In this document: one piece after another, positions 1 through 64,000 of the stretch
Layout of the letters: the number at the start of each line of letters is the position of its first letter
How positions within the stretch are numbered: position 1 is the stretch's first letter
Source: Verrucomicrobiia bacterium
Lineage (GTDB): Bacteria; Verrucomicrobiota; Verrucomicrobiia; Limisphaerales; DSYF01
Reading direction: 5' to 3'
DNA length: 64,000 bases
Assembly (NCBI GenBank): GCA_035765895.1
Contig: DASTWL010000012.1
Span: 38,565-102,564 of the forward strand
The notes under the pieces: model-generated
What the model saw: only the letters and a program-made list of their open reading frames with translations
What the model was told of the DNA's origin: nothing
Databases searched by the model: none
Program-made: the position numbers and the translations under genes

Positions 1-702
1 GACGGCATCGGCGTGCTTTACCTGGATGGTGCGCCGGTGGCGACGAATCAGGCGATGACCTTGACGCCCGCCGACCTCGGCAACACCACCCAGAACTGGC
101 TGGGCCGCTCGCAATATCCCGCCGATCCGTATCTCAGCGGGGTGGTGGATGACTTTCGCATCTACCGTGGCGTGCTGAGTCCGGCGGAAGTGGCGAGTTT
201 TGTCACGCCGTTGGCGGCGCCCAACGGCCTGGCGGCCGTGCGCGGTGATGGGCAGGTGCAGTTGAACTGGGACGCGGTCGCGACGGCCAATGGCTACAAC
301 CTCCGGCGCGCCACGCTGAGCGGCGGGCCCTACACGCTCGTGGCGACCAATCTGCCTGGGTTGGATGAGCTCGATGCCCCCGTGACCAACGGGACGCGCT
401 ACTACTACGTCGTTTCGGCCACCAACACGGTGACGGAAAGCGCCGGTTCGGCTGAAGTCTCGGTGGTGCCAACGGCCGCGACGCCAGCCCAACTCGCCAT
501 TGTCCGCGACGGCGGCCAGCTTCGGCTCAACTGGCCGGGTGATCACACAGGCTGGCGGCTGCAAACGCAGACCAACCCGCTGGCGGTGGGTCTCGGCGGT
601 GCGTGGTTCACCCTGCCGGACGCCGACCATACCAATCAATTCGCGCTGCCATTTGACCTTTCCAACGAGAGCGTCTTTTTCCGCCTGCAATCGCCGTATT
701 GA
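1..702 (+). CDS. secreted LamG (concanavalin-like)/fibronectin type III domain protein, C-terminal part; 5' end lies outside the window
   Basis: The frame is open from base 1. A LamG-like segment (LGRSQYPADPYLSGVVDDFRIYRGVLSPAEV) is followed by an FN3-like segment (GDGQVQLNWDAV..GYNLRR..TRYYYVVSATN). The C-terminal beta-module ends in FFRLQ. Confidence 0.7.
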   Translation, partial: DGIGVLYLDGAPVATNQAMTLTPADLGNTTQNWLGRSQYPADPYLSGVVDDFRIYRGVLSPAEVASFVTPLAAPNGLAAVRGDGQVQLNWDAVATANGYNLRRATLSGGPYTLVATNLPGLDELDAPVTNGTRYYYVVSATNTVTESAGSAEVSVVPTAATPAQLAIVRDGGQLRLNWPGDHTGWRLQTQTNPLAVGLGGAWFTLPDADHTNQFALPFDLSNESVFFRLQSPY

Positions 703-1007
703 GAGTCGAAGCGGAAGCGAAAATGGATTTGCCGCGCAACGCTCAGGAGGAGCGCCGGCGTCCTTGCCGGCTTGCACCGTCCGGACTCCTGCCCGCGTTC
801 GTCTCGCATTTGATTCCACCGTTTCACTGCTCGTCCGCCCCAAGCCGCTGGGGACAGCGGCGCTCCGGTTGGAGGGCGAGCGTCTCTCCATCCGAATTCC
901 CCAGCCCCAGCGGGGCGGCATCGGCGGGAACATGCCGCTCCTGAACGGAGCTTGGGATGGTTTTGGAACGGCTGGCTATAAACATGCCGCACCTACGGTG
1001 CTGTAGC

Positions 1008-1166
1008 GGCGGGCATCCTGCCTGCCGTGGAGCCGGTGCTTCCAGCCCGGCGGAAAAAACCGCACGCAAACACGAGGCGGTTGGCCAGTTCGAGCGGCCC
1101 TCGGTTCATCCACGCCCTTTCCGGGCGGCAGGATGCCGCCCTCTACGTCAGGCAGGATGCCTGACG
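1008..1166. repeat. cluster of three REP-like hairpins with the conserved core GGCA-GGA-TGCC
   Basis: Hairpins: 1008-1026 ggcgggca-tcc-tgcctgcc (opposite orientation), 1123-1141 gggcggca-gga-tgccgccc, and 1146-1166 cgtcaggca-gga-tgcctgacg. The same core occurs in the elements at 35730-35808 and 59571-59661. Confidence 0.7.
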
Positions 1167-1174
1167 CTACGTTG

Positions 1175-1258
1175 TCACTTCGCCGTCACGACGACGTGGT
1201 TCTTTTTGCCTTTGCGGAGGAGGAAGTGTTTGCCGAAGAGCAGGTCGTTGCTCGTCAT
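1175..1258 (-). pseudogene. displaced remnant of a tyrosyl-tRNA synthetase 3' end (last ~25 codons plus stop)
   Basis: The minus-strand translation is MTSNDLLFGKHFLLRKGKKNHVVVTAK*. This matches the canonical TyrRS C-terminus (..LFG..LLRrGKKN..) and the end of the live tyrS in this window (SGHYLLLRKGKKDYALV). An in-frame stop lies 4 codons upstream, so it is not a gene. Confidence 0.6.
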
Positions 1259-1520
1259 GGCTTCTTCCCATCATCTTCGCGCAACGCCATCGGCGAATGA
1301 AGTTCCGCCGCTGCGCCAGTCATCTCCTGATGCATTGTGCCCGGGCAACCGTGCAATCGCCTTGGAAAACTGGGGGGAATGAACCACGAAACACACGAAC
1401 CACACGAAAGGGAAACAAGGTCAGGGGAATAAGAGCGGCTCCATTCCCTTGACCCCAATTCCCCTGATCCAAGTTTTCAATACCCCAGCACCAGCACCGC
1501 CGCCTGCTCCGCCGGACAGT

Positions 1521-1547
1521 TCCCCTCCTGGGAGGGGTCAGGGGTGG
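1521..1547. repeat. solo arm of the CCTGACC-hairpin repeat family
   Basis: cccctcctgggaggggtcaggggtggg is a hairpin (cccctcc/ggagggg) followed by GGTCAGG.G.GGG. It has the same layout as the right arm of the element at 61444-61475. Confidence 0.45.
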
Positions 1548-1555
1548 GTTGTTCC

Positions 1556-1912
1556 TCAATACACCAGCACGAGAACAGCAGCTTGCTCGGTAGTTTTGAC
1601 AACCTCTTCAAACTTCCGCTCCTTGGTTTCGGGTTCCTTGAGCTTCGCGGCGACTTCGGGGACGGATTCGAGGAAGCCGAGGAGGAAGCTGCTCTTCACC
1701 GCGCAGTTCACGTTCTCCGGCAGTGCGCCGCTCGACGCCAGCGCGGCGCGGGCGCTCAACTTGGCCGACACCATGCCCGCCACGTTCCCGCGCTCATCCA
1801 CCAGCGCCCCGCCCGAATTGCCCGGCTGCATCGGCACGCTGATCTGGAAATGCCGCGCGTCACCCCCCGCGCCGGACAGCGACGCGACCTCACCCTTGGC
1901 CAGCCATAGCAT
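1556..1912 (-). pseudogene. truncated trypsin-like (S1C/DegP-type) serine protease, C-terminal half only
   Basis: It contains the catalytic-Ser motif GNSGGALVDERGNVAGMVS. No His/Asp-bearing N-terminal half is present. The ORF starts exactly where the lower-G+C segment begins (1913/1914). Confidence 0.55.
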
Positions 1913-1913
1913 T

Positions 1914-2768
1914 TTAGGCTTTTGAAGCGATGGAGCCAGACTTGAAAGTTGTGCTACTTGAATCGCTGGTGACCACTAAATCTTCGACAGAGCATTCCAG
2001 ACCTAAGTGAGGGGGAACCTCCACGAACCGGGTCACATATTCGAGGAATGCCTTATCTCCGATTAACTCCACCATTGTAAAAGTAAAACTTCCGTCGTTT
2101 GGCTGGTAAAGGTGCCACGCTCTGCCAGTTTTTGTTGCAGTCACTCGCTTCTGGCTCAGAAGCGTGAGGATTTTCATGAAAGCTGATTCTGAAGGCCTCA
2201 TTGGGGGCGGTTCTGTGCCTACTGGTTGGGGCAGCTTTACTGACACGCGGGCTTTCTCTTCTGCAACTCGATATTTGACATACAAAACTTTCTGGCGGAT
2301 TTCGTCTCCGTTTGCATCAGCAAAAGCTTTGGCCCACAAACCAGGCCGAGTTGCGCGGCTCTCGACTTCTTTCATGGCTTGCTCGTAGAGCGCTTCTTCA
2401 GAAATTGAAGTGAGGTGCGCTTCGTTCGTTGAAGGAACTGGTTCCAGGTGTTGAAACTGTTGGTGGGGAGTTGACGCCGGTGTTTCTCGGCTTGTTTCGG
2501 TAGGCTGAGTCGAACGACTGGACGCCGTCCGACTCCAAAGAATGGAAAACGAGATGACTCCAACGGCTCCAATTGTTGCTGGCGACTTGTCTCCAATCGC
2601 CTGCCAGAAGGCCAGAAGCCCAAGGCCGATGAAGAATGAGATAATGATTGAAGGCCACAACGAGAGCGGTCGCCGAAGTATTCCCCATCGAATTACGACT
2701 GCTGGAATCAATCCTACCAGTATCTTAAGCATAGTCCTCGGGAATCCTGTGCATTGGCTTTTCTTCAA
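1914..2768 (-). CDS. hypothetical membrane protein encoded on the lower-G+C segment
   Basis: 284-aa ORF with an N-terminal hydrophobic region (3 predicted TM helices). It has a soluble part with the motif RPGLWAKAFADANGDEIRQKVLYVKYRV. Its start overlaps the tyrS stop by 4 nt (ATGA); an alternative start is M13 at 2732. Confidence 0.5.
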   Translation of the reverse strand: MKKSQCTGFPRTMLKILVGLIPAVVIRWGILRRPLSLWPSIIISFFIGLGLLAFWQAIGDKSPATIGAVGVISFSILWSRTASSRSTQPTETSRETPASTPHQQFQHLEPVPSTNEAHLTSISEEALYEQAMKEVESRATRPGLWAKAFADANGDEIRQKVLYVKYRVAEEKARVSVKLPQPVGTEPPPMRPSESAFMKILTLLSQKRVTATKTGRAWHLYQPNDGSFTFTMVELIGDKAFLEYVTRFVEVPPHLGLECSVEDLVVTSDSSSTTFKSGSIASKA

Positions 2769-4057
2769 TCCACGATTTCTACCAATGCATAATCCTTTTT
2801 CCCCTTTCGGAGTAGAAGGTAGTGGCCTGAAAACTGGAAGATTCGCGTGCTAACGACCAAATTTTGGTCCTGTTCTCGGATATTGTTTAGATACACCCCA
2901 CCTTCTTGGATCTTTCTGCGTGCTTCGCCCTTGGACTTGAACAATCCCGCGAGGACTAGCAACTCTGCAAATGCCATCCCGGGATCATCCAATTGCCTTT
3001 TTGAAACTTTTATAGTTGGCACCTCGTTACTCAGCATCTCAAACATACCTGCTTCGTTTTGCCAGACCGTCAGCGGACTACCGAAAAGGATGTCGCTCGC
3101 TTGCAGCGCCAGTTTCGTCGCGTGTTCACCGTGGATGAGGTCGGTGGCGGCTTTGGCGAGCGCGCGGTGCGCGGCGCGGGCGCCGGGATTTGCGTTGTGT
3201 TGCGCTTCGAGCGTCGCGATTTCTTCCTGCGGCAGGAAGGTGAAGAATTTCAGGTAGCGGATCACGTCCGCATCGGCGGTGTTGATCCAGAACTGGTAGA
3301 AGCGATAGACGCTGGTCTTCTTCGGATCGAGCCACACCGAGCCGCCCTCGGTCTTGCCGAACTTGGTGCCGTCAGCCTTGGTAATGAGCGGGAGCGTGAG
3401 GCCGAACGCGGAGCGCTGAAGCTTCTTGCGGATGAGGTCCATGCCGGCGGTGATGTTGCCCCATTGGTCGCTGCCGCCGATCTGGAGTTCGCAGTTATGG
3501 TCGCGCGCCAGCACCATGTAGTCGAACGCCTGGAGCAGCATGTAGCTGAACTCGGTGTAGCTGATGCCGACTTCGCGGTCTTCCATGCGCGCGCGGACGC
3601 TCTCCTTCGCCACCATCTGATTCACGGAAAAATGCTTTCCGATGTCGCGGAGGAAATCGAGGTAGGTGAGGTGCGCGGTCCAATCGGCATTGTCCACGAG
3701 TTTGGCCGGGTTCGCTTTGGCGTCGAAATCGAGCAGCTTGGCGAGCTGCGGGCGGACGGCTTCGACGTTGGCCTTGATCTGGTCCTTGGTGAGCAGCGAG
3801 CGCTCGGCGGATTTGCCGCTCGGGTCGCCGATGCTGCCGGTCGCGCCGCCGGCGACGGCGATGGGATGATGGCCGTAATTCTGAAAGCGACGCAATGCGA
3901 GCAACGGCACGAGATGCCCGACGTGGAGCGAGTCCGCCGTGGGATCGAACCCGCAGTAAAGCGTGATGGGCGACGCGGCGAGGCGCTTGGTCAGCTCGGG
4001 CGTGTCGGTGCAATCGGCGAAGAGGCCGCGCCATTGCAGTTCATCCAGAATGTTCAT
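2765..4057 (-). CDS. tyrS: tyrosine--tRNA ligase
   Basis: The class I motifs are HVGHL (HIGH) and KFGKT (KMSKS), with a C-terminal S4-like domain. I prefer the start at MNILDELQWRG (4057) over the ORF-track start at 4198. The 3' end, about 2765-3080, has visibly lower G+C. Confidence 0.9.
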   Translation of the reverse strand: MNILDELQWRGLFADCTDTPELTKRLAASPITLYCGFDPTADSLHVGHLVPLLALRRFQNYGHHPIAVAGGATGSIGDPSGKSAERSLLTKDQIKANVEAVRPQLAKLLDFDAKANPAKLVDNADWTAHLTYLDFLRDIGKHFSVNQMVAKESVRARMEDREVGISYTEFSYMLLQAFDYMVLARDHNCELQIGGSDQWGNITAGMDLIRKKLQRSAFGLTLPLITKADGTKFGKTEGGSVWLDPKKTSVYRFYQFWINTADADVIRYLKFFTFLPQEEIATLEAQHNANPGARAAHRALAKAATDLIHGEHATKLALQASDILFGSPLTVWQNEAGMFEMLSNEVPTIKVSKRQLDDPGMAFAELLVLAGLFKSKGEARRKIQEGGVYLNNIREQDQNLVVSTRIFQFSGHYLLLRKGKKDYALVEIVD

Positions 4058-4234
4058 GGGGGCGCAGGCTAAATTGCCGTTTGCCGGATGCCAATAGCCA
4101 ATCGAATGCGCCGCCGGAAGCCGCGCAAGGAAATGCCGCTTTACTCGCAATTTTTCCATTCCTAGTTTGAGCGAGTTAATGTGGGAAGCGTTTTTCATGG
4201 AAACGCCGCAACATCAGCGCGCGGCCGCACAGGA

Positions 4235-6223
4235 ATGACTGGCAAAACCAAAATTGATCGGGCGGGCCTCGCCCTGGGCGTGGGCGTGTGGCTGGTCGTG
4301 CTGGCGGGCGTGGGCGTGGCGTTGCGGCAGATTCAGGCCAATCGGGCCGAGCTGGAGCATCAGGCGGAGCAGGAGCTGGAGTCGGTGGCGGCGTTGAAGG
4401 CGCAGCAACTGGCCGGCTGGCGGGCCGAACGGCTGGCGGATGCGAGTTTTTTCAGCAATGCCGAGTTTGTGCGGCGGGACGTGTCGGCCTTCCTGCGGGA
4501 CCGGGGTTCATCCGTCGGGCGGGAAGAAATGATCCGGTGGATGAACCTGCTCAAGGGCGGGGAGCGTTACGAGCGCGTGTGGTTGTTCAATGCGCAAGGA
4601 AACCGGCAACTGTCCGTTCCGCCGGACACCAATCCGCCTTGCGCCTGTTTGCAGGCGTTGTTGCCGGCCGGGCTTCATGCCGATCAGGTGTCGTTGAGCG
4701 ACATCGAACGCGATCCGGCTGACGGCCATCTTTGCCTCCAGGCGTTGCTGCCCGTGCGGGGGGGCAACCAGACGGAAGCGCCGGGCGCCGCCCATCCGTT
4801 GATCGTCGTCACCATCAATCCGCGCAGCGTGCTGTTTCCGATGATCCAGACCTGGCCGGTCGCCAATGCGACGGCGGAGGTTCTCCTGCTGCGGCTCGCC
4901 GGCGATGAGGCGGTGGTGCTCAACGAACTGCGGCATCGCACCAACACCGCCCTGCAAATGAAGCTGCCGCTCGATGCCTCGCAGGCGCTGACGCTGCAGG
5001 CCTTGCGCGCGGGCAAGGGCGTGTGGTGGGGCAAGGATTATCGCGGGGTGCCGGTGGTGGCGGCCGTGCGGCCGGTGCCCGGCACGCCGTGGGTGCTGGT
5101 GGCGAAAATGGATGAAGCCGAATTCTCGGCGCCGCTGCGGGGCTACTTGTGGAGCACCGTGCTGCTGCTGGTGGTGCTCGCCCTGAGCGGCCTGCTCGTG
5201 GGCAGCGTGTTGCTCCGCCGGCAGCGCACGCGGCATCTGCGCGAGGAACTGACGTTGGAACGCGCCGGCCGGGCACTGGCCGAGCGGTTCGCCATCCTGA
5301 TGGAGAATGCCGGTGACATCATTTTGCTGATGGATTCCGAATTGCGGGTGGTGGAGGCGAACCGGCAGGCGGTCGAGGTGTTTGGCTTTTCGCTGGCGGA
5401 GCTGCGGGAGAAGCGGCTGCCTGAGCTGCTCGCGCCCGGCGCCGCGGCGGAGTTGCCGCGCCGGCTGGAACAGGTGCAGGGCCACGACAGTCTCGTGGAG
5501 GTGGCGGAAGGCCGGCATCGCGACGGCCACTCCTTCCACGTCGAAATCAATGGCCGCCGCGTGATGATCGATGGCGTTGACCGGTTGTTGCTGGTCGGAC
5601 GCGACATCAGCGCGCGGTTGCAACAGGAGCAGGCCCTGCGCGAGGCGCAACGGGAGCTGCAAGCCATCGTGGATCAGGCCGGTTCCCTGATTGGCGTAAA
5701 GGCGTTGGATGGCCGTTACCGGCTGGTCAACCAGGCTCTGGCCGGGCGGCTGGGGCGTCCGGCCGAGGCGCTGCTGGGCTGCACTGATGACGAACTGCTT
5801 CCCCGCGAGGCGGCCGAACGGGCCCGGGGGCAGCACCAGGAAGTCGTTCGGCGGCGCAAGCCGCTGATCTGCGAGGAAACGTTCACCGAAGCGGACGGGG
5901 CGCACACGTATCTCTCCCTCAAATTCCCGCTGACCGACGAGCAGGGCGAACTTTACGGCGTGGGGAGCATTGCAACGGACATCACCGGGCGCAAGGAGAC
6001 GGAGGAAAAGCTTCGGGCGCAGGCGGACGAACTGCGCGCGAATTATGACGCGCTGGCGCGGTTCAATCGCGTGGTCGTGGGCCGGGAGTTGCGCATGATT
6101 GAACTCAAGCGCGAGATTAACGAGCTGTGCCGGCAACTGGGCCGTCCGGCCCCTTACGTGAGCGATTTGACGGCGGTTGGACTGGCCCCGGAAGACGTTG
6201 CGAAACCGGCAGCACAACCATGA
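4235..6223 (+). CDS. membrane PAS-domain sensor protein without a kinase or other output domain
   Basis: Layout: N-terminal TM helix, ~280-aa extracytoplasmic region, second TM helix (LWSTVLLLVVLALSGLLVG), two PAS-like segments, and a C-terminal coiled coil (RELRMIELKREINELCRQLG). No H-box or ATPase is present. The ORF opens at 4181; I prefer the start at 4235. Confidence 0.7.
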   Translation: MTGKTKIDRAGLALGVGVWLVVLAGVGVALRQIQANRAELEHQAEQELESVAALKAQQLAGWRAERLADASFFSNAEFVRRDVSAFLRDRGSSVGREEMIRWMNLLKGGERYERVWLFNAQGNRQLSVPPDTNPPCACLQALLPAGLHADQVSLSDIERDPADGHLCLQALLPVRGGNQTEAPGAAHPLIVVTINPRSVLFPMIQTWPVANATAEVLLLRLAGDEAVVLNELRHRTNTALQMKLPLDASQALTLQALRAGKGVWWGKDYRGVPVVAAVRPVPGTPWVLVAKMDEAEFSAPLRGYLWSTVLLLVVLALSGLLVGSVLLRRQRTRHLREELTLERAGRALAERFAILMENAGDIILLMDSELRVVEANRQAVEVFGFSLAELREKRLPELLAPGAAAELPRRLEQVQGHDSLVEVAEGRHRDGHSFHVEINGRRVMIDGVDRLLLVGRDISARLQQEQALREAQRELQAIVDQAGSLIGVKALDGRYRLVNQALAGRLGRPAEALLGCTDDELLPREAAERARGQHQEVVRRRKPLICEETFTEADGAHTYLSLKFPLTDEQGELYGVGSIATDITGRKETEEKLRAQADELRANYDALARFNRVVVGRELRMIELKREINELCRQLGRPAPYVSDLTAVGLAPEDVAKPAAQP

Positions 6224-9200
6224 GTCTGGAGCGGCAAACAACGCGGGAGACTTTGGAACAGGAAGTCGCGACATTGCGGCTGCGCCTGGCGCAACTGGAG
6301 GGCAGCCGGCCGGTCGGGGCGGCGTCCGCCGGTGCCGTTTCACCGTGGTCCGCGCTGATCGAAAACATGGGCGTCAGCGCCGCCTTGCTCTCTGCCGATG
6401 GCTTGATTCTCTGTGCCAGCCGCGTCTTCGCGGAAATGTTTCGCCTGCCGGCAGAACTGCTGCCGGGCACGGCGCTGGCCTCGTTCATCTTCGACGAGCA
6501 CCGGCACCGCTACCTGACGCTGTTCGGCAGCCTGCAAAACGGTCCCACCACCGGCGAACTGGTGGGCCTGCGTGCCACCCGCGAGATGTTTCCCCTGCGG
6601 CTGACCCTGTGCCCCATGCCTGCCGTCAGCGGCGGGGCGGTGGCGGCGCTGGTCATCGACCAGACCCAGCAGGACGAACTGGAGCGGCTGCGCCGGCACG
6701 TGGCGGAGATGGAGCGGGAGCGTGCACAGCGGGACGCGGAATCAGCCGCGGCGTTGCGCGAACTCGCGGACGCGCGACTGGCGGCGTTGAACGTGCTGGA
6801 GGACGCCGTTCAAGCACGACAACGCAGCGAGCAGATCAACCGCCAGTTGCGGGAGAGTGAGGAACGTTTCCGCACACTCGTGGAGACGGCGCCCGACGCC
6901 ATTTCCATTCAGAGCGACGGCTGTTTTCGCTACGTGAATCGGGCGGTGCTCACGCTCTACGGTGCGGAGTCGCCGGCGCAACTGCTCGGGCGGCCGGCCT
7001 TGGATCGCGTGCATCCGGATTATCACGCCATCGCGCTCGAACGCCGGCGCCGGGTGGATGATGCGCATGAACCGGCCGGCGCCATGGAGCAGGTGCACCT
7101 GCGCCTCGACGGCACGCCGGTCCATGTGGACATTTGCGCGGTGCCGTTCCAGTTCGAAGGGGAACCGGCGGTGCTCGTTTTTGCGCGAAATCTGACCGAA
7201 CGCAAGCAGGCGGAAAAGGCGGCCGAGGAACGCTCGGCCGAACTGGACCGGTTTTTCAGCCTGGCGCTGGACCTGCTGTGCATCGCCGATCCGGGCGGTC
7301 GATTGCTGCGGTTGAACCCGGCGTGGGAACCGTCGCTCGGTTATCCGGTGGCGGAACTGGCCGGGCATTCGCTGCTCGACTTCGTGGATGAGGATGATGC
7401 CGCCGACACCATTGCCGCGTTCGCGGAAGTCTGTGCGAGGGGGGGCATCGTCAGCTTCACGAATCGCTGCCGTCACAAGGATGGCACCCTGCGCTGGATC
7501 GAATGGCGGGTGGCGTCTTACTCGGGTTCCCTGGTTTACGCGGCGGCGCGCGACATCACCGAGCGCCTGCAATCGGAGGAGACGCTGCGCCTGCGGAACA
7601 CTGCGCTGGAGGCGGCGGCGAACGTCGTGGTCATTACCGACCGTCAGGGCCGGATTGTCTGGACGAACCCTGCGTTCACGCAGTCCACGGGCTACACGGC
7701 GGCCGAGGTGCTGGGCCGCAACCCGCGCTTGTTGAAGTCGCAGGAACAAGACCCGGCCTTTTATCGCCAGATGTGGGAGGCGATCACGGCAGGCGACGTG
7801 TGGCAGGGCGAGTTCGTCAACGTCCGCAAGGACGGCACGCGCTTCACCGAACACGCCACCATCACACCGGTCCGGAATGAATCCGGCCAGATCACGCACT
7901 TCATTGCCGTGAAGCAGGACGTTAGCGAGCAGAAGCAGGCCGAACAACGGCTGCGCGACCAGGCGCAACTCCTCGACCTCGCGAATGACGCCATCATCGT
8001 CTGCGCGCAGGACCAGACGATCGTGAACTGGAATCAGGGCGCCGAGCGGCTTTACGGCTGGAGCAAGGCGGAGGCCCTCGGCCGGGCATTGCATCCGTTG
8101 CTGGGCCGGCCCCAGTCGGTGTCCGAGGCCGAGATCACCCGTGAACTCGACGCGCGCGGCAGTTGGAATGGCGAGCTTCGGCAGCACAACCGCGAGGGCA
8201 AGGAGATTACCGTCATCAGCCGCTGGACTCTGATTCGCGAGGAGCACGGCGCGGCCAAGAGCATTCTCGTCATCAACGCGGACGTCACCGAACGGAAGCG
8301 GCTCGAGGCACAGTTCCTCCGCATGCAGCGTGTTGAGAGCATCGGCACGCTCGCGGCCGGCATCGCGCATGATTTGAACAACATCCTCGCGCCGATTCTC
8401 ATGGTCGGCCCGTTGCTCGAGGAGAAGGTCAAGGACGACGAAGGCCGCTGGATGCTGGAGGCGGCGCGTAAAAACGCCGAGCGGGGCGCGTCCATCGTGA
8501 AACAACTGCTGACCTTTGCCAAGGGCAGTGAAGGCGAGCTGATCCCGCTCGACCTGACGCGCCTGCTCAAGGACATGGCCGGCATCGTGCGCGAAACGTT
8601 CCCGAAAAACATCCGCTGTGAAACGTCCCTGCCGCCGCAGCCATGGCCCGTGCTGGGCAACCTGACGCAACTCCACCAGGTTGTGCTGAACCTGTGCCTT
8701 AACGCCCGGGACGCCATGCCGGACGGCGGCCAGCTGCGTCTCGCCATGGACAACATCGTCGTGGATGAGTCGTTCGTGGCGATGGAAATCCAGGCCCGGC
8801 CCGGGCCATATGTGGTATTGACCGTGGCGGACACGGGCCAGGGCATTCCGGACGACATCAAGGAACGCATCTTTGATCCGTTCTTCACCACGAAGGGACC
8901 GGACCGGGGCACGGGGCTGGGCCTGGCGACGGTGCTGGGCATCGTGCGCAGCCACAATGGATTCATCCGCCTGACCAGCCGGGTGGGGGAGGGATCACAA
9001 TTCAAGATTTACCTGCCGGCGTCCGACATTGTGGACACGGCGGGTCAGGCGGCCGAACAGACGGCGGCAGCGCCCCGCGGCAATGGCGAGTTGATTCTGC
9101 TGGTGGACGACGAGGAGGCCGTGCGTGCCACGAGCCGCCGGGCCCTGACCAAGTTTGGCTACCGCGTGGTGGAGGCGGCCGACGGCACCGAGGGGGTCAG

Positions 9201-9462
9201 CCGCTTCGTCCAGCAGGCGGAGGCAGTCCGGCTGGTGATCACCGATCTGCAAATGCCCTACATGGGCGGGGTCGCGCTGATTCATGCCGTGCGCAAAATC
9301 CGGCCGGACATCACGGTGCTGGCGGCGACGGGTTATGGCTCCAAGGAAACACTGCGCGAACTCGAGGCCCTCGGCATCGCCGGGGTGATGAACAAACCCT
9401 ACTCGGCGCGGGAATTGTTGGAGGCGGTGCGCAAGGTGTTGCTCGGCGAGCCGCTCAAATAA
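6220..9462 (+). CDS. multi-PAS hybrid sensor histidine kinase/response regulator
   Basis: Several PAS repeats are followed by an H-box (AAGIAHDLNNILAPI), a HATPase_c domain (DTGQGIP..GTGLGLA), and a C-terminal receiver (ILLVDDEE..ITDLQMP). The ATG at 6220 overlaps the upstream stop (ATGA). Confidence 0.85.
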   Translation: MSLERQTTRETLEQEVATLRLRLAQLEGSRPVGAASAGAVSPWSALIENMGVSAALLSADGLILCASRVFAEMFRLPAELLPGTALASFIFDEHRHRYLTLFGSLQNGPTTGELVGLRATREMFPLRLTLCPMPAVSGGAVAALVIDQTQQDELERLRRHVAEMERERAQRDAESAAALRELADARLAALNVLEDAVQARQRSEQINRQLRESEERFRTLVETAPDAISIQSDGCFRYVNRAVLTLYGAESPAQLLGRPALDRVHPDYHAIALERRRRVDDAHEPAGAMEQVHLRLDGTPVHVDICAVPFQFEGEPAVLVFARNLTERKQAEKAAEERSAELDRFFSLALDLLCIADPGGRLLRLNPAWEPSLGYPVAELAGHSLLDFVDEDDAADTIAAFAEVCARGGIVSFTNRCRHKDGTLRWIEWRVASYSGSLVYAAARDITERLQSEETLRLRNTALEAAANVVVITDRQGRIVWTNPAFTQSTGYTAAEVLGRNPRLLKSQEQDPAFYRQMWEAITAGDVWQGEFVNVRKDGTRFTEHATITPVRNESGQITHFIAVKQDVSEQKQAEQRLRDQAQLLDLANDAIIVCAQDQTIVNWNQGAERLYGWSKAEALGRALHPLLGRPQSVSEAEITRELDARGSWNGELRQHNREGKEITVISRWTLIREEHGAAKSILVINADVTERKRLEAQFLRMQRVESIGTLAAGIAHDLNNILAPILMVGPLLEEKVKDDEGRWMLEAARKNAERGASIVKQLLTFAKGSEGELIPLDLTRLLKDMAGIVRETFPKNIRCETSLPPQPWPVLGNLTQLHQVVLNLCLNARDAMPDGGQLRLAMDNIVVDESFVAMEIQARPGPYVVLTVADTGQGIPDDIKERIFDPFFTTKGPDRGTGLGLATVLGIVRSHNGFIRLTSRVGEGSQFKIYLPASDIVDTAGQAAEQTAAAPRGNGELILLVDDEEAVRATSRRALTKFGYRVVEAADGTEGVSRFVQQAEAVRLVITDLQMPYMGGVALIHAVRKIRPDITVLAATGYGSKETLRELEALGIAGVMNKPYSARELLEAVRKVLLGEPLK

Positions 9463-9492
9463 AAACGGGCGGACCGTGGCCGGTCCGCCCGT
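9460..9492 (-). terminator. intrinsic terminator downstream of rpsA; the hairpin is shared with the convergent kinase gene
   Basis: A 12-bp perfect stem, acgggcggaccg/cggtccgcccgt, closes a 4-nt loop. On the minus strand it is followed by TTTTTATTT. Confidence 0.65.
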
Positions 9493-9515
9493 GGTGAGAG
9501 TGACTGCGAAACGTC

Positions 9516-11183
9516 TTACTTCTGATCATCCCGCACTTCGAGCCCGTCGAAGGCGTGTTGCAGGGCAACGAGGTCTTCGCCCGGCTTGAGGGAATCCAGA
9601 ATCTTCTGTTCCTCCTTCAACTGCTCGTCCGAGTAGTTGGCCGCCTTGATGGACAGGCCGATGCGGCGCTCCGCCTTGTCGATCTTGATGACGCGGGCGG
9701 TGACTTCCTGGTCCGGCTTGAGCACGTTCTTGATCTTGTCCACGCGCTCCTCGCTGATTTGCGAGATGTGCACGAGGCCGTCGATTTCGTTGGCCAGGCC
9801 GATGAAGGCGCCGAAGCTCGCGAGCTTGGTGACCTTGCCCGTGACGAGGTCGCCGACCTTGTAATACTTGTCGATGTTGTCCCACGGGTCGGTGGTGAGC
9901 TGCTTCATGCCGACCGCGATGCGCTGGTTGGCCTTGTCCACTTCGAGCACAATGGCTTCGACTTCGTCGCCCTTCTTCAGGACTTCGCTCGGGTGGTTGA
10001 TCTTGCGGGTCCAGGAGATGTCGGACACGTGGATCATGCCGTCGAGACCTTCCTCCAGCTCGATGAACGCACCGTAGCTGGTGAGGTTGCGGATCTTGCC
10101 CTTGACCTTGGTGCCGGGCGGATACTTCTGGTCGGCGTTGTCCCACGGGTTGGTTTCCAACTGGCGGACGCCGAGCGAAATCTTCTGCTCGTCCTTGTTG
10201 ACGCCGAGCACGACGGCCTCGATTTCCTGGTCCTGCTTGAGGACGTCGGCCGCCTTGGCCACGCGTTTGGTCCAGGAGAGTTCGGTGACGTGCACCAGGC
10301 CTTCGACGCCGGGTTCGACTTCGACAAACGCGCCGTAGGGCACGAGGTTGACGACCTTGCCCTTGACCTTGGTGCCGACGGGATACTTGGCTTCGATGCT
10401 GTCCCACGGATTGGCCATCTTCTGCTTGAGGCCGAGGCTGACGCGTTCCTTCTCCTTGTTGATGTCGAGCACCACGACGTCGAGTTCCTGGCCAACCTTG
10501 AGCACGTCGGACGGATGGTTGACGCGGCCCCAGGACATGTCGGTGATGTGCAGCAGGCCGTCGATGCCGTCGAGGTCGATGAAGGCGCCGAAGTCGGTGA
10601 GGTTTTTGACCTTACCCTTGCGGATGTCGCCGGGCATCATTTCGCCGAGCAACTTGGCGCGGCGCTCGGAGCGTTCCTGTTCGAGCAGTTCGCGGCGGCT
10701 GAGCACGATGTTCTGCCGCTCCTGGTTGATCTTGACGACCTTGAAATCGTAGGTGTTGCCGACGTAGGTCTGGAGGTTCTTCGGCGTGATGACGTCGATT
10801 TGCGACGCGGGCAGGAACGCCTCGACGCCGATGTTGACGATGAGGCCGCCCTTGACCATGGCCTTGACCTTGCCGGCCACGCGGCCGCCTTCGTTGCAGA
10901 TGGAGAGGATGCGCTCCCAGTTCTTCTTGAACTCGGCCTTTTCGTGCGAGAGCACGACCATGCCTTCCTTGTTTTCGAGCTTTTCGATCAGGACATCGAT
11001 CTCGCTGCCGGCCTGGATGCCGGAGAGGTCGATGAATTCGTTGGTGGGGATGAGTCCTTCGGACTTGTAGCCGATGTCCACGAGGACTTCCTTGGGACGG
11101 ACTTCGATGACGGTGCCTTTTGTGATCTGCCCGACAGAGAACGCTTTTTCGCTCTGCTTCAGGGCTTCTTCCATGGTCAGCAT
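9516..11183 (-). CDS. rpsA: 30S ribosomal protein S1
   Basis: 555 aa with six tandem S1 RNA-binding repeats (G.V..v..fGafv.l..g.dGLvHiS pattern). Confidence 0.95.
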   Translation of the reverse strand: MLTMEEALKQSEKAFSVGQITKGTVIEVRPKEVLVDIGYKSEGLIPTNEFIDLSGIQAGSEIDVLIEKLENKEGMVVLSHEKAEFKKNWERILSICNEGGRVAGKVKAMVKGGLIVNIGVEAFLPASQIDVITPKNLQTYVGNTYDFKVVKINQERQNIVLSRRELLEQERSERRAKLLGEMMPGDIRKGKVKNLTDFGAFIDLDGIDGLLHITDMSWGRVNHPSDVLKVGQELDVVVLDINKEKERVSLGLKQKMANPWDSIEAKYPVGTKVKGKVVNLVPYGAFVEVEPGVEGLVHVTELSWTKRVAKAADVLKQDQEIEAVVLGVNKDEQKISLGVRQLETNPWDNADQKYPPGTKVKGKIRNLTSYGAFIELEEGLDGMIHVSDISWTRKINHPSEVLKKGDEVEAIVLEVDKANQRIAVGMKQLTTDPWDNIDKYYKVGDLVTGKVTKLASFGAFIGLANEIDGLVHISQISEERVDKIKNVLKPDQEVTARVIKIDKAERRIGLSIKAANYSDEQLKEEQKILDSLKPGEDLVALQHAFDGLEVRDDQK

Positions 11184-11860
11184 AATGACTTAACTTTCTG
11201 CGAACGGATGAGGGGAACTTGCAAGCGGGGCTTGGAAGCTCCATTGCCTAACGGACCGGCGTTGCGGGGCAACGGAGGTTGAAGGTTAGGTGACTCGGTT
11301 TATTGTTGTTTTTCAGCCTCTCACGAGCACCGCACACGCGGGCTCAGGCGAACGCGGAGAATAGGCGCAAACGCGGCGCTGGCAAGGGGAATCTGGGGGG
11401 CGAATCCGCCGCCATTCGCGCAAACCCTTCCCGGCGAGGGAGAACAGGGACGGCTTGTCGGCCAGACAGCCGGGGCGGGACCGAAAAACCCGAGGAGCGG
11501 AGCCTCCAGCCCGAAGAAATTTTGCTCCAGGCCCAGGGTTGGAGCCCCCAACTCCGGGAAATTTCTCTCCAGCCTTCGGGGCGGACGCTCCACTCCAAAG
11601 GTTTTTCTGGCTGGCCTGCGGGCCGGTCGCGTCAACCCGCGGGCGGACGGGAGACCATCCCGGCTTCCACGCCGGGACGCTTCAGCCCGGCCCGCGTTCC
11701 CAGGCACAGCGTTGCCGCGCCGCGGTGGTGCGACCATCGCGGGGATGGGGGCGATGTGGCTTTTGGCAAAAAACTTGGTGACGCCCGGACGGCGGCGTGG
11801 TTAAGCTGCGCGCTTTCTTGAGGTCGCCCCCTGATGGAAACCGGCGGCTTTGGCATTGCG

Positions 11861-12754
11861 ATGAAACATCTGCTGAGTCTGGAAAAGATGGCGCGAACGG
11901 ACATGGAAGCCGTGTTCGCGAGCGTGCCCGCGTTCAAATCCAACCGCCCCAACCACGCCCGCCCGCTGGCCGGCCAGACGTGGGCGATGATTTTCTCGAA
12001 ATCCTCCACGCGCACCCGCGTGTCCTTCGAGGTGGGCATCCACGAACTCGGCGGCCGGCCGCTCTTTCTCAACGCCGGCGACATCCAACTCGGCCGCGGC
12101 GAGCCGGTCAAGGACACCGCCCGCGTGCTGGGCCGCATGGTCCACGGCGTCGTCATCCGCACCTACGCCCAGACCGAGGTCGAGGAACTGGCCGAACTGG
12201 GCGGGATTCCCGTCGTCAACGCGTTGACCGACGAGGAACATCCCTGCCAGGTGCTGACCGACATTTATACCATCCAGGAAAAGCTCGGTGGCATTGCCGG
12301 CAAAGTCGTCACCTTTGTCGGCGACGGGGCGTGCAACGTGCCGGTGTCATGGATCTGGGCCGCGGCCCGGCTGGGATTTGAACTCCGCATTGCTGCGCCG
12401 GCGAATTATCAGCCCGCGCCGGAATTGTTGCAGCGCGCCGGCGCCAACGTGGTCGTGACCGACGACTTGAAGGCCGCCGCCCGTGGAACGGACGTGCTTT
12501 ACACGGACGTGTGGGTTTCGATGGGCAAGGAAGCCGAGTCCGCGCAGCGGCTGGCCGAGCTGGCGGGCTACCAAATCAACGCCGACCTCGTGAAGCTTGC
12601 CCGGCCCGGGGCGCTCGTCATGCACTGCCTGCCGGCGTATCGCGGGAAGGAAATTGACGACGCCACGTTCGAGGCGAATGCGACGACCATCTTCGACCAG
12701 GCGGAAAACCGGCTGCACGTGCAGAAGGCCATTCTGAACTGGCTGGTGAGTTAA
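11861..12754 (+). CDS. argF: ornithine carbamoyltransferase
   Basis: The motifs are SKSSTRTRVSFE, HPCQVLTD and HCLPAY. I prefer the start at MKHLLSLEK (11861) over 11834. Confidence 0.88.
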   Translation: MKHLLSLEKMARTDMEAVFASVPAFKSNRPNHARPLAGQTWAMIFSKSSTRTRVSFEVGIHELGGRPLFLNAGDIQLGRGEPVKDTARVLGRMVHGVVIRTYAQTEVEELAELGGIPVVNALTDEEHPCQVLTDIYTIQEKLGGIAGKVVTFVGDGACNVPVSWIWAAARLGFELRIAAPANYQPAPELLQRAGANVVVTDDLKAAARGTDVLYTDVWVSMGKEAESAQRLAELAGYQINADLVKLARPGALVMHCLPAYRGKEIDDATFEANATTIFDQAENRLHVQKAILNWLVS

Positions 12755-12879
12755 CCCGCAAGACTGGCAGTCCTTTGCGAGCGGCTTGCCAGGAGCGCCG
12801 ACATTTTGTCGGCTTTTGGCCGCACATGGAGCCGTAGCACGCTGGGGATAAATCGAAGTCAGCGGCAAATATGAGTGTC

Positions 12880-12900
12880 AAAAGCCGGTCAGAGACCGGC
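12880..12900 (-). terminator. candidate intrinsic terminator after the pseudouridine synthase gene
   Basis: The minus strand reads gccggtc-tct-gaccggc followed by TTTTGA, about 75 nt downstream of the stop at 12976. Confidence 0.45.
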
Positions 12901-12975
12901 GCTCCGGCCCGTGCCCGGCGTTCACATTCGCGTCCGGAAGGCAGCTGAGCATCCGGCGGACGATATCACCAAATC

Positions 12976-13782
12976 TCAGTAGCTCGCGTAGCGCCGCAGG
13001 TATTTTACCGCCACCGCAAAATCCTTCGGCCAGGGTGATTTGATGGCCACTGTTTCACCGGTGACGGGATGGGGCAGGGTCAATTCCTCCGCGTGGAGCG
13101 CCACGCGCGCCATCAAGGGCTTTTCGGTTTCGCCTTCCTTCAGCGTGTAGCGCCGTTTCAAGCGCGACAACTTCAGCGGCGCGCCGTGGTAGAGCGCATC
13201 GCCCACGATCGGCAGCCGCACGGAGCGCAGGTGGATGCGAATCTGGTGCGTGCGGCCGGTGACGGGCTCGCAGCGGAGCAGGGTGTGGTTGCGAAACTTT
13301 TCCAGCACGGTGAAACGTGTCCGCGACTTTTTGCCGTGCCGCGGGTCAATGCGCATCAGCCCGGGCCGGCCCGGATGCGGGCCGATCTTGGCATCCACTT
13401 CAAAGGTGTCTTCGGGCGGCGCGCCGTTGACGAGGGCGACGTAGTGTTTCAGGGGTTTGTTCGACCCGAATTGGTTGGCGAGGGCCACCAGCACCGGCTT
13501 GCTTTTCGCGAGCAAGATGATGCCGCTCGTCTCGAAATCGAGCCGGTGGGCGTTGGCGAGGTAACCGCGCTGATGAACAAGCGTCCACGGCTTGCCCTCG
13601 GCGATGCCCGCATGCAGCAGCTTCATCAGGTTCGGCCGCTCGCGGTCGTAACGGTCGGGCGACGTCAGCAGCCCGCTCGGCTTGTCCACGGCGAGCAGAT
13701 GCTCGTCCTCGAACAGGATGGGGATTTCCCAAAACTCCCGCGTGGCGGGGGAAGACAGCTTGATGACGTCACCGATGGGCAT
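12976..13782 (-). CDS. RluA-family pseudouridine synthase
   Basis: It carries the catalytic motif HRLDFETSGIILLAKS and a C-terminal HQIRIHL motif. I prefer the start at MPIGDV (13782), which avoids overlap with the upstream gene. Confidence 0.85.
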   Translation of the reverse strand: MPIGDVIKLSSPATREFWEIPILFEDEHLLAVDKPSGLLTSPDRYDRERPNLMKLLHAGIAEGKPWTLVHQRGYLANAHRLDFETSGIILLAKSKPVLVALANQFGSNKPLKHYVALVNGAPPEDTFEVDAKIGPHPGRPGLMRIDPRHGKKSRTRFTVLEKFRNHTLLRCEPVTGRTHQIRIHLRSVRLPIVGDALYHGAPLKLSRLKRRYTLKEGETEKPLMARVALHAEELTLPHPVTGETVAIKSPWPKDFAVAVKYLRRYASY

Positions 13783-13802
13783 GGCGCCGCGGCGGGCGCC
13801 GC

Positions 13803-15470
13803 TCAATTCGCTCCCGTCGGCGAGCCCACCTCGGCCTGTCGCAGCATGGGAATGCCGGCGAGCGCCTGGCTGGCCTCGCGCTGGAACCACGCCTCGAACG
13901 CCTCGCTCTCGCGGGCCTGCCGGAGCAGTTTGATGAAGTCGGGCAGATCCTTTTCCAGCTTGGTCTGGTCAATCGGCAGCTTGGCCTGCACGTAAACGAC
14001 CACGGAACCTTCCATCGTCGGCACCGCGGGGCTGACATGGCCGACGGCCGTGTTGAAGACCACCTGCTTGAATTGTTGCAGGCTGATGTGGTCCTCAACT
14101 TCCGGCAGTGACCGGCTGCTCAATGAAAACGGCGGCAACAGGACGGGGCTGGCCTTGGCTTCGGCGCACAGGCTGGTGAACGCCTTGCCTTGCGCGAGTC
14201 CGTTGGTGGCCTTGGTTTCGAATTCCGCCGCGGCCCGGCGCGCCGCCTGCAGGGCCTGCGCCAGCTTGAAGTCCTGCTCCACCTGCGTTTTGACGGTGGC
14301 AAAGCTCTGCACTTCGCTCGGCAGTTGCTTGTTCCGGGCGATGACGTAAACCGAATCACCGCTGAGCAACGGACCGGCGATGGGTTCGTCTTCCCGCAGG
14401 TCAAATGCCGCCTTGGTGAAATTATCCCGGGCATCGAGCCCGGCGGGCACGCTCGAACGGTCAAATGGTGCCGTGACGCTCACTGCCAAACCCTGTTCCT
14501 TGGCGCGGGCGGCCAGTGCTTCCGGCTTCACGCCATCCGCGCTGACCAGCGGGTCGGCAAATTCAGAGGCGCGCCGCCGCGCCGCCATGGTGGCAAATTG
14601 TTCGTGGATTTCCTCCCGGATGCTGGCCTTGGCATTTTCGGGCGTCATGCCGCTGTAGAAGTTGGTGCCGCGGCGCTGGTATTCCGCGTCAATCATCAGG
14701 TCCAGGTTGGTCATCTTGTTCATCTCGAGACCGCCTTCGGCCCAGAAGTTGGTGACCTGGAACTGCACGTAGCTGACCTGCACGCGGTCGGGCAGGCGGT
14801 AACGGACCATCTGGTTGGAATAAAACTCCGAGAGCTGGGCCGGCGTGGCCGTGATGCTGGCGAGATAATTCGAGGCGTTGAAGAACACGGCCTGCGCGCT
14901 GAGATCCTGGTTTTCGCGCTCGTAAATCGTCCGGGCTTCCTGCGGGCTGACCAGCTTGCCGCTCAGGCCCATGATCGCCACGATTTGCTGGATGCCGAGG
15001 TTGTGCCGCAGGAACCGCTCCAAGTCCGCCACGTTCAAGCCGCCCGGCGCCAGAACCTTCTGCTCAAACAACTGCATGCTGGGGCTGCCCGCCTGGCGGG
15101 CGAAGCTTTGCAGATAACGGGACGCCTCCTTGGCCACGGCCTCGTCGCTCACGTGCACGCCCAGCTCCTGCATCTTGCGTTCGAGGAAAAGCCGTTGGTA
15201 GGCCTGCGAGTTCAGGTTGAAGCCCAGGCGCTCGGCGCTGGCATCGGGCCATTCGCCGCGGGACAGGAAGTATTGCAGTTTGGCCTCCCGGGCGGCGTTC
15301 ACGAAGTCGTCCTGCGACACCTTCTTGCCGCCGATGACGCCGAAGTCCGCCGCCCCGCCGCCGCGGCCGTTGCCACCGCGATTGCCCGTCCAGACCACCA
15401 GCGAAACGGCCATGGCAGCGATAATCACGCCCCACAGGGCGGTTGAATGTTTGCGGAAAGTTCCAAACAT
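13803..15470 (-). CDS. PpiD/SurA-N-like periplasmic folding chaperone
   Basis: It has an N-terminal membrane anchor (ALWGVIIAAMAVSLVVW) and a long SurA_N-like helical region. I could not recognise a clear parvulin motif. Confidence 0.55.
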   Translation of the reverse strand: MFGTFRKHSTALWGVIIAAMAVSLVVWTGNRGGNGRGGGAADFGVIGGKKVSQDDFVNAAREAKLQYFLSRGEWPDASAERLGFNLNSQAYQRLFLERKMQELGVHVSDEAVAKEASRYLQSFARQAGSPSMQLFEQKVLAPGGLNVADLERFLRHNLGIQQIVAIMGLSGKLVSPQEARTIYERENQDLSAQAVFFNASNYLASITATPAQLSEFYSNQMVRYRLPDRVQVSYVQFQVTNFWAEGGLEMNKMTNLDLMIDAEYQRRGTNFYSGMTPENAKASIREEIHEQFATMAARRRASEFADPLVSADGVKPEALAARAKEQGLAVSVTAPFDRSSVPAGLDARDNFTKAAFDLREDEPIAGPLLSGDSVYVIARNKQLPSEVQSFATVKTQVEQDFKLAQALQAARRAAAEFETKATNGLAQGKAFTSLCAEAKASPVLLPPFSLSSRSLPEVEDHISLQQFKQVVFNTAVGHVSPAVPTMEGSVVVYVQAKLPIDQTKLEKDLPDFIKLLRQARESEAFEAWFQREASQALAGIPMLRQAEVGSPTGAN

Positions 15471-15604
15471 AGATTTTTCAGCGAAAATTAAGGCGCGAAC
15501 CCTAACTGGCTTGTGCCTGACCGGTCAAACGCAAAAGGGCCTGCACCGGGCTGGGAAACGATTCAGGGGGCAGCCGAAAGCCCCAACGAAGGCGGGGCCG
15601 GGCA

Positions 15605-16009
15605 TTACGCGGTCGCGGGGGGACGGGCCGGTTGCCGGCGCAGACCGGCCATCACCAGCCGCCCGCCGAACCAGATGCCCACGGCGTCGGCCGCCAAATC
15701 CAGCAGGTCGAACGTGCGCGAGCGGAAGAAGACTTGCGAACATTCCTCCAGGGTCACCACCGCCATGATGAGGGTGCTGCCCGACAGGGCCGTCCCGCCA
15801 AACAGCCGCAGGGTTCTGCCCCGCCAATGCCCGTTCAACAGGCAGGAAAGCGTCCCGAAGAGCAGAAAATGCCCCAGCTTGTCGCCCGCCGGAATCCGGC
15901 CGGCCAGCGCGAACAGCCAGCCACCGCGACCGCTGTCCGCAAGAATAACCAGGCCGGCGAGAAACATGCTGAAAGCAAGCAGGGCAGGTTTGGTGTAACG
16001 GGGCGGCAT
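15605..16009 (-). CDS. VanZ-like family membrane protein
   Basis: 134 aa with four hydrophobic helices. The motifs GDKLGHFLLFG and DLLDLAADAVG are typical of VanZ-like proteins. Confidence 0.7.
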   Translation of the reverse strand: MPPRYTKPALLAFSMFLAGLVILADSGRGGWLFALAGRIPAGDKLGHFLLFGTLSCLLNGHWRGRTLRLFGGTALSGSTLIMAVVTLEECSQVFFRSRTFDLLDLAADAVGIWFGGRLVMAGLRRQPARPPATA

Positions 16010-16041
16010 GAGGTTGGGCGGGGTGGCGGTTCAGTGGGATC

Positions 16042-16308
16042 TCAACTCGGGCGTGCTCCCCTCTCCAAGGTGGACAATCCGGGGCGACGGGTTTCAATGG
16101 TGACCGCGCCGCATTGGTCACAATAGTGCGCCGGCAAAACATCTGACTTCTCCTGCACAACATGCTCCCTCCAGCCGTCCGCCTGGAAGGTGAGGTTGGC
16201 CAGCGACAGCCCGCCGCCCAGGAACAGCGTGGCCATGCCGCCGCCAATATGAGCCCGGCCCGAGACCATCTCATTGCTGCAATTCGGACATTTCATAACG
16301 CGGTTCAA
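16042..16308 (-). CDS. small zinc-ribbon protein, hypothetical
   Basis: It has CPNC...CDQC cysteine pairs flanking a Gly-rich hydrophobic stretch. Codon third positions look coding. Confidence 0.45.
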   Translation of the reverse strand: MNRVMKCPNCSNEMVSGRAHIGGGMATLFLGGGLSLANLTFQADGWREHVVQEKSDVLPAHYCDQCGAVTIETRRPGLSTLERGARPS

Positions 16309-16321
16309 GCATGCGTGAGGT

Positions 16322-17032
16322 TCAGATCGTCAGCGCGCCGGTTGGTTGATCCATTCGCCTCTGGCGGTTGTTTTGATGCCGAACTCGTTGCCCTCGGAAA
16401 CATACGCGCGCCAGCAGAATAGTGGCAACGCCCCAAACGACAAACCAGCCGTAAACCGTGCCGCCGATTCCAGTGCCGAGCCGGAAATGCTGGATGCGGC
16501 CGAGCAAAGGCGCTTCTGATTCGTAACCGAAGCTGTAGCCATAGTGATTGGGTGGCGGCAGAGTGCCTTGTGCTGCTGCCCGCAAATAGCCAAAGACCTG
16601 CTCCACTTGGACGCTCCCGTTGTTTGCGGACGTCAGGCTCGCGCGGTCGAGAATCCAGCCCGCCAGAATCTCCGGGCTCAGCACTCCTGTCGAGCGTGCG
16701 GACTCATAACGGAAGTCTGGCAGGCTCAAGGTCGCCTTGCCCTCCGAGTCATTTGAGGAATTATGCCATTCCAGCGTGAGCAGTTTATAGGCGAAATTCG
16801 TTGGAAACGTCCAATACCAATGAGTTGCTGTCTGCCCCTCAAACGAGAATGAAAACATCTGGTCGGAACTGACGAAGTTTCCTTGCACCCTGCTATAGTA
16901 AATTCCTGTTTTCGCGCCATCATCGCGATGCTGCTTCCGCCAAAGCAGTTGAGCACCAAAACTCCCAACAAGGAGAAATGCCATGGATGCTGCAGAGAAC
17001 GCGAGGAGCTTGGTCAATGGAAGCAAGCGCAT
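16322..17032 (-). CDS. hypothetical membrane-anchored protein in a lower-G+C islet
   Basis: I prefer the start at MRLLPLTKLLAFSAASMAFLLVG (signal/anchor). A C-terminal TM helix is present. I recognise no family. Confidence 0.45.
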   Translation of the reverse strand: MRLLPLTKLLAFSAASMAFLLVGSFGAQLLWRKQHRDDGAKTGIYYSRVQGNFVSSDQMFSFSFEGQTATHWYWTFPTNFAYKLLTLEWHNSSNDSEGKATLSLPDFRYESARSTGVLSPEILAGWILDRASLTSANNGSVQVEQVFGYLRAAAQGTLPPPNHYGYSFGYESEAPLLGRIQHFRLGTGIGGTVYGWFVVWGVATILLARVCFRGQRVRHQNNRQRRMDQPTGALTI

Positions 17033-17264
17033 GCAAAGTCCCACATGGTCACGAGTAAAACAAACCAATAACCCACGGTGCCACCAGCAAGGCCGCGCCG
17101 ATCCCGAATATGACGAGATACGTGAAGCGTAAGCCTCTCGCAAGGTATGCCTTCGAGTGTGTCGGGCAAGCGGTTTTTAAAATCCCGCTCACTTCGATGC
17201 GGCGGACGAGTGGCGCGTGAGCGACGCGGATTTGTCGGATGGCGGCAGGATGCAGTGAGCAGCG

Positions 17265-18602
17265 TTATCCCGAATGATCCGGCCGTTTCCCGGCGGCGAC
17301 GTTTGCCGGGTTTTGGGGCGACGTGGTGGTCCGCCATTCGTTGAGGCTGCGTTCGTCCTGGTTGGGCGCGGCCGCCAGTTGCAGCGTCTCCATCGCCTCG
17401 CCGACCAGGTAGAGCGAGCCGGCCACCACGACGAAGCGCTCGCCGGCCACGCGGCGCAACGCATCGTGGGTGTCGGCAGCGGATTCCACGGCGGCTTGCG
17501 GGTTGGCCTGGCGGCAGGCAGCCACGAGCATGTCCGCGCCCATCGTGCGTTCGCTGTTCAACGGCACGCACACGATGCGCCCCGCGCAGGGCGCGAGGAT
17601 GTCGCACATCAAATGCCAGTCCTTGTCCTCGAGGATGCCCAGGACCAGCGTGGGGCGGGCCGCGGGGAAATGTTCGTCCAGTGCCGCGCGCAGGGCGGTG
17701 GCGCCGCCGGGATTGTGCGCGCAATCCAGCAACCAGCGCCGGCCGTCGGGCCGCTCCACCAATTGCAGCCGGCCCGGCCAGCGCACCGTCTGCAATCCGG
17801 CGCGCACCGTGTCGTCGGCGACGGGCAGGGTGTCTTGCAGGACGCCGACCGTGGCGAGCGCCACCGCGGCGTTCAACCTTTGATGCCAGCCGAGCAACGG
17901 CAGGGGCAGGGTGTCGAGGGGCGGATGTTGCGTGTGCGCCGGCGTGACGAGCGTCAGCGGACTTTGGCGGCGGCGCGCGACATCCTGTATGACGGCGAGG
18001 GCCTCGGGTTCATTGGCACCGGTGATGGCGGGCACGTGCGGCTTGATGATGCCCGCCTTCTCCGAGGCAATGCTGCCGAGCGTGTGGCCCAGCCAGCGTT
18101 CGTGATCGAATTGAATGTTGGTGATGACGCTGGCGAGCGGCGTGACGATGTTCGTGGCATCCAGCCGTCCGCCCAGGCCGGTTTCCCAGATGACCAGGTC
18201 GCAGCGTTGTTCGGCAAAGTAACGCAGCGCCAGCACCACGACGACCTCGAAGAAGGTGGGATGCGCGTCGGCCGGAAACTCCTTCAACAACGGCTGCAAC
18301 TCGCCCACAAGCCGCACGACGTCCGCCTCGGCAATCGGCCGGCGGTTGACCTGGATGCGTTCGCCGAAGCTGACGAGGTGGGGCGACGTGAACAGGCCCA
18401 CGCGCCATCCCGCCGTGCGATAAATGCTCTCGAGCATGGCGCACGTGGAGCCCTTGCCGTTGGTGCCGGCCACGTGGATGAACCGCAGCCGTTCGTGCGG
18501 CTGGCCGGCGAGCGCGGCCAGCTTGTGCGTGTTCTCCAAGCCGAACTTCGCCCCGAAAAAGCGGAGGCCGTAGAGGTAATCGATGGTTTCGCGATACGTC
18601 AT
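17265..18602 (-). CDS. folC: bifunctional folylpolyglutamate synthase/dihydrofolate synthase
   Basis: The N-terminus is TIDYLYGL..FG.K.GLEN with a Mur-ligase P-loop (HVAGTNGKGST). Confidence 0.9.
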   Translation of the reverse strand: MTYRETIDYLYGLRFFGAKFGLENTHKLAALAGQPHERLRFIHVAGTNGKGSTCAMLESIYRTAGWRVGLFTSPHLVSFGERIQVNRRPIAEADVVRLVGELQPLLKEFPADAHPTFFEVVVVLALRYFAEQRCDLVIWETGLGGRLDATNIVTPLASVITNIQFDHERWLGHTLGSIASEKAGIIKPHVPAITGANEPEALAVIQDVARRRQSPLTLVTPAHTQHPPLDTLPLPLLGWHQRLNAAVALATVGVLQDTLPVADDTVRAGLQTVRWPGRLQLVERPDGRRWLLDCAHNPGGATALRAALDEHFPAARPTLVLGILEDKDWHLMCDILAPCAGRIVCVPLNSERTMGADMLVAACRQANPQAAVESAADTHDALRRVAGERFVVVAGSLYLVGEAMETLQLAAAPNQDERSLNEWRTTTSPQNPANVAAGKRPDHSG

Positions 18603-18665
18603 CGTCGGTGCGCGCTAAAATGGGTGTCCGGGCGGCGGGCGTCAACGGGTGACCGCCCGGCCGGA

Positions 18666-20546
18666 TCACAGTTCGATTTGCATGCCCAGTTCGACCACGC
18701 GGTTGGCCGGCAGGCTGAAGAAGGCCGTGGCCGGCTGTGCGTTGCGCGCCAGAAAGGCAAACAGCCGCTCGCGCCAGATGGCCATGCCGGGCTTGGCCGT
18801 GGCGAGGATGGATTCGCGGCTCAGGAAAAACGTGGTGTCCTCCATGTTGATCGGCAATCCCTGGCTGGCGCAGGCGGCGAGAATGCCGGGGACGTTGGGC
18901 TTCTCCATGAAGCCCACCCGCACGACGATGCGCCAGAAACCATCCGCCAGCGGCTCCACCTTCACCCGCGTCGCGGCGGGCACGTGCGGCTCGTCGATGG
19001 TGACTAGCGTCAGCAGCAGCACCCGCTCGTGCAGCACCTTGTTGTGTTTCAAGTTGTGCAGCAACGCGAGCGGCGTGCCGTTCGGATTGCCGGACATGAA
19101 GACCGCCGTGCCCTTGACGCGCTGCGCCCGGCTGCTGCGGATGCCTTCGAGGAAAATTTCAAACGGCAGCAGCGAGGCGGACAGGCTTTCGCCCAGCAAC
19201 TGGCGGCCGCGCTTCCAGGTGGTCATCACCAGGAACACGGCGCCCGCGGCCACCAGCGGGAACCAGCCGCCGTGCTCGATTTTGACCGAGTTTGCCGCGA
19301 AGAACATGAGGTCCAGCATCAGGAACGCCCCGCACAGGGCGCCGGCCTTGGCGCGCGACCACTGCCAGAGCCGGCGCGCCGCAAAGTAAAACAGCAGCGA
19401 GGTGATGATCATCGTCAGCGTCACGGCGATGCCGTAGGCGGCGGACAGGTTGCTGGACGTTTCGAAGCCCAGCACCAGCCCGATGCAACAGCACATCAGG
19501 ATGCCGTTGATCAACGGCATGTAAATCTGCCCGCGCTCCTCCGACGAGGTGTGGCGGATTTCCATGCGCGGCAGATAGCCGAGCTGGATGGCCTGCATGG
19601 TGATCGAGAACGCGCCCGAGATGAGCGCCTGCGACGCGATGACGGTGGCCACCGTGCTCAGGGCCACCAGCGGATACAACGCCCAGGACGGGGCCAGCAG
19701 GTAGAACGGGTTCTCACTGGCACTGGGCCGTGTCATGAGCAGGGCGCCCTGACCGAAATAATTCAAGAGCAACGCCGGCAGCACGACGGCAAACCAGGTC
19801 CGCCGGATGGGCGTGGCGCCGAAGTGGCCGAGGTCCGCATACAGCGCCTCGGCGCCGGTCACGACGAGAAATACGGCGCCCATCACGATGAAGGCTTCCC
19901 ACTGGTTGGCGAGGATGAACTCCAGCGCGTGCCACGGATTGATGGCGGCGAGCACGCCCGGTGACTGGACAATGCCCTTCAAGCCCAGCAGCGCCAGCGC
20001 TCCGAACCAAACCACCATGATCGGGCCGAAAACCTTGCCCACCCGGCCGCTGCCGAATTTCTGCGCGGCAAACAACAGGACCAGCACCAGGATCGTGATG
20101 GGAATGATGAAGTGCTCAAACCGGGTGGTGGCCACGTTCAAGCCCTCGATCGCGCTGAGCACCGAGATCGAAGGCGTGATGACGCCGTCGCCGTAAAGCA
20201 GCGCGGCGCCAAAGATGCCCAACAACAGCACGGAAGCCCGCGTGCGGTTCTGAATGTGTGTGTCGCCAAACGCGAGGGCCAGCAGCGACAGGATGCCGCC
20301 TTCGCCCTTGTTGTCGGCGCGCAGGACGAAGGCCAGGTATTTGACGGACACCACCAACACGAGCGACCAGAAGATCAACGACAGCACGCCCATGATGTTG
20401 GCAGGCGTGGGCGCCACGCCGTGGTTTTCGTTGAAGCACTCGCGCAGGGCGTAAAGCGGACTCGTGCCGATGTCGCCATACACCACGCCCAGCGCACCCA
20501 CCATCAGACCGACCAAATAGCGTCCCTGAGGGGCCTCGCTTTTCAT
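18666..20546 (-). CDS. kup: KUP/HAK/KT potassium uptake transporter
   Basis: The N-terminal signature is GALGVVYGDIGTSPLYAL. The protein is 626 aa with a multi-TM core and a cytoplasmic C-terminal domain. Confidence 0.92.
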   Translation of the reverse strand: MKSEAPQGRYLVGLMVGALGVVYGDIGTSPLYALRECFNENHGVAPTPANIMGVLSLIFWSLVLVVSVKYLAFVLRADNKGEGGILSLLALAFGDTHIQNRTRASVLLLGIFGAALLYGDGVITPSISVLSAIEGLNVATTRFEHFIIPITILVLVLLFAAQKFGSGRVGKVFGPIMVVWFGALALLGLKGIVQSPGVLAAINPWHALEFILANQWEAFIVMGAVFLVVTGAEALYADLGHFGATPIRRTWFAVVLPALLLNYFGQGALLMTRPSASENPFYLLAPSWALYPLVALSTVATVIASQALISGAFSITMQAIQLGYLPRMEIRHTSSEERGQIYMPLINGILMCCCIGLVLGFETSSNLSAAYGIAVTLTMIITSLLFYFAARRLWQWSRAKAGALCGAFLMLDLMFFAANSVKIEHGGWFPLVAAGAVFLVMTTWKRGRQLLGESLSASLLPFEIFLEGIRSSRAQRVKGTAVFMSGNPNGTPLALLHNLKHNKVLHERVLLLTLVTIDEPHVPAATRVKVEPLADGFWRIVVRVGFMEKPNVPGILAACASQGLPINMEDTTFFLSRESILATAKPGMAIWRERLFAFLARNAQPATAFFSLPANRVVELGMQIEL

Positions 20547-20649
20547 ATCCTTAAGATGACTACCGCAGCCGCGCCGGGAAAATCAATTCCCGCGGGTTGA
20601 TCATGCCGGGGATCACCTCAGCCGCGCGGAGCGCGGTCTTGGCGGATCG

Positions 20650-20800
20650 CCCTTCCAATGGCCGACGAGGTTAGCTGTCGGGCTGGGCCTTGAAAGTGGC
20701 CTGAGCAGCGGTTGCCCGTCGCTCTGCGCCCCGCCCGGCGTGGTTCACACCGGGAATCTGGTTCCCCCGCCTGCAGCTTCAGGAAGGAAGCCGCAGTTAG
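20650..20800 (-). promoter_or_regulatory. candidate c-di-AMP riboswitch (ydaO-yuaA class) in the kup 5' leader
   Basis: The minus-strand RNA contains GGCGGGGGAACCA, CCGGUGUGAACC, GCCGGGCGGGG and CCCAGCCCGACAGCUAACCUCGUCGGCC. As I remember the ydaO consensus, these match its conserved blocks (GGGGGACCCA, GGGGUGAAUC, GGUAGGG, CCCGAAUCCG.CAGCUAACCUCGUAAGC). It ends about 105 nt upstream of the kup ATG. Confidence 0.55.
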
Positions 20801-21094
20801 GCTGCGTGGGTGAAGGTTACCGCAATGGTCGGACGGATGCAAACCCTCGGAAACATTGCCATTCGGGCAACGGCCCTTCACCGGCTGCGCCGAACCGGCC
20901 TGAAGGGCATTGTCACTTCAGGCGGCTTCATACCGCTCCAATCAAAAAATTTCGGTGTCGGCACGACGGGCAGAGCATGGTCACTCTGAGCGAACAAATC
21001 CGGGCGCCATCACCGCATAGCGGCCCATGACCAAAAACGGCAATCCACTTTCAGCCGCCTTGTTGATTATGGTTTGGAATGCGCCCCCGTCGCC

Positions 21095-22708
21095 TCAGTT
21101 CACCTTCTGGCTCGACCGCTGATACGCCGCGGCGATGAAACCCTTGAACAGCGGATGCGGCTGGTCCGGCTTGCTCATAAATTCCGGATGGAACTGGCAC
21201 GCGATGTAGAATGGATGGCCCGGGATTTCGATGATCTCGACCAGCTTGCCGTCGGGCGACGTGCCGCTGAAGACAAAACCGGCCTTGGTGAACTTGTCGC
21301 GGTAGTGGTTGTTGAACTCGTAACGGTGCCGGTGGCGTTCCTTGATGACGAATGCGCCGTAAAGCCGGGCCGCGAGCGTGTCCATGCCGAGCTGGCACGG
21401 CTGCGCGCCGAGCCGCATCGTGCCGCCCTTCTTCGTCACTTTGAGCTGGGTGTCGAGCAGTGCGATCACCGGATGCGGCGTGGCGGGGTCAAACTCCGCC
21501 GAATGCGCCTTCTCCAGCTTGAGCACGTGGCGCGCGAATTCAATGGTGGCGATCTGCATGCCGAGGCACAGCCCGAGATAGGGCACGTTGTTTTCGCGCG
21601 CGTATTTGGCCGCGAGAATTTTGCCCTCAATGCCGCGGTCGCCAAAGCCGCCCGGCACCAGCACGCCACCCAGGCCCTTCAACTGAGATTCTGCGCCGTG
21701 CCGCTCGATCTCCTCCGCATCCACGCGCACCAGTTCCACGCCGCAATCGTTGCCGATGCCGCCGTGGATGACCGCTTCGTAAACCGATTTGTAGGCGTCT
21801 TGAAGCCCGATGTATTTGCCCACCACGCCGATGCGAACGCGGTTTTGCGGTGCGATGAGTTTGCGGATGATTTCCTGCCAGTGCGTCATGTTCGCCGCGG
21901 GACGTTCCAGCCGCAACTGGTCGCACACCAGCTGGTCCACGCGTTCGCGTTGCAGCATCAGCGGCATTTCATAAATGCTGTGGTCCACGTCCTTCGCCTC
22001 GATCACCGCCTCGAAGGGCACGTTGCAAAACAGCGAGATTTTCTGGCGCAATTCCTTGTCCAGCGGCTTTTCGCAGCGGCACGCGATGATGTTCGGGAAG
22101 ATGCCGATTTCGCGCAGCTTGGCGACCGATTGCTGCGTGGGCTTGGTCTTGAGTTCGCCGGCGGCCTTGATGAACGGCACGTAGGTGACGTGGATGAACA
22201 TCGCGTTGTGCGGGCCCTGTTCCAGGGCAAATTCGCGGATCGCCTCCAGGAACGGCAGTCCTTCAATGTCGCCCGTCGTGCCGCCGATTTCGGTGATCAG
22301 CACGTCCGCCTTCGATTCCGCCGCCACATCGAGGATGCGCTGCTGGATTTCGTCCGTGACGTGCGGGATGACCTGCACCGTCTTGCCGAGGTAATCGCCG
22401 CGGCGCTCCTTCTCGATCACGTTCAGGTAAACGCGGCCGCTGGTCAGATTGTTCAGCTTGGTGAGCTGCGTATGGGTGAACCGCTCGTAATGCCCGAGGT
22501 CGAGGTCGGTTTCGGTGCCGTCGTCGAGCACATAGACTTCGCCGTGCTGAAACGGGCTCATCGTGCCCGGATCCACGTTCAGGTAGGGGTCGAATTTTTG
22601 CAGGGCGACCTTGAGACCGCGGTTTTCGAGCAGCGTGCCCAGGGCCGCCGCCGTCAAACCCTTGCCCAGGGAACTGACCACGCCGCCGGTGACGAAGATG
22701 TATTTCAT
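21095..22708 (-). CDS. pyrG: CTP synthase
   Basis: It starts MKYIFVTGGVVSSLGKG and has a C-terminal glutamine amidotransferase domain (GLCLGMQ). I prefer the start at 22708 over 22783. Confidence 0.95.
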   Translation of the reverse strand: MKYIFVTGGVVSSLGKGLTAAALGTLLENRGLKVALQKFDPYLNVDPGTMSPFQHGEVYVLDDGTETDLDLGHYERFTHTQLTKLNNLTSGRVYLNVIEKERRGDYLGKTVQVIPHVTDEIQQRILDVAAESKADVLITEIGGTTGDIEGLPFLEAIREFALEQGPHNAMFIHVTYVPFIKAAGELKTKPTQQSVAKLREIGIFPNIIACRCEKPLDKELRQKISLFCNVPFEAVIEAKDVDHSIYEMPLMLQRERVDQLVCDQLRLERPAANMTHWQEIIRKLIAPQNRVRIGVVGKYIGLQDAYKSVYEAVIHGGIGNDCGVELVRVDAEEIERHGAESQLKGLGGVLVPGGFGDRGIEGKILAAKYARENNVPYLGLCLGMQIATIEFARHVLKLEKAHSAEFDPATPHPVIALLDTQLKVTKKGGTMRLGAQPCQLGMDTLAARLYGAFVIKERHRHRYEFNNHYRDKFTKAGFVFSGTSPDGKLVEIIEIPGHPFYIACQFHPEFMSKPDQPHPLFKGFIAAAYQRSSQKVN

Positions 22709-22779
22709 GGAAAAATTCAACGGGGACGGCTTGCACACCGTCCCCGGGCCTATGTTGTAACCGAAACCGGCGTCCGGCT

Positions 22780-23523
22780 TCAAGCTTGGGCTGCGAGCCG
22801 TGCCTCCACGCGCGCCACGTCCGCCGGGACGTCCACGCCGATGCTTTCGTAATTCACTTTCACCACGCCGATGGCGATGCCGTTCTCGAGGGCGCGAAGC
22901 TGCTCCAGCTTTTCGGCATTTTCGAGCGGCGAAACCGGGAACTGCACCAGCCGCAGCAGCGTGTCCCGCCGGTAGCCGTAAATGCCGAGGTGCTTCAGGA
23001 ACTGAAACGCTGCCAGTTGCTCGGCCGCCGGACGGGCAGCAGCGTCGCGCAGGAAGGGAATCGTGCGGCGCGAGAAATACAGCGCGCGGCCATTGGCGCC
23101 AACAACCACTTTGACCACGTTGGGATTGTCGTATTCCGCGACGTCGCAGATAACGGCGGCAGCCGTGGACATTTCGTTGCCGGTCAGCGTGCCGGCCACG
23201 GCGTCAATCACCGCCGGGTCCATCAACGGCTCGTCGCCCTGCACATTCACCACGGCATCGCATTCGCAGCGCGTCGCGACTTCCGCGATGCGGTCCGAGC
23301 CGCTCGCATGATCCGCCCGCGTCATCTCCACGCGACAAAACTGCCGCGCACACGCCGCAATGCGCTCGTCATCCGTGGCCACGATGACATCCGCCAGCGA
23401 CTTCGCCTTGCGGCATTGCTCGACGACGCGCTGGATGAGCGGCCGGCCGGCGATGGGATGCAGTGGCTTGCCGGGAAAGCGCGTGCTGGCGTAACGGGCG
23501 GGAATGATGCCGAGAATGTTCAC
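22780..23523 (-). CDS. kdsB: 3-deoxy-manno-octulosonate cytidylyltransferase (CMP-KDO synthetase)
   Basis: The N-terminus is IIPARYASTRFPGKPL and the protein is 247 aa, a typical KdsB length. Confidence 0.9.
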   Translation of the reverse strand: MNILGIIPARYASTRFPGKPLHPIAGRPLIQRVVEQCRKAKSLADVIVATDDERIAACARQFCRVEMTRADHASGSDRIAEVATRCECDAVVNVQGDEPLMDPAVIDAVAGTLTGNEMSTAAAVICDVAEYDNPNVVKVVVGANGRALYFSRRTIPFLRDAAARPAAEQLAAFQFLKHLGIYGYRRDTLLRLVQFPVSPLENAEKLEQLRALENGIAIGVVKVNYESIGVDVPADVARVEARLAAQA

Positions 23524-23579
23524 GGGGCAAGTTTAGCCACGGATGAATCGCGGATGAAACACGGAAAGTGAAGCGGTGT

Positions 23580-24137
23580 TCAATTCGTGTTTGATCCGTG
23601 GCCGAGAATCTGCCGCGCCGCCGCGGCCAGATCATCCACCACCCACGCGTTGGTCAGCGCTTCCGGCGACTTCTGCTCCACCTTCGTCCCGTAACCGGTG
23701 CGGACGAGGATGGAGCGCTTCACGCCGGCGTTCCAGCCGCACTCCAGGTCAATCAGCTTGTCGCCGATCATGTAGCTGCGGGCGAGGTCCACGCCCAGTT
23801 CATCCCGCGCATCGAAGAGGAATTGTGGGTTCGGCTTGCGGCCGTAGCTCGGCTGGTCCGGCGCCTCGGGGGCGAAGTAAATCTTCTCGATCCGCACGCC
23901 GTCGGCGGCGAGCAGTTCGAGGAGCCGTGCGTTGACGCGGTGCAGGTCGTCCACGGTGTAATAGCCGCGGCCGATGCCGGACTGGTTGGTGACGATGACG
24001 AGCTTGAAACCGGCGTCCAGCAGGCGCCGCAGGGCCGCGCCGGCGCCGGGAAACACCACCACGCCTTCGGGGTGCGAGAGGTATTGCCTCTCTTCGATGA
24101 GCGTTCCGTCGCGGTCGAGAAAAATGGCGGCCTGCAT
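23580..24137 (-). CDS. gmhB: HAD-IIIA phosphatase, D-glycero-D-manno-heptose-1,7-bisphosphate 7-phosphatase-like
   Basis: It has the FLDRDGTL motif I, VTNQSGIGRG motif II, and GDK..D motif. I prefer the start at MQAAIFLDRDG (24137). Confidence 0.8.
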   Translation of the reverse strand: MQAAIFLDRDGTLIEERQYLSHPEGVVVFPGAGAALRRLLDAGFKLVIVTNQSGIGRGYYTVDDLHRVNARLLELLAADGVRIEKIYFAPEAPDQPSYGRKPNPQFLFDARDELGVDLARSYMIGDKLIDLECGWNAGVKRSILVRTGYGTKVEQKSPEALTNAWVVDDLAAAARQILGHGSNTN

Positions 24138-24304
24138 GGCGGCAGGATTCTGAGGGCGGAAGCCAGCATGGCAACGACGAAATCCGATGACGGAGCGGGA
24201 TCGCGATGTTTCGTGTTGGGCGCGTTTGCGGGAGCGATGTAATTTCGCCAGGTGCCTAATTTCTCGCTTTGCCACCCCTTCCGGGCTGTGGCTAACCTTG
24301 CGCC

Positions 24305-25834
24305 ATGCTTTCCAAGGTGTGTTCCGCTGCTGTGAACGGAATCGAGGCGTATCCGGTGGAGGTCGAGGTCAACGCGGGCTGGGGTGACACGTTGATCGTG
24401 GTGGTCGGCCTGCCGGACGCCGCCGTGAAGGAATCCAAGGACCGGGTGACCACCGCGCTAGCCAATTCCGGCTACAAATTTCCCATGGGGCGCACCACCA
24501 TCAACCTGGCCCCCGCCGACGTGAAGAAGGAGGGGCCGAGCTTCGACCTGCCCATCGCCATCGGGATGCTGGCCGCCTCGGAGCAGATTGAAACCGATCA
24601 ACTGGATAATTTCATCATCGTCGGCGAACTCGCGTTGACCGGCGCCGTGCGGCCCGTGAAGGGCGTGCTGCCCATCGCGTTGCGCGCCAAACAGGCCGGG
24701 ATGGTCGGCGTGCTGGTGCCCGCGGAGAATGCGCCCGAAGCCGCTGCCGTGGCCGGGTTGAATGTCATCCCCGTCCAGAACCTCCGCGAAGCCGCGCAGT
24801 TCCTCGAAGGCCAGATTCGCATCGCGCCAACCAAGGTGGACATGGCAAAGGTTTTTGCCGACGCAGCGCACGAGGAGGACGTGGACTTTGCCGAAGTGAA
24901 GGGGCAGGAGTCCGTGAAACGCGCGTTGGAAATCGCGGCGGCTGGCGGGCACAACATCCTGTTGATCGGTCCGCCGGGCACGGGCAAATCCATGCTCGCC
25001 AAACGGCTCGCGACCATTCTGCCGCCGCTGACCCTTGAGGAAGCCCTCGAAACGACCAAAATCCACAGCATCGTCGGCCTGCTCGCGCCGGGGCAGGCGC
25101 TCGTGACGCGCCGGCCTTTTCGTGCGCCGCATCACACGGCCAGCGACGCCGGTTTGCTGGGTGGCAATATCAATCCCACGCCGGGCGAAATTTCGCTGGC
25201 GCACAACGGCGTGCTCTTCCTCGACGAACTGCCCGAATTTAAACGCAGCGTGCTGGAAACCATGCGCCAGCCGCTGGAGGAAGGCCGGGTCACCATTTCA
25301 CGGGCCGCCGGCTCGATGACCTTCCCCGCCGAATTCATGCTGGTGGCGGCGATGAATCCGACACCGGACGGCAAAATGCCGCACGAGAGCAAGTCGTCGC
25401 CGCGGGAAATTCAAAATTACCTGGGCCGCGTTTCCGGACCGCTGCTGGACCGCGTGGATCTGCACATCGAAGTGCCGCCGGTGAAGTTTCGGGAAATGAG
25501 CGGCGAGGCCAACGGCGAAAGTTCCGCGCAGATTCGGGAACGCGTGGTGGCCGCGCGGTCGCGGCAGCAGCAGCGATTTGCCCGGCAGCCCAAAATCACC
25601 AGCAACGCCCGCATGGGCCCGCGCGAGCTGAAACAGCATTGTGCGCTGAACGACGAGGCGCGGCAGCTCCTGCAAATGGCGATGACCGACATGAACCTCA
25701 GCGCACGGGCCTACGACCGCATCTTGAAAGTGGCCCGCACGATTGCGGATTTGGCCGCGGCGGAAAACATCGCACCGGAACATCTGTCCGAGGCCATCCA
25801 ATATCGTTCCCTCGACCGGCAAATCTGGGGCTGA
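24305..25834 (+). CDS. YifB/ComM-family Mg-chelatase-like AAA+ ATPase
   Basis: It has an N-terminal Lon-protease-like fold region, a Walker A ([11 protein letters not shown]), and [10 protein letters not shown] as Walker B. Confidence 0.9.
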
Positions 25835-25893
25835 CGGCGGGCGGTGCAACTGTCCGATTGCCAGCCGCCCGAAATCACGCGAAGGTGGACGGC

Positions 25894-27957
25894 ATGGCGT
25901 TTTCCGATCGCAGTCCCAATCGTCTGGCCGGCGAAAAGTCACCGTATCTGTTGCAGCACGCGCACAATCCCGTGGATTGGTTTCCGTGGGGGGATGAAGC
26001 CTTTGCCCGGGCGCGCGCCGAACGCAAACCCATCTTCCTCAGCATCGGTTACTCGACGTGTCATTGGTGCCATGTGATGGAGCGCGAGTCGTTCGAAAGC
26101 GAAGCCGTCGCCCGCGCGCTCAATCAGGATTTCATCAGCATCAAGGTGGACCGCGAAGAGCGACCGGACGTGGACAAGATCTACATGACATTCGTTCAGG
26201 CCACGACGGGCGCGGGCGGCTGGCCGATGAGCGTTTTTCTGACGCCGGATTTGCAGCCGTTTTACGGCGGCACTTATTTTCCGCCGGCGCCGCGTTACGG
26301 CCGGCCCGGCTTTCTGCAACTGGTGGAACGCATTGCCGAACTCTGGCGGGAACGGGCGGATGAAATGGCACAGAACGCCGCGCGGGTGCACGAACAACTG
26401 GCTGCCGCCACGGCCGCGCCGGCCGTGGATTTGAACGCCGCGCTGAATCCCGAATGGCTGCGCGAAGCGGGCGTGGCATTCAAGGAACAATATGATCCGC
26501 AGCACGGCGGTTTCGGCCGCGCGCCGAAGTTCCCCCAACCCGCCATCCCGCAGTTTCTGCTGCGCTACGCGCACCGCTTCGGTGACGACGCGGCGAAACG
26601 CATGGTGCTGCACACGTGCGACGCCATGGCCGCCGGCGGCATCCATGATCAGCTGGGCGGCGGGTTCGCGCGTTACTCGGTCGATGCCGAATGGCTGGTG
26701 CCGCACTTTGAAAAGATGCTGTATGACAACGCGCAACTGGCGCAGCTCTATCTGGACGCCTGGCTGGTCAGCGGCGAGGAGCGGCACGCCGGCGTGGTGC
26801 GCGACATTCTCGGCTACGTGTTGCGGGACATGACGCATCCCGAGGGCGGCTTTTACTCGGCGGAGGATGCCGACAGCGAAGGGCACGAAGGAAAATTTTA
26901 CTGTTGGACGCGGGCGGAATTGTCACGCCTGCTGACGGTCGAAGAGTTCAACGTGGCGGTCCGCCATTTTGGCGTCACGGAGGCGGGCAACTTTGTGGAT
27001 CACAGCCATCCGCTTCCGCTGCCGGGGCAGAACGTGCTGAGCATCGCCGATCCCGATGTGCCGGCGGCGGACGCGCCGTTGCTGGCGGCGGCACGGGCAA
27101 AAATGATCGCCGCCCGCGCCCAACGGGTCCGGCCGCTGCGGGACGACAAGGTGCTCGCCTCGTGGAATGGCTTGATGCTGGGTGCCTTTGCGCGGGCCTA
27201 CGCGGTGCTCGGGGAAGAAACCTACCGCGTGGCGGCGGCCCGGAACCTCGCGTTCCTGCGGGACAAGTTATGGGATGAAACCACGCAGACCCTTTACCAT
27301 CGCTGGCGGGACGGCGCGCGGGATTCCGTGCAGTTGCTCGATGCCTACGCTTTTTTGCTCGACGGTGTGCTGGAGTTTTACCGTGCCACACTCGCGCCCG
27401 ACCTGCTGGCGTTCGCCGTGCAACTGGCGGAAGCCTTGCTGCGGCGGTTCCATGACGCGGAACACGGCGGTTTCTGGCAGAGCGCTGCTGACGCAACGGA
27501 TCTGATTCTGCGCGTGAAGGACGATCATGACGGCGCGGAGCCGGCCGGGAATTCGGTGGCGACGCTGGCCCTGTTGAAGCTGGCGGCCATCACGGACCGG
27601 GCGGATTTCCGGGACGCCGCGGCCCAAACACTTCGGGCGGCGGCGCCGAAATTGCAGCAAATGCCGCAGGTGGTTCCTTGTTTGTTGCAGGCGTTTGATT
27701 TTTGGGTCAACGAACCCAAACGGCTGGTCATTGCCGGGGAACCGGGCGCGGCGGCGGTCGCACGCCTGTTGCGGGCGGCCGGTTCGGTTTACGGACCCAG
27801 CACGTTGGTCCTGGGCAACCGCGGACCGGTCGATGCGTTCACGCGGTCATTGCCCGGCCGCGGGGCGGCCACTGCCTACGTGTGCATTGGTCAAACTTGC
27901 AAAACCCCGACGGACGATCCGGAGATGGTGCGGGCGTGGCTGCGCGACGGCGTTTGA
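25894..27957 (+). CDS. thioredoxin-domain protein of the YyaL/DUF255 family
   Basis: The N-terminus is [22 protein letters not shown]...CHWCHVM, followed by an (alpha/alpha)6-like domain. I prefer the start at 25894; the 25639 extension overlaps yifB. Confidence 0.85.
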
Positions 27958-28028
27958 TTTGCAAACAAAATCGACCCGAACTGGGACACTCGGACGGTGA
28001 ACGGCTGCACGGTTGCGGCCGCGGGTGG

Positions 28029-28043
28029 TGGCACGGGTTCTGC
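28029..28043 (+). promoter_or_regulatory. possible sigma-54 (-24/-12) promoter
   Basis: The sequence is TGGCAC-gggtt-CTGC. The correctly spaced GG/GC elements end 33 nt upstream of the ATG at 28076. Confidence 0.3.
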
Positions 28044-28075
28044 GATGAGCAATTCAGCCTGCGAAAACCACCCTT

Positions 28076-28351
28076 ATGAAATTCACCTTCGTCATTGGCG
28101 AAACCGAGAAGCACCACATCGAATATAGTTTCAACCAGCTCGCCGGCCGGCTGGTCGTCAAAGTCAACGAACAGCCCATCCGCCGTTCCGTCCGCCTGTT
28201 CAACGAGCCCACGTTTGAAGTGCATGACTTCACGGTGGGCGAACAGGAACGGCACCAGGTCCGCATCGAAAAGCAGCGCAAACAGCTGTTCGGTCATCGC
28301 AACCGCATCTTCGTGGACAACCGGCTCTACAAGGTGCTGGAAGCCAATTGA
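28076..28351 (+). CDS. hypothetical small protein
   Basis: 91-aa ORF with coding-like codon bias and no recognisable motif. It sits just upstream of the TPR protein on the same strand. Confidence 0.45.
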   Translation: MKFTFVIGETEKHHIEYSFNQLAGRLVVKVNEQPIRRSVRLFNEPTFEVHDFTVGEQERHQVRIEKQRKQLFGHRNRIFVDNRLYKVLEAN

Positions 28352-28399
28352 CGGCAAGCCGCGCCTCGACTTCGCCCCGGCGCGTGCTAGCGTGCCCGC

Positions 28400-29416
28400 G
28401 TGAAATGGCTTTGGTTTGGCTTGCTCGCCGTGTTGACGGCGGGGCGTTGTGGTGCGGAACCCGTCGGTCGGGAGCGCGCTGTCACCAGCGCTTCGGTGCC
28501 CGCGATTTCGGCCACGAACGATCCCGTCGAACTGGCTTACGAGAAGCTGATGACCGACGACGATGCGGCGCTGAAGGAGATTGATGGCTGGATTCAGGAA
28601 AACCGCACGTTTGCGGAGCAGGGCGCGGGCGTGCCGAATGACGAATTGAACCGGCGCATCATGACGCGGCTGGCGCCGATTCGGAAGGCTTACGAGGATT
28701 TTCTCCAGCAACATCCCAACCACAGCCGGGCCCGGCTCGCCTACGCCAGTTTCCTCGAAGACATCCACCAGGAAGACGCGGCTCTGGCGCAGATGCTCAA
28801 GGCGAAGGAGGTGGATCCCAAAAACCCGGCGGTGTGGAACAACCTGGCGAATTACTACGGGCATTACAGTCCGGTGACGAACGCCTTTGCGCATTACGAG
28901 AAGGCCATCGAACTCGACCCGAAGGAGCCGGTTTACTATCACAATTTCGGGACCACGGTGTTTCTCTTCCGCAAGGATGCCATGGCGTATTACGGCATCA
29001 ACGAGCAGCAGGTCTTCGACAAGGCGCTGATGCTTTATTCCAACGCCCTGAGCCTCGACCCGACGAACTTCCTGCTCGCGACAGACATTGCGATGACCTA
29101 CTACGGCATCAAGCCGCCCCGCTCCGAGGCTGCGCTGGCGGCGTGGAATTACGCGCTGAAACTGGCAGACGGCAGCCTGGCGCGTGAGGGTGTGTTCATT
29201 CACCTGGCGCGGACGGAATTGAACGCGGGCCGTTACGCCGCGGCGCGGCGCCATCTTGATGCGGTCACCCATCCCGAACTGGCCGAATTGCGGGATCGCG
29301 TGCGCCGCAACGTGGACGAGAAAGAACGGGAAGCCGCCGGGGCGACGAATCTTCCGGCGGCGGACGTCAAATCCGCGGCGGTCTCGGTCGGCGCCACCAA
29401 CGCGCCGGCGCCGTGA
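28400..29416 (+). CDS. secreted TPR-repeat protein
   Basis: It has a signal peptide (MKWLWFGLLAVLTAGRCGA) and TPR-like repeats (AVWNNLANYYG..AFAHYEKAIELDP). Confidence 0.75.
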   Translation: MKWLWFGLLAVLTAGRCGAEPVGRERAVTSASVPAISATNDPVELAYEKLMTDDDAALKEIDGWIQENRTFAEQGAGVPNDELNRRIMTRLAPIRKAYEDFLQQHPNHSRARLAYASFLEDIHQEDAALAQMLKAKEVDPKNPAVWNNLANYYGHYSPVTNAFAHYEKAIELDPKEPVYYHNFGTTVFLFRKDAMAYYGINEQQVFDKALMLYSNALSLDPTNFLLATDIAMTYYGIKPPRSEAALAAWNYALKLADGSLAREGVFIHLARTELNAGRYAAARRHLDAVTHPELAELRDRVRRNVDEKEREAAGATNLPAADVKSAAVSVGATNAPAP

Positions 29417-29621
29417 TTCGCCATTGGCGCCCGCATCGTTTCTCGCCGCTGGCTTGCGTGCGCGCCGCGCTGTGACGGCAAATGCGTTCTCGCAATCTGC
29501 GATTGGCGCCGTGCGATTTCCTTGCAGCCTGCAACGTTTCCTGCCCCCGCCCGGGCTTCACTTCTTCATGAAACGCCGGATTTTCCACGGTTGTCGCGGG
29601 TTGCAACATTTTCCGTGACGC

Positions 29622-29636
29622 TGGCACGCTCCTTGC
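29622..29636 (+). promoter_or_regulatory. possible sigma-54 (-24/-12) promoter
   Basis: TGGCAC-gctcc-TTGC is an exact match to TGGCAC-N5-TTGC. It lies about 210 nt upstream of the FN3 protein gene. Confidence 0.35.
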
Positions 29637-29847
29637 CAAGGGAGGCGGCGGAACCCGTGGCGGCAGTGTTTTTAACCTCGCCGTGCGGCTCCTGAATGGC
29701 TGGCGTGCGTCGGGGTGAGTTTTGTTTTGCGGCGGGTTCCGATTCGCGGGAGAGCTGAACCCGTCCCGGTCGAGATGGCCGGGCGGGCAGCCCGGGGATC
29801 AAGACAGCGCCACGTTCCGGAGCCGGGCGGCGTCATGGAAAGTTTGA

Positions 29848-30402
29848 GTGTTGAACAAGCGATTGTTGATGCGTGGCGGAATGCGGGCGATGGGCTGGTT
29901 GGGGTTGATACTGCTGGTGGCCGGCCTCGGCCCGGCGGCCCGGGCGGAACGAACCATTCAACTGGCGTGGGACGCCAGTGCCAGTCCGGACGTGGCCGGC
30001 TACTTCGTGTATTCACTGGAGGAAAACGCGCTGGTGCCGACCCGGCTGGATGCGGGGGCGGGCACGCAGGTGACGGTGACCGGACTGAAGGAAGGGTTGC
30101 GCTACGATTTTACCGTCACCGCCTACGATGCGAGCGGGCTCGAAAGCCTGCCGTCCAACCGCGCCACCTTCACGGTGCCCGTGCCCCTGAAAATTCTGCC
30201 GCCCGCGGCGGGTTCCCGCTTGATGCGCCTGCAATTTCCCGTGGCGCCGGCGCACTGGTATGAACTGCAGGTGTCCACGGATTTGAACTCGTGGAGCACC
30301 GTGTGGCAAACCGGGCTCGCGACCAGTTATAGTTGGACGGAGTTTCAAGATCCCCAGAGCGCCGGCGCGAGCAGCCGGTTTTACCGGTTGCAAATTCACT
30401 GA
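29848..30402 (+). CDS. secreted fibronectin type III domain protein
   Basis: It has a signal peptide and an FN3-like segment (IQLAWDASASPDVAGYFVY..YDFTVTAYD). The C-terminal module ends in FYRLQ, as in the protein at 1-702. Confidence 0.7.
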   Translation: MLNKRLLMRGGMRAMGWLGLILLVAGLGPAARAERTIQLAWDASASPDVAGYFVYSLEENALVPTRLDAGAGTQVTVTGLKEGLRYDFTVTAYDASGLESLPSNRATFTVPVPLKILPPAAGSRLMRLQFPVAPAHWYELQVSTDLNSWSTVWQTGLATSYSWTEFQDPQSAGASSRFYRLQIH

Positions 30403-30442
30403 GCGGTTTTGCGCGGCGCAAAACCGGCTGGCGGCCCTGGCT

Positions 30443-31078
30443 TCAGCGCCGGGCCGCGGGCGAAGCCAGCACTTCCAGCGCGCGCAGGCTGGCGGCAGTG
30501 CGTGTCTCGACGGCGAGCTTCGCGAAGATTTCGAGCACGTGCTTCTTAACGGTTGATTCGCTGTTGCCCAGGATGACGGCGATTTCCGCGTTGGTCTTGC
30601 CCTGGGTCAACCACAGCAACGTCTCCGCAGCTCGCGGCGTGAGCCCGAGTGATTCTTCCAGCGGCCTGGCGGAGTCAAAGTTGGGCCTGAATGCGGCGGT
30701 GCCCTGGTGTGTTGCACGTGCGAGGCGCGAGTGGATGGCCGCAAGCAATTCCGCCTTGGCCACGGGCTTGGTCAGGTAATCGTCGGCGCCCAGGTTCATG
30801 CCGGCGCGGACGTCCGGGCGCTCGCCTTTGGCCGTGAGAAAAATGAACGGAACGGCTGCCGTGGCCGCCTCGGTCCGCAGCGCGGTGAGGACGCCGTAAC
30901 CGTCGAGCTCCGGCATCATCACGTCGCACAGAATCAGATCGGGCTGTTCCTGCCGTGCGAGCGCCACGCCCACGACGCCGTTCTCGGCGGCCAGCGGCTG
31001 AAATTGTTCGAGCCGCAACACCGTGGTCAGGTTGCGGCGCATTTCCGGTTCGTCTTCGATGACGAGGATTTTCTTCAT
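30443..31078 (-). CDS. response regulator, REC plus LuxR-type HTH (NarL/FixJ family)
   Basis: The receiver reads MKKILVIEDEP...LILCDVMMPELDG. The C-terminal HTH reads GKTNAEIAVILGNSESTVKKHV. I prefer the start at 31078. Confidence 0.88.
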   Translation of the reverse strand: MKKILVIEDEPEMRRNLTTVLRLEQFQPLAAENGVVGVALARQEQPDLILCDVMMPELDGYGVLTALRTEAATAAVPFIFLTAKGERPDVRAGMNLGADDYLTKPVAKAELLAAIHSRLARATHQGTAAFRPNFDSARPLEESLGLTPRAAETLLWLTQGKTNAEIAVILGNSESTVKKHVLEIFAKLAVETRTAASLRALEVLASPAARR

Positions 31079-31506
31079 GGCATCAGACGGGAACTCGTGC
31101 CGATCCGCTTGTCCCGGTGGAATCGCGAGCGGGCCCGGAGCTGTCCCCACGTGGTGATATTGTCCTCCAGCCGCGGGCCGCGCGCACTGGACCTTTCGGT
31201 CCATTGTTCCTTCCACGGGTTGGCCGTATTCACTGCGGCATGACAAACGAACTGTTCAAAGTCCGCCGCACGCCGGTGGCGCTGGCCCTGGTGCGCGCGC
31301 AAAACCGGCGGCGGCTGCCCGCCGGGCTGGTTTCGTTCACGGTGCCGCCCCGGTCACGGGCCGCCCGCCCGTTGCACGCGGCGCGACTCGCCGCGGAGCT
31401 CGCGGCGTGGCAGGCGAGCGGCGGTGATGCGTGGCGCAAATCCGCGGCCGAGTGATTTCCGAATCTTGTTAAAAATCCAAACCTCAAAGCCAAACAACCT
31501 CATCCC

Positions 31507-32082
31507 ATGAAACCCATTCAACTCATCGTGCTGGCCGGACTTGTGGCCGTCTCCTCGCTGCTCCTGTTCGGCGCCAGCCAGCCCCAGCCCTCGGCCGCCG
31601 TTACGGAGGCGCGCGTGGCCCGGGGCAAATACCTCGTGCAATACGGCGGCTGCAATGACTGCCACACGCCGCTCAAGATGACCGACCAGGGGCCCGTGCC
31701 GGATTTCAGCCGCATGCTTTCGGGCCATCCGGAAGGCACCAAGCTGCCGCCGCCGGAGTTGAAGCAAGGTCCATGGTTCGCCGCGACGGCGGGCATGACC
31801 GCGTGGGCCGGACCGTGGGGCATCAGTTATGCCGCCAACCTCACGCCGGACAAGAATACCGGGCTGGGCATCTGGACGGAGGCGATGTTTGTGAAGGCGA
31901 TGCGCACCGGCAAACACATGGGCGACGGGCGCGGAATCCTGCCGCCCATGCCGTGGCGCGCCGTGGCCGGTTTGAGCGATGACGACATCAAGGCCGTGTT
32001 TGCCTACCTGCGAACCATTCCGGCGATCACCAATCACGTGCCGCATCCCATCGGACCGCACGACGAAGTCACCTTCGAGTGA
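31507..32082 (+). CDS. c-type cytochrome, periplasmic
   Basis: It has a signal peptide and a single CNDCH heme-binding motif. Confidence 0.65.
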   Translation: MKPIQLIVLAGLVAVSSLLLFGASQPQPSAAVTEARVARGKYLVQYGGCNDCHTPLKMTDQGPVPDFSRMLSGHPEGTKLPPPELKQGPWFAATAGMTAWAGPWGISYAANLTPDKNTGLGIWTEAMFVKAMRTGKHMGDGRGILPPMPWRAVAGLSDDDIKAVFAYLRTIPAITNHVPHPIGPHDEVTFE

Positions 32083-32199
32083 ACCGCCGCCGGGACGTTT
32101 AAAATCCTTCAACCCCGTCGTGTATCCGGCCCGCGCGCCGGAGGCCGGCGGGGTTCTGCTTTGGCGGGTCGGGAGCTGGAGATTTCGCGCGGAACGGCG

Positions 32200-32400
32200 T
32201 CACCGTTTGCGGGGCTTCTTCCAGCGAACGCTGAATTTGACGGCTGGCTGGCGGCGGCGATTGACGACGGGGCGATTGCTGCGCCGGCGGCGCCGGTCCC
32301 AGCGGGCCTGGTCGGATAGGAAATGGGTCGTCATCCAGTAACCGGCAAGCACCACCAGCACGACTCCGAGCAGGGCAAGCATCAGCGTGCCAAATCGCAT
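32200..32400 (-). CDS. possible small membrane protein with a highly basic tail
   Basis: MRFGTLMLALLGVVLVVLAGYW is followed by an Arg-rich tail. The longer 125-aa version overlaps the next gene and is unlikely. Confidence 0.3.
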   Translation of the reverse strand: MRFGTLMLALLGVVLVVLAGYWMTTHFLSDQARWDRRRRRSNRPVVNRRRQPAVKFSVRWKKPRKR

Positions 32401-32563
32401 GCCGCGTTTTAACGCGTTGGCAAACTCGTTGTAAAGCCCGGGGGAGTGTCGGATGTCCAACTTCTTGCCGCCGCCCGTCGGGCTGGCCTCGGCGCAGTTG
32501 ACGCCGGACTTGGCGTTTGCCAAGCTGCGCTTATTCCAGAAGCGCAGTTCGCCAAAAAAATTT

Positions 32564-33265
32564 ATGGCCGACTTCAAATTCTCCTGCCCCCATTGTCAGC
32601 AACACATTCAGGCGGATGAGGGCTACGCCGGCATGCAAATCAACTGTCCCGCCTGTCACGGCAGTTTGACGGTGCCGGCTCCCGCTACCGGGCCGGCCAC
32701 CGCCGCGCCACCGGTGCGGTTGACCATTCGCGGTTCCACGGCCGCTCCCGCTGCCGCCGAAGCGCCACCACCACTGCATCAGCCGCCGTCCGCCGGCACC
32801 AACGCCTGTCCGTCCTGCGGTAATGCCCTGGCGCGCGGGGCGGTGCTCTGCACCAAATGCGGCTACAATTTGGTGACCCGCCAACGCACGGTGGCCGGGC
32901 GTCCGGCCGCGCCGGGCAAGCCTCAGGTCCGTTCCGGCGAAGCGCCGTGGTATGCCACGCCGTGGCCGTATCTCGGGTTGGTGGTGGTTTTGCTCGGCGT
33001 GTTCTATGCGCTGGGCCGGCAGAATCCAGCCATGATGCTTGGGTTTGTCGCCGTGACGGTGCTGTATGTGCTCACCGTGCACATCATGGTGTTGGTGGCC
33101 GCGTTCCGCGAGAGCGTGGGGACGGGCTTCCTTGCCCTGTGCATTCCGATTTACGCGATCTACTTCGTCTTCAAGATCAGCGAGAACGACACCTTGAAGG
33201 TGCTCTATGGATTTGCCGTGGTGCTGAACATTGGATTGCGGTTTATTGGCAAATTTGCCGGATGA
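32564..33265 (+). CDS. double zinc-ribbon membrane protein, hypothetical
   Basis: Starting at MADFKF, it has CPHC..CPAC and CPSC..CTKC ribbons and a Pro/Ala-rich linker. The C-terminal half has 3-4 TM helices. Confidence 0.6.
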   Translation: MADFKFSCPHCQQHIQADEGYAGMQINCPACHGSLTVPAPATGPATAAPPVRLTIRGSTAAPAAAEAPPPLHQPPSAGTNACPSCGNALARGAVLCTKCGYNLVTRQRTVAGRPAAPGKPQVRSGEAPWYATPWPYLGLVVVLLGVFYALGRQNPAMMLGFVAVTVLYVLTVHIMVLVAAFRESVGTGFLALCIPIYAIYFVFKISENDTLKVLYGFAVVLNIGLRFIGKFAG

Positions 33266-33266
33266 C

Positions 33267-33746
33267 ATGACGCATGCCGGTCCAGTTCAACGGACGCCCT
33301 CCGCGGAGTGGCGGGGATTCCAGCGCGCGCAACCCGCGTCGGTGTTCTGGCTGGGGAAACACTGTGTCGTGGCCGCGTGGCTTGGGTTGACGTTGGCGGT
33401 GCTCTCGCCGCCGCACGGTTCGGGCGTGGCCCTGTGCTGGGTGGAAACGGCCACGGGCGTCCCGTGTCCCGGCTGCGGCCTGACGCGGAGCCTGAGTTGC
33501 GGCGTCCGGGGCCTGTTTGCGGCGAGCTGGCACTATCACCCCATGGGCCTGCTCATCCTCGGATTGTTTCTGTTCACCGCCGCGCAAAGCCTGCTGCCCG
33601 CCGTCGTGCGCCGACGGCTGGCAGGGTTTGTCGAGGCGCGGGCGCGCCTCTTCAACACGCTTTATCTCGCGTTCGTGGCGGTGTTCGTTGGCTTTGGTGT
33701 CGCGCGGGCGCTGGTGCACCTCGGCGCGGCCTGGCTGCGGGCCTGA
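33267..33746 (+). CDS. DUF2752-family membrane protein
   Basis: It carries the CPGCGLTRS motif characteristic of DUF2752 and several TM helices. The start lies 2 nt after the upstream stop. Confidence 0.65.
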   Translation: MTHAGPVQRTPSAEWRGFQRAQPASVFWLGKHCVVAAWLGLTLAVLSPPHGSGVALCWVETATGVPCPGCGLTRSLSCGVRGLFAASWHYHPMGLLILGLFLFTAAQSLLPAVVRRRLAGFVEARARLFNTLYLAFVAVFVGFGVARALVHLGAAWLRA

Positions 33747-33766
33747 CATGGCCCGGCAACGCGCCG

Positions 33767-34843
33767 TCAGTTGGTGCGCTTGGCGGTGTTGGCGCCTTCA
33801 CCGACGGACCAGACGACTTCCTGGGCCTTGCCTCCCGAGACGGATTTGAACTCCAACTGCACGTCGGTGGTCTTGGCGAAGAACTTCGTGGTCGATTCGG
33901 CGAACAGCACGAACTTCACGCCGCCGACGGTGGCGACGAGCTGGTCGCCGTCGCGCGCCACTTCCACGCCGCCGTATTTGCCGGTGTATTGGTCGAGCGC
34001 GTCCGTCGCGAGCGTGAATTCCTTTTTGCCGGGCTTGCCCAGTTCACGCACCCAGATGTTGCGGTAACGAACCGGGTTGCCGTGGTCCTGGAGGCAGAGG
34101 GGCTGCTTTTCCGGGTGCGGCGAGTAGGGCGCCCGCTCAAGCCAGCTGGTCGGGCCGGTCAGTTCCACGTTGTTTTGCACCAGCACGCCGTTTTGAAACA
34201 CCGTCAGGCGCGTCGGCGAAAGCAGCTTGCCGGCGGCGTCAAAGCGCGGCGCGGTGTAGAGGATGTCGTAGGCCTGCCATTCGCCGGGCGGCCGGCAGAC
34301 ATTCACGAGCGGCGGATACTGGCCGTAAACCGAACCAGCCGAGCCGTCGGCGTAGGTCTTGTTGCCGTAGGAATCGAGCACCTGCACCTCGTAACGATCG
34401 CGGCCCAGGAACACGCCGCTGTTGCCGCGGCCCTGGCCCTCGCCGTGCGCGGGAGACGGCGTCGCCCATTCCACATGGAGCTGGCAGTCGCCGAAATTTT
34501 GCAGCGTGCGAATGAAGCCGCTGCCGCGCACGCATTCCATGTAACCGTCGCGGACGATCCATTTCGTCGGCTTGCCGTCCATGTCGCACCACTGTGAGAG
34601 GTCCTTGCCATCGAACAGCACCACGGCATCGGATGGCGGCTGGCCTGCCTTGTCGGGCGTGCTCGCCGTGCCCGGGTTGACCACCGGCGGCAAGGGCCGG
34701 TCGCGATCATGATCCAGCCAGTTGGGATCGGGCGCGGCGCCGGCCGTGAAGTGGAAACCCAGCAGCGCGCCGAGCACGGACAAAGGACAGCAGCGCCGGA
34801 GCGCCAACGACAAGAGGTGGTTCTTCATAATTTGGTGCGGCAT
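33767..34843 (-). CDS. DUF1080 (3-keto-disaccharide hydrolase-like) domain protein, secreted
   Basis: It has a signal peptide and a DUF1080-like core (W.v.DG.m....G.i.T...FGD..LHVEW......NSGVF....YEVQVLD). Confidence 0.75.
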
Positions 34844-34919
34844 TGATAGCGCAGGGAAGGGGACAGCCCAAGGGATTTTATGCCGGTCTGCGCCGGCTGG
34901 TTCACGAGGCTCCGCCGGT

Positions 34920-37751
34920 TCACGCGCGTCCGTAGTGTTCGACCAGCGCGCGCAGCCGGGCGTTGAAGCCCCCGGCGGCGCGCAGTGTTTCGGTGGTCAG
35001 ATGCATCCGGTAGCGCCAGTAATGCCGCGGATTGGCGGGCACATTGATGCGCTCGGCGTGCGGATCCTCACGGCGCAACGATTCGTCCATGCCCAGCAAG
35101 TCCTGCAATTGAAAAATGCTCCACATGGCCGGCGATGCGAGATGCTGGCGGATGATGGCCTCGTTCAATTCGCCGGAACAATCTGCCGGCGCGGCGCCCG
35201 CCCGTCCGAGTTCCTCATTGAAGAAACGTTGCGTCAGTTGCGCATCCTCGGCCCACCAGCCGCGCAGGGTGCTCATGTCGTGCGTCGAGGGCGTGACCAC
35301 GCTGAGGTAGGGCGCCTCCGCGGGACGCGCGAAGGCCCGGTCCGGAGTTTTGGGCATGCGCTGGATTTCGAGGCTGAGGAGGCCGAGTTCCTTCATCACG
35401 CCGGGCACGCAGCCGGGCACGAGCCCGAGGTCTTCGCCGCAGATGAGCATGTTGGTGGCGCGCTTCAACCCTGGCAGCTTCTGCATGGCCTGCGTCCGCC
35501 AGAACCCATCCTGCCGGCGGAAAAAGTAATCCACATACAGCTCGCGCAACCGCGCCTGCGTGCCGGCATCCAGGGCGCGGAACGAGGCGGTCTTCTCCAT
35601 GTGAAACCGAAAATGAAACTGCCGTCCGCCGTCGCCGTCCGCCGCGAACAGCAGCACGTTGCTGATGAGTTCGAAGAGGCCGAGTTTGAGGCGTTGATCG
35701 TCCTGGGTTGGGGCCGCGGCGAATTCCGTAGTGGGACAGGCATCCTGCCTGTCCGGTGACTCATCCAATTCATCCGCCGCACTGGACCGGCAGGATGCCT
35801 GTCCCACTGCCCGGTTCGCGGGAGGCACGGAGGCGCGTTCGCTGAAATGCTCCTCCACCTGCCGCTGCGTGGCGAATTCCGGGCGCAACGCGAATTGCCC
35901 GGGCGCCACCGGCTGGAGGAACGTGGCTTTGACCGCCTCCGCCCCGGCACCGAACATTTCCCGCAGCACGGCGTCGGTGATGAACGGTGCGAGATAACGG
36001 GCGCGATCGAAGGGAATCCCGCGGGCCGCGAATTCGGCGAGGTCCACGGGAATCGCCGGCACGAAATGCCCCATGATGCCTTCCACGGCGTGCGCGGGAA
36101 TGCTCCAGATGCGAAAGAAGCCGAGGATGTGGTCGATGCGGAACGCGTCGAAGTAGTGGCCCATCTGGGCGAACCGCTGGCGCCACCACGCAAACCCATC
36201 CTCCATCATGCGCGGCCAGTTGTAGGTGGGGAAACTCCAGTTCTGACCTTTTTCTGCGAACGGATCGGGCGGCGCGCCCGCCTGGACGCTGAGATCGTAA
36301 AGTTCCGGCGCCTGCCAGGTATCCGCCCCGTAACGCGAGACGCCAATCGCAATGTCGCCCTTCAGAATCACGCCGCGCGCGTGGGCATGCTCGGCGGCCT
36401 CCTGCAACTGCCGGTGCAGGTGAAACTGGATGAAGTAATGCAACGCCACGGCGTCGAAGTCCGGCGCACTTTCGTCCGCGAGCGCGGCAATCTCCGCGGG
36501 CGTGCAACGCTGGTGTGCCGGCCATTGCCGCGGATCGGCCGAACCGTATTTGTCGCGCAGACAACAGAACACGGCGTAAGGCGTCAGCCAGGGCTGGTTT
36601 TCGGCGAAGAATTTTCGATACGCCGCGCTTTGAAACGTTTTGGCGCGTTGCGCGGTGCAGGCCCTTTTCAGGAACGCCAGCTTGGCCTGCATGACGGCGA
36701 CGTAATCCAGCTCGGGCAGGGCGTTGAGCCGCTGGCGCTCCGGTTCGAGCTCGCGCAACCAGGTTTTGGCCCGGCCCGTGGCCAGCGCCGCGAGGTTCAG
36801 GTAAAGCGGATGCAGTGCGAAGGCCGAAATCGCCGAATACGGATACGAATCCGTCCACGCATGCGTGGCGGTCGTGTCGTTGACCGGCAGGACCTGGATC
36901 AGTTTCAGGCCGGTCTGGGCGCACCAGTCGGCGAGCGGTTTGAGATCTGCGAATTCGCCCACGCCAAAACTGCTTTCGCTGCGCAGGCTGAACACCGGGA
37001 TGGCGACGCCAGCGCCCTTCCAGTCTGGGGCGGGCAGCCGCGCGAAGCCGTCATTCACGACCACCCGGCGCCGCGGCGCGGCAGGCTCTTCGAGTCGGCG
37101 GTTTTCGCCCGTTTCGTAAGCCAGCAGAAACCGCCGTTCCAGATCGAACACGCCGTATTTGTATTCGAGCGGCAACGCATCGCCCGCGAGGGCGAGGGTC
37201 GCCGTCAAAAAGTCCTCGCCGGGCATCCGGTTGAGCAGAACGGGATTCGTGGTTTCCCAACGGCCGAGCGCGGCGGCACTGCCGAGCAGGCACAACGTCT
37301 GGCCGCGCGCCAGCAGCGGGGCCTTCACCTTGAAGGTATGCGTGCCGTTGGCCGGCGCGGGCGTCTGGAACGGGGTTTGCCGCTCGCGCAAAAGCACGGC
37401 CTTGAACGGTTCGGTGTAGAAGGCGTTTTCGACGAAGCCAGCGGCGTTCCAGGCATCCACCACCAACACGTCGCCCTGTGCGCACAGTTCCCGCGTGAGC
37501 CGGCGATCCGTGCCCCAGTCGCTGACGATGGAACCGTCGGCTTCCCGGAGGAGGTAATGATAGGCCAGACCGTCGGCGGGCAGGGCCTCGGGAGTGGGGA
37601 TTTCGAGGGAACCGACCCAGCTTTCCGCGTCGTGATACTGCAACGGCAGGGCGTGGTCCGGGTGGTCGTTGCCGAGCCAGGGATGCGGACCGGTGAGGTG
37701 CAGGGATTGCCCGAATTCGGTGTGGAACCGCAGCTTGAAACTCACCTTCAT
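34920..37751 (-). CDS. malQ: 4-alpha-glucanotransferase (GH77, DPE2-like) with N-terminal starch-binding modules
   Basis: The N-terminus is CBM20-like ([19 protein letters not shown]). The GH77 core reads [30 protein letters not shown]. It carries an in-frame repeat insertion at 35730-35808. Confidence 0.88.
35730..35808. repeat. hairpin-pair (MITE/REP-like) palindromic element inside malQ
   Basis: The terminal inverted repeats are AGTGGGACAGGCATCCTGCC ... GGCAGGATGCCTGTCCCACT. Each arm is itself a hairpin (ggacaggca-tcc-tgcctgtcc and ggaccggca-gga-tgcctgtcc). It is translated in frame as [14 protein letters not shown]. Confidence 0.8.
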
Positions 37752-37869
37752 GCGCCAAGGTTTGCAACAACCGGCGGGCGATTGCCAATGGAAACAACCG
37801 GCGCCGGTTCAGACGACCGCAATGGCCGCCCATGCCGACTGGATGCGAAAACAGGAGGGAATTCCAAGA

Positions 37870-37954
37870 TGGTGCGCACGGCAGGACTTGAACCTGCACG
37901 ATGTTACTCACTAGAACCTGAATCTAGCGCGTCTGCCAATTCCGCCACGTGCGC
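37870..37954 (-). tRNA. tRNA-Leu (anticodon CAG)
   Basis: The reverse complement is GCGCACGTGGCGGAATTGGCAGACGCGCTAGATTCAGGTTCTAGTGAGTAACATCGTGCAGGTTCAAGTCCTGCCGTGCGCACCA. It has a 7-bp acceptor stem, an anticodon stem CTAGA/TCTAG with loop TTCAGGT, a long variable arm, a T-arm GGTTCAAGTCC, and an encoded CCA. Confidence 0.92.
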
Positions 37955-38015
37955 AGCGCGAGTTGCCCGAGTTTGATACGCCGGGGCGGGCGCGGGAGCA
38001 AGCCCAAATGCGCGC

Positions 38016-40796
38016 TTAGCGGCGTTCCAGTTTTTCGATGGCCCGGCGCAGGTTGCGTTCAATGGCCTCCCAGCGCTCCCCGGCCGCAATCTTTTTGCCG
38101 TCGGCTTCCCGCACGTAAAAGCTGTCAATGGCCGCCCCCTTTTCGGTGCTGATCCGCGCCGAGGAGATGTTGAGCTTCAATTCGGCCATCGCCTGGGAAA
38201 TGCCGTGCAGCAGGCCGATGGTGTCCTCGGTTTCGATGTCGATCAGCGAGCGTTCGGCCGACGCCTCGTTGTCGAGGGTGATCTGGGTGACGATGGGTTC
38301 GCCGCTGTAATCCTGGTAAAGCGTCCGGGCCCGGCGCTGTTTGGCAATCAGCGCGGTGAGGTCGAAATCCGCCGTGGTGAGCACGCGGCCCAGCAGGTCG
38401 TCAAATTCCTCGGTTTGTTCCGGGTCGGCGAGGGAGCCGGTGCGGCCGTCAGTGACGGAAAACACGTCGAGCACGATGCCGTCCTTGCGGGTGAACACCT
38501 GTGCGCGGAGGATGTTCAAGCCCGTGGCGCTCAGGGCGCCGGCAATGTGGCTGAACAGCCCGGCGCGGTCCCACGTGCAGATCCGCACGTCACTGTAACC
38601 GCGGTCGCGTTGATGCTGCCAGCGGGTCGCCGGCGCCAGCGCGTGCCCGTCTTCACCCACCTGCTGCTGCATGAAGCGGTGGACGAGTTCGATGTCCTCG
38701 ACAATCTGGTCCGCGTTGTTGTGCACGAGGAAATAGCGGGGCGGCATGGCGGCAAAATGGGCCTCCGCCTCGTCCGCTTCGAGGCTCGCCGGGAGTTCCT
38801 GGCAGACTTCGCGCATGAGGGACTCGCGCTGCTTTTCCTCGGCGCGGAGGAATTCCGTGCCGCCCGTCAACAGCTTCATCGCCTTGCGGTGCAGAATCCA
38901 CAGGAGCGAATCCTTGAAGCCGTTCCACAATTTGTCGCTCGTCGCCACCGAATCCACGAAGGTCAGCAGGGTGAGGAGCTTCAGGTTTTCAGGCGTTTGC
39001 AACTGGCGGGCGAAGGTCGCCACCACGTCCGGATCGTCCAGGTCGCGGCGTTGCGAGGTGATGGCCATGAGCAGGTGATGGGCGATCACGTTCTGCAACG
39101 TGTCAATGGCGCCCTCCTCCAGGTGTAGCCGGCGGGCCACGCGCTGGGCGAGTTTGCCGCCGACTTCGGCGTGTTTGCCATGGCCGCCCGCCTTGCCGAC
39201 GTCGTGCAGCAGCAGGGCGAGGTAGAGCAGGTAGGGATGTTCGAGTTCCTGCAACAGGCTGGTGTATTCCGCGTAGGGGGCGGTCTTGCCCTCCCACACC
39301 CGGTCAAGCTGTTCAAGGCACATCAGGGTGTGTTCGTCGGCGGCGTATTGGTGATAGAACTCGTGCTGCACGAGGCAGGTGAGCTTGCCAAATTCGGGAA
39401 TGTATTTGCCGAGCAAGCCCGTCTCATGCATGGCCCGCAGCACGCGCGCGACGTCGCCACGCTGGTTGAGGATGGCGAGGAAACTCTCATGCACATGGGC
39501 ATCGGCGAGGAACGCCCGGTCCACGAGCGGCAGTTGATTCCGGATCAACTGCACGAGGTCGGGATGCAACTGGAGGCCGCGTTGTTGGGCGTGCAGAAAC
39601 ACGCGCATCAGGCGCCGGGGGGAATCGCGGAACACCCGCGGCGAGGCGGCGTGAATCTCGCCGTTGATGAACTTGAAACCGTCCACTGGTTCGACGGCAA
39701 CGGGCTTCTGCCGCGGCAGGAGCTTGCGCAGGGAGAACCGGGACAATTGGGGCGGCAGGATGGCCATGCGTTGTTCCAGCGTGCGCGTGATCAAAAACAC
39801 GTTGCGGGTGTGCGTGTAGAAATCGCGCATGAAACGCTCGATGCGGCGGCTGGCCGAGCGTTCGTGGTAGCCCAGCCCGTGCGCGATGGCCGGCTGCAGG
39901 TTCTTCGTCAGCACATCCGTGAGGCGTGGCACCTCGTAGTGCATCTCCGTGCGCACGCGGAGCAGAAAATCGTAGGCAGCCTCGAGTTGTTTGCGTTCCG
40001 TGGCGCTGATGAATTCCCGCGCCTGCAGGTCCGCGAGCGAGCGGGTGCCGTGCTTGAAGAAGGCCATCCACAGCAGGTTCTGGTAATCCCGCAGGCCGCC
40101 GCAGCCGTTCTTCACGTTCGGCTCCAGCATGAACGCCGAATTGCCAAACTTGGTCCGCCGGGCGGATTGATCCTCCATGCGGGCGGCGATGTATTCATCG
40201 GCGTGGCCCTTGACGCATTTGGCCACGATGGTCTGCTGAAATTTCTCGAACAACCCCTGGTCACCGGCGATCAGCCGGGACTCGATCACGGAGGTTTTCG
40301 ACTGCATGTCGCTGTTGGCCACCTTGACGCATTCCTCCAGCGAACGGACCGAATGCCCGATCTTGAAGCCCAGATCCCACAGCGGATACAGGATGCCGTC
40401 CAGCATGCGGGCCAGATAGGGATGCGGCTTGCCCGCGCCGACCACCTGGCCGTTGTGCAGGAACATGAAATCAATGTCGCTGTGCGGATTCAACTCGCCG
40501 CGGCCGTAGCCGCCCAGGGCGATCAGCGCGATTTTGGGAAACTCCTTCTGCGCCTGCGGGGACAGGCTCTGCTTGGCCGTGTCCCAGAAATGCCGCAACA
40601 GCACGTCAAGGATGTGGGCACGTGCGGCGCAGACTTCGCGGCCGCCGGCGCCGGCGCGGTGCAGCATCTTGAGGCGGTGCGTTTCGACCTTGAGGAAGGC
40701 CTTGTAACGCGCGAGTTCCTGGGACGGCTGGCGTCCGGCGGGCAGGACCAGCCGGGTGGCGGCGCTGGTCTCGATTTTCTGGAGCAAGGTCTGCAT
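38016..40796 (-). CDS. glnD: [protein-PII] uridylyltransferase/uridylyl-removing enzyme
   Basis: It has the nucleotidyltransferase motif GGYGRGELNPHSDIDFMFL, an HD domain (LLHDVGK), and two C-terminal ACT domains. I prefer the start at MQTLLQK (40796). Confidence 0.9.
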   Translation of the reverse strand: MQTLLQKIETSAATRLVLPAGRQPSQELARYKAFLKVETHRLKMLHRAGAGGREVCAARAHILDVLLRHFWDTAKQSLSPQAQKEFPKIALIALGGYGRGELNPHSDIDFMFLHNGQVVGAGKPHPYLARMLDGILYPLWDLGFKIGHSVRSLEECVKVANSDMQSKTSVIESRLIAGDQGLFEKFQQTIVAKCVKGHADEYIAARMEDQSARRTKFGNSAFMLEPNVKNGCGGLRDYQNLLWMAFFKHGTRSLADLQAREFISATERKQLEAAYDFLLRVRTEMHYEVPRLTDVLTKNLQPAIAHGLGYHERSASRRIERFMRDFYTHTRNVFLITRTLEQRMAILPPQLSRFSLRKLLPRQKPVAVEPVDGFKFINGEIHAASPRVFRDSPRRLMRVFLHAQQRGLQLHPDLVQLIRNQLPLVDRAFLADAHVHESFLAILNQRGDVARVLRAMHETGLLGKYIPEFGKLTCLVQHEFYHQYAADEHTLMCLEQLDRVWEGKTAPYAEYTSLLQELEHPYLLYLALLLHDVGKAGGHGKHAEVGGKLAQRVARRLHLEEGAIDTLQNVIAHHLLMAITSQRRDLDDPDVVATFARQLQTPENLKLLTLLTFVDSVATSDKLWNGFKDSLLWILHRKAMKLLTGGTEFLRAEEKQRESLMREVCQELPASLEADEAEAHFAAMPPRYFLVHNNADQIVEDIELVHRFMQQQVGEDGHALAPATRWQHQRDRGYSDVRICTWDRAGLFSHIAGALSATGLNILRAQVFTRKDGIVLDVFSVTDGRTGSLADPEQTEEFDDLLGRVLTTADFDLTALIAKQRRARTLYQDYSGEPIVTQITLDNEASAERSLIDIETEDTIGLLHGISQAMAELKLNISSARISTEKGAAIDSFYVREADGKKIAAGERWEAIERNLRRAIEKLERR

Positions 40797-40887
40797 GTCC
40801 GGCGCACACTTTGGGGCATACCGGCTTGAACGCAAGCGCGGCGCAACCTTGTTCGCCTGCTGGTGTTTCCTTAACTTGGCCGCCGTA

Positions 40888-41490
40888 ATGCCCGCCCGTT
40901 CCGATCCTGATGCCGCGCTGATGCTCCGCGTTCAACGCGGCGACCGCGACGCATTCACGGAACTCGTGCGCAAATACGAGCAGCCCATCTATAACTTCAT
41001 CCTGCGCACCCTGCGGGACGAAACCGAGGCCGAGGATCTGGCGCAGGCCACGTTTGTGCAGGTCTGGAAATCCGCCCGGCGGTATCAGGCCAGCGCCAAA
41101 TTCTCCACGTGGATTTACACCATCGCCCGCAACCTCTGCCTGAATGAAATCCGCCGCCGCGCGCGGCACCCGGCCGAATCGCTCGACGGTTCGGCCCACA
41201 CCGGCGCCGAGGACATCGCGCCGCAAATTGAGGACCGGGCGGCGCCCCAGCCGCCCGGGGCCTTGCTGCATGGCGAACTCGAGGCGAAACTCGCCGAGGC
41301 CCTCGGGGATTTGCCCGAGAACCAGCGCACAGCCATCCTGCTGTGTCAGCGGGATGAGTTGAGCTACGAGGAGATTGCCCGCGTGCTGGGCTGCTCGCTG
41401 GCGGCCACGAAATCACTGATTTTCCGCGGCCGCGAAACGTTGAAGCAGCGGTTGAAGGCCTACTTGAAAACCGGAGAATGGACATCATGA
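40888..41490 (+). CDS. ECF-type RNA polymerase sigma-70 family factor
   Basis: Region 2 reads AFTELVRKYEQPIYNFILR..DLAQATFVQVW. Region 4 reads LSYEEIARVLGCSLAATKSLIFRGR. I prefer the start at 40888. Confidence 0.88.
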   Translation: MPARSDPDAALMLRVQRGDRDAFTELVRKYEQPIYNFILRTLRDETEAEDLAQATFVQVWKSARRYQASAKFSTWIYTIARNLCLNEIRRRARHPAESLDGSAHTGAEDIAPQIEDRAAPQPPGALLHGELEAKLAEALGDLPENQRTAILLCQRDELSYEEIARVLGCSLAATKSLIFRGRETLKQRLKAYLKTGEWTS

Positions 41491-41562
41491 GCCGGATCCA
41501 ATCGATTCCCTTTCAACGACGCAACTTTTCACCGGGACCGGTGATTAACCCCCTGTCGAGCC

Positions 41563-42087
41563 ATGAAACTTGACCCGCTTGAACAACTGCGTGAGCAGGC
41601 CTGGCGACGGCCTTTGACGCCGGCGGAACAGGCCCAGCTCGAAGCCTGGTTCGCGGCCCATCCCGGGGCGCGGGCCGATTGGGAAGCGGATGCCGCCCTG
41701 AGCGCGGCGCTCGCCCGGCTGCCCGAAGCGGCGGCGCCTTCCAATCTCACGGCGCGGGTGCTGGCGGCCCTTGAGCGGGGCGATTTGGCCACGGTCGGTG
41801 CGCGGGGAAAATTTTGGTTGGGTTGGGTTGGTTGGGTCCCGCGCACCGCCGTGGCCGCTGCCGTCGTGGCGGCGGGGTTGTTCGCTGGTGTGGCGGTGCA
41901 CCGGCATCAACAGCAGGTCGCGCGGGTCGAGGCCATGCGCCAACTCGCGGCGGCGGCGGAAGTCACGCCCGTGCCCAGCCCGGAAGTGTTGCAGGATTTG
42001 GAGGTCATCCGCCGCATCAATCTCACCCCGGCGGCGGACGTTCAACTGCTCGCGCTGGGACCGGAACTGCAGGCGCTCGCCAAATAA
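41563..42087 (+). CDS. putative anti-sigma factor, single-pass membrane protein
   Basis: It lies immediately downstream of the ECF sigma gene. The N-terminal cytoplasmic region is followed by a TM helix (AVAAAVVAAGLFAGVAV). Confidence 0.55.
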   Translation: MKLDPLEQLREQAWRRPLTPAEQAQLEAWFAAHPGARADWEADAALSAALARLPEAAAPSNLTARVLAALERGDLATVGARGKFWLGWVGWVPRTAVAAAVVAAGLFAGVAVHRHQQQVARVEAMRQLAAAAEVTPVPSPEVLQDLEVIRRINLTPAADVQLLALGPELQALAK

Positions 42088-43079
42088 TGCATTACGGAAA
42101 CCCCAGTGTGCGGCGTTGGACGGGGCTGGTGGCTCTGGCGCTTTGCCTGACGGCCACGGTCACGCCGGCGGCATCCACAAATGCCCCAACAAATGCCTCA
42201 GCGTCCACAACGACCCCGCCCGTCACGCTGGCGCCTTCTCCGGTGCAAGTGTTCCGTGAACTGCTGCTCAAGACGCCCGAAGAACGCGAGGAGTTGCTGT
42301 CCTTGCGCCCGCCCGGCATGCGCGAACCCTTGGAGGCCAAGATCAAGGAATACCTTGCGTTGTCTCCGGAAGAACGGGAGCTGCGTTTGCAGGCCACCGA
42401 ACTCCGGCATTATTTGCTGCAACTGATGCCGGTCCCCGCGACCAACCGCCCACCCTTGCTCGCGCAAATCCCCGAGCCGATGCGGGCGGTTGTGACGTCC
42501 CGCTTGGAGACGTGGAATTTGTTTCCGCCGGCCATGCAGGATGAAATGCTCGAAAACGAGCAGATGGTGCGCTACTTCACCCAGTTGCGCGGGGCGGACG
42601 CCACGCAACGCGAGGCCATTCTGGCCGGCCTGTCGCCGGCGCAGCAGGCCCGGGTCAAATCCGAGCTGGCACGCTGGCAATCGCTGTCGGACAAGGACCG
42701 GTCCGCCATTTTCACGCAGCTCAATCAGTTTTTTGACCTGAACCCGTCCGAACGCGAAACCGCGCTGCGCAAGTTGTCCGACCCCGAACGGGAAGCCATG
42801 GAGCAAACGCTGACGGCGTTTGGCCACCTGACGCCGCAGCAACGCGCGGTCTGCATTGCCGCGTTCGAGAAGTTTGCGAACATGACGCTCCCCGAACGGC
42901 AGCTCTTTTTGAAACAGGCCGACGCCTGGCAGCGCATGACGCCGTCGGAGCGCGAGCGCTGGCGGGAACTGGTGACGCGGGTGCCGGACTGGCCGCCGTT
43001 GCCGCCGGGCATGCTGCCCTTGCCGGCCGCGGCCCAACTGCATCCCGTGCCCGCCTCGGGTGGCTCGACGAACCCGTAA
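42087..43079 (+). CDS. DUF3106-like periplasmic repeat protein
   Basis: Its start overlaps the anti-sigma stop (TAATG). It has a signal peptide and repeated L(S/T)P(E/A)(E/Q)R...W helical motifs (LSPEERELRL, LSPAQQARV, LNPSERETAL, LTPQQRAV, MTPSERERW). Confidence 0.6.
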   Translation: MHYGNPSVRRWTGLVALALCLTATVTPAASTNAPTNASASTTTPPVTLAPSPVQVFRELLLKTPEEREELLSLRPPGMREPLEAKIKEYLALSPEERELRLQATELRHYLLQLMPVPATNRPPLLAQIPEPMRAVVTSRLETWNLFPPAMQDEMLENEQMVRYFTQLRGADATQREAILAGLSPAQQARVKSELARWQSLSDKDRSAIFTQLNQFFDLNPSERETALRKLSDPEREAMEQTLTAFGHLTPQQRAVCIAAFEKFANMTLPERQLFLKQADAWQRMTPSERERWRELVTRVPDWPPLPPGMLPLPAAAQLHPVPASGGSTNP

Positions 43080-43101
43080 CGTCCGTCCGTCCGGGAGAGG
43101 T

Positions 43102-43761
43102 TCAAGCAAACCGGCACTTCGCTTCGACGGCGCGCGCCAGCCGGCGCAGGTATTCCGCGCGGCGGATTTCTCCGGCGCCCAGCGCGGCGGTGGCCGGGGT
43201 GACCATTTGCACATCGAACAGCAGGAAGCCCCGTTCGCGCAGGCGTTCCACAAGGTGGGCGAGCGCAATCTTCGAGGCGTTGTCGGCGCGATGGAACATG
43301 GATTCACCTGCGAACAGACCGCCCACGTGCACGCCGTAAACGCCGCCGACGAGTTCCGCGCCCAGCCAGCATTCGACGCTGTGCGCGTGACCGCGCTCGT
43401 GCAGCGCCACGTAGGCGGCGATGAACTCGGGCGTAATCCACGACTGGCCACGGCGGGGTGTGGGCGTGGCGCAGCCGGCCATCACTTCCCGGAAGGCCCG
43501 GTTCACGGTGATTTTGTAAGGGCACTGGCGGATGATTTGCGCGAGCCGGCGCGGGACATGGAATCCGTCCAGCTCGATGATGCCTCGCGGATCGGGCGAC
43601 CACCACGTGACCGGCCGCGCGGTCCACGGAAAAATCCCGCTGCGGTAGGCGAGCAACAACCGGTCCGCCGACAAATCGCCGCCGAAAGCCACCATCCCTT
43701 CGGCATCCGCCAGGCGCGGATTGGGGAATTGCATCCGGTGATCGAGCAGGACGGGTGACAT
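43102..43761 (-). CDS. aat: leucyl/phenylalanyl-tRNA--protein transferase
   Basis: The sequence LLLAYRSGIFPW......WWSPDPR is typical of Aat. The protein is 219 aa. Confidence 0.88.
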   Translation of the reverse strand: MSPVLLDHRMQFPNPRLADAEGMVAFGGDLSADRLLLAYRSGIFPWTARPVTWWSPDPRGIIELDGFHVPRRLAQIIRQCPYKITVNRAFREVMAGCATPTPRRGQSWITPEFIAAYVALHERGHAHSVECWLGAELVGGVYGVHVGGLFAGESMFHRADNASKIALAHLVERLRERGFLLFDVQMVTPATAALGAGEIRRAEYLRRLARAVEAKCRFA

Positions 43762-43788
43762 GGGCGGGTGCGGACGAAGCGGGCGGCG

Positions 43789-44265
43789 TCAAATGGGCGA
43801 GCGGCCTTCCAGGCCGTGCAGGATGAACATTTCAAACATGCCGCTGATTTCCATCGCTGCCCAGATCCGGTTCAGCTGCGGATCGACGTCGCCGGGTTCC
43901 TGCCGGTCCTCGGGCGAACCGAGCAGCAGCCAGCTGCCCACGCGGATGTCGTTCAATACCTGCAACAGCCATTCGGAGTCTTCCCGCCGCACGGTGAGGG
44001 TGTAGCCGGCTTTGGTGCGGCGGAACCGCTTTTCGCCGGCCAGCCACGTTTTCACCCGTGCTTTGTGGTGGGCGCGCTGCTCAGCCAGCGCCTCATCAAG
44101 CAGCCGCCGGGCTTCCGCGGCGGGTTCGGCCGGGAGGGAGCGGCTCAGCGGTTGATGGGCCGCGGGCACCAGTGGATAGAGATCCAATATCTGGACCAGC
44201 ACGTCCCGCTCGGTGGTGTTGAGGCTGAACACAATGGCCTCGTCGGTGGCGCGCAGCAGTTTCAT
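43789..44265 (-). CDS. hypothetical protein between clpS and aat (possibly DUF2017-like)
   Basis: Only the last 158 codons of the 720-aa track ORF look coding (start MKLLRATDEA). That ATG overlaps the clpS stop (ATGA). The motif LQVLNDIRVGSWLLLG recalls the clpS-linked DUF2017 family. Confidence 0.5.
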   Translation of the reverse strand: MKLLRATDEAIVFSLNTTERDVLVQILDLYPLVPAAHQPLSRSLPAEPAAEARRLLDEALAEQRAHHKARVKTWLAGEKRFRRTKAGYTLTVRREDSEWLLQVLNDIRVGSWLLLGSPEDRQEPGDVDPQLNRIWAAMEISGMFEMFILHGLEGRSPI

Positions 44266-44570
44266 GCGTCGCGCTCCAGTGTGGCGTGCAACGTGTATTT
44301 TTGCAGTTGGTGGACGTAAAACTCGGCCTTTTCCAGCCCCTCGCGGGCGAGCACGCTGCGGCCTTCTTGATGCACCTGCAGCATGTGAAATTCGGCTTTT
44401 TGCCGGGGCCAGCCGAAGACTTTTTGGAAGACGTGCGTCACATAATCCATGAAGTTGACCGGGTCGTTCCAACACACGACAAGATAGCCGGGCTCCAGGT
44501 CCGTTTGGGACTGGGCGTCCGGCTCGAGGTCGGGCATGACGACAGGTGTGGCCGTGTCGGGCATGGCCAA
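44262..44570 (-). CDS. clpS: ATP-dependent Clp protease adaptor ClpS
   Basis: 102 aa with the core YLVVCWNDPVNFMDYVTHVFQKVF typical of ClpS. Confidence 0.9.
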   Translation of the reverse strand: MAMPDTATPVVMPDLEPDAQSQTDLEPGYLVVCWNDPVNFMDYVTHVFQKVFGWPRQKAEFHMLQVHQEGRSVLAREGLEKAEFYVHQLQKYTLHATLERDA

Positions 44571-44706
44571 AAAATACTTTTACGGGCCAAACTTGTCGAG
44601 CGGGCGGCGCAATCGGGGCTGGCCGCGGGCCATCGCCGCGCGGACAATGAACGGTTCTTGCTGCGGCCGGTCGAAAGGGTGTTATCTTGCGGCAAATTAA
44701 AACGAC

Positions 44707-47025
44707 ATGAAGCAAACAAAACGAATCTGGATCGGGCTGGTGTGGCTGTGCGGCTGGCTCGTGGTGGCATTGCACGCCGAAACCAATGCGCCCGTCGCGC
44801 TGACGGAATTGAAGCCCGGTCCGGATGATGGCCGCATTGCGTTCGTCTGCGCGCGGCTGCTGGAGCAGGGGCATTACTCCCGCCACCCCTTCGACGACGA
44901 ATACTCGGGCCGGATGCTGGACTACTACCTCAACACGCTCGATCCGCAGCACATGCATTTTCTCCAGACGGACATCGACAAGTTCGAGCCCTACCGCAAG
45001 CGCCTGGATGACCTGATCCTGCGCCGCGGGGACACGTGGCCAGCCTACGAAATTTTCACCGTGTTCCGCCAGCGGCTCGCCGAACGGACCGAGTTCGCCG
45101 AAAGCCTCCTCCAGACCAATCATTTTGACTTCACCCGGGATGACCGCGTGTTGATCAACCGCAAGGACCAGCCCTGGCCAAAGGACATGGACGAAGCCCA
45201 CCATCTGTGGCGCGAGCGGCTGCGCTTCGAGTTTTTGCAGGAGAAACTCGCGCGCACGGACGCCGCCAAGAAGAAAACCACCGCCAAAAAGTCCGGCGCC
45301 ACGAACGACGCCCCGGCGGAGGTGAAGTCCCCGAAAACAATGGATGAGGAAATCGCCGAGGTGCTTTCCAAGCGTTACCATCGCAACCTGCACATTTTCG
45401 AGGAAATGGACCACGACGACGTGTTCGAGCTTTACCTGAATTCGCTGGCCCGCATCTACGACCCGCACTCCGATTACTTCGGCAAATCCCAGCTCCAGCA
45501 GTTCCAGATCAGCATGAACCTCGCGCTGTTCGGCATCGGCGCACAACTGCGGATGGACGATGACGGCTACTGCACCATCGAACGCCTCATGCCCGGCGGC
45601 CCGGCCCTCAAGAGCAAACAGATCGAAGAAAAGGAACGCATTGTCGCCGTGGCCCAAAGCAATGCCGTGCCGGTGGACGTCGTGGGCATGAACCTGAACA
45701 AGACCGTGCAGCTCATTCGCGGCGCGAAGGGCACCGAAGTGCGGCTCACGCTGGAAAAGCCCGACTCCCCCGAGCGGCACATCGTGTCGTTGATCCGGGA
45801 CGAAATCCCGCTCGAAGACCAGCAGGCCAAGGCGAAGATCATCGATCTGCCCGGCGACGGCGGCGTGACCAACCGCATCGGCGTCATTGATCTGCCGTCG
45901 TTTTATGCGCCCATCGATTCGCCCACGGACAAGAACAAGGCAGAGCCGCACTACACCAGTGTGGACGTGGCACTGCTGATCAAGAAGATGAAGGAGCAGA
46001 ACGTCGGCGGCATCATTCTTGACCTGCGCCGCAATGGCGGTGGTTCCCTGGAAGAGGCCATCAAGCTCACCGGCCTGTTCATCAAGGAAGGGCCGGTGGT
46101 CCAGGTGCGCGGGCCGGAGGGCGATCCGATTGTGGATTCGGACACGGACCCGGCGATGTTGTGGGACGGGCCGTTGGCGGTGCTGACCAGCCGGTTCAGC
46201 GCGTCCGCCTCCGAAATTGTGGCCGCTGCGTTGCAGGATTACGGGCGCGCCTTAATTGTTGGCGATTCCTCAACGCACGGCAAAGGCACCGTGCAAAGCT
46301 TGAACCAGTTGCGGGCCTACTTGCGCATGGCGGATCTGGACACCACCACTGAACCAGGCGCACTCAAGTTCACCATCCGCAAGTTTTACCGGGCCAGCGG
46401 CGCGTCCACCCAGTTCAAGGGCGTGACGCCGGACATTGTGCTGCCCTCCGTGCTCAACTACGCCAAGGACGTGGGCGAGGCGTCGCTCGAATACCCGCTG
46501 CCGTGGGACACCATTGCCAGCGCCAAGTATCAGAAACTCGACCGCGTGGCGCCCTATTTGCCGGAACTGCACAAGCTCTCCGACGGCCGCATTGCCAGGT
46601 CGAAGGACTTTGAATACATCCGGCAGGACATCGCCCAGTATCTCAAGCGGCAGGATGACAAGACCATTTCCCTCAATGAAAAAGTGCGGCTGAAGGAAAA
46701 GGCCGAGGACGATGCGCGCCAGAAGGCCCGTGACGAAGAACGCCGCAATCGCAAAGGCCTCAAGCCTGTCATTTATGACATCAGCCTGAAGCAGGCGGAA
46801 CTGGCCGGATTGCCGGCGCCGGAAGCGAGCACCAATTCACTCGCCGGGGCAACCACCACGGCGGCCATGCTCACCGCCCACACCAGTGCCGGTGTCGACG
46901 TGGACGCGGAGGATGCGGCCGGCGCGGACAAGGCGCCGGTTGTGGATCCCACGCTCGACGAAACGGAGTCCATTCTCGTGGACTACCTGCACCTGCTGGA
47001 CAAGGTGATCACGGCGAAGAAGTAA
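44707..47025 (+). CDS. prc: tail-specific (C-terminal processing) protease, S41 family
   Basis: It has a signal peptide and a Prc-like N-terminal domain (HYSRHPFDDEYSGRMLDYYLNTLDP). The catalytic region includes RRNGGGSL, SASASEIVA and THGKGTVQ. Confidence 0.88.
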   Translation: MKQTKRIWIGLVWLCGWLVVALHAETNAPVALTELKPGPDDGRIAFVCARLLEQGHYSRHPFDDEYSGRMLDYYLNTLDPQHMHFLQTDIDKFEPYRKRLDDLILRRGDTWPAYEIFTVFRQRLAERTEFAESLLQTNHFDFTRDDRVLINRKDQPWPKDMDEAHHLWRERLRFEFLQEKLARTDAAKKKTTAKKSGATNDAPAEVKSPKTMDEEIAEVLSKRYHRNLHIFEEMDHDDVFELYLNSLARIYDPHSDYFGKSQLQQFQISMNLALFGIGAQLRMDDDGYCTIERLMPGGPALKSKQIEEKERIVAVAQSNAVPVDVVGMNLNKTVQLIRGAKGTEVRLTLEKPDSPERHIVSLIRDEIPLEDQQAKAKIIDLPGDGGVTNRIGVIDLPSFYAPIDSPTDKNKAEPHYTSVDVALLIKKMKEQNVGGIILDLRRNGGGSLEEAIKLTGLFIKEGPVVQVRGPEGDPIVDSDTDPAMLWDGPLAVLTSRFSASASEIVAAALQDYGRALIVGDSSTHGKGTVQSLNQLRAYLRMADLDTTTEPGALKFTIRKFYRASGASTQFKGVTPDIVLPSVLNYAKDVGEASLEYPLPWDTIASAKYQKLDRVAPYLPELHKLSDGRIARSKDFEYIRQDIAQYLKRQDDKTISLNEKVRLKEKAEDDARQKARDEERRNRKGLKPVIYDISLKQAELAGLPAPEASTNSLAGATTTAAMLTAHTSAGVDVDAEDAAGADKAPVVDPTLDETESILVDYLHLLDKVITAKK

Positions 47026-47087
47026 TTCCAACCATCGCGCCGCCGGCAGCCCAAGGCTGGCCGGCGGCGCCAAAGAGGTATCGACGC

Positions 47088-47405
47088 ATGAATGTCTCAT
47101 CCTTCAAAACCGCCGCTCTGCTGGGCGCGGCCAGTTTGATGCTCGCGCTGTCCGTGGGTTGTGAAGAAAAGAGCCCGACGGAGAAGGCCGTCGAAAAAAC
47201 CAAGTCCGCCGCGCAGGATGCCGGCGACGCCATCAAGAATGCGGCCAAGAAAACCGGGGACGCCGTGAGTGACACCGCCAACCAGGCCTGGGACAAGGTG
47301 AAGGACGGCGCCCATGAAGTCAGCACGGTGGCCACCAATGTGGCGGCGGAAGTCAAGCAAGGTGCCGAGCAGGTGGGCGACAAAATCCAGCAGGCGGTCC
47401 ACTAG
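47088..47405 (+). CDS. small lipoprotein with Ala/Lys-rich helical repeats
   Basis: It has a lipobox (LALSVGC) followed by repetitive amphipathic KxAxDAGDAxK-type segments. Confidence 0.6.
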   Translation: MNVSSFKTAALLGAASLMLALSVGCEEKSPTEKAVEKTKSAAQDAGDAIKNAAKKTGDAVSDTANQAWDKVKDGAHEVSTVATNVAAEVKQGAEQVGDKIQQAVH

Positions 47406-47416
47406 GGCCGCGGCGC

Positions 47417-48040
47417 CTACTTGAAGCGCATCCGGTAATGCTGGTAGCGGTTCATCACCGTCACGACGTAGTTGCTCGTGGTGGGGAAGCCGATCTGGGT
47501 GAGGAATGCCGCGCTGTTCGTCGCCGCCGCACCATTGTTCCAGCGCACCACGTTGCCGCGTCCCGCATTGTAGTCCGCCAGCGCATAGGGCAGGGGATTA
47601 TCCGTCTTTGTGTAACGCTTCAGCAGCTTGGCCAGGTAAAACGTGCCGGCCAGCGTGTTGGTGCGCGGATCAAGGCACAACGCGTGGTTGAAGCCGGTGA
47701 TGTGCTCGGCGTCCGCCCATTCGCCGGCGGCGAGATCCTGGATCTGCATCAGGCCCAGTTCGCCGGCCCGGCCGCGGGCGGCGGGATTGAACCGGCTTTC
47801 ACGCCACACCAGCGCCTTGACCAGTGCGGGTTCCACGCCGTAACGCCGGGCCGCCGCACGAATGGGTTCATCCTGGCTGTGCTCCAGCCGCTCCTGCCAG
47901 CCCCACCAGAGCGCGGCCGGCAGGGCGAGCAGCAACACCGTCACCGTCAGTATCCAGCTTCCTTTCACCGCAGTTTTTTTATCCCGACCTCCCCGGGCAA
48001 TGGAATCCTGAAATACGCGGCGGCGAAAAATGTTTTCCAC
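47417..48040 (-). CDS. lytic transglycosylase (SLT domain)
   Basis: It has an N-terminal anchor. The catalytic region is ALVWRESRFNPAARGRAGELGLMQI, with AGTFYL and YNAG motifs. Confidence 0.85.
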   Translation of the reverse strand: MENIFRRRVFQDSIARGGRDKKTAVKGSWILTVTVLLLALPAALWWGWQERLEHSQDEPIRAAARRYGVEPALVKALVWRESRFNPAARGRAGELGLMQIQDLAAGEWADAEHITGFNHALCLDPRTNTLAGTFYLAKLLKRYTKTDNPLPYALADYNAGRGNVVRWNNGAAATNSAAFLTQIGFPTTSNYVVTVMNRYQHYRMRFK

Positions 48041-48125
48041 CGGGCGATGGGCGGTTGGGTTTTGATTGGCCGGGTCGTGAATCGTTTGCTATTTTGCCCC
48101 GCACACTTACAACTTCAGGACCAAC

Positions 48126-48398
48126 ATGCCGCAAGCCATCATGGATCCCGGCGAGGTGCGCCGGTTTGCCGAAGAGTTGAAACGCTTCAACCTTGAGTTG
48201 CAGAACCGCATGTCGTTGCTGCAGGCGCGTTTCGCCGCGCTGGGCGACACGTGGTCCGACCAGGAACATGCCAAGTTCGCCGAGGAGTTTCGCGACACGA
48301 TGAAAGTGCTGAAAAAATTCATCGATGCCTCCAACGTCCATACGCCCTTCCTGCTCCGCAAGGCGAAGCGGATTGAGGAATATTTGGATCAGCACTGA
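48126..48398 (+). CDS. WXG100-like small helical protein (W-S-D variant)
   Basis: It is 90 aa with a predicted helix-turn-helix hairpin and a central turn LGDTWSDQEHAKFAEEF. Trp43 sits at mid-length and the aromatic residue at W+8 follows the WxGxxxxx[FY] pattern. Codon third positions look coding. Confidence 0.6.
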   Translation: MPQAIMDPGEVRRFAEELKRFNLELQNRMSLLQARFAALGDTWSDQEHAKFAEEFRDTMKVLKKFIDASNVHTPFLLRKAKRIEEYLDQH

Positions 48399-48503
48399 CA
48401 CGGTTGCATCGTTGCATGGTCACGGCGTTACATTGGATGCAGGCGGACGGCCTGACGGCCCCCGCGCGGCAACGGGACAACGATTCAATGCGGTAACACT
48501 CTC

Positions 48504-49046
48504 ATGCCCGAACGCGCCCAAGTCACCTCGCTGGAAGCCATCGAAGCCTTTCGCGCCCGCCTGACCATTTATCGCGACAAGGCTGCGCGCGTGCTCGATG
48601 AAGTGGCCGAAGAGGTGAAGCGCACCCGCGTGTGGCTCCAGAGCGATCGCGTTCCGTTTTGGGAGGGCCAGATTCGCCGGCGGCAGAAGGATCTCGAAAT
48701 GCGCCAGCAGGAGCTGTTCAGCGCGCAGCTTTCCGGCATGCGCGATGCATCGTTCGTGCAACAGCAGGCGGTGCAACGCGCCCGGCGCGCGGTGCAGGAG
48801 GCCGAGGACAAGCTGCGTTTGGTCAAGCAGTGGAACCGCCAATACGATCAGCGTGTCGAACCTGCGGGCAAGCAGGCGGAGAAGTTGCGTCACAATCTGG
48901 CGCACGACCTGGGACTGGCCATTGCCCATCTTTCGGAAGTCATCCGGACCCTGGCCGAATACAGTGAAATCCATCCCGCCGCACCGCCTGCTCCACCCGC
49001 GAACGGCGCGGAATCGCCGCCCGCATCGGAAGGAGGCGCCGCATGA
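48504..49046 (+). CDS. helical protein with a W-E-G turn and a Pro/Ala-rich tail
   Basis: It is 180 aa with long heptad-like helices and FWEG at residues 52-55. The C-terminus PAAPPAPPANGAESPPASEGGAA looks disordered. Its stop overlaps the next start (ATGA). Confidence 0.55.
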   Translation: MPERAQVTSLEAIEAFRARLTIYRDKAARVLDEVAEEVKRTRVWLQSDRVPFWEGQIRRRQKDLEMRQQELFSAQLSGMRDASFVQQQAVQRARRAVQEAEDKLRLVKQWNRQYDQRVEPAGKQAEKLRHNLAHDLGLAIAHLSEVIRTLAEYSEIHPAAPPAPPANGAESPPASEGGAA

Positions 49047-49252
49047 CCACGGGAGCGAAGAACAGATTGATTGGCCTCACGAAGGAATTGTCCGCAGATT
49101 GGGCCGTGACCAAGGAATCCTGGCGCGACGCCAAAAGTTTGGAATTTGAAAAACGTTATCTGGAAGACCTGATGGCCGGCGTGAATGCCGCCGTCACCAA
49201 CATTGATGCCCTTGAACGAATCCTCGGAAAAATCCACGACGACTGCCAGTAA
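49043..49252 (+). CDS. WXG100-like small helical protein (W-R-D variant), paralogous to 48126-48398
   Basis: It is 69 aa. ESWRDAKSLEFEKRY aligns with TWSDQEHAKFAEEF of the first protein (W-x-D-x5-F-x3-[FY]). It overlaps the 5' end of the ATPase ORF unless the ATPase starts at TTG 49293 or GTG 49305. Confidence 0.45.
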   Translation: MTTGAKNRLIGLTKELSADWAVTKESWRDAKSLEFEKRYLEDLMAGVNAAVTNIDALERILGKIHDDCQ

Positions 49253-52200
49253 GCTGGCGGGTGCGGGCGAAACCCTGGCGCTCCTGGACCGGTTGCGCCG
49301 CACGGTGCGGGAGACCGTCACGCGCCTGGAACAGGCGGAGCGCGATTACCAGGCGCGGGCCGGCAAGGTGCACGCCCAGTTTGAGCAGGCCATCGAAACC
49401 GAGCGTTCGCGGTGGGCCTCCGAAATGGAGGCGGAGCGCGCCGCCGCCGAAGCCCGGCGCAATGAAATCGAAGTCGCCCATGCCGCGCGCAAAAGCCGGA
49501 TCGCCCGCGCTCTTTCCAATGCGCGTCAGCGCAAGGCCGGTGAAATTGACGCCGAAGAGAGCCGGCACACGTTTGCGATCCAACGCGACCTGCTCGAAGC
49601 CGACCGCGTGCGCGAAGTGGAGGCCAAGGCCAACAAGGACCACTACGAAGCCGTGCAGGCGCGTCTGGCCGACGAGCTGGCCACCATCGAGCAGTTCGAA
49701 GCCCGCTACCGTTCCTCGCTGGGCGCCTATCGTTCGCTGGCCCGCCTGCTTCCCGTCGAATCACCCGCGCCGGAATTACAGCAGGCGCCCGACGCGTTTC
49801 CGCCCGAACCGAAGCTGCTCGAGGAGTTGCAGGCCAAGGTGGACGGAGCGGCGCACGAGCTGGCCCATATTCGCGGCGCCGTGCTGCCGTTGGGCTTCAA
49901 GTTCCTGCCCGTCTGGCTGTGGATCATTCTGCTGCTGGCGGCGCCCTTCATCTTCGTGCCCGCGCTGCGCAAATTCGATTTCCACGCGGCGCCGGTGCCG
50001 CTCGCGCTGGGCCTGGTCGTGGCCGGCCTCGCTTTGATCCTGGGATTGTGGTGGCTGGGCAAGCGGCTCGCCGCGGCGCCGGCCCGGGCGGCGGTCAAGG
50101 CGTTGCAGGAAGCGCGCCGGCTGCACCAGGTCGGTGGCGAAAAGGCCGCCGCGAGCTTTGCCGCCGAGGATGAGCGAATCAAGGTCACGCACGCGAGTGC
50201 GACGACCTTCAACAACAATCTCTGGAAGCAAAAGCAGGTGGAGGCGAAGGCGCTGCATGAGGACTGGGCGGAGCGCTTCGAGAACCGGGCGCGCACGTTG
50301 CGTTCGGCCGCGGACGGCCGGCGGTTGCATCGCCTGACGATGGTGGACCAGGCCCATGCCGAGCGGGTCAACGCCCTGGCCGAACAGTCCTCGGCGCGCA
50401 AGGCGCAGGTTGAGGCAGCCCAGGTCGAAGGTCTCGCCAAACTGGCCGTCGTGCGCGATGAAGCCCGCGCCAGCGCCGAGGCCAACTGGCAGAATCTCGT
50501 GTTGCCGGCCTACCGCGCCCTGCAAGCCGCCGCCGCCGCCGCGGATCAAGCCTTTCCCGCGTGGGAGCCGGCGCTGTGGCAACGCTTCTCCCTGCCGGAA
50601 CAGTTTCCCCATGCCGCCCGCTTCGCCGAACTGGCGGTGGACCTGGAACGGCTGGCTGGCGTGACGCTGGTGGATGACCGTCTCGGGCTGCCGGGGCCGA
50701 AGCGCTTTTCGCAGCCGCTGTTGCTCGATGTGCCCCGGCAGGCATCGCTGCTGTTTGAAACGAAGCAATCCGGCCAGGCACAGGTCGTCGGCGCGCTGAA
50801 CAATCTCGTGCTGCGGCTGTTCACGAGCGCGCCGCCGGGACGGCTGGCGTTCACCATTTTTGACCCGGTCGGGCTGGGCCAGAATTTCGCCGGCATCATG
50901 CATCTGGCCGACTTTGAGGAACGGCTCATCAACAGCCGCATCTGGACGCAGCAGGCGCAGTTCGAGCAGCGGCTGGCAGATCTCAACGAGCACATCGAAA
51001 AGGTCACGCAGATGTATCTGCGCAACGAATACGCGACGCTGGCCGAATACAATGCGCAGGCCGGGCGCATGGCGGAGAAATATCATTTCCTCGTCATCGC
51101 GGATTTTCCCGTGAACTTCAGCGATGTGGCGGTGAAGCGGCTGATGAACATTGCTGCGGCCGGACCACGTTGCGGTGTGCATTTGCTGATCCACTGGGAT
51201 CAACGCCGTCCCGCGCCCGTGGAGTTTGTGCCGGATGAACTCCGTAAGAACGCGATTTGTCTCGTGCCCAAAGGCGAGGGCTTCGCCGTGGCGAACTGTC
51301 CGGCGCTGGAGGCGAAGGACGGTGCGGCCATCTCGGGGGTCAACACCTGGGAGGGCGTCAAGCTCACGCTCGATGCACCGCCGGACGCCGAACTGGCCAC
51401 GCGTTTGTGGCATCAGATTGGGAAGGACAGCATTGATTCCAGCCGGGTGGAAATGCCGTTTGCGGAAGTGGCCCCCGGCCCGGACGAATTCTGGAGCCTC
51501 GACACCACCGGCGAATTGCGCGTGCCGATTGGCCGCACCGGCGCGACCAAGCTGCAATACCTCGCACTCGGCAAAGGCACGCGCCAGCACGCGCTGGTGG
51601 CAGGCAAGACCGGCTCCGGCAAATCCACGCTCTTCCACGTCATCATCACCAACCTCGCGCTCTGGTGCAGTCCCGAGCAGGTCGAGTTTTACCTTGTGGA
51701 TTTCAAGAAGGGCGTCGAGTTCAAGTGCTACGCCACGCAAAAACTGCCGCACGCCCGCGTCATTGCCATTGAGAGCGACCGCGAGTTTGGCTTGAGCGTG
51801 TTGCAGCGCCTCGATGAGGAACTGAAGCGTCGCGGTGATTTGTTCCGCAAGCTGGGCGCCCAGGACATTGCCGGTTACAAACGCGCGGGCGGCACGGAGC
51901 CGATGCCGCGTGTGCTGCTGCTGATTGACGAGTTTCAGGAGCTGTTCGTCGAGGACGACCGCGTGTCGCAGGGGGCGTCGTTGCTGCTCGACCGCATCGT
52001 GCGCCAGGGGCGCGCCTTCGGCATTCATGTCATCCTCGGTTCGCAGACATTGGGAGGCGCCTACACGCTGGCACGGGCGACCATCGGGCAAATGGTGGTC
52101 CGCATCGCGCTCCAGTGCAACGAGGCGGACGCCTACCTCATCATGAACGAGGACAATCCCGCGCCGCGGCTGCTCTCGCGTCCGGGCGAGGCGATTTACA

Positions 52201-53183
52201 ACGACGATGCCGGCGCGATTCAGGGCAACAGCCCGTTCCAGGTGGTCTGGTTGCCGGACCAGGAACGCGACCAGTGGCTGGAGCGGGCGCACCGAATTTC
52301 TGCCGGGACCACCGCGCGCGTGCCGATTGTTTTCGAGGGTAACGCGCCGGCCGATGTGCGGGAAAATCCCCTGTTGCGCGCGGCACTGGCGCAACCGGCA
52401 AAAGCCGCGGCGACCGCGCCGCACGTGTGGCTCGGCGCGCCCAATTCCATCAAGGGGCCGACTGAAGCCGTGTTCCGTCGGGCCAGCGGCAATCATCTGC
52501 TTGTCGTCGGTCAGCGCGACGAGGCGGCGCTGGCGATGCTGGGCATTGCCCTGGTGTCGCTGGCGGCGCAACAGCCCAAAACGGCAGCGCGATTCTTCGT
52601 GTTCGATTGCAGCGCGCCGGATGCCGCGGAGGCCCGGTTCCTGGAGCGCGTCATCGCGGCGGTGCCGCACGCCGTAAGGCTCGTCCGTCCGGGCGACGTG
52701 GACGAGGTCATGGCCGCGCTGGCCGGCGAACAGCAACGGCGCGCGGATGGCGGCGGGGCGGACGCGCCGGAAACGTATCTGCTCGTGCACGGGTTGCAGC
52801 GCAACAAGAAGCTGCGCTTCGATGAGGAAATGAGCTTTTCCATGGATGCCGACGCGGGTGCGAATCCGGGGTTGCAGTTCAACAAGCTGATTTGCGAGGG
52901 AGCGGGGCTGGGCTTCCACGTCATCGCCACCTGCGACACCTACAACAACCTCATGCGCATGCTGAGCCGGAAGGCGGTCAGCGAATTCGAGATGCGCGTG
53001 GTGTTCCAGATGAGCGCGAACGACTCGGCGAGCCTGATTGAATCGCCACAGGCCAACAACCTTGGCCTGCATCGCGCCCTGTTCTACAACGGCCACGAGG
53101 GCTGGCTGGAGACGTTCCGCCCCTATGCCTTGCCCGACGATGTCTGGGTGCAGGGCGTGCGCGAACAACTGGCAGCGACGTGA
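49185..53183 (+). CDS. membrane-anchored FtsK/SpoIIIE-family ATPase with three FtsK-like modules (EssC/EccC-like)
   Basis: Up to 1332 aa. Layout: coiled coil, two TM helices (about 49880-50060), a second coiled coil, then three FtsK-like modules. Only the middle module has an intact Walker A (GKTGSGKST, about 51603) and Walker B (LLLIDEFQ, about 51915). The first (ETKQSGQAQ / FLVIADF) and third (LLVVGQRDEA / LLVHGLQ) are degenerate. The start is uncertain: 49185, 49206, 49293 or 49305. Confidence 0.85.
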   Translation: MPPSPTLMPLNESSEKSTTTASKLAGAGETLALLDRLRRTVRETVTRLEQAERDYQARAGKVHAQFEQAIETERSRWASEMEAERAAAEARRNEIEVAHAARKSRIARALSNARQRKAGEIDAEESRHTFAIQRDLLEADRVREVEAKANKDHYEAVQARLADELATIEQFEARYRSSLGAYRSLARLLPVESPAPELQQAPDAFPPEPKLLEELQAKVDGAAHELAHIRGAVLPLGFKFLPVWLWIILLLAAPFIFVPALRKFDFHAAPVPLALGLVVAGLALILGLWWLGKRLAAAPARAAVKALQEARRLHQVGGEKAAASFAAEDERIKVTHASATTFNNNLWKQKQVEAKALHEDWAERFENRARTLRSAADGRRLHRLTMVDQAHAERVNALAEQSSARKAQVEAAQVEGLAKLAVVRDEARASAEANWQNLVLPAYRALQAAAAAADQAFPAWEPALWQRFSLPEQFPHAARFAELAVDLERLAGVTLVDDRLGLPGPKRFSQPLLLDVPRQASLLFETKQSGQAQVVGALNNLVLRLFTSAPPGRLAFTIFDPVGLGQNFAGIMHLADFEERLINSRIWTQQAQFEQRLADLNEHIEKVTQMYLRNEYATLAEYNAQAGRMAEKYHFLVIADFPVNFSDVAVKRLMNIAAAGPRCGVHLLIHWDQRRPAPVEFVPDELRKNAICLVPKGEGFAVANCPALEAKDGAAISGVNTWEGVKLTLDAPPDAELATRLWHQIGKDSIDSSRVEMPFAEVAPGPDEFWSLDTTGELRVPIGRTGATKLQYLALGKGTRQHALVAGKTGSGKSTLFHVIITNLALWCSPEQVEFYLVDFKKGVEFKCYATQKLPHARVIAIESDREFGLSVLQRLDEELKRRGDLFRKLGAQDIAGYKRAGGTEPMPRVLLLIDEFQELFVEDDRVSQGASLLLDRIVRQGRAFGIHVILGSQTLGGAYTLARATIGQMVVRIALQCNEADAYLIMNEDNPAPRLLSRPGEAIYNDDAGAIQGNSPFQVVWLPDQERDQWLERAHRISAGTTARVPIVFEGNAPADVRENPLLRAALAQPAKAAATAPHVWLGAPNSIKGPTEAVFRRASGNHLLVVGQRDEAALAMLGIALVSLAAQQPKTAARFFVFDCSAPDAAEARFLERVIAAVPHAVRLVRPGDVDEVMAALAGEQQRRADGGGADAPETYLLVHGLQRNKKLRFDEEMSFSMDADAGANPGLQFNKLICEGAGLGFHVIATCDTYNNLMRMLSRKAVSEFEMRVVFQMSANDSASLIESPQANNLGLHRALFYNGHEGWLETFRPYALPDDVWVQGVREQLAAT

Positions 53184-53192
53184 GCGAACGCT

Positions 53193-54038
53193 TCAGCGTG
53201 GCCGCGTGGCCCGTTCTTGAAGCCAGGTGATGTCCGGGTTGTTCGGCGAGGCGAAGAGGTCGTTCACAAATCCATCCCGGACCAGCGGCGGCGTCGTGCG
53301 GGGGTCGCGCCACTTCTTGATTTCCGAATGCCCGTCGGCGAAGGAGAAGCCGCAGGCGCCGTTGTGGTAAATTCCAGGCAAATCCCAGAAGACATACCGC
53401 TCGGGCTGATTGGGCCAGCCGCTCATGTTCACGCACAGGTTGCCCATATCGATGCTGTCCTCGCGCATGTCGAGCAGCACGAACATCATCGAAGGCGGCG
53501 GGTCGTTGATGTCGGAAAACTTCAGGTAGATGCGGTAATTGCTGATTTGCGGTCCCCAATTGCCGTCGGTGCCGCCCCAGCCGCCGAGATAGACATTCAT
53601 CGACATGCTGCGCACGCGCGGTTTGGCTTCGCCGTTGACGATGACCTTGGAGGTGTCCGCCGGGCAGCGCCAGATGCTGAGGTTCTGGCCGCAGTAGGGC
53701 CAGAGCGGGCTTTTCTTGATGCTGACATCGGGATCCCAGTTGGCGCGGTTCGCGGGGTTGTAGTCCAACGTGCCGGTGACCCATGCGTAAGGGTAGGTAT
53801 CGGGGAGCCAGGGCGCTTCGCTCGCGTAGGGGAGCAGATCGTGGTTGTCCTCGGCATACATCCGCCAGGCCAGCGCGAGCTGGCGGTGATTGTTCATGCA
53901 GTAAATGCCCTGGGCCTTTTGTTTGGCGCGATTCAAGGTCGGGAGGAGCAGCGCCGCCAGAATGCCAATGATCACAATGACGACCAGCAGCTCGATGAGC
54001 GTGAAGCCGGCCGAATTGGACAACTTGGGGCAGCGCAT
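53193..54038 (-). CDS. DUF1559 protein with prepilin-type N-terminal cleavage/methylation signal (H-X9-DG type)
   Basis: The N-terminus is [23 protein letters not shown]. The C-terminal motif [13 protein letters not shown] is typical of the large PVC paralog family. Confidence 0.88.
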
Positions 54039-54102
54039 GGTGGTTTAAGCGGGCCCTTCAAGGCTTGCCCACGCCGCCCGGCCTGTCAACCGCTGCAGCG
54101 CC

Positions 54103-54534
54103 TCAATTGCCGGGCTGGGCCAGCGTGCGCCAGTCCTTCAGCACGCCGTCCACAAAGTGCAGTTCGGCGCGGATGTAGGTGCGCGGCTGGTAATCGTTGA
54201 TGAGGTAGCGTTCGAGGAAACGGTCCCGGCCGGTGCCAATCTGCCGGTAGGCCCAGTAACGGGTTTCCTCCATCCAGCCGCCTTCGTAAAGCCACGTGGT
54301 GACGGCGCCGTGTTCGTCTTCGCTCTGCAACACCTGCGCGGGCTTGCCCCACGCGATGTAAACGGCGTCCGTGGTCATGCCGACCTTGATCTGCCCCTGA
54401 TCGACGAGTTCCCGTTGGGTGGATGTCAGGGCGGCGTAGGCGGCCGGTCGTTCTGCGGCGCGCGATGCCGGCGTTTTGGTGGCACAACCGGTCATGAGCA
54501 GGCCGGCCGACAGAAGTAACAGCCATCGTTTCAC
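54103..54534 (-). CDS. hypothetical lipoprotein
   Basis: It has a lipobox (LLMTGC). A likely GTG start at 54534 gives VKRWLLLLSAG. The ATG at 54594 would add a non-signal extension. Confidence 0.5.
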   Translation of the reverse strand: MKRWLLLLSAGLLMTGCATKTPASRAAERPAAYAALTSTQRELVDQGQIKVGMTTDAVYIAWGKPAQVLQSEDEHGAVTTWLYEGGWMEETRYWAYRQIGTGRDRFLERYLINDYQPRTYIRAELHFVDGVLKDWRTLAQPGN

Positions 54535-54718
54535 AGTAACAATGACGCAAACCGGCGGCTGGTATTCAAGCGCAAGCTGCGCAAGGCCGCCCACTTGGCG
54601 CCAAGCCGCGGGCCAAAATCAGTGCCCAAGGCCAAAACGCTGCCGTCATCCGGGCCCAATTCGCCCGTGCCCGGCGGGGAATCTTGCCACGCCGCGGGCG
54701 ACCGCGTATTCCCTGCGC

Positions 54719-55564
54719 ATGCGTTTTGGCATAAACACCTTCCTGTTCACCTCGCCGTTCACAAACCGCAGCACGCGGCTGTTTGGAACGTTCCGGCGCT
54801 GGGGGTTTGACAGTGTGGAAATCGCCGTCGAAGACCCGGCCGACATTGATCCGGCCCGCATCAAGGCGGAACTCGACCGCCACCAACTGGTCGCCGGCAC
54901 GCTCTGTGCCTGCTTCCCGCCGGCGCGCGATCTGCGCGGCACCGCGCGGCAACAGCGCGAATGCCAGCGCTACCTGCGGGCGTTGCTCCGGCTGATGCCG
55001 GCGCTGAATTGCCGCACGCTGATTGGTCCGCTGTATTCCGCCACGGGTCGCGCGGAAATGGTGCCGCCGGCCCAGCGGCGCGCCCAGTGGCGCCTGGTCG
55101 TGCGCCAGTTGCGGGAGATTTGCGACGTGGCCGGTGACGCGGGCGTGTCGATTGCGATGGAGCCGCTGAACCGCTTTGAAACGGATTTCCTCAACACGGT
55201 GGAGCAGGGGCTCGCGCTGATTGCCGAGGTCAATCGCCCGGCGCTGAAGCTGTTGCTCGACACGTTCCACATGAACATCGAGGAAAAGGACATTCCCGCC
55301 GCCATCCGCCGCGCGGGCCGGCACGTGGCACACTTCCATGCGTGTGGCAGCGACCGCGGCACGCCGGGCAGGGACCATCTCGACTGGCCCGGCATCCGGG
55401 CTGCGTTGCACGACATTGGTTACGCCGGCGATGTCGTCATCGAATCGTTCACACCGGACGTGAAGGTCATCGCCCGCGCCGCGGCCATCTGGCGGCGCAT
55501 CGAGCCGACGCGGGAGGAAATCGCCCGGCAGGGGCTGCATTTTTTGCGAGAAAATCTGAAGTGA
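54719..55564 (+). CDS. sugar phosphate isomerase/epimerase (xylose isomerase-like TIM barrel)
   Basis: MRFGINTFLF..WGFDSVEI and the motifs IAMEPLNRFE and LLDTFHMNIEE are typical of the family. I prefer the start at 54719. Confidence 0.8.
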   Translation: MRFGINTFLFTSPFTNRSTRLFGTFRRWGFDSVEIAVEDPADIDPARIKAELDRHQLVAGTLCACFPPARDLRGTARQQRECQRYLRALLRLMPALNCRTLIGPLYSATGRAEMVPPAQRRAQWRLVVRQLREICDVAGDAGVSIAMEPLNRFETDFLNTVEQGLALIAEVNRPALKLLLDTFHMNIEEKDIPAAIRRAGRHVAHFHACGSDRGTPGRDHLDWPGIRAALHDIGYAGDVVIESFTPDVKVIARAAAIWRRIEPTREEIARQGLHFLRENLK

Positions 55565-55570
55565 CCTGCC

Positions 55571-56479
55571 ATGCGGAGCGTCGTTAGAATGCCATCACTC
55601 AATCCCATGAAATCTCTCCTCCTTCTGCTGGCCCTGGGGCTGCTGGCCCAGGTTGCGCCGGCGGCCGACAAGAAAATCGTCTTCATTGCGGGCAAGCCCA
55701 GTCACGGCCCGGGGCAGCACGAGCATCGCGCCGGCTGTTTGCTGTTGAAGTCGTGCCTTGACCACGTGCCGGGCGTGACGTCGGTGGTGTATTCCAATGG
55801 CTGGCCGGACCAGCCGCAGGCATTTGACGGCGCGGCGGCCGTGGTCATCTACGCGGACGGCGGTCCCGGGCATCCGCTGCTGCAGGACGATCACCTCAAG
55901 ACGATCGGCGCGTTGATGGACAAGGGCGTGGGGCTGACGTTGCTGCATTACGCGGTGGAACCGACGCGCGAAGCCGGCGAGAAAGAATTGCTCGACTGGG
56001 TCGGCGGCTGTTTCGAGGTGTATTGGTCGGTGAACCCCACGTGGCGGGCCGATTTCAAAGCGCTGCCGCAACATCCGGTCACGCGCGGCGTGCAGCCGTT
56101 CGCCATTCGCGACGAATGGTATTTTCACATGCGGTTCCGGGACGGGATGCGGGGCGTGACGCCCGTGCTGTCGGCTGTGCCCACGCCGGGCACCATCAAA
56201 CGCGACGATGGGCCGCACGAGAACAATCCCACCGTCCGCGCGGCCGTGGAGCGCGGGGACATCCAGCACGTCGCGTGGGTGGCAGAGCGGCCCGGCGGTG
56301 GCCGCGGCTTCGGCTACACGGGCGGACATTACCACGAGAACTGGGGCAACGACCAGGCGCGCAAACTGGTGCTGAACGGCATTCTGTGGACGGCCGGAAT
56401 GGAAATTCCCCCGGACGGTGTGGTCTCCACTGTCACGGAAGAACAGCTCAAGGCGAACCTCGACCCGAAGGGGAACTGA
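55571..56479 (+). CDS. ThuA-domain protein, secreted
   Basis: It has a signal peptide and the sequence KIVFIAGKPSHGPGQHEH typical of PVC ThuA-like proteins. An alternative start is 55607. Confidence 0.75.
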   Translation: MRSVVRMPSLNPMKSLLLLLALGLLAQVAPAADKKIVFIAGKPSHGPGQHEHRAGCLLLKSCLDHVPGVTSVVYSNGWPDQPQAFDGAAAVVIYADGGPGHPLLQDDHLKTIGALMDKGVGLTLLHYAVEPTREAGEKELLDWVGGCFEVYWSVNPTWRADFKALPQHPVTRGVQPFAIRDEWYFHMRFRDGMRGVTPVLSAVPTPGTIKRDDGPHENNPTVRAAVERGDIQHVAWVAERPGGGRGFGYTGGHYHENWGNDQARKLVLNGILWTAGMEIPPDGVVSTVTEEQLKANLDPKGN

Positions 56480-56488
56480 ACCCGCCGC

Positions 56489-57520
56489 TTACAGCGCGTT
56501 CAACACATCCACCAGTTGCCGCAGCCGGCCGTAATCGCGGCGGTTGAAGCCAAACGCGATGCGCGGCAGATCGAGATGATTGCCGTCCTCGATCTCCTCC
56601 TCGGTGGGCGTCACGATCTTGATGGGGTCGCCGGTGATGATGTCGGCAAAGTCCTCGTTCATGGCGGCAAGCGCGGTGGCGGACGGCGCGTGTTTCAGCC
56701 GGATCACCAGCAGGTCCTTCACGAACCGGCTGGAGTGAAAGTTGCGGTAAAAGCGCGTGATGATCTTCACCGCGTCGTCCGTGCTGTCCGTGATTTGGTA
56801 AAGGTTCAAATCGTCGGGCGAGATGAGTTCGTCGCGCAGCAGGTGTTCGCGGATGTTCTTGTCCCACGTCTTCCAATACGTGCCGCCCGGCCGGTCAATC
56901 AGCACCAGCGGCATGAGCTGGCTCTTGCCCGTCTGCATCAGCGTGATGGCCTCGTAGCCTTCATCCATTGTGCCGAACCCGCCGGGGAACAGCGCGATGG
57001 CGTCCGAATGCCGGATGAAGATGAGCTTCCGGGTGAAGAAATACTTGAACGTGACGAGCTTCTTGTCCTGGGCGATGACGGGGTTGGCGGATTGTTCCCA
57101 CGGCAGGCGGATGTTCACGCCGAAGCTGTTTTCCACGCCCGCCCCCTCGTGGCCGGCCTGCATGATGCCCGGGCCCGCGCCGGTGATGACCATCCAGCCC
57201 GCGTTGACGATCTTCCGTCCGAAGTCCACGGCCTGCTGGTATTCGCGCTTCGTCGTTTCCGTCCGGGCGGAGCCGAAAATCGTGACCTTGCGTTTGCTGG
57301 CGTAGGGCGCGAACAACTTGAACGCGTAACGCAGTTCGCGCAGTGCCGTCTGGATGACCCGCACGTCGCCGCTGTCCTCCACGTCGGTCAGCAGCTTCAA
57401 CGCATTCTCCATGATGTCCGCGACCGCCGTCTCGTTGTGGCCGCCACCCTTGCAGGCAATCAATTCCGCGATGCGCCGTTTCAGCTCGGGATCCCCCGGC
57501 GCCTTCTCAACTTTTTTCAT
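56489..57520 (-). CDS. LOG/TIGR00730-family nucleotide 5'-monophosphate nucleosidase (PpnN-like long form)
   Basis: It has VTIFGSAR...GWMVITGAGPGIMQAGHEGA...PGGFGTMDE. I prefer the start at MKKVEK (57520); the upstream extension is non-coding-like. Confidence 0.8.
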   Translation of the reverse strand: MKKVEKAPGDPELKRRIAELIACKGGGHNETAVADIMENALKLLTDVEDSGDVRVIQTALRELRYAFKLFAPYASKRKVTIFGSARTETTKREYQQAVDFGRKIVNAGWMVITGAGPGIMQAGHEGAGVENSFGVNIRLPWEQSANPVIAQDKKLVTFKYFFTRKLIFIRHSDAIALFPGGFGTMDEGYEAITLMQTGKSQLMPLVLIDRPGGTYWKTWDKNIREHLLRDELISPDDLNLYQITDSTDDAVKIITRFYRNFHSSRFVKDLLVIRLKHAPSATALAAMNEDFADIITGDPIKIVTPTEEEIEDGNHLDLPRIAFGFNRRDYGRLRQLVDVLNAL

Positions 57521-57626
57521 AAGCGAAGGACTAATTACGCGACGAGGCGGGGAAAAGCAAACGGCGCGCGGCGAATGCGCGGTTGAAGTTGTCCACAGGA
57601 TATTCCAGTGTGCGGCTGCGTGACGC

Positions 57627-58205
57627 ATGAACTGGCTGGCCCATTTGCACCTGTCCGAACCGTCGCCGGAGTTCCGGCTCGGCAACGTGTTGCCGGACCT
57701 GCTGGGCGTGCGCGAACTGGCGTCGCTGCCGGCGGAATTCCAGCGCGGCGTGACGTGCCACCGGCGCATTGACGCCTTCACCGACGCGCATCCCTGCTTC
57801 CGGCAAAGCGTCGCCCGGCTGGCGCCGCCGTTCTGCCGCTTCGGCGGCATCATCATGGACGTGTTTTACGATCACCTCCTGGCCGTGAACTGGCCGGGGT
57901 TCTCGCCACACCCGCTGCGCCGGTGCTTGGACGAGTTTTACGCGTCGTTTGCGCCGCAGCGCTCCAGGTTGCCCGCGGCAGTCTGGCCGGTGCTGGAGCG
58001 GATGCGGGAGCAGGACTGGCTCGGCTCCTACGGCGATCTGGCCGGCGTGAGGCTTGCGCTCAACCGCATTGGCTGCCGCCTGAGTCAACCCCGCGAACTC
58101 GGCGCCTGCGGGCCCGAACTGGAACGGAATTATGCCGTGTTGGCGGACGATTTTGCGAGGTTTTACCCGGAATTGCGGGCGCACGTTGCGTTGTCCGGCG
58201 GTTAA
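57627..58205 (+). CDS. acpH: acyl carrier protein phosphodiesterase
   Basis: The N-terminus MNWLAHLHLS......GN.LPD matches the AcpH signature. The protein is 192 aa. Confidence 0.8.
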   Translation: MNWLAHLHLSEPSPEFRLGNVLPDLLGVRELASLPAEFQRGVTCHRRIDAFTDAHPCFRQSVARLAPPFCRFGGIIMDVFYDHLLAVNWPGFSPHPLRRCLDEFYASFAPQRSRLPAAVWPVLERMREQDWLGSYGDLAGVRLALNRIGCRLSQPRELGACGPELERNYAVLADDFARFYPELRAHVALSGG

Positions 58206-58284
58206 TTTTGTCCCCGCCGCCGGGGCCGTTCATTGACCCGCCCGCCGCCCGTTGTTAGTGTGCGCGGCACTTTTTAAGGCGCTC

Positions 58285-61200
58285 ATGGACTATAAAGAAA
58301 CGCTGAATTTGCCGCGCACGGACTTTCCAATGAAGGCCGACCTGGTCACCCGCGAGCCGGAACGGCTCAACCAGTGGCAGGCCAGCCGGCTTTACGAACG
58401 CATCCAGGCCTCGCGGGCCAACGCGCCCCGGTTCGTGCTGCACGACGGCCCGCCGTTTGCCAATGGCGACGTCCACATCGGCACGGCGCTGAACAAGATT
58501 CTCAAGGACATCATCCTCAAATACCAGACCCTGCGCGGGAAGCGGGCGCCTTACATCCCGGGCTGGGATTGCCACGGGCTGCCCATCGAATTCAAGGTCT
58601 CGCAGGAAATGCGCAAGGCTGGCAACACCGACGCCGATGCGGCGACCATTCGCAAGGCGTGCGAGGCTTACGCGCGCAAATACATCGACATCCAGCGCGA
58701 ACAATTCAAACGCCTCGGCGTGTTGGGCGATTGGGACCATCCCTACCTCACGCTCAACAAGGAATATGAGGCGGACGAATTGCGCCTGTTCGCGGACATC
58801 GTGGAGCAGGGTTTTGTTTATCGCGGCAAAAAGCCGGTGTATTGGAGCATTCCGTGCCGCACCGCGCTGGCCGAGGCGGAAGTGGAATACCAGGACCACG
58901 TCAGCCAGAGCGTGTTTGTGAAATTCCCGGTCGTTGGGCAGCCGAAGACCTTTGTCGTGATCTGGACCACCACACCCTGGACGTTGCCGGCGAACCTTGC
59001 GGTCGCCTACAACGCCAGTTTCCAATACGTGCAGGCCGAAGTGGCGGGCGAAACCTACATCCTGTTTCGGGACCTGCTGCCGCAGGTGGCGGACAAATGC
59101 GGCTGGAGCAGCTTCAGCCAGCGTGACCTGCCCACCGAAGCCCTGGCGAAGCTGGTGTATCAGCATCCGTTCTGCGATCGCACAGGCCGGCTGTTCCCGG
59201 CGGAGTTTGTCACGAGCGACACGGGCACGGGCTTCGTGCACATCGCGCCCGGGCACGGCCTGGAGGACTACGGCCTCGGCCGGCAGGTCGGGCTGCCGGT
59301 TTACTCGCCGGTGGACGACAATGGCTGCCTGACCTACACCAACGACCTGCCAATGGAGCAACAGATGCCGCCCGAAATGGCCGGCAAATCCATCCTCGAA
59401 AAACACGGCAAGAGCGACGCGAATGAAGCCGTGCTGCACGAATTGCGCGTGCGCCATGCGTTGCTGCATCAGGAGAATTACCACCACAGCTACCCGCATT
59501 GCTGGCGCAGCAAGACGCCGGTCATTTTCCGCGCGATGGACCAGTGGTTCATCAAGATTGACCACGCCGTAGTGGGACAGGCGTCTCGCCTGTCCAGCGA
59601 GCGTTCCAACGCGAGCAGTGCTGGCGACGCGCAACCGGAAAGGCAAGATGCCTGTCCCACTTTCCGCCAGCGAGCTCTCGCCGAGATTGATGCCGTGAAG
59701 TGGATTCCGGACTGGGGCATCAACCGCATCAAGAGTGCCGTGCAGACGCGTCCCGACTGGTGCATCAGCCGGCAGCGCACGTGGGGCGTGCCGATTCCGG
59801 CCTTTTACGACGCGCAGGGCGAGCCCCTGCTCGATGCCCGCGTCGTCCGCAACGTGGCGCAGCTCATCGAGCAGCACGGCAGCAACGTGTGGTTTGAAAA
59901 GGACGCCGCGGAACTGTGGTCCCTGGTGAAGCCCGCGGATTGGAACGGTCCGGAAGCCGTGGCCAAGTCCGGCGACACGCTCGACGTGTGGATTGATTCC
60001 GGCAGCTCGTCACGCGCGGTGCTGATGCAGCGCCCGGAACTTTCCCGCTCCGCACTTCGCACTCCGCACTCCGCACCCGACTGGCAGGCCGACATGTATT
60101 TCGAAGGCTCGGACCAGCACCGCGGCTGGTTCCAGAGTTCGCTCCTGCTCTCGCTGGCCGGCAATGGCGCCGCGCCGTTCAAGACCGTGCTCACGCATGG
60201 CTTCATGGTGGACGCCGACCGCGAAAAGATTTCCAAGAGCAAGCAGGGCGGCTACGAGAAGCCGCAGACCGCCGAGGCCTACGTGAAGAAGTGGGGCGCC
60301 GACGTCGTGCGCCTCTGGGTGTCGTCGCAGGATTTCCGCAACGACATCGTCGTGAGCGAGGAACGCATCAACAAGGTGGGCGAAACCTACCGCGGCATCC
60401 GCAACGCGTTGCGTTACCAGCTATCGAATCTCTATGACTTCGACCCGGCAAAACATACCGTGGCGGACGATAAACTGACCGGCCTGGACCGCTGGATTCT
60501 CGCCGAGTTCAGCAAGGTGGAGGCGGACGTGCTCAAGGCCTACGACGCGCAGGAGTTCCACGTCGTTTACCAGAAGCTCAGCCAGTTCATCGCGGTGGAG
60601 CTGTCCTCGGTCTATCACGATGTGATCAAAGACCGGATGTATACCGACGCCGCCAACTCTGCTCGCCGCCGCTCGACGCAGACGGCGTTGCATCGGTTGG
60701 TAATGGGCTTGTGCAAAATGCTCGCGCCGATTCTCGCATTCACGGCGGACGAAGCGTGGGCCTTCATTCCCGGCAAGCCGACGGAAACGGTGCATGAAGC
60801 AGAGTTGAAGTCGGCGAGTTTCGTTTTGTCAGAAGCGGAACAAGCCAGTTGGAAGATGCTCTTCGAACTGCGCAATTCTGCTCTTCCCCAACTGGAGAAA
60901 GCGCGCCAAGGCAAGCAGATCGGGAAATCACTCGAAGCTGCACTTGAGCTTCATGTGCCAAACGCATTGAAGGAGGTTGTAGCAGGTCCAATTCAAACCG
61001 AGGCTGCTGTTATCTGCGAGACTCCAACTGGGCACGGCTACTCTCAAGAATACATTTCTTTATGGCCTTCATTCCTCAAGGAGGAATGGCGAGTCCAGAT
61101 CCAGGAGTTGTTTGGCGTTTCCCAGTTCGCTTATCAGTTCGAGCAAACGAAGCGCCTCTGGTTTGTTGTCAAGAAAGCCGATGGCCAGAAGTGCGAGCGC

Positions 61201-61293
61201 TGCTGGCATTGGGAAACTGATGTGGGTTCCAGCCCAGAGCATCCCACCATTTGCGCCCGTTGCGTCGAGGCGGTGAAGCAGTTCAAAGCCTGA
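58285..61293 (+). CDS. ileS: isoleucine--tRNA ligase
   Basis: It has PFANGDVHIGT (HIGH region), KISKSK (KMSKS), a CP1 editing domain, and C-terminal Zn-finger cysteines (CERCW..CARC). The start is at MDYKETLNLP. It contains an in-frame repeat at 59571-59661 and a lower-G+C 3' end from about 60790. Confidence 0.93.
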   Translation: MDYKETLNLPRTDFPMKADLVTREPERLNQWQASRLYERIQASRANAPRFVLHDGPPFANGDVHIGTALNKILKDIILKYQTLRGKRAPYIPGWDCHGLPIEFKVSQEMRKAGNTDADAATIRKACEAYARKYIDIQREQFKRLGVLGDWDHPYLTLNKEYEADELRLFADIVEQGFVYRGKKPVYWSIPCRTALAEAEVEYQDHVSQSVFVKFPVVGQPKTFVVIWTTTPWTLPANLAVAYNASFQYVQAEVAGETYILFRDLLPQVADKCGWSSFSQRDLPTEALAKLVYQHPFCDRTGRLFPAEFVTSDTGTGFVHIAPGHGLEDYGLGRQVGLPVYSPVDDNGCLTYTNDLPMEQQMPPEMAGKSILEKHGKSDANEAVLHELRVRHALLHQENYHHSYPHCWRSKTPVIFRAMDQWFIKIDHAVVGQASRLSSERSNASSAGDAQPERQDACPTFRQRALAEIDAVKWIPDWGINRIKSAVQTRPDWCISRQRTWGVPIPAFYDAQGEPLLDARVVRNVAQLIEQHGSNVWFEKDAAELWSLVKPADWNGPEAVAKSGDTLDVWIDSGSSSRAVLMQRPELSRSALRTPHSAPDWQADMYFEGSDQHRGWFQSSLLLSLAGNGAAPFKTVLTHGFMVDADREKISKSKQGGYEKPQTAEAYVKKWGADVVRLWVSSQDFRNDIVVSEERINKVGETYRGIRNALRYQLSNLYDFDPAKHTVADDKLTGLDRWILAEFSKVEADVLKAYDAQEFHVVYQKLSQFIAVELSSVYHDVIKDRMYTDAANSARRRSTQTALHRLVMGLCKMLAPILAFTADEAWAFIPGKPTETVHEAELKSASFVLSEAEQASWKMLFELRNSALPQLEKARQGKQIGKSLEAALELHVPNALKEVVAGPIQTEAAVICETPTGHGYSQEYISLWPSFLKEEWRVQIQELFGVSQFAYQFEQTKRLWFVVKKADGQKCERCWHWETDVGSSPEHPTICARCVEAVKQFKA
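59571..59661. repeat. hairpin-pair (MITE/REP-like) palindromic element inside ileS
   Basis: AGTGGGACAGGCGTCTCGCCTGTCC ... GGAAAGGCAAGATGCCTGTCCCACT has the same termini as the malQ copy. It is translated in frame as VGQASRLSS..ERQDACPT. Confidence 0.75.
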
Positions 61294-61325
61294 ATTTCGG
61301 AGGTGAGAATTTGGTTGGTCGCTCT

Positions 61326-61475
61326 CCCTCATCCCGGCCTTCTCCCCAAGGAGAAGGAGAATTATTCGCCGGTTTTCTGAAAGATCGAGTGACTGGATTT
61401 GCCCGGCGACCTGTCGCAAAACCAAACACGCATCGGCGCGGTTCCTTCTCCCGGGGGAGAAGGTCAGGATGAGGG
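61326..61475. repeat. MITE-like element with ~32-bp terminal inverted repeats (CCTGACC-hairpin family)
   Basis: The left arm is ccctcatcccggccttctccccaaggagaagg. The right arm is ccttctcccgggggagaaggtcaggatgaggg, whose reverse complement is nearly identical to the left arm. Each arm has its own hairpin. The element lies 33 nt after the ileS stop. Confidence 0.7.
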
Positions 61476-61701
61476 CGGGCAACACACCATTTGCAGATCA
61501 GGCGCATTGTATTGTCGGCCTCCGAAAGCGGAGCTGAAGCGGCAGCACTCCAGGTGCTGTCGCGTTTAGATGGTAGGTGACGACGTAAGGAGTCTCACTT
61601 TAGAAACCGGCAGGGAGATTAACAGGCGAATGGGGAGAAACGAATTGAGGATAAGTTAGAGACTCGCCACCCCGTCTCCTACCATTGTTAAGGCGCTTCG
61701 C

Positions 61702-62136
61702 TCAATCCCGTTCCACGGCGTCCGGCAGTTCGTTCTTGTCGTCGGTGCGGCGGGGGAAATGTTCGCCCAGCAGGGTGCCGGCTTTTTGTATGGCACTGAC
61801 GATGCCCTGAGTGAATTCAGACTTCCGGAAGTGCGCGGTCATTTCCTCGGCCACCGCGCGCCAAAATGCTTCCCCGCACTTTTCATGCACGCCCTGGTCG
61901 CCGAGGATGGCAAACTTGCGTGAGCGTGGGGCCACGAAAATCAGCACGCCGTTGCGCTGCGCGGTGTTCGTCATGCCCAGGCGGGCAAATTCCTGTTGCG
62001 CGGCCACGAGCGGATCGGCGGCTTCACGGCGGCTGATGAAGACGCGGATTTCGCCGGACGTCTTCGCCTCAGCCGCCCGAATCGCGGTCACGATGGGCTC
62101 GTCGTGCAGGTGTTTGATGAATTCCTTGTCCTTCAT
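61702..62136 (-). CDS. TPM-domain protein (cytoplasmic-type, third gene of the lemA operon)
   Basis: I prefer the start at MKDKEF (62136). The sequence SGEIRVFI....A........F..LGM.....NGVLIFVA...R.FAILGD is typical of TPM/DUF477. Confidence 0.75.
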   Translation of the reverse strand: MKDKEFIKHLHDEPIVTAIRAAEAKTSGEIRVFISRREAADPLVAAQQEFARLGMTNTAQRNGVLIFVAPRSRKFAILGDQGVHEKCGEAFWRAVAEEMTAHFRKSEFTQGIVSAIQKAGTLLGEHFPRRTDDKNELPDAVERD

Positions 62137-62137
62137 G

Positions 62138-62896
62138 TCACCAGCTCCCTCCGGCGCCGCCGCCGCCAAAACTGCCGCCGCCCCCCGAGAACCCGCCTCC
62201 GGAAAATCCGCCGCCCGAGAAGCCACCGCCACCACCGGACCACCCTCCGCCGCTGCCCCAACCACCGCTGCTGTAGAAAAAGCCGCGCCGGCGGCGGGGA
62301 GACAGGAGTGAGAGAATGATGAAGCCCGCGATGATGAGGAAAAAGAGGAGCTGCGGGTTGAAGCCGTGCGAATGCGCGTCGGCGACCGTCTGGCCGGTGC
62401 CCTTGTATTCACCTTTGGTCGCGGCGAGGATGGCGTTCACCCCCGCGGTCAGTCCGCCGGCAAAGTCGCCATTGCGAAAGCGGGGCGTGATTTCGTCGTC
62501 GATGATGCGTTTGCACAGCGCATCGGGCAGCGCGCCTTCGAGACCGTAGCCGACCTGCAAATACAGCTTGTGATCCTGGACGAACACGAACAGCACCGCG
62601 CCGTTGTCCTGCTTTTGCCGGCCGACTTTCCACGCCTGGGCGACGCGGACCGTGTAATCCTCAATTGAGGAGTCCGACTGCATCCTGGGGTAGATGGCGA
62701 CCAGAATCTGGCTGGACGTCTGGCGCTCGAAGTTCTCCAGCGTCTGGTTCAGTTGCTGCCGCGTGCCGGGCGAAACGACGTTGGCATAGTCATTGAAGTA
62801 TTGCGCCGGCACCGGCGGGATGACCTCCGCCGCAAATGCGCCGCCGCCCAGCAGCGCGAGCAGCAGGACGGTGAACAGGCGTTGGACAGCCTTCAC
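62138..62896 (-). CDS. TPM-domain protein, YgcG-like, with a TM helix and Gly-rich tail
   Basis: It has a signal peptide and a TPM core (YFNDYANVVSP..QILVAIYP...GAVLFVFVQDHKLYLQVGYGLEG). A TM helix is followed by a GGGWSGGGGGFSGGGFSGGGF tail. Confidence 0.85.
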   Translation of the reverse strand: MKAVQRLFTVLLLALLGGGAFAAEVIPPVPAQYFNDYANVVSPGTRQQLNQTLENFERQTSSQILVAIYPRMQSDSSIEDYTVRVAQAWKVGRQKQDNGAVLFVFVQDHKLYLQVGYGLEGALPDALCKRIIDDEITPRFRNGDFAGGLTAGVNAILAATKGEYKGTGQTVADAHSHGFNPQLLFFLIIAGFIILSLLSPRRRRGFFYSSGGWGSGGGWSGGGGGFSGGGFSGGGFSGGGGSFGGGGAGGSW

Positions 62897-63522
62897 TTCG
62901 CGGGTGTCGTCGCGGGTTGGTTGAAGTCAAAGTTCACCTTCGGCGGCGTCTCGGCGCCGGTCGTGGCGGTGAAGAAGGGGCGCTCCTTGAAGCCGAGCGC
63001 GCCGGCGTAGAACACCGTCGGTGCCGACTTGATGGTGGCGTTGTAGGTCTGCACGGCCTCGTTGAAGCGGCCGCGTTCGACAGAAATGCGGTTTTCCGTG
63101 CCTTCAAGCTGCGCTTGCAGGTCGCGAAAATTCGCGGTGGCCTTGAGGTCCGGATAGCGTTCCGCCACGACCAGCAGCCGCGAGAGCGCGGAGGACAGGC
63201 CCTGCTGCGCCCGGTCGAACTGCGCCAGCGTTGCGGCGTCGGTGGGCGCCTTGCTCGCGTCAATTTTGACCTGGCCCACGGAGGCACGCGCGGCGGTCAC
63301 TTCCGTGATGGTGGATTTCTCAAAGTTGGCGGCGCCGGATACGGTGGCGACGAGGTTGGGGATGAGGTCCGCGCGGCGCTGATAAACATTCTGCACCTGC
63401 GCCCATTGCGCGTCGGTGGCGGTTTGCAGCCGGACCAGCCGGTTGTAGCTGCCAAAGGCCACCATGACGAGGAGCACTATCAGGCCGAGCACGATGCCGA
63501 GAGCGATGACGAGTTTTTTCAT
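62893..63522 (-). CDS. lemA: LemA family protein
   Basis: It has an N-terminal TM helix. YNRLV......W.QV.NVYQRRADLIPNLV is the LemA signature. Its stop overlaps the next start (ATGA). Confidence 0.9.
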   Translation of the reverse strand: MKKLVIALGIVLGLIVLLVMVAFGSYNRLVRLQTATDAQWAQVQNVYQRRADLIPNLVATVSGAANFEKSTITEVTAARASVGQVKIDASKAPTDAATLAQFDRAQQGLSSALSRLLVVAERYPDLKATANFRDLQAQLEGTENRISVERGRFNEAVQTYNATIKSAPTVFYAGALGFKERPFFTATTGAETPPKVNFDFNQPATTPAK

Positions 63523-63689
63523 AACGTTGCGCCCACGGTATCGCGGCGCCGGCGGCTGACAATTACAATTACCGCCGGCAATTCAAATGGGACGCGCGGC
63601 GGCGCGCCACGGCCGGCGGACTGCTGCCGGATTCATGGCTTGCCGCGGCGGTTTGAGTGCTGTTAAACCCTCCGCGCATCAAACACCAC

Positions 63690-64000
63690 ATGGACCCGGC
63701 CAAAACTCCTGCGCGCAATCCGTGGGCGTGGATTCCTTCGCTCTACTTCGCCGAGGGGCTGCCCTACGTGGTGGTCATGACGGTGTCCGTGATCATGTTC
63801 AAGGGGCTGGGCCTGTCGAACACGGACGTGGCGCTCTACACGAGCTGGCTTTACCTGCCGTGGGTCATCAAACCGCTGTGGAGTCCGATGGTGGACCTTT
63901 TGCGGACGCGCCGCTGGTGGATTTGGTGCATGCAACTGATCATCGGCGCCGGCTTTGCGGGCGTGGCGCTGGCCCTGCCCACGCCGCATTTCGTGCGGGC
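63690..64000 (+). CDS. AmpG-like MFS permease, N-terminal part; the gene runs off the window
   Basis: My own translation from the ATG at 63690 is MDPAKTPARNPWAWIPSLYFAEGLPYVVVMTVSVIMFKGLGLSNTDVALYTSWLYLPWVIKPLWSPMVDL. The KPLWSPxxD motif is characteristic of AmpG/muropeptide-type MFS transporters. It is absent from the ORF track because no stop lies within the window. Confidence 0.65.
   Translation, partial: MDPAKTPARNPWAWIPSLYFAEGLPYVVVMTVSVIMFKGLGLSNTDVALYTSWLYLPWVIKPLWSPMVDLLRTRRWWIWCMQLIIGAGFAGVALALPTPHFVR

Follow-up and report, generated by a model that had tools for sequence, protein, structure and literature searches.

A tyrosyl-tRNA synthetase gene with a foreign C-terminal domain and a displaced native 3′ end in a Limisphaerales bacterium

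Described systems in which gene ends are exchanged

Three described systems come closest to the arrangement reported here. First, the e14 prophage lies in icd of E. coli K-12: in the account given in PMC13626634, which cites Hill et al. (1989), icd is functional with a substitute 3′ end and the original 3′ fragment persists as the icdC pseudogene. [quoted passage not shown] Third, homology-facilitated illegitimate recombination is described in natural transformation (de Vries and Wackernagel, 2002; Prudhomme et al., 2002; cited in PMC5361080 and PMC3240628).

The locus considered here is a tyrS gene in a 64-kb stretch of DNA from a Limisphaerales bacterium (the whole analysed stretch is called the window below). 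A sequence-only reading of the window had proposed that a composite insertion of about 1.8 kb entered tyrS, supplied a foreign S4-like domain and left the original gene end behind as a remnant. The features are collected in Table 1.

Table 1. Features of the tyrS locus (positions in the window)
Feature	Position	Strand	Remarks
Live tyrS	4057..2765	-	430 aa
Native 5′ part of tyrS	3116..4057	-	codons 1-314; catalytic Rossmann and alpha-helical domain
Putative left crossover zone	3080..3115	-	codons 315-326 (KLALQASDILFG); conserved ASxILFG motif
Foreign 3′ part of tyrS	2765..3079	-	codons 327-430 and stop; linker and S4-like tRNA-binding domain
Cargo ORF, predicted membrane protein	1914..2768	-	284 aa from TTG; 272 aa from ATG at 2732
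Trypsin-like serine protease fragment	1556..1912	-	C-terminal 118 codons; 5′-truncated pseudogene
Non-coding spacer	1262..1555	-	46-nt hairpin-bearing insert and further hairpins
Displaced native tyrS 3′ end	1175..1261	-	28 codons and stop, 87 nt
REP/MITE-like element	1003..1170		30-nt terminal inverted repeats; directly after remnant stop

The chimeric gene and its displaced end

The product of the gene is a bacterial tyrosyl-tRNA synthetase (TyrRS) over its full length. TIGR00234 (tyrS) matches it with E = 6e-124 and 414 bits (cutoff 113.8), Pfam tRNA-synt_1b spans residues 29-325, SYY_C-terminal is also matched at the S4-like C-domain, and the class I motifs HVGH and KFGKT are found in the translation. 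The protein aligns end to end with PDB 2ts1, its native part corresponding to residues 1-317 of Bacillus stearothermophilus TyrRS. A longer ORF of 477 aa was rejected as tyrS, and the start is placed at 4057.

The two parts of this enzyme differ sharply in their similarity to other TyrRS sequences, as the sequence-only reading had expected of a gene whose S4-like domain had been replaced: identity to the closest relatives (P0002-P0004) is 96% over residues 1-326 and only ~39-42% over residues 327-430. Compared with Limisphaerales C-domains, the foreign C-domain shows 36-45% identity in every case. Among 174 Limisphaerales TyrRS the window is the most extreme outlier in N-domain versus C-domain identity: an N-domain identity of 92-96% goes with a median C-domain identity of 88%, and the window stands at ~40%. 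A C-domain that seemed 100% identical in P0052 and L048 proved to be an artefact of a three-column overlap. Searches for a donor of the foreign domain gave a best match of ~52% in an exhaustive HMMER search of 1.84 billion representatives and of 51% among JGI metagenome contigs; a word-indexed protein search gave 49% at best, yet it missed the identical P0001 and is thus uninformative. Neither C-terminal domain has a relative encoded on a viral contig.

The break can be placed closely. The tyrS DNA is 92% identical to that of L084 as far as 3081, and BLAST matches to many relatives end at 3081/3080. Aligned with the DNA of L084 and L090-L092, the sequence is native-like to ~3116, keeps only the conserved motif at 3100-3081 and is unrelated from 3080 on; sliding-window identity drops from 100 to 33% across residues 301-321. 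The A+T-richness that had been described for the end of tyrS and the gene after it is borne out by a composition plot across the locus: GC3 falls from 0.85 to 0.53 near codons 311-331, and G+C falls from ~0.62 to 0.44-0.53 between ~3080 and 1914. GC3 of the individual parts is 0.85 (tyrS codons 1-314), 0.53 (codons 327-430), 0.49 (cargo ORF), 0.82 (protease fragment) and 0.89 (tyrS remnant), and the lowest G+C of the 64-kb window is a 1160-nt stretch from 1901 (0.491 vs a mean of 0.635, sd 0.027). In the 2ts1 alignment the left junction (3115-3080) falls at the end of the truncated TyrRS crystal forms 1-317/319, and the break lies where the catalytic fragment is known to end and the C-terminal tRNA-binding domain to begin. 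The foreign 3′ part (G+C 0.47) matches Pfam SYY_C-terminal with E = 7e-16 and keeps the RKGKK and SKGxAR motifs. The live tyrS is thus a chimera with a foreign C-terminal domain, and the hybrid enzyme, judged from its sequence, would be functionally competent. An essential translation enzyme apparently works with a tRNA-binding domain that shares only ~40% identity with its native counterpart, and the chimera would be a natural domain-swap experiment on the modularity of bacterial TyrRS.

The native end of the gene lies 1.5 kb downstream. A 27-codon ORF (1258..1175) had been singled out as a better match to the TyrRS C-terminus than the live copy, and that likeness is significant: 24/27 residues agree with the native C-termini of relatives, and the remnant matches positions 61-83 of the 83 in the SYY_C-terminal profile (E = 0.005). 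Only its length had to be amended, to 28 codons and the stop. Positions 1261-1165 of the window have 85-90% DNA identity to the tyrS ends of L084 and L090-L092, reaching 10 nt beyond the stop, and the remnant adjoins native post-stop sequence common to L084, L090 and L092. As the reading had anticipated, tyrS in the relatives runs directly into the remnant-equivalent sequence, and the remnant is followed by the original post-stop hairpin region. Remnant and live end (2851-2765) share 32/87 nt in an ungapped comparison, the longest common stretch being the RKGKK codons. The sequence at 1261..1175 is the native end of tyrS, now dead. An extension of the remnant to ~1345 (~170 nt before the stop), which would fit the L025 junction, was rejected with shuffled sequences (score 11 vs 9.8 ± 1.4 for shuffles, 256/1000 of which scored at least as high); because the longer remnant is not significant, the argument for a two-part remnant (donor and native) was dropped. 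The inverted repeats of the REP/MITE-like element after the stop (1003-1032 and 1141-1170) are 87% complementary, related copies of the element occur elsewhere in L017 (two), L015 and L011, and in the relatives the tyrS stop is closely trailed by a related hairpin (GTAGCGGCG...). The remnant ORF and the protease fragment are best annotated as pseudogenes, and tyrS phylogenies in this group should omit the C-terminal domain.

Contents of the insert and recurrence in Limisphaerales

The insert of ~1.8 kb, from ~3115/3080 to 1262, is composite, as had been proposed, and probably has at least two layers: an A+T-rich layer (3079-1914) that holds the foreign domain and the cargo ORF, and a G+C-rich layer (1912-1262) made up of the protease pseudogene and the hairpin-bearing spacer, which the sequence-only reading had described as a truncated serine protease and repeat debris. 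G+C leaps from 0.49 to 0.65-0.72 at 1913, and the protease gene breaks off exactly where the cargo ORF ends. The G+C-rich layer appears to be the older one, since its protease is truncated by the A+T-rich layer.

The cargo ORF (G+C 0.51) overlaps the tyrS stop with its TTG start; the junction reads TTGA, and the ATGA coupling claimed earlier is not there, the ATG lying 12 codons downstream of the TTG. No match to the ORF was found in Pfam, NCBIfam, PADLOC, PHROGs or viral contigs. Four homologues (P0155-P0158) have an invariant central motif, EALYEQAM..S..R.G.WAKAF, and 0/4 adjoin tyrS. The AlphaFold model has three N-terminal helices, but its confidence is low (pLDDT 53) and does not warrant a fold search. 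The protease fragment (G+C 0.65) covers only positions 98-144 of the 144 in Pfam Trypsin_2, is 82% DNA-identical to a full-length protease within the tyrS island of L034, and has a 1-nt indel at 1869 in two sister assemblies (L081 and L083). Within the spacer the protease 3′ end occurs a second time, as a diverged 33-nt copy (1509-1477); sought as a dispersed repeat, 1555-1262 has no second copy in the window or in any compared locus. Searches for tRNA genes, Rfam families, promoters and terminators gave nothing relevant.

Displaced tyrS ends recur in the order. In five other Limisphaerales genomes (L084, L020, L025, L017 and L034) a displaced 3′ remnant of tyrS lies 0.6-2.7 kb downstream, and two more (L013 and L027) have weak candidates. 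The remnants start at different points before the stop (-108 nt in L084, -155 in L020, -168 in L025, ~-70 in L017 and ~-55 in L034), each locus has a single remnant, and no orphan arrays were seen. The cargo differs among all the tyrS islands and includes toxin-antitoxin-like, HNH, protease and membrane genes. The islands match one another only in the protease module and one 50-nt stretch; they otherwise have no common ends, nor any inverted repeats in common. In L084 an imperfect 108-bp direct repeat flanks a 595-bp insert, and in L025 the remnant adjoins an M48 peptidase gene that comes directly after tyrS in L038, L043 and L015. A drop in G+C inside tyrS is also found in L020, L025, L034 and P0078. 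No displaced remnant was found in ~100 tyrS loci of other bacteria or in ~560 neighbouring genes; under the same strict test the counts are 0/~560 for other genes vs 2/44 for tyrS (Fisher p = 0.005). Other Limisphaerales underwent similar events independently and with different cargo, which makes the tyrS 3′ end an insertion hotspot specific to this lineage.

Possible origins and likeness to known systems

The islands were probably formed by repeated C-terminal displacement, through recombination anchored in the conserved part of tyrS and not through integrase-mediated insertion, as far as the sequences allow this to be judged. Foreign A+T-rich DNA with a complete TyrRS C-domain and a membrane-protein gene would have recombined into the resident tyrS. 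At the left junction, homologous or homeologous recombination would have crossed over within the conserved core of the gene, at or beside the ASxILFG motif, where the catalytic fragment meets the tRNA-binding domain; at the right junction the DNA would have been joined without homology. Native codons from between these points would have been lost, and the last 28 native codons and the stop would have stayed in place. The positions of both junctions are established, and upstream of the remnant the right one (1262/1261) shows no detectable homology to tyrS; the recombination mechanism is inferred. Two observations count against such displacement: illegitimate recombination leaves unexplained why tyrS was hit and the ~560 neighbouring genes were not, which a targeted element would account for, and the foreign domain and cargo ORF are seen adjacent in no source genome.

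A possible, if doubtful, alternative is a decayed integrative element of the e14/icd type that carried its own tyrS 3′ end and later lost its integrase by deletion, leaving the cargo and an attR-side remnant. The layout is that of e14 in icd with icdC, a live gene with a substitute end and a native fragment at the far junction, and the gene 3′ end is indeed present twice (2851-2765 and 1261-1175). The strong specificity for tyrS would also suit such an element, as would the 108-bp repeat in L084, and foreign domains with no close database relative would fit a long residence in mobile DNA. However, the integrase is lacking at the locus: the only ORFs of the insert (3080-1262) are the foreign domain, the membrane protein and the protease fragment, the cargo ORFs scanned from the islands of L084, L020, L025, L017 and L034 include no recombinase, and no integrase family recurs among 150 ORFs from ~5 kb downstream of tyrS in ~50 genomes, a Pfam screen that excludes only families present in at least two of those ORFs. 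Inspection of the loci as a whole took in 10 kb downstream per tyrS, and large integrase-bearing elements would escape it. The lengths also disagree with integration, since in the window, L020, L025 and L034 the live foreign part is two to several times longer than the remnant (104-116 codons vs 28 codons and the stop in the window), which excludes a single crossover in a shared core as their source, and the start points of the remnants vary between islands. There are no conserved ends, no identical core shared by both junctions and no viral counterpart, and synonymous sites bear no trace of a conserved attB (identity 0.49 in the last 25 codons vs 0.39-0.63 elsewhere in tyrS). Direct repeats, proposed as a check at ~1260 and ~3080, are likewise absent from the two window junctions (~1262 and ~3080). 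The sequence-only reading had left the choice between a decayed element and homologous patch replacement; of these the integrating element fits poorly and patch replacement fits better.

It is unlikely, to judge from the same loci, that the tyrS 3′ end is a dedicated landing site of integrase-free cassettes of a hitherto undescribed kind, each with its own tRNA-binding domain and with tyrS as anchor. On that reading either the cassettes would propagate themselves through the tyrS anchor, or the TyrRS C-domain would be under diversifying selection, for example from a targeting factor.

It is also improbable that an integrase-free cassette spread by ordinary homologous recombination, in which the live 3′ part and the remnant would serve as the two homology arms for crossing into any naive tyrS, irrespective of the sequence downstream of it. 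Gene order on either side of tyrS differs greatly from one relative to the next, which leaves tyrS as the only shared anchor, and the window and L081 differ at 3/1525 nt in the island and by 4-5% in the flank beyond 5500, pointing to a recent exchange or sweep at the locus; the protease module is, moreover, 82% DNA-identical between the islands of two hosts that show only 75% identity in their TyrRS N-domains. But an identical island in two host lineages was not found, each having its own foreign domain and cargo, and the remnant is native-like throughout, with no donor portion to mark a crossover in it.

A metagenomic assembly error that joined two organisms in tyrS, or fast divergence of the C-domain in place, has next to no probability and is already refuted by the remnant and by independent assemblies: tyrS is conserved enough to mislead assemblers and the C-domain does evolve faster than the N-domain in this clade, but three other sequencing runs (L081-L083) carry the same structure, so that it is not an assembly artefact, G+C regains the host level after the island and is followed by the native remnant and post-stop sequence, a C-domain identity of ~40% is far from the median of 88%, and divergence in place cannot duplicate a gene end.

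Displacement by recombination anchored in tyrS can then be set against the described systems. The likeness to e14 in icd is that the inserted DNA supplies a substitute 3′ end and the original fragment survives at the far junction. However, e14 has an integrase, excises, and brings an end nearly identical to that of its host, whereas here there is no integrase and no shared core, and a whole domain ~40% identical to the native one was supplied. Homology-facilitated illegitimate recombination likewise has a one-sided anchor in a conserved gene, with foreign DNA gained, recipient sequence lost and no machinery supplied by an element; in general its second junction is a join without homology, often at a microhomology. 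It is, however, a rare, untargeted event of the laboratory, and the outcomes seen here concentrate on one gene in one order. The likeness to Rhs, CdiA and T6SS modules extends to a constant, conserved 5′ part with a variable, divergent and horizontally acquired 3′ part, to displaced 3′ fragments downstream that recur with different modules, to signs of successive layers and to the lack of an integrase, and would include a mechanism in which homology anchors one junction and the other is joined illegitimately. The difference is that the target here is an enzyme essential for translation: what varies is a tRNA-binding domain instead of a toxin, nothing resembles the pairing with an immunity gene (the window cargo has no toxin or immunity signature in Pfam or PADLOC), and each locus holds one remnant in place of an orphan array. 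The integrase-free recurrence of such events in one order marks the tyrS 3′ end as a hotspot of small islands in Verrucomicrobiota and extends C-terminal displacement beyond the polymorphic toxins.

The live gene and the displaced end of the original

The tyrS gene of the window encodes a complete bacterial TyrRS (TIGR00234 match, E = 6e-124) that aligns end to end with the Bacillus stearothermophilus enzyme (PDB 2ts1), and the Pfam models tRNA-synt_1b and SYY_C-terminal cover residues 29-325 and 341-426. A listed 477-aa ORF is a mere upstream extension of the 430-aa gene. The sequence-only reading had noted that the 3' part of tyrS is richer in A+T and had proposed that a foreign C-terminal domain displaced the original gene end. 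Composition bears out the observation: over about 3080-1914, G+C is down to 0.44-0.53 from about 0.62, and it then returns to 0.65-0.72, while GC3 drops from 0.85 in tyrS codons 1-314 to 0.53 in codons 327-430 (cargo ORF, 0.49; protease fragment, 0.82; displaced remnant, 0.89). Nowhere in the 64-kb window is A+T higher than in the 1160-nt stretch from 1901, whose G+C lies over five standard deviations under the mean. The two halves of the protein, which that reading had singled out for separate comparison, also differ: residues 1-326 share 96% identity with the closest relatives (P0002-P0004; Limisphaerales, Verrucomicrobiota), whereas residues 327-430 share only ~39%. Limisphaerales TyrRS pairs with 92-96% identity in the N-domain have a median C-domain identity of 88%, and the window protein is the strongest outlier in this respect among 174 Limisphaerales sequences.

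Features of the tyrS region in the window and displaced tyrS 3' ends (remnants) in five other Limisphaerales loci
Locus	Feature	Position	Strand	Details
Window	tyrS	ATG at 4057 to stop at 2767-2765	minus	430 aa
Window	Cargo ORF	ends at 1914	minus	284 aa from a TTG overlapping the tyrS stop, or 272 aa from an ATG at 2732
Window	Protease fragment	1912-1556	minus	C-terminal 118 codons of a trypsin-like protease
Window	Hairpin-bearing spacer	between protease fragment and 27-codon ORF	minus	~290 nt
Window	27-codon ORF	1258-1175	minus	ORF noticed in the sequence-only reading
Window	REP/MITE-like element	1003-1170		168 nt; 30-nt terminal inverted repeats
L084	Remnant	starts 108 nt before stop		108-bp imperfect direct repeat; cargo: two small ORFs in 595 bp
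L020	Remnant	starts 155 nt before stop		cargo: Sortilin/BNR-like repeat protein
L025	Remnant	starts 168 nt before stop		cargo: zinc-ribbon membrane protein and an ORF without assigned function
L017	Remnant	starts about 70 nt before stop		cargo: frameshifted zeta-toxin/AAA_33 gene and small partner ORF
L034	Remnant	starts about 55 nt before stop		cargo: protease and HNH_5 protein

Of the residues encoded by the 27-codon ORF, 24 of 27 are those of the native C-terminus in relatives (VTSNDLLFGKHVLLRKGKKNYVVVTAK); this match, together with the discordant halves, supports the proposed displacement. The similarity is significant: the ORF matches the last 23 positions of the SYY_C-terminal model (E = 0.005), and at the DNA level 1261-1165 shares 85-90% identity with the 3' ends of tyrS in four relatives (L084, L090, L091 and L092). 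The DNA match runs 10 nt beyond the stop into a common CGTAGCG-hairpin sequence, and so the remnant is the original gene end and has stayed where it was. Its extent needs correction, to 87 nt (28 codons plus stop). An alignment hint that it reaches 90 nt further upstream was rejected, as 256 of 1000 shuffled sequences scored as well.

At the left junction, BLAST matches to many relatives stop at 3081/3080; a multiple alignment shows native-like sequence in the window to ~3116, only the conserved ASxILFG motif in common at 3100-3081, and unrelated sequence from 3080. The break in the protein falls at residues 311-326, and residue 319 corresponds in the alignment to Bacillus residue 317, the end point of the truncated crystal forms. 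The N-terminal fragment of TyrRS activates tyrosine and tRNA-Tyr binding requires the C-terminal domain; the break lies at the end of the activating fragment, and thus the foreign segment is the entire tRNA-binding module. At the right junction, tyrS homology starts at 1261. The live gene carries 104-116 foreign codons, and the terminal 87-nt segments of live gene and remnant are identical at 32 of 87 positions, with no common core beyond the RKGKK codons. The direct repeats that the sequence-only reading had envisaged were looked for at the two junctions and are not there.

Both the SKGxAR and the RKGKK motif are retained in the foreign domain, which gives a good score with the family model. 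Because TyrRS is normally essential, the hybrid is probably functional, a judgement from the 64-kb window that leaves room for a second tyrS elsewhere; a selection test on the hybrid gene would have one synonymous difference to draw on. The closest relatives of the domain in any search are ~50% identical, and it shares 36-45% with each Limisphaerales C-domain compared.

Only one further patch of the window, at 16322-17143, falls to a G+C of 0.50 or lower (313-nt windows); it lies inside a 273-aa hypothetical ORF beside a 445-aa ORF and may be another small foreign insert. Large PAS-domain sensor proteins are encoded upstream of tyrS in divergent orientation (4181-6223, plus strand, and further upstream by comparison with assembly L081). 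Both tyrS flanks vary even among the closest relatives (a TPP enzyme in L084, giant DUF4082 proteins in L090-L092, rpsA in L173).

Layers of the insert

The cargo ORF overlaps the tyrS stop through TTGA, not the ATGA of the earlier reading. Three helices are predicted at the N-terminus of its product, along with a disordered linker and a helical motif that is invariant across it and four homologues; none of the homologues adjoins tyrS. The insert is indeed composite: the A+T-rich layer (3079-1914) stops exactly at the start of the G+C-rich protease fragment, which is without its 5' part. The tyrS island of L034 contains, in reverse orientation, a full-length protease gene (448 aa) with which the fragment shares 82% identity in DNA and 77% in protein; the TyrRS N-domains of L034 and the window are only 75% identical. 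These layers suggest at least two successive events, in which an older protease-bearing insertion would have made the remnant and a later A+T-rich segment would have displaced the earlier tyrS end together with the 5' part of the protease gene. Alternatively, the donor DNA may have been composite beforehand.

In L034 (3706-6314), the trypsin-like protease and an HNH_5 endonuclease-like protein (291 aa) adjoin the remnant; the protease gene, partly masked by an N run, has a G+C-rich 3' half (0.59-0.71) and an A+T-rich 5' half (0.38-0.47). The protease 3' end in the window is itself doubled: its last 33 nt at 1588-1556 (ending AAVLVLVY and stop) recur at 1509-1477 (AAVLVLGY and stop) with ~76% identity, and a 46-nt insert with a CCCCTCCCAGGAGGGG hairpin lies between the two copies; the whole (1477-1588) is the tyrS pattern in miniature. 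The REP/MITE-like element sits 5 nt past the stop of the remnant and belongs to a type of ~170 bp with 30-nt terminal inverted repeats (GTAGCGGCGGGCATCCTGCC...) dispersed in Limisphaerales genomes (L017, 3809-3984 and 15984-16156; L015, 4862-5027; L011, 3755-3994).

Recurrence in Limisphaerales and spread within a population

In a survey of ~55 Limisphaerales tyrS loci, with each species represented by a single genome, a second tyrS 3' end, displaced to 0.6-2.7 kb past the live stop, was present in five besides the window; L013 and L027 are weaker candidates. G+C drops inside tyrS, 380-480 nt before the stop, in L020, L025 and L034 and also in the gene for P0078; the C-domain is discordant with the N-domain in these four and in P0052, with breaks near residues 261-320. 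Mutual identity among the foreign domains (window, L020 and L025) is only 38-51%. L025 offers a clean empty-site comparison: 7 nt separate the end of its remnant from a convergent M48 peptidase gene, which in L015, L038 and L043 directly follows tyrS (within 29-85 nt). No credible remnant was found in ~100 tyrS loci of other bacteria. In a strict, automated test of 604 genes from the same Limisphaerales loci, true 3' remnants occurred only for tyrS (2/44, against 0/560 for other genes; Fisher p = 0.005); three non-tyrS matches were discarded as a tandem paralogue, a repeat element and low-complexity sequence. Toxin-antitoxin-like cargo straight after tyrS is seen in L017 (11323-12200, where the zeta-toxin/AAA_33 gene has a 72-aa partner) and on the P0005 contig (an Unstab_antitox-family gene and a 100-aa ORF).

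The same chimeric tyrS is present in three Logan assemblies from other sequencing runs, L081, L082 and L083 (SRR24905889, SRR24905890 and SRR24905897), and therefore the chimera is not an artefact. L081 and L083 also have the same cargo ORF and protease fragment; L082 stops at window position 2628, inside the cargo ORF. A 1-nt indel in the fragment in L081 and L083 fits a pseudogene. Window and L081 differ at 3 of 1525 nt in the island and by 4-5% in the flank past 5500; from 5500 to 1521 they are nearly identical except for 11 SNPs within 88 nt (3278-3191), directly upstream of the left junction. Comparison over 3191-3278 and 5500-9000 makes both sister assemblies mosaics, L083 having the upstream flank of the window and the tyrS alleles of L081. 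This pattern indicates that recombination is active across the locus and that the island has recently spread or swept in the population. Assemblies tend to break soon after chimeric tyrS genes: L081 and L083 end in a hairpin at window position 1521, P0078 contigs (3 inspected of 13 on record) ~500-700 nt past the tyrS stop, and the P0052 contig 20 nt past it. The breaks noted include the end of L173, and the ends of L174 (11800-12067) and L175 carry, by eye, a putative frameshifted HTH N-terminus of an IS transposase.

Probable replacement of the gene end by recombination

Island geometry is that expected of a replacement event: a crossover within conserved tyrS would have formed the left side and a non-homologous join the right, with loss of the native codons between the two junctions. 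Displacement of the C-terminus by such recombination is the most likely mechanism, and we favour it with moderate confidence. The main rival, which the sequence-only reading put first, is a decayed integrative element that brought a replacement 3' end. The layout does resemble an element restoring its target gene, for which e14 in icd, with the icdC pseudogene, is the classic case (PMC13626634). Tests for several features that define such elements were negative in the tyrS islands. There is no integrase in or near any island, as that reading had already remarked for the window, and no recurrent integrase family among 150 ORFs within ~5 kb downstream of tyrS in ~50 genomes. The islands have no common ends or inverted repeats, the tyrS end lacks the extra synonymous-site conservation possible for a fixed attB, and no relatives of either C-terminal domain are encoded on viral contigs. 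Remnant start points vary between islands, and in the window, L020, L025 and L034 the live gene has a foreign segment far longer than the remnant. A decayed element is thus doubtful, and the patch replacement that the same reading offered as an alternative comes nearer to the displacement favoured here. Spread of a cassette by double crossover via its two tyrS arms is less probable still.

The weak point of displacement is its specificity for tyrS, for which untargeted recombination does not account. In Limisphaerales, tyrS is an isolated conserved gene amid highly variable neighbourhoods, so it may be the sole recombination anchor available; possibly, too, only exchange of the whole C-terminal module yields a working enzyme. 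[quoted passage not shown] The replacement geometry in the window is that of C-terminal displacement; here, with no integrase detected, it recurs in one order of Verrucomicrobiota and strikes an essential aminoacyl-tRNA synthetase.

Follow-up and report, generated by a model that had tools for sequence, protein, structure and literature searches.

The locus analysed here raises two questions: does the leader of its kup potassium-transporter gene contain a c-di-AMP riboswitch of the ydaO class and, if so, how would binding of the ligand be relayed to kup? The first-pass annotation of the window (the whole 64,000-nt stretch of DNA analysed) had proposed such an element from four sequence blocks in the leader, and had regarded both the pairing with kup and the phylum as not well documented. 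The latter view does not agree with the literature, since a passage of PMC6488665 (citing Nelson 2013 and Block 2010) already reports putative c-di-AMP riboswitches predicted in the 5′-UTRs of ktr, trk, kdp and kup, in phyla that include Verrucomicrobia. The kup pairing and the occurrence in Verrucomicrobia are therefore not new, and the residual novelty lies in the conserved expression platform of the high-G+C members, which lacks a U tract.

Identity and fold of the kup leader aptamer

In an Rfam 15 covariance-model scan, the kup leader matched RF00379 (c-di-AMP/ydaO) from end to end (model positions 1-134 of 134; 20813-20645 on the minus strand), scoring 51.3 bits where the gathering score is 38, with an E-value of 5.5e-9 that applies to the whole window, both strands and all 4227 Rfam families. 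Two matches in the window exceeded their gathering scores, this one and a tRNA, and RF00379 is thus the sole riboswitch among them. A clade-specific covariance model built here (R1) gave 180.4 bits at 20809-20645. The covariance-model check suggested in the first-pass annotation accordingly came out above threshold, and the consensus helices can be formed. By every computational criterion applied, the element in the kup leader is a genuine c-di-AMP (ydaO-class) riboswitch. Its position is also as first proposed: the kup ORF starts 99 nt downstream of the aptamer on the same strand.

All four blocks that had drawn attention to the leader were found again between 20771 and 20660 of the minus strand, in the order originally given (Table 1). 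One of them had been misassigned. CCGGUGUGAACC had been equated with the conserved GGGGUGAAUC block, but the covariance-model alignment places it within the insert of the variable hairpin, and it is GGGGCGCAG at 20732-24 that really corresponds to GGGGUGAAUC. In terms of the fold, the GGG strand and the CGCAG junction, taken with G20732, which closes the variable hairpin, are what corresponds to the conserved GGGGUGAAU block; relatives carry GGGGCGCA and GGGGCGAA in its place. The inner stem of the variable hairpin pairs CCCGG (20754-20750) with CCGGG (20738-20734), and 21 nt of this hairpin are counted as insert by Rfam. A conserved GAAC junction follows the 5′ strand of P3.

Table 1. Features of the kup locus
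Feature	Coordinates	Strand	Evidence or remark
Putative -35 element TTTGCAT (TTGCAT 20842-20837)	20837..20843	-	Phylogenetic footprint
Putative -10 element TAACCT	20814..20819	-	TAnnnT shared by all five relatives; spacing from the -35 element 17-18 nt
c-di-AMP riboswitch aptamer (RF00379)	20645..20813	-	Rfam score, R1 score, covariation, conserved columns
P1 5′ strand GCC	20800..20802	-	Pairs with GGC 20663-20661; helix 1 100% paired
P2 hairpin CUGCGGCUUC-CUUCCU-GAAGCUGCAG	20771..20796	-	Helix 2: 10/10 pairs change on both sides, 96.9% paired
P3 5′ strand GCGGGG	20765..20770	-	Pairs with CCUCGU 20670-20665; helix 3 98.2% paired
Variable hairpin, contains CCGGUGUGAACC	20732..20760	-	C-G pair, then A.C mismatch, inner stem CCCGG/CCGGG
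GGG and junction CGCAG	20724..20731	-	GGG pairs with CCC 20682-20680; helix 5 98.9% paired
P5 hairpin, GCAA tetraloop	20704..20723	-	Helix 6: 8/8 pairs change on both sides, 93.5% paired
Hairpin GGCC-ACUUUCAA-GGCC	20686..20701	-	Helices 7 and 8; loop CUUUCAA 20696-20690 makes the pseudoknot
Pseudoknot 3′ tail UUGGAAG	20652..20658	-	Pairs with loop CUUUCAA; helix 8 94.3% paired
Block of the first-pass annotation, GGCGGGGGAACCA	20771-20759	-	
Block of the first-pass annotation, CCGGUGUGAACC	20753-20742	-	
Block of the first-pass annotation, GCCGGGCGGGG	20739-20729	-	
Block of the first-pass annotation, CCCGACAGCUAACCUCGUCGGCC	20682-20660	-	
Platform part 1: stem A and hairpin 1	20608..20652	-	RNAalifold consensus, five close relatives
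Platform part 2: GC-rich hairpin 2 and flanks	20562..20598	-	Flanks AACC(C)GC and GCGGU
Weak Shine-Dalgarno AAGGA	20552-20548	-	
kup start codon ATG	20546-20544	-	
kup, KUP-family K+ transporter, 626 aa	18666..20546	-	PF02705 630.5 bits and PF22776 183.9 bits
Folylpolyglutamate-synthase-like gene (Mur_ligase, FOL3_C)	17265..18602	-	63 nt downstream of kup

When the window was mapped by hand onto the five-sequence alignment, nearly every consensus pair was formed (P1 3/3, P2 10/10, P3 6/6, GGG:CCC 3/3, P5 7/8 and P6 4/4). The pseudoknot is complete, with 7/7 pairs between CUUUCAA and UUGGAAG, and across relatives two of its positions occur as CG/UA/UG and AU/CG/UG.

R1 was built from five close sequences with the Rfam helices; MAFFT had misaligned the central hairpins of distant aptamers. 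Alignment to R1 yielded 101 matches, 95 of them distinct, and the pseudoknot was added for the pair counts. Among the 95 distinct relatives, standard pairs made up 95.4% of 3679 pair cells compared with 77.0% in column shuffles, changes on both sides were seen in 32 of the 43 pairs, and the covariation score was 0.414 compared with 0.126 in the shuffles, figures to be read with the caveat that the alignment was fitted to the model and that, for most relatives, the search pattern itself dictated the 3′ strands of P1 and P3. None of 500 shuffles reached any of the observed values, and sliding the 3′ partners by 1-3 columns reduced pairing to 35-52%. In P2, P5 and the last hairpin the sequence varies freely, with compensating changes. 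Furthermore, at each of the 54 columns with a conservation of at least 93% among the 95 clade members the window agrees with the clade; 28 of these columns lie outside the search pattern. It also fits most upper-case positions of the Rfam consensus.

Putative promoter, gene context and relatives of the kup riboswitch

The Kup protein contains K_trans (PF02705, residues 15-466) and K_trans_C (PF22776, residues 478-626) domains, and its 100% identical match, encoded on a 106-kb contig, bears the NCBI name 'MAG TPA: potassium transporter Kup [Verrucomicrobiae bacterium]'. L204-L207, four related loci from metagenomes whose Kup proteins are 78-81% identical, keep the kup start position as well as the promoter footprint, the aptamer and the ~100-nt platform, and the distance from CAGCUAACC to the ATG is 123-128 nt in these loci compared with 130 nt in the window. 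On the minus strand, kdsB (22780-23523) and pyrG (21095-22783) come first, then 548 nt of intergenic sequence that contains the riboswitch, followed by kup and the folylpolyglutamate-synthase-like (folC-like) gene. The distance from kup to this last gene is 10-220 nt across the window and several relatives (L205-L207), i.e. the adjacency is conserved, and the gene is possibly co-transcribed with kup and co-regulated by the riboswitch. The best named relatives of the pyrG product, CTP synthase, are 82-83% identical and come from Verrucomicrobia/Verrucomicrobiota and Pedosphaera; in relatives with a 90-94% identical pyrG product, kup was not found downstream of pyrG. The contig of P0137, a relative with a 77% identical Kup (JGI sample 3300047160), has the order kdsB-pyrG-kup-folC with a pyrG-kup gap of apparently only 123 nt, which is too short for both aptamer and platform, and so the riboswitch may be absent there.

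Just upstream of P1 we identified a phylogenetic footprint consisting of (G/A)TTTGC(A/C/G), 17-18 nt, TAnnnT, ~7 nt and then ACGCAGCC. The first element lies at the same distance in four relatives with diverging flanks, and the counterparts of the -10 element in L204-L207 are TACACT, TACACT, TAGTCT and TAGAGT. A consensus promoter scan of the window made no call at this footprint. We infer that the footprint is a sigma-70-type promoter, with a predicted start at about 20807-20805. A transcript from a promoter in this position would open with ACGCAGCC, which forms the 5′ strand of P1.

Pairing of the riboswitch with kup recurs in other genomes. Among 80 kup loci from GTDB species genomes, the riboswitch lies just upstream of kup in six: a MAG mislabelled Klebsiella (L001), a Verrucomicrobia MAG (L006), three Acidobacteriota (L002, L049 and L056) and a Syntrophus MAG (L052). 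The first five scored 52.6-71.8 bits against RF00379, and L052, which was outside the Rfam-scanned five, was found with R1 only (46.2 bits). A metagenome scan with a clade-specific 3′ pattern gave 120 loci, 49 of which have a Kup homologue directly downstream. For another 42 loci, in which the sequence extends at least 700 nt downstream, the first ORF was classed. KimA-like AA_permease_2 proteins (12 loci, e.g. L170) and SPFH/Band_7 proteins (nine loci, e.g. L120) were the largest classes, alongside one KdpA (L189), one PF06153 c-di-AMP receptor (L130) and two small-protein families without a Pfam match (seven and three loci). SPFH proteins are, to our knowledge, not a commonly cited part of the c-di-AMP regulon. 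Judged from the predicted products, the downstream gene set of the clade is the expected c-di-AMP/potassium regulon. The identity, fold, covariation and gene context of the aptamer are shown here, together with the recurrence of its pairing with kup.

The kup leaders of the Acidobacteriota (L002, L049, L056) and of low-GC metagenomic relatives (L087, L096, L117 and others) belong to the same aptamer clade as the window and precede the same gene family. In a group of loci that includes L001 (ORF at 1298-1603), L094, L109, L161, L164 and L182, an ORF of ~100 aa with two CxxC pairs, zinc-ribbon-like, lies between the riboswitch and kup, and here the riboswitch would control a two-gene unit. L161 also has a second, weak R1 match (25.5 bits; 1391-1558, plus strand) on the opposite strand, near the true riboswitch.

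A diadenylate cyclase was not found in the 64-kb window, either by a Pfam DisA_N search among 43 ORFs or by a DAC motif scan, nor was one found by motif and Pfam searches of the fetched relative loci. A Verrucomicrobia-specific cyclase class, DacD, is known from Lacunisphaera, Coraliomargarita and Opitutae (PMC6741144). The riboswitch would place Kup-mediated K+ uptake of an uncultured Verrucomicrobiae lineage under RNA-level control by c-di-AMP. It extends the c-di-AMP regulon, known best from work on Firmicutes and Actinobacteria, into a Gram-negative phylum of the environment, and is useful for annotation and for inferring the use of c-di-AMP in osmotic and K+ homeostasis, leaving current understanding unchanged.

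Putative expression platform between the aptamer and kup

The sequence between the aptamer and kup folds into two predicted parts (Table 1). In the first, stem A pairs GGG(C)GAUC (20652-20645) with GAUCCCC (20614-20608) and encloses hairpin 1, CCGCGC-UCC-GCGCGG (20636-20622), which the first-pass annotation had already picked out. Compensatory variants of stem A occur in other high-GC leaders (GAAC:GUUC, AAUC:GAUU, AAAUCU:AGGUUU and GAUU:AGUC). As a thermodynamically exceptional duplex stem A was rejected, its energy being no better than that of shuffled sequence (median z -0.3), and the argument for this putative stem comes down to its position and the compensatory variants. In the second part, hairpin 2 (CCCGCGGGAA-UUGAUU-UUCCCGGCGCGG, 20596-20569) has a folding energy of -15 to -27 kcal/mol in the five relatives and ends 15-20 nt before the AUG. 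Its flanks match the terminator stem of low-GC relatives, AAACCGC...GCGGUUUUUU. Neither the terminator scan of the window nor the leader comparison revealed a U tract after hairpin 2, in agreement with the earlier remark that no U-tract terminator follows the aptamer.

To place the window among its relatives, 116 leaders were compared and sorted by aptamer G+C. Nearly all of those with an aptamer G+C of 0.56 or below carry a canonical terminator, located 35-48 nt downstream of the pseudoknot tail and typically AAACCGCUGCC-UUGCC-GGCGGUUUUUUU, whereas those at 0.61 or above (window 0.67) are mostly without one. In the kup leaders of Acidobacteriota, the pseudoknot tail UUGGAGG doubles as the Shine-Dalgarno sequence (GGAGG), 3-5 nt before the start codon. 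Leaders of the window type have neither arrangement. In L096, L117, L129 and similar low-GC loci, the kup Shine-Dalgarno sequence is buried in a further hairpin, CUCCUC...GGAGGAG, ~50-90 nt past the aptamer. This hairpin comes after the canonical terminator and suggests a second layer of control in these loci.

High-G+C members, the window among them, may share an undescribed platform that replaces the low-G+C terminator, an idea that we regard as doubtful at present. Its parts would be a stem joining the nucleotides after the tail to a C-rich segment ~35 nt downstream, the GC hairpin that this stem encloses, and, shortly ahead of the start codon, a second GC-rich hairpin that has no U tract. 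If true, the platform could act as a translational switch of the relay type, or else as a terminator that is non-canonical or depends on a factor, and would be shared by Verrucomicrobiota kup, SPFH and KimA-like genes. The wider question is how c-di-AMP riboswitches relay ligand binding in high-G+C genomes without U-tract terminators, and the locus and its ~50 high-GC relatives form a ready comparative data set for it.

Several further candidates in the platform were considered. GGCUGCG (20570-20564), on the 3′ side of hairpin 2, is complementary to CGCAGCC (20805-20799) of the 5′ strand of P1, and the duplex has an energy of -10 to -16 kcal/mol in all five relatives. Since it contains an uncompensated mismatch in three of the five, it was rejected as a proven antiterminator and is kept as a candidate alternative pairing only. 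Simple sequestration of the Shine-Dalgarno sequence and AUG was also rejected, because computed accessibility of the start region did not shift consistently between free and aptamer-locked folds of the five relatives (unpaired probability at -18..+6, free/locked: 0.60/0.43, 0.51/0.55, 0.51/0.48, 0.49/0.50 and 0.38/0.45). A 14-codon upstream ORF (MINPRELIFPARLR, 20560-20604, minus strand) has GAGG 11 nt before its AUG and a stop 14 nt before the kup ATG. As L171 has no equivalent ORF, it was rejected as a 14-aa leader peptide and is probably fortuitous.

Proposed control of kup and alternative readings

As a whole, the locus is very probably explained best by an RF00379 riboswitch that appears to have its own promoter and would lower kup expression when c-di-AMP is high. 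Transcription would start at the promoter just upstream of P1. High cellular c-di-AMP, as a signal of potassium sufficiency, would then lock the pseudo-symmetric aptamer through P1, P3 and the pseudoknot that the CUUUCAA loop forms with the UUGGAAG tail, and the locked aptamer would turn down expression of Kup and possibly of the adjacent folC-like gene. We propose the OFF direction because characterised members behave in this way and because it fits the logic of K+ homeostasis. Indeed, the B. subtilis c-di-AMP riboswitches of ydaO (kimA) and yuaA (ktrAB), studied by Nelson and colleagues in 2013, are reportedly OFF switches. The window shares with them the full-length RF00379 match, the pseudoknotted, pseudo-symmetric architecture and the logic of K+ importer control. 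In contrast to these Firmicutes elements, which come from a low-G+C genome, have a canonical intrinsic terminator and control KimA and KtrAB, the window element would control Kup, has longer P2 and P4 hairpins, and has a GC-rich platform of ~100 nt without a U tract.

Comparison with other systems places this proposal in context. High c-di-AMP represses K+ import (PMC7288161). In B. thuringiensis, a c-di-AMP riboswitch likewise lies in the 5′-UTR of a K+ uptake system, kdpFABC, where binding of c-di-AMP promotes upstream termination (Wang et al. 2019, PMC6488665); the ligand lowers expression at sufficient K+ and intrinsic termination was demonstrated there, but in a different phylum and for a different transporter. 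The S. coelicolor rpfA riboswitch comes from a high-G+C organism and is the closest precedent for a GC-rich platform; a passage of PMC10117811 reports that c-di-AMP binding terminates its transcription prematurely (St-Onge et al. 2015; St-Onge and Elliot 2017). Unlike the window element, it controls a cell-wall hydrolase gene and belongs to Actinobacteria. In KupA and KupB of Lactococcus lactis and in KimA (PMC10284832), the same messenger shuts down the same transporter family, with c-di-AMP binding directly to the protein in contrast to the RNA-level control proposed for the window.

How the bound aptamer would act on kup is less clear-cut. Premature termination (attenuation) at hairpin 2 (20596-20569 plus flanks) is, in our view, the most likely single mechanism, and we favour it tentatively, with somewhat less than even confidence. 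Hairpin 2 sits where low-GC relatives have their canonical intrinsic terminator and shares AACCGC...GCGGU with it, the U tract having been lost. Both B. thuringiensis kdp and, according to the passage cited above, high-GC S. coelicolor rpfA terminate prematurely upon ligand binding, which argues for this mechanism. However, the homology of hairpin 2 to the low-GC terminator is drawn from short flanking motifs and, as no U tract follows, intrinsic termination would have to be non-canonical. The same riboswitch could instead act on translation, as the first-pass annotation had suggested, with a platform segment masking the kup ribosome-binding region in the bound state; we consider this possible, if rather unlikely. 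Candidate masks include the C-rich 3′ strand of stem A (GAUCCCC) and the G-rich GGCUGCGGU, which in the free state would be held by the pseudoknot-tail region or the P1 5′ strand. Consistent with translational control are the missing canonical terminator, the conservation of stem A with compensatory changes, and the complementarity of its 3′ strand to the Shine-Dalgarno region in other high-GC leaders (GAUCUCC/GGAGAU and GCUCCG/CGGAGU). In addition, the pseudoknot tail that doubles as the Shine-Dalgarno sequence in Acidobacteriota points to translational control of this very pair of riboswitch and gene. In the subgroup of the window, however, GAUCCCC can form only 4-5 bp with a Shine-Dalgarno sequence that is weak and not conserved, and the unpaired probabilities of the start region given above speak against masking.

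Because neither of these simple mechanisms fits well, action of the same riboswitch through a trans factor was also weighed. Ligand binding would here expose an A/U-richer linker (20607-20597), or the long leader as a whole, to Rho or RNase E. An untranslated spacer of ~100 nt without a U-tract terminator, and a relatively A/U-rich stretch after stem A in many high-GC relatives, are in agreement with such a mechanism, but the spacer is G+C-rich and strongly structured and so a poor Rho site, and we judge this relay improbable. Finally, the aptamer itself might be a relic, or its ligand specificity might have shifted such that c-di-AMP is no longer sensed. Two junctions depart from the general Rfam consensus (UGAAU to CGCAG, at three of five positions, and GAA to CAG), and the RF00379 score of the window is at the low end compared with the other kup-linked examples. 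Both departures are nevertheless found throughout a large clade in which purifying selection is evident and changes are compensated, and the genes of that clade (kup, kimA-like, kdpA and a c-di-AMP receptor) are exactly a c-di-AMP regulon, which makes loss of c-di-AMP sensing very improbable.

Some features of the window outside the kup locus were also noted. Its sole tRNA is a tRNA-Leu (CAG) at 37870-37954 (minus strand). Against a background G+C of 0.62-0.66, the content dips to 0.56 at 2001-4000, over a tyrosyl-tRNA synthetase gene, and to 0.58 at 60001-62000, over the 3′ end of an isoleucyl-tRNA-synthetase-like gene. The plus strand has two adjacent PAS-rich sensor ORFs at 4181-9462, which overlap by ~100 nt and the second of which is a hybrid histidine kinase with a receiver domain, and a 1332-aa FtsK/SpoIIIE-family ATPase at 49185-53183. 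The minus strand encodes a GlnD-like PII uridylyltransferase (38016-40835) and an N_methyl/DUF1559 protein (53193-54038) typical of the PVC superphylum.

Follow-up and report, generated by a model that had tools for sequence, protein, structure and literature searches.

The Element in malQ

The window analyzed here, a single 64-kb stretch of DNA, contains two inverted dimers and three related single repeats of REP type (Table 1). The first dimer lies within malQ, whose ORF matches PF02446 (Glyco_hydro_77, 7.9e-143) and two CBM_20 domains and retains the conserved MalQ columns RIDH (D540), GEDLG (E773, D774) and THD (D825). An earlier note on this DNA, made from the sequence alone, had described an element in the 4-alpha-glucanotransferase ORF that leaves the frame unbroken, with 20-bp terminal inverted repeats and a hairpin in each arm. 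All of this was borne out. The 943-aa frame is intact, and the termini of the 79-bp element, AGTGGGACAGGCATCCTGCC (35730-35749) and GGCAGGATGCCTGTCCCACT (35789-35808), are perfect reverse complements over 20 nt. The left arm forms a perfect hairpin at 35734-35754, GGACAGGC-ATCCT-GCCTGTCC, and the hairpin of the right arm (35784-35804) has one mismatch in its stem. The palindrome is prolonged with mismatches to 35719-35819, with arms of 40 nt that are 83% complementary. The DNA fold of the element has an energy of -39 kcal/mol (z = -6.9), and none of 200 shuffled sequences was as stable; the mRNA-sense folds of the two dimers are at -64.5 and -60.2 kcal/mol. The 24-mer arm pattern was found four times in the window against an expectation of 0.00, and GGCAGGATGCC five times against 0.11.

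Table 1. Coordinates of the repeats and of their host genes in the window
Feature	Positions	Strand	Details
Related GTAG-tagged single REPs	1003..1170		1003-1027 (GTAG head), 1123-1146 and 1146-1170 (CTAC tails)
Host gene, DPE2-type 4-alpha-glucanotransferase (two CBM20 + GH77)	34920..37751	-	943 aa; Pfam matches
Whole lineage-specific MalQ insert, 40 aa (aa 641-680), including the imperfect palindrome 35719-35819	35712..35831	-	Ortholog alignment
REP dimer (REPIN) inside malQ	35730..35808		Left REP arm 35730-35754, right arm 35784-35808, spacer 29 nt
Host gene, isoleucyl-tRNA synthetase (ileS)	58252..61293	+	Identical NCBI-annotated protein P0121 starts 11 codons downstream
Second REP dimer, same family, inside ileS	59569..59661		Arms 59571-59595 and 59637-59661, spacer 41 nt

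In the malQ element two REP hairpins with GTAG/GTGG tags, each of the form GTAG-TGGGACAGGC-loop-GCCTGTCC, are joined head to head. The stems (GGACAGGC / GCCTGTCC) are of 8 bp, the loops of 5 nt and each unit of about 25-29 nt, within the dimensions of the short imperfect palindromes that REPs are (stem of about 6-13 bp, small loop, 20-40 bp per unit). In both dimers of the window the two inverted REPs and their spacer form one long hairpin, the arrangement of a REPIN. The family consensus is GTAG-TGGGACAGGC-NTCYN-GCCTGTCCAGT, with the units inverted, the heads outward and the spacer variable. Every arm carries GTGG, a head that the search required by construction, and both window copies have GTAG immediately before TGGGAC on the left (ccGTAGTGGGAC). 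Of the six frames of the arms, five have no stop codon, and the only stop is the TAG within the GTAG head. The same TAG, in the head at 1003-1006, serves as the stop codon of the ORF at 500-1006. The single REPs of that region have the GGC-ATCC-TGCC core of the malQ arms and different outer stems, in agreement with the core that the earlier note had seen shared with intergenic hairpins at 1008-1166. A search of the whole window against Rfam 15 at the gathering score returned a tRNA and a c-di-AMP riboswitch only, with no match at either dimer.

The hairpin pair, read from the minus strand, encodes the central 26 aa (aa 649-674) of the MalQ insert. In a MAFFT alignment about 110 of 120 orthologs have no insert of any kind at this site, which shows the segment to be an insertion and not ancestral coding sequence. 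The earlier expectation of an insertion relative to malQ orthologs thus held, and its proposed length of about 26 aa did not, the insert being of about 40 aa with the pair at its center. Because of this difference, and because the closest insert-free ortholog is only 70% identical, with none closer in the protein collection, the exact boundaries that we sought against the orthologs were not definable, and a single clean 79-bp insertion cannot be shown. In several orthologs the same loop has been struck independently by other palindromes. The insert is predicted to be a disordered loop: in the AlphaFold model aa 642-679 form a coil of low pLDDT (27-38) between two helices, consistent with the surface-loop location proposed at the outset. 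A PDB sequence search found no structural homolog of the insert region. Solved amylomaltases align to aa 246-601 and 817-916 of MalQ only, which places the insert in a DPE2-type subdomain without a solved relative.

The Second Copy in ileS

The second dimer, which the earlier note had overlooked, lies in the essential gene for isoleucyl-tRNA synthetase. It is read on the plus strand as VVGQASRLSSERSNASSAGDAQPERQDACP(T), and its entry frame is the same as that of the malQ copy. On alignment, aa 437-469 of IleRS correspond to a single residue in PDB 8c9e, and empty-site ileS DNA was seen in P0141. The site is filled in 97 of 120 orthologs by palindromic inserts of at least eight different families, all at exactly the same codon position, and is empty in the remaining 23. 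The closest IleRS relative in the protein collection is at 78%. The window copy and that of P0124 have homologous spacer ends and near-identical arms, the two proteins being 77% identical.

The Family in Other Genomes

Copies with exact ends (GTGGGACAGGC...GCCTGTCCCAC) were found at at least 120 loci, in MAGs labeled as many phyla. Their loops and flanks are taxon-specific and their conserved spacers genome-specific; single genomes, for example PLRS01 bog_375, JBEKAQ01 and JBGSTE01, hold at least 5-8 copies having common spacers. Of the sampled copies, about one quarter to one third lie within real genes and preserve the reading frame. Pfam domains were present in 17 of the 18 spanning ORFs tested, and the hosts include GlnE, DnaE (twice), HrpB, ValRS, A2M, RNR, UvrD, RF3, NuoG and GuaA; the insert in the HHH_6 domain of DnaE is common to two MAGs. 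From one gene to another the frame in which the arms are read changes, intergenic copies occur as well, and the sequence, length and reading frame of the inserted peptides vary freely. Since identical arms are read in different frames, the conservation is at the level of the DNA and not of the peptide. The core length of the in-frame copies showed no constraint modulo 3 (all three classes occur), and hence the boundaries of the element are not fixed relative to the core.

The flanks of 123 copies were compared. In 28 of them GTAG borders the element on one side or both, and the flanks prolong the inverted repeat and do not form a direct duplication. A direct target-site duplication was sought in all 123 and none was consistent, 81 of the copies having no direct flank match.

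The association of this REP with a RAYT was seen in two other genomes only. In one (L022), a 191-aa Y1_Tnp ORF at 5863-6438 (Pfam 1e-7) lies between inverted single REPs of the same family, at 5876-5900 and 6443-6467; its best NCBIfam match is the model for REP-associated tyrosine transposases, at 67 bits and under the 80-bit cutoff. In the other (L044), a segment scoring 95 bits for NF047646 (cutoff 80 bits) is bracketed by the same REP. A further RAYT-like gene (L114) was set aside, as it is flanked by a different REP (GTGGGGCAGCCAATCCTGGCTGC) and its match is likewise under the NCBIfam cutoff. Ten published RAYT and TIRYT sequences served as tblastn queries against the 64-kb window, and neither a Y1 transposase nor a RAYT was detected there.

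Identity of the Element and Alternative Explanations

Taken together, the element is very probably a REPIN, composed of two GTAG/GTGG-headed REP hairpins, moved by a RAYT and tolerated in frame in malQ and ileS. The REP-like character proposed in the earlier note is upheld by the GTAG/GTGG head, the short palindrome, the inverted dimer, the lack of a target-site duplication and the presence of the same REP beside RAYTs elsewhere. The element would be non-autonomous DNA, most likely moved as a single-stranded hairpin by a RAYT (HUH/Y1) encoded elsewhere in the genome. Its copies have been inserted in malQ and ileS, presumably by this route. Their total added length preserves the reading frame, the arms hold few stop codons and the landing sites are structurally permissive loops, properties by which the copies would have come through a selective filter. 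Judging by the intact frame and the conserved residues, both mRNA and protein would contain the insert, whose peptide of 26-30 aa is hydrophilic, rich in Gly, Ser, Ala, Gln, Arg and Asp, and predicted to be disordered.

The perfect 20-nt terminal inverted repeats and the length of 79-91 bp would also suit a classical MITE that descends from an insertion sequence of DDE type (an IS630/Tc1-like one with a TA duplication, for instance) and is moved via its terminal inverted repeats rather than by a RAYT. TA does stand on both sides of many copies (gtaGTGGG...CCCACtac), and 30 of the 123 copies have a 2-nt direct flank match. However, TA and AT, the dinucleotides matched, are themselves palindromic and prolong the inverted repeat just as well, and other common flanks (ttg...caa) are inverted and not direct. 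A DDE-derived MITE combines inverted repeats with a direct target-site duplication; here the repeats are present, but most copies lack any direct match and no duplication is consistent. Moreover, each arm forms a hairpin of its own and bears a GTAG/GTGG head, the signature of a REP, the Y1-transposase genes are bracketed by single REPs of the GTGG-GACAGGC family, and a DDE transposase with such ends was not encountered. We consider a MITE origin highly improbable. A still simpler account, which takes the segment for ancestral coding sequence (a linker of low complexity, palindromic by accident) or for an assembly artifact, draws on the uninterrupted reading frame and on nothing more, and its probability is close to nil. 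Had the segment been ancestral, orthologs lacking the nucleotide repeat should carry a homologous peptide at the site, as the earlier note had reasoned; the great majority of MalQ orthologs have nothing there, the segment is missing from IleRS orthologs too, and identical nucleotide arms recur in the unrelated ileS, in further unrelated genes in different reading frames, in intergenic DNA and across the loci of the family. An artifact is opposed by identical proteins in independent public assemblies, P0001 (Logan, two contigs) and P0121 (NCBI).

The in-frame hairpin pair could instead be kept for a function, either as mRNA structure (ribosome pausing or control of mRNA decay at a domain boundary) or as a useful flexible loop. 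The occupancy of one IleRS codon position in 97 of 120 orthologs by many sequence families, the resemblance of the window copy to that of P0124, the very stable mRNA-sense folds and the DnaE HHH_6 insert of two MAGs are in keeping with such a role. Yet 23 of the 120 IleRS orthologs and about 110 of the 120 MalQ orthologs lack an insert altogether, the peptide varies freely in sequence, length and frame, and the same arms are also present between genes and in genes unrelated to one another. A permissive loop, together with REPs that draw further REP insertion or conversion, can account for the occupancy, and we regard retention for a function as improbable. As an extension of the REPIN reading, the GTGG-GACAGGC REP may represent a translation-compatible REPIN lineage, spread across several bacterial phyla, that colonizes a few docking codon positions in essential genes (for example in IleRS, the HHH domain of DnaE and the malQ loop), positions occupied over long evolutionary times at which the resident palindrome is repeatedly replaced by the active REP family. 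This proposal is speculative and, in our judgment, rather unlikely to be correct. If true, it would point to RAYT-mediated site-specific re-insertion or conversion in coding DNA, and possibly to a selected role of the structured segment.

Relation to Known Repeats

In-frame REP dimers are a known phenomenon, to which the element of the window adds another member. In Opitutus terrae, GTAG REP singles and dimers that encode 20-30 aa are in frame in about 70 ORFs (Di Nocera, De Gregorio and Rocco 2013, BMC Genomics 14:522, PMC3733652). They fall in the families GTAG-17, GTAG-18 and GTAG-19, with heads often mutated to GTGG (PMC3733652). The earlier note had held that in-frame intragenic insertions are uncommon; this is correct for bacteria in general and not for Verrucomicrobia, in which the GTAG REPs were already cataloged in that study. 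The window family resembles the O. terrae repeats in phylum (Verrucomicrobiota), in its GTAG/GTGG head, in a stem of 7-9 bp and loop of 4-6 nt, and in the placement of inverted dimers in frame in housekeeping genes, those of O. terrae including uvrA, dnaE2, RF3 and glycoside hydrolases (PMC3733652). In the window family, SGTGxxPV...DRQDACPT corresponds in frame to the GTAG-19 peptides, GTGVPPV...HGRDARAT. The stem differs, being GACAGGC here, in comparison with the O. terrae stem inferred from the GTAG-19 peptides, and the strings 'ACAGGC', 'VGQA' and 'ACPT' occur neither in PMC3733652 nor in its supplements. Among the hosts listed in PMC3733652, malQ is absent and IleRS appears only for a CGTC-type repeat of Erythrobacter litoralis.

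With REPIN/RAYT systems (Bertels and Rainey 2011, PMC3116915; Nunvar et al.; NF047646) the element shares the two inverted REPs and spacer that make one long hairpin, a genome-specific family with conserved spacers, and a single Y1/HUH transposase gene bracketed by REPs (here in L022 and L044). Classical REPINs, as portrayed in RAREFAN and related work, are extragenic and mostly inherited vertically within a lineage. In contrast, a substantial share of the sampled copies is in frame in genes, and the same head and stem are present in MAGs labeled as many phyla. Both window dimers lie inside ORFs, outside the extragenic location by which REPs are defined, an exception that is documented for GTAG REPs (PMC3733652).

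The Rickettsia palindromic elements (Ogata et al. 2000 Science; 2002 Genome Res, PMC186582) offer a second parallel, as selfish palindromes in frame in unrelated and often essential genes, where they add a surface peptide; the window family likewise has in-frame palindromic insertions in unrelated protein genes. RPE-1, of about 150 bp with a conserved peptide, is unlike the window element. The short RPE-4 and RPE-6 belong to a CGTC-tagged superfamily without an associated transposase, whereas the window element is GTAG/GTGG-tagged and RAYT-linked. The hosts also differ, an obligate intracellular Rickettsia in the one case and a free-living, high-GC verrucomicrobial bacterium in the other. In a comparison with RPE-1 to RPE-10 by description only, the window element falls outside all ten, its ends being GTAG/GTGG and not CGTC, the tag of RPE-4 and RPE-6, and its host lying outside Rickettsia, to which the RPEs are confined.

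REPs and REPINs are by definition extragenic, yet in Verrucomicrobiota, Acidobacteriota, Planctomycetota and other lineages of soil and fresh water they are routinely found within essential genes, to whose products they contribute disordered loops. Many puzzling differences in length and low-complexity segments among MAG proteins, with signature peptides such as VGQAS...DACPT, GKMPVPL and QAGSLSH, are explained in this way, and annotators and structure predictors are advised to treat such segments with caution. The insertions also mark naturally permissive sites in IleRS, DnaE and GH77. Should the recurrent occupancy of one codon position reflect targeted re-insertion, it would provide a handle on the mechanism of RAYT transposition.

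As a separate observation, one MAG has a RAYT in frame inside a gene.

The malQ element and its host protein

The GH77 and the two CBM20 matches of the malQ ORF (Table) identify its product as a DPE2-type 4-alpha-glucanotransferase. The ends of the element within this ORF, AGTGGGACAGGCATCCTGCC (35730-35749) and GGCAGGATGCCTGTCCCACT (35789-35808), are exact reverse complements, which bears out the 20-bp terminal inverted repeats of the earlier note, and with mismatches allowed the palindrome reaches 35719-35819, with 40-nt arms that are 83% complementary. Each arm is indeed a hairpin: the left (35734-35754) is perfect, with an 8-bp stem and a 5-nt loop, and the right has one stem mismatch. The element folds at -39 kcal/mol as single-stranded DNA (z = -6.9; equalled by 0 of 200 shuffles) and at -64.5 kcal/mol in the mRNA sense, and the arm pattern occurs four times in the window, compared to 0.00 expected. 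By the fold z-score, the shuffles and this excess, the palindrome is far beyond chance.

The ORF runs unbroken through the element, as had been noted, and the hairpin pair reads in frame as residues 649-674 (26 aa). Alignment with the 120 best MalQ homologues (59-70% identical, typical length 901 aa), a check that had been proposed, left residues 641-680 with no counterpart in about 110 of them, and on this comparison the segment is an insertion. An insertion of about 26 aa had been anticipated. The insertion stands, and its lineage-specific size is about 40 aa, the hairpin pair encoding the central 26; with the nearest orthologue at 70% identity, the extra 14 or so residues may be part of a longer element or of an earlier event. 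Unrelated inserts occupy this site in several orthologues, among them P0004, whose DNA there is a different GTAG...CTAC REP heterodimer (GTAGGAGAGGCTTTCCAGCCTGCC ... GGCGGACAAGAATGTCCGCCCTAC), and P0009, which has another palindrome (CCCTCTCCCCATCGGATGGGGAGAGGG). The loop has thus been struck independently by different palindromes.

In an AlphaFold2 model built on an alignment of 40 sequences (mean pLDDT 77.6), residues 642-679 are coil with pLDDT of 27-38, flanked by helices 629-640 and 683-696. The insert is thus predicted to occupy a disordered loop, in agreement with the surface-loop placement suggested earlier. The invariant columns RIDH (D540), GEDLG (E773, D774) and THD (D825), which are the GH77 catalytic motifs, are kept. 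Solved amylomaltases align with residues 246-601 and 817-916 only; the insert thus belongs to the DPE2-type subdomain, which lacks a solved relative.

Features of the window, with positions in nucleotides
Feature	Position	Strand	Description
Single GTAG-tagged REPs	1003-1170		GGC-ATCC-TGCC core as in malQ arms; outer stem bases differ
c-di-AMP (ydaO/yuaA) riboswitch	20645-20813	-	Rfam
malQ host ORF	34920-37751	-	943 aa; PF02446 GH77 (7.9e-143) and two CBM20 domains
malQ element	35730-35808		Inside malQ
tRNA gene	37873-37954	-	Rfam; directly upstream of malQ
ileS host ORF	58252-61293	+	Isoleucyl-tRNA synthetase, 775 bits to PDB 8c9e
Second element, 91 bp	59571-59661 (or 59569-59661)		Inside ileS; 25-nt arms, 88% complementary
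Second IleRS insert	61003-61095		31 aa, AAVICETPTGHGYSQEYISLWPSFLKEEWRV; relatively AT-rich; small hairpin at 61070-61088
Large inverted repeat	61312-61489		Just 3' of ileS; 47-nt arms, 81% complementary, 84 nt apart; contains CCTTCTCCCC/GGGGAGAAGG hairpins

The ileS copy and its insertion site

The arm pattern also matches 59572-59595 and 59637-59660, inside ileS, where the element is translated as VVGQASRLSSERSNASSAGDAQPERQDACPT with an entry frame identical to that of the malQ copy. Residues 12-436 of the IleRS protein align with residues 1-415 of the 8c9e chain, and 470-912 with 417-844; since the alignment jumps from 415 to 417, the 33 residues 437-469 stand in place of a single one. Since two unrelated genes contain the same nucleotide arms, it is the DNA and not the peptide that is conserved.

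Among 120 IleRS orthologues (P0121-P0240, 71-78% identical), 97 carry an insert of 10-45 aa at this site, between WFIKIDH and TFRQRAL, and 23 are empty. The inserts comprise at least eight peptide families, and a rough NJ tree, scored by Fitch parsimony, requires a minimum of 18 gains or losses and of 59 family changes. Four inserts and one empty site were examined at the DNA level (loci L124-L128). Three of the four are GTAG...CTAC palindromic dimers, one of the same REP family as the window copy (P0124) and the others of two other families (P0130, P0151); the fourth (P0147) is a palindromic dimer without the GTAG head, and the DNA of P0141 is empty at the site. The homologous spacer ends and near-identical arms of the window and P0124 copies suggest that both go back to one ancestral copy and that their arms have been kept alike. 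Two readings fit this codon position: a hot spot of insertion, or an ancient insertion with REP turnover.

The second IleRS insert, absent from all 119 other orthologues, lies outside the REP family. Because the inverted repeat 3' of ileS resembles the in-frame palindrome of the malQ orthologue P0009 (..LSPSDGERDGVRG..), the lineage seems to possess a second family of palindromic repeats.

Identity and distribution of the REP family

The arms are units of about 25-29 nt, each with a GTAG or GTGG head and a short palindrome after it; the consensus over the two window copies and one relative is GTAG-TGGGACAGGC-NTCCN-GCCTGTCCAGT. Two units stand inverted, heads outward, around a variable spacer. 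By these features the malQ and ileS elements classify as GTAG-type REP dimers, that is, REPINs, which upholds the REP-like assignment of the earlier note. The core that it saw in common with the hairpins at 1008-1166 is likewise present in both places. The GTAG head at 1003-1006 (REP 1003-1027) supplies, with its TAG, the stop codon of a putative ORF (500-1006, + strand); GTAG REPs that end ORFs in this manner were described by Di Nocera et al. (PMC3733652).

The classic case of palindromic DNA inserted in frame in protein genes is that of Rickettsia (RPE). For GTAG and CGTC REPs, intragenic copies were catalogued by Di Nocera, De Gregorio and Rocco (2013; PMC3733652), who also report GTGG heads in O. 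terrae. The view that such insertions are uncommon therefore fails for this lineage. The SGTGxxPV...DRQDACPT of the window family has its frame equivalents in the GTAG-19 peptides of O. terrae (GTGVPPV...HGRDARAT), so the two are sister families, with different stems. The stem and peptides of the window family are absent from that paper and its supplements. The kind of element is thus already known; the family member and its hosts, malQ and ileS, are new.

In a search of GTDB with one genome for each species, GTGGGACAGGC-N(42-72)-GCCTGTCCCAC matched at least 120 loci, in records labelled Acidobacteriota (Bryobacterales, Solibacter), Verrucomicrobiota, Planctomycetota, Kiritimatiellota, Kapaibacterium, Nitrospiraceae, Thermodesulfobacteriota, Binatia, Chloroflexia and one Leptolyngbya isolate. 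Loops, flanks and spacers are specific to taxon and genome, which argues for resident families and against cross-bin contamination. Among the matches listed, the MAG bog_375 has about eight copies with one common spacer. Seven loci (L006, L016, L026, L087, L098, L117, L118) come from binchicken co-assembly MAGs labelled 'uncultured Bifidobacteriaceae/Bifidobacterium'; their copies are Verrucomicrobia-style, with gta...tac flanks and CCAGTT inner stems, and the labels are probably wrong.

Association with RAYT genes

Published RAYT sequences (Additional file 5 of PMC3733652), used as tblastn queries, revealed Y1-transposase genes in several of the loci. Locus L022 has a 191-aa ORF (PF01797 at 1e-7) flanked by two inverted single REPs of the malQ/ileS family, at 5876-5900 and 6443-6467; among NCBIfam models it matches the REP-associated tyrosine transposase best, with 67 bits against a cutoff of 80. 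In L044, a RAYT segment matches NF047646 at 95 bits, above the 80-bit cutoff, and is bracketed by the same REP. Outside the window's own genome, RAYT genes thus accompany this REP family. As the search found no RAYT in the 64-kb window, the link for the window's own genome is one that we infer.

The L044 segment and its flanking GTGGGACAGGC REPs lie in frame inside a 1191-aa DUF1156 ORF (3948-7523, - strand) of a Nitrospiraceae MAG (CAZKRM010000009.1). A REP breaks this RAYT in frame, and the same ORF has a further REP dimer at 4487-4577. The DUF1156 gene of the Leptolyngbya isolate (L020) also contains this GTGGGACAGGC REP, and the two genes together hint at horizontal transfer of the host gene.

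Origin of the insertions

The malQ element is an inserted REP dimer that keeps the reading frame, falls in a predicted disordered loop and leaves the conserved motifs of its host intact. The copies would have been delivered by RAYT-type single-strand transposition, selection having kept only frame-preserving, stop-free ones in permissive loops, and the insert is presumably translated. A MITE mobilized by a DDE-type transposase is disfavoured by the REP/RAYT features of the element and because target-site duplications are missing: the inverted repeat extends into the flanks, which form no consistent direct duplication. Of 123 listed copies, 81 lack any direct flank match, and the matches of 2 nt among the 123 are palindromic TA or AT. 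A selected function of the insert is possible, and none is needed.

Ancestral coding sequence, which would appear as a homologous peptide in orthologues lacking the repeat, is refuted by the empty malQ site of most homologues, the arms at 120 or more other loci and the absence of the insert from 8c9e. The same evidence, with identical proteins in independent assemblies, refutes an assembly artefact.

The apparent IleRS hot spot, a single REP head and stem across phyla, and a RAYT within a gene (L044) go beyond the literature that we found. They suggest, short of proof, that coding DNA may contain lasting 'docking sites' for REPs, with family turnover, possibly selected, which we consider rather unlikely.

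In-frame copies elsewhere

We evaluated 125 copies, 123 in the listed loci and two in the window. Stop-free frames that extend 60 codons or more in both directions span 58 of them, and about 35 (~28%) lie in genuine coding frames, as estimated by eye from GC by codon position. Pfam domains were found in 17 of 18 spanning ORFs tested; the confirmed hosts are GlnE, DnaE (two, both in the HHH_6 domain), HrpB, ValRS, alpha-2-macroglobulin, class II ribonucleotide reductase, an Fe-S protein, RF3, an SDR, a histidine kinase, a class-III aminotransferase, UvrD, NuoG, GMP synthase and DUF1156 (two).

The entry frame is mostly VGQAS (~24 copies) or SGTG (~10 copies) by manual count; the third is closed, as the GTAG head contains a TAG stop. 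Core length modulo 3, which is unconstrained among the in-frame copies, sets whether the peptide ends in ...DACPT, ...GKMPVPL or ...QAGSLSH. Because the arms, as read from the sequence, are free of stop codons in every frame except the TAG-blocked one, the family is unusually tolerable within ORFs. Three pairs of MAGs (L019 688-757 and L066 4305-4374; L038 and L067; L112 and L118) have in-frame REP dimers with similar spacers at apparently the same positions, one pair in the DnaE HHH_6 domain, one in an SDR gene and one in a further gene; since different MAGs share positions and spacers, these insertions seem to have been inherited across speciation.

Follow-up and report, generated by a model that had tools for sequence, protein, structure and literature searches.

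A three-module FtsK/SpoIIIE-type ATPase encoded in a conserved WXG100-linked operon of a verrucomicrobium

Which process could be driven by a large verrucomicrobial ATPase that carries three FtsK-like modules behind a helical, membrane-inserted N-terminus, and whose operon begins with a WXG100-family gene? We addressed this question in a stretch of 64,000 nucleotides (hereafter, the window), in which the locus lies in a core chromosomal context. The open reading frame at 49185..53183 on the forward strand has a coding-type composition (GC3 0.82) and is a real gene. Its product is identical to NCBI protein P0001 from a verrucomicrobial MAG, annotated only as 'FtsK/SpoIIIE domain-containing'. 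The initial annotation had left the start codon undecided among ATG 49185, ATG 49206, TTG 49293 and GTG 49305. Comparison with homologs now favours ATG 49206 as the most likely start: several of them begin with 'MPLNxSSxKS', which corresponds to this codon, and the NCBI entry starts here too. The conserved part of the family begins at about residue 19, and the TTG and GTG codons would cut off conserved residues 20-36. The gene is therefore given as 49206..53183 (+), encoding 1325 aa (1332 aa if ATG 49185 is used); residues are numbered throughout with ATG 49185 as residue 1.

The ATPase gene closes a conserved operon of four tightly packed genes, the first of which encodes a WXG100 protein of the HP0062 type. 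This 90-aa protein (48126..48398, +) scored 32.8 bits against Pfam WXG100, with the gathering score at 27.3, and the best PDB match of its family profile was H. pylori HP0062 (3fx7/2gts), which aligns over the full length, including the W-x-D hairpin bend (E 1e-8), with EsxB entries (4j42 and related ones) ranking next. At the bend, the window protein has W-S-D in place of W-x-G, i.e., Asp for Gly. The second gene, p180 (48504..49046, +), encodes a 180-aa protein with a Pro/Ala-rich C-terminal tail, for which we found no significant Pfam or PDB match and no TM segment. Its stop codon overlaps the start (ATGA) of p69 (49043..49252, +), which in turn overlaps the ATPase gene by 47 nt. The 69-aa product of p69 ends in a conserved K-I-R-x-D-C-E and, judging from alignments, is probably a short W-x-D helical hairpin. 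Weak matches to Pfam WXG100 were obtained for 7 of 20 family members (best E 9e-4) and none for the window copy, and the similarity between the p69 profile and the 90-aa WXG profile was not significant. The four-gene set is conserved in 71-73 of 80 related loci, the WXG100 gene lying directly upstream in 71 and p180 and p69 being found in 73 each, p180 in the same position. Identity across loci was 69-93% for the WXG100 protein; for the ATPase, best-segment identity was 49-67% in most full-length loci. There was no further conserved partner near the ATPase, every other gene being present in at most 14 of the 80 loci. Neither an outer-membrane component nor another membrane partner was conserved nearby in these loci, and no conserved mobile-element neighbours were seen there or in the window.

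Only the middle one of the three FtsK-like modules keeps the motifs for ATP binding and hydrolysis. In the AlphaFold2 model of aa 477-1332 (pLDDT 91.1, pTM 0.85) we observed three strand-helix-strand P-loop-type domains. Module 2 (aa 766-1045; 51480..52319, +) is a canonical, D1-like FtsK/SpoIIIE ATPase domain, which matched Pfam FtsK_SpoIIIE (PF01580) with E 4e-31 and the D1 profile in hhalign with 99.9% (E 9e-33). It carries the Walker A motif AGKTGSGKST (aa 806-815; 51600..51629, +) and the Walker B motif VLLLIDE (aa 910-916; 51912..51932, +). We counted motifs in 155 diverse members of the family: module 2 reads AGKTGSGKST and hhhhDEFQ, with G807, T809, G810, G812, K813 and S814 invariant, D915 present in 154 and E916 in all. 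Module 1 (aa 490-765; 50652..51479, +) has a degenerate FtsK-like P-loop fold; its match to Pfam FtsK_SpoIIIE was sub-threshold (E 0.008), while it was similar to module 3 (hhalign 96.4%, E 1e-9). The model places a strand (522-526), a 4-residue loop and a helix (531-548) at its P-loop site, which in the 155 members reads S-L-L-h-E-[TA]-x-x-x-G-R, devoid of GK[ST], and the Walker B-like FLV[IV]ADFP is not followed by the catalytic Glu. Module 3 (aa 1046-1332; 52320..53180, +), modelled mostly with pLDDT >85 apart from one short low-confidence loop, is related to module 2 (hhalign profile-profile, 97.7%, E 1e-12) and is also degenerate. Its P-loop site, LLVVGQRDEA in the window, is LL[IV]VGQ[RQN][DE]EA in the family, lacking Lys, and its Walker B site, YLLVHGLQR, is [FY]LL[VI]hGLQR, lacking an acidic residue. 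Thus, the P-loop lysine and the catalytic acid are absent from modules 1 and 3 in 155/155 members, neither module retains functional Walker motifs, and the initial reading of three FtsK-like modules with only the middle one catalytic holds across the family.

The same annotation had likened the protein to EccC, and here both profiles and structures agree. Module 2 scored 119.7 bits for EccCa(D1), 119.5 for EssC and 38 for FtsK. EccC and EssC were the best structural matches of the model, which aligned along its full length with D1-D3 of T. curvata EccC (4nh0; E 2e-31, 966 alignment columns), whereas FtsK motor domains matched just one module (E 1e-15). A DNA-pumping role like that of FtsK/SpoIIIE, TraB or TcpA, in chromosome segregation or conjugative DNA transfer, could account for the Pfam FtsK_SpoIIIE domain, for the 'DNA segregation ATPase' annotation in source databases, for structural matches that include the TcpA coupling protein as well as FtsK motor domains, and for relatives on plasmids, one of them conjugative. 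Nevertheless, we consider it very improbable, as the FtsK score is far below the approximately 120 bits of the EccC/EssC D1, a Pfam search of the ATPase found neither the FtsK gamma (PF09397) nor the alpha (PF17854) domain, three tandem modules with two degenerate are unlike FtsK, TraB and TcpA, the conserved partners are WXG-like hairpins rather than relaxase or DNA-processing genes, and the window gene is chromosomal. Judged from profile scores and the model, the ATPase is EccC/EssC-like rather than a DNA translocase, and DNA translocases with a gamma domain are not its closest structural relatives.

This likeness does not show the protein to be a shortened EccC, as which it had at first been described, nor is its layout unusual, as it had been labelled. 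EccC/EssC likewise have a single fully canonical domain, D1, and the DUF in front of it is ATPase-like but degenerate, and required for secretion (PMC11154593). A series of degenerate, active and degenerate modules corresponds to the usual T7SS order with one domain fewer; moreover, the layout was already described in 2012 (PMC3482391). A truncated EccC/EssC orthologue, with the order DUF-D1-D2, D3 lost and the FHA domains replaced, would fit the succession of domains after the TM pair and the affinity of module 2 to D1 and of module 3 to D2 (hhalign 97.1% with an EssC-like D2 profile, 96% with D1) and not to D3. However, module 1 showed no specific similarity to the EccC DUF profile (hhalign 1%), and the module 3 remnant 'VGQRDEA' aligns best, albeit weakly, with the DUF remnant 'VGEREQV' of EccC5, which makes one-to-one orthology with DUF-D1-D2 doubtful. 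With the core common to several phyla and a separate class assigned to it in PMC3482391, we find such a truncation improbable. Relatives on plasmids and in Helicobacter combine this three-module core with N-termini of other kinds, and these three-domain ATPases look like a separate lineage rather than a truncated EccC.

The N-terminal part of the protein is a predicted N-in/C-in TM hairpin flanked on the cytoplasmic side by two helical regions, about 215 aa long in front of it and about 190 aa long behind it. The two TM helices of the initial annotation were seen at aa 237-259 and 270-292 (49893..50060, +), with Kyte-Doolittle peaks of 2.5 and 2.4, a predicted outside loop of about 10 aa and six K/R after TM2; a comparable hydrophobic block was present in 142 of 146 family representatives (median start residue 216, median span 58 aa). 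The region before it (aa 20-232; 49242..49880, +) is rich in Ala/Glu/Arg, poor in Pro/Gly and coiled-coil-like, and its length is conserved while sequence conservation is low (25-30%). The post-TM region (aa 296-489; 50070..50651, +) has a similar Ala/Glu/Arg-rich composition, with Ala at 26% and few Pro/Gly, and the two regions resemble each other (hhalign 91.5%; reversed control 18%). Coiled coils had been proposed on both sides of the TM pair. In a crude heptad test the window protein gave z=2.2 for the N-terminal but only z=0.5 for the post-TM region, and the medians over 30 family members were 2.6 and 3.9, respectively, both above shuffles; the proposal is thus borne out only in part. The further suggestion of a novel coiled coil in place of FHA stands as far as the helical region itself is real, but this region is specific to the verrucomicrobial subfamily. 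Because the same core occurs on plasmids of other phyla with different N-termini, the helical-TM-TM-helical arrangement is a lineage-specific variant.

The ATPase family is very large: it occurs in at least 586 species genomes and comprises 3066 representatives at E<=1e-30. The three-module core together with W-x-D hairpin genes also occurs on plasmids and in Helicobacter. The homolog on a Rhodococcus plasmid carries a TerD domain at its N-terminus, lies among TerD genes and is accompanied by a 73-aa W-R-D protein. The ATPase ORFs of H. pylori match module 1 (E 3e-4) as well as module 2 together with the beginning of module 3 (29% identity, E 3e-46), sharing the degenerate 'HLLVV[GS]Q' site of module 3. 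The H. pylori ATPase has neither TM segments nor a helical N-terminus, and stop codons interrupt it in the strain examined; its cluster differs from the window operon in having no p180 homolog and in encoding a WHH toxin, a SUKH immunity protein and coiled-coil proteins of their own. These relatives bear on a non-secretory explanation, in which the ATPase, tethered to the membrane, would serve as a motor for remodelling or signalling and the WXG-like hairpins would be cytoplasmic adaptors, regulators or chaperones, e.g., in stress response or conflict. Such a role would be consistent with the very strong conservation of the WXG100 partner, the absence of toxin/immunity genes from the verrucomicrobial operon, the homologs devoid of TM segments, the TerD association and the chaperone or adaptor role raised for HP0062 (PMC3397514). 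On the other hand, all nearest characterised relatives of module 2 are secretion ATPases, the H. pylori toxin and immunity genes resemble T7SS toxin loci, and PADLOC yielded generic P-loop matches only. The combination of a WXG100 protein and an FtsK/SpoIIIE ATPase is, moreover, what defines T7SS, and we regard a non-secretory role as rather unlikely.

We consider it reasonably probable that the ATPase is the motor of a small type VII-like system linked to WXG100, which would probably export WXG-like proteins through the inner membrane. Like EccC/EssC, the ATPase would form a ring at this membrane, probably a hexamer, energized by module 2, while modules 1 and 3 may have a structural or regulatory role or dock substrates. 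Oligomerisation may be driven by the long helical stretches, which would also serve as a stalk and stand in for the FHA domains and for the EccB/D/E or EssA/B/EsaA partners, absent here. The substrates or co-substrates would be the 90-aa WXG100 protein, the 69-aa W-x-D protein and possibly the 180-aa protein. Some observations weigh against export. With no conserved outer-membrane component, the system would reach the diderm periplasm at best, and a secreted effector would not usually be more conserved than the ATPase, as the WXG100 protein is, a pattern that would suit a component of the machine or a partner in the cytoplasm just as well. Nor is it obvious that translocation through a membrane is common to the whole family, since the Deinococcus, Rhodococcus and H. 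pylori ATPases have no TM segment. Also, all NCBIfam T7SS equivalog cut-offs were missed by a wide margin (115 vs 509, 95 vs 347 and 85 vs 778 bits), Asp replaces the Gly of W-x-G, and no canonical YxxxD/E export signal was seen at the C-termini.

Compared with FtsK/SpoIIIE DNA translocases, the ATPase shares the P-loop family and a module 2 that superposes on the FtsK motor, but differs in having only two TM helices and two inactive modules out of three. With EccC (T7SSa) and EssC/YukB (T7SSb), exemplified by T. curvata EccC (4nh0, 4n1a), M. tuberculosis EccC5 (7np7, 8rin) and G. thermodenitrificans EssC (4lya, 5fv0), it shares a TM pair followed by tandem FtsK/SpoIIIE-type domains, a canonical D1 (module 2) between degenerate domains, and linkage to a WXG100 gene. 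It has three cytosolic P-loop-type domains rather than four, helical regions instead of FHA domains, no accompanying EccB/D/E, MycP, EssA/B or EsaA/B genes, and a diderm Gram-negative host. Clusters that combine WXG100 with FtsK/SpoIIIE genes have been recognised in Gram-negative bacteria, although not yet confirmed functionally (PMC10765036). The arrangement of three modules with a single active one in the middle is real but not new: Zhang et al. reported it in 2012 for a widespread family (PMC3482391, Table 1 footnote 6), in verrucomicrobia and other Gram-negative lineages, with Walker A and B only in the middle domain and a solo WXG gene adjoining, and termed the family a mobile version of T7SS. 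The plasmid-borne relatives fit this remark, in contrast to the surroundings of the verrucomicrobial operon. To that footnote, which mentions neither the N-terminal arrangement nor p180 and p69 nor the size of the verrucomicrobial subfamily, our analysis adds the conserved four-gene operon, the large family, the lineage-specific N-terminus and the likely start at ATG 49206.

The open reading frame at 49185..53183 (+) shows coding-type codon-position composition (GC3 of 0.82) and is a genuine gene. NCBI holds an identical protein from a Verrucomicrobiae MAG, which starts at ATG 49206 and is annotated merely as 'FtsK/SpoIIIE domain-containing protein'. Conservation of the ATPase family begins at residue ~19 (residues are counted here from ATG 49185). 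Several homologs start with MPLNxSSxKS, which corresponds to the ATG at 49206, while many others start at a Met that falls opposite residues 18-19, a place without a start codon in the window. Since the homolog starts match ATG 49206, and since starting at TTG 49293 or GTG 49305 would remove conserved residues, ATG 49206 is the best choice and the likely start. From this codon the gene overlaps the upstream gene of a 69-aa product (p69) by 47 nt in a different frame (49206..49252); the first ~15 codons of the ATPase share their DNA with the conserved p69 C-terminus (…KIHDDCQ), read in the other frame. A topology prediction, proposed as a check in the initial annotation, was made from hydropathy and charge. 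Two TM segments were found at aa 237-259 and 270-292, separated by a loop of ~10 residues and followed by a K/R-rich stretch, and because of this arrangement the N-terminal ~230 aa before the pair and the C-terminal ~1040 aa after it are both expected in the cytoplasm.

The C-terminal part, predicted to be cytoplasmic, carries three FtsK-like modules (aa 490-765, 766-1045 and 1046-1332). The only above-threshold Pfam domain in the protein is one FtsK_SpoIIIE domain at aa 783-955 (E 4e-31), with a sub-threshold match to the same family in module 1 (E 0.008). Neither module 1 alone nor module 3 alone gave a significant NCBIfam or Pfam match, and PDB profile searches with the two returned only weak EssC and EccC5 matches (E 0.2 and 0.0017). 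By hhalign, using a family alignment of 155 sequences, module 3 resembles module 2 (97.7%, E 1e-12) and module 1 resembles module 3 (96.4%, E 1e-9). An AlphaFold2 model of aa 477-1332, computed from 58 diverse homologs (pLDDT 91.1, pTM 0.85) and replacing an earlier one from 27 close homologs (pLDDT 53.7), contains three strand-helix-strand domains of the P-loop type. At the canonical P-loop position, the model shows the four residues KQSG as the loop of module 1, K-T-G-S-G with K813 behind it in module 2, and the three residues GQR in module 3.

Across the 155 members, module 2 is essentially invariant in Walker A (AGKTGSGKST), Walker B (hhhhDEFQ) and the block RQGRAFGIH...GSQ. The corresponding motifs of module 1 are S-L-L-h-E-[TA]-x-x-x-G-R and FLV[IV]ADFP, and those of module 3 are LL[IV]VGQ[RQN][DE]EA and [FY]LL[VI]hGLQR; no P-loop Lys, Walker B acid or catalytic glutamate occurs in either module in any of the 155. 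These counts bear out the initial annotation, which had read Walker motifs in module 2 alone and degenerate ones in modules 1 and 3. Module 2 is the sole module predicted to be catalytically competent. Since modules 1 and 3 are conserved about as strongly as module 2 although they lack catalytic motifs, they are predicted to be constrained, functional pseudo-ATPase domains. Where module 1 has its degenerate P-loop, aa 531 (nt 50775..50777) is Gln in the window protein and Arg (G-R) in 120 of 155 members. In the DUF domain of EccC5, the degenerate Walker A contains an Arg (R227) that makes a structural salt bridge (PMC11154593).

Both regions that flank the TM pair are rich in Ala, Glu and Arg and low in Pro and Gly. 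Coiled coils on both sides of the pair had been proposed in the initial annotation. In our crude heptad-periodicity test, the N-terminal region of the window protein scored modestly above shuffles (z=2.2), in line with this proposal, but the post-TM region did not (z=0.5). Among 30 family representatives both regions exceeded shuffles, with median z of 2.6 for the N-terminal and 3.9 for the post-TM region. As the heptad scores are mixed in the window protein and above shuffles family-wide, we grade the flanking regions as likely helical and probably coiled-coil. In a profile-profile comparison, aa 20-232 (49242..49880) matched aa 296-489 (50070..50651) at 91.5% (E 9e-7), while the controls gave 18% for reversed and at most 0.1% for column-shuffled profiles. 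This resemblance hints that an internal duplication may flank the TM pair. Of 146 representatives, 142 have the hydrophobic block, beginning near residue 216, and for this reason the predicted helical-TM-TM-helical N-terminus is taken as a lineage-specific feature of the whole verrucomicrobial subfamily.

The ATPase gene is the last of a compact same-strand operon and encodes its only product with TM segments. It is preceded by a 90-aa WXG100-family gene (48126..48398, +; Pfam 32.8 bits, gathering score 27.3), a gene for a 180-aa product, p180 (48504..49046, +), which is a conserved operon member, and the p69 gene (49043..49252, +), which overlaps both neighbours, that of p180 by 4 nt (ATGA). 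We clustered, without bias, all neighbours within ±8 kb of the ATPase in 80 related loci, the best 80 of at least 586 relatives, from species-representative genomes. The three upstream genes occur in the same order in 71-73 of these 80 loci (the WXG100 gene upstream of the ATPase in 71), and most of the remaining loci have little or no upstream sequence. No other neighbour was conserved in more than 14 of the 80, and the SLT transglycosylase, S41 protease and pilin-like genes of the window are not conserved there. On these sequences, the four-gene cluster is abundant and strongly conserved in Verrucomicrobiota.

The flanks of the operon, in the window and in the related loci, are core chromosomal and non-conserved, with no integrase or transposase; distant relatives do sit on plasmids. 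Divergent from the operon lies an SLT-domain lytic transglycosylase gene (47417..48040, −; Pfam E 2e-22). As T7SSb recruits the hydrolase EssH, it is tempting to see in this gene a T7SS-associated, wall-remodelling partner. We rejected this reading, as tblastn found the gene in none of the 80 related loci, and it is probably a chance neighbour. Between it and the S41 protease gene there is a 105-aa ORF (47088..47405, +) that begins like a lipoprotein (…LALSVGC) and weakly resembles YtxH; it was not found in the related loci. On the other side, a convergent gene (53193..54038, −), whose product has a DUF1559 region and, at its N-terminus, a prepilin-type methylation motif, ends 9 nt past the ATPase stop; sequence matching it was present within the ±8 kb flanks of only 11 of 80 related loci. 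A reading of the operon as a defence system was dropped because PADLOC returned generic P-loop matches only.

The WXG100 protein matches PF06013, a family of ~100-aa helix-turn-helix proteins, and its PDB profile matches are HP0062 and EsxB, with H. pylori HP0062 as the best solved relative (E 1e-8, full length). W-x-G is absent from the hairpin bend, and an invariant W43-x-D45 stands there instead. It is the most conserved of the four products (69-93% identity against the 80 loci), above the ATPase, whose best-segment identity is 49-67% in most full-length loci. Such an excess would be unusual if the WXG100 protein were merely a secreted effector. In p69, a W-x-D motif is present and K-I-R-x-D-C-E is conserved at the end, and 7 of 20 members match Pfam WXG100 weakly. 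Since its profile comparison with the WXG100 protein was not significant, the label 'WXG-like' rests for p69 on the motif and these weak matches. The same comparison was not significant for p180 either; neither p180 nor p69 has a significant PDB or Pfam family, and p180 does not resemble the 187-aa product encoded upstream of HP0062 in H. pylori.

An exhaustive phmmer search with aa 233-1332 returned 3066 representative clusters at E≤1e-30; the best 150 matches are nearly all ~1300 aa long, and most of that length aligns, at 42-59% identity. A genome scan confirmed at least 586 relatives in species-level genomes, and the best 80 of these are nearly all Verrucomicrobiota (Pedosphaera, Limisphaerales). 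Several operon-bearing contigs are filed under other taxa, for example as 'uncultured Bifidobacterium', 'Klebsiella' or a 'Chitinophaga pinensis' MAG (loci L001, L003, L007, L012, L014, L039, L045, L050, L058, L059, L076 and L077); these are probably mislabelled bins.

The three-module core alone spreads beyond the verrucomicrobial subfamily, with matches on plasmids of Rhodococcus, Deinococcus, Caballeronia and Helicobacter. On a conjugative plasmid of Rhodococcus sp. AH-ZY2, a 1322-aa homolog (locus L082, 4489..8457) has 30% identity over aa 531-1312 (E 5e-97) and, unlike the window ATPase, begins with a TerD domain (Pfam E 4e-19); W-x-D hairpin genes of 87 and 73 aa lie downstream. It sits among TerD and DUF475 tellurite-resistance-type genes, a setting that suggests a link to stress-response systems. 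The homolog on a Deinococcus plasmid is 947 aa long and is followed by two WXG100-like genes. The ATPase ORFs that neighbour HP0062 in H. pylori match module 1 on the one hand and module 2 with the beginning of module 3 on the other, its degenerate HLLVVSQ site included. In the strain of record CP122955.1 this FtsK-like ATPase is split into ORFs of 247 and 485 aa, the stretch between which has stops in every frame, and it is probably a pseudogene there. Also in this HP0062 cluster (locus L081, 8001..13242) are a 490-aa protein with an HP0062-like N-terminus and genes for a WHH nuclease toxin and a SUKH/SMI1 immunity protein. The verrucomicrobial operon has no outer-membrane or toxin component. 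Together with the extreme conservation of the WXG-like proteins and the ATPases without TM segments in distant homologs, this supports the main alternative to secretion, in which the system has a non-secretory role and the WXG-like proteins are adaptors. We regard this alternative as rather unlikely, given the likeness of the ATPase to EccC/EssC.

As far as its sequence tells, the window ATPase has a hairpin membrane anchor, one competent module and two pseudo-ATPase modules, and is encoded in a conserved operon together with hairpin proteins of the WXG type. By analogy with EccC/EssC, it would assemble as a ring at the inner membrane, where module 2 would hydrolyse ATP, and modules 1 and 3 would serve in docking or regulation. 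The helical regions would form an oligomerising stalk, replacing absent partner proteins, and the hairpin proteins would be exported to the periplasm. We consider this secretory reading, as a whole, fairly probable. A bolder version is doubtful: members of the verrucomicrobial subfamily might by themselves make up a minimal, self-sufficient translocon of type VII-like design in a diderm, in which one polypeptide provides channel (the TM hairpin, 12 helices per hexamer), oligomerisation scaffold (the paired helical regions, possibly from an internal duplication) and motor, and exports a highly conserved W-x-D hairpin pair to the periplasm with no EccB/D/E- or EssA/B-like partner. If true, the T7SS principle would here take its simplest known form, which would also be its first functional form in Gram-negative bacteria. 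Gram-negative WXG100 plus FtsK/SpoIIIE clusters are still regarded in T7SS reviews as a curiosity, and in a 2023 review as unconfirmed secretion systems (PMC10765036), and a survey from 2024 on new T7SS variants is confined to Gram-positive phyla (PMC11217815); our literature search turned up no experiments on the verrucomicrobial system. The window holds the most compact form of such clusters, with four genes and a single membrane protein. If this form does export proteins, it would offer a minimal model of an EccC-type motor working without the usual partners and would extend T7SS-like secretion to diderm environmental bacteria.

The nearest known systems were sought by the domain-by-domain comparison with EccC/EssC that the initial annotation had also proposed. 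Module 2 scored 119.7 bits against EccCa (D1 region), 119.5 against EssC and 80.9 against EccCb, but 38 against FtsK. With domain profiles cut from nine EssC-like proteins, module 2 best matched D1 (99.9%, E 9e-33), module 3 matched D2 (97.1%) and D1 (96.1%) but not D3, and module 1 weakly matched D2 (83%) and D1 (69%), with no match to the DUF (1%). The top Foldseek match of the model in the PDB is T. curvata EccC D1-D3 (E 2e-31); since this alignment spans 966 columns, all three modules are colinear with D1-D3. EccC/EssC D2-D3 fragments follow, and then FtsK motors, over a single module (E 1e-15). The protein is thus EccC-like rather than FtsK-like, as had been proposed initially. The findings named there as speaking against this, functional Walker motifs in modules 1 or 3 or a gamma-domain DNA translocase as closest structure, did not appear, EccC/EssC being nearest in both sequence and structure. 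A DNA-pump role is very improbable: FtsK/SpoIIIE translocases have a single alpha/beta motor and a C-terminal gamma domain (winged-helix, KOPS-binding), whereas the window ATPase ends in the degenerate module 3 and matches neither gamma PF09397 nor PF17854 at E≤1.

The likeness to EccC/EssC includes two predicted N-terminal TM helices followed by cytoplasmic ATPase domains, but has its limits. EccC/EssC has a DUF and three FtsK/SpoIIIE domains, four cytosolic globular domains in all (PMC11154593), whereas the window ATPase has only three modules, and no ATPase profile hit falls in the ~190 aa that separate TM2 from module 1. It falls below the NCBIfam equivalog cut-offs of the class (TIGR03924, 115 vs 509 bits; TIGR03925, 95 vs 347; TIGR03928, 85 vs 778), and EccB/D/E, MycP and EssA/EssB/EsaA/EsaB are absent from the conserved neighbours (80 loci, ±8 kb) and from the window neighbours (Pfam). 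The WXG100 protein in turn resembles HP0062, an ESAT-6-like protein known to be near an FtsK/SpoIIIE gene, also in its W-x-D, which reads WRD in HP0062 (PMC3397514).

The layout called unusual in the initial annotation is neither unusual for the superfamily nor new. In EccC/EssC, D1 is the one fully canonical ATPase domain, with a degenerate ATPase-like DUF before it and degenerate regulatory domains after it (PMC11154593), so the degenerate-active-degenerate order is the T7SS pattern minus one domain. As a sequence observation, activity of the middle module only is already in the literature: Zhang et al. (PMC3482391, footnote 6) described YueA-like ATPases of three FtsK domains, the middle one active, with a solo WXG, as 'mobile versions of T7SS'. 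Novelty is lowered on both counts. Like that type, the window ATPase has three HerA/FtsK-type domains in one polypeptide (by hhalign, AlphaFold2 and Foldseek), a motif pattern that places catalysis in the middle domain only, and an adjacent stand-alone WXG gene (Pfam WXG100). It is a member of this described family, to which the present analysis adds the four-gene operon, the helical-TM-TM-helical N-terminus, the cross-phylum, plasmid-borne core and the likely start codon.
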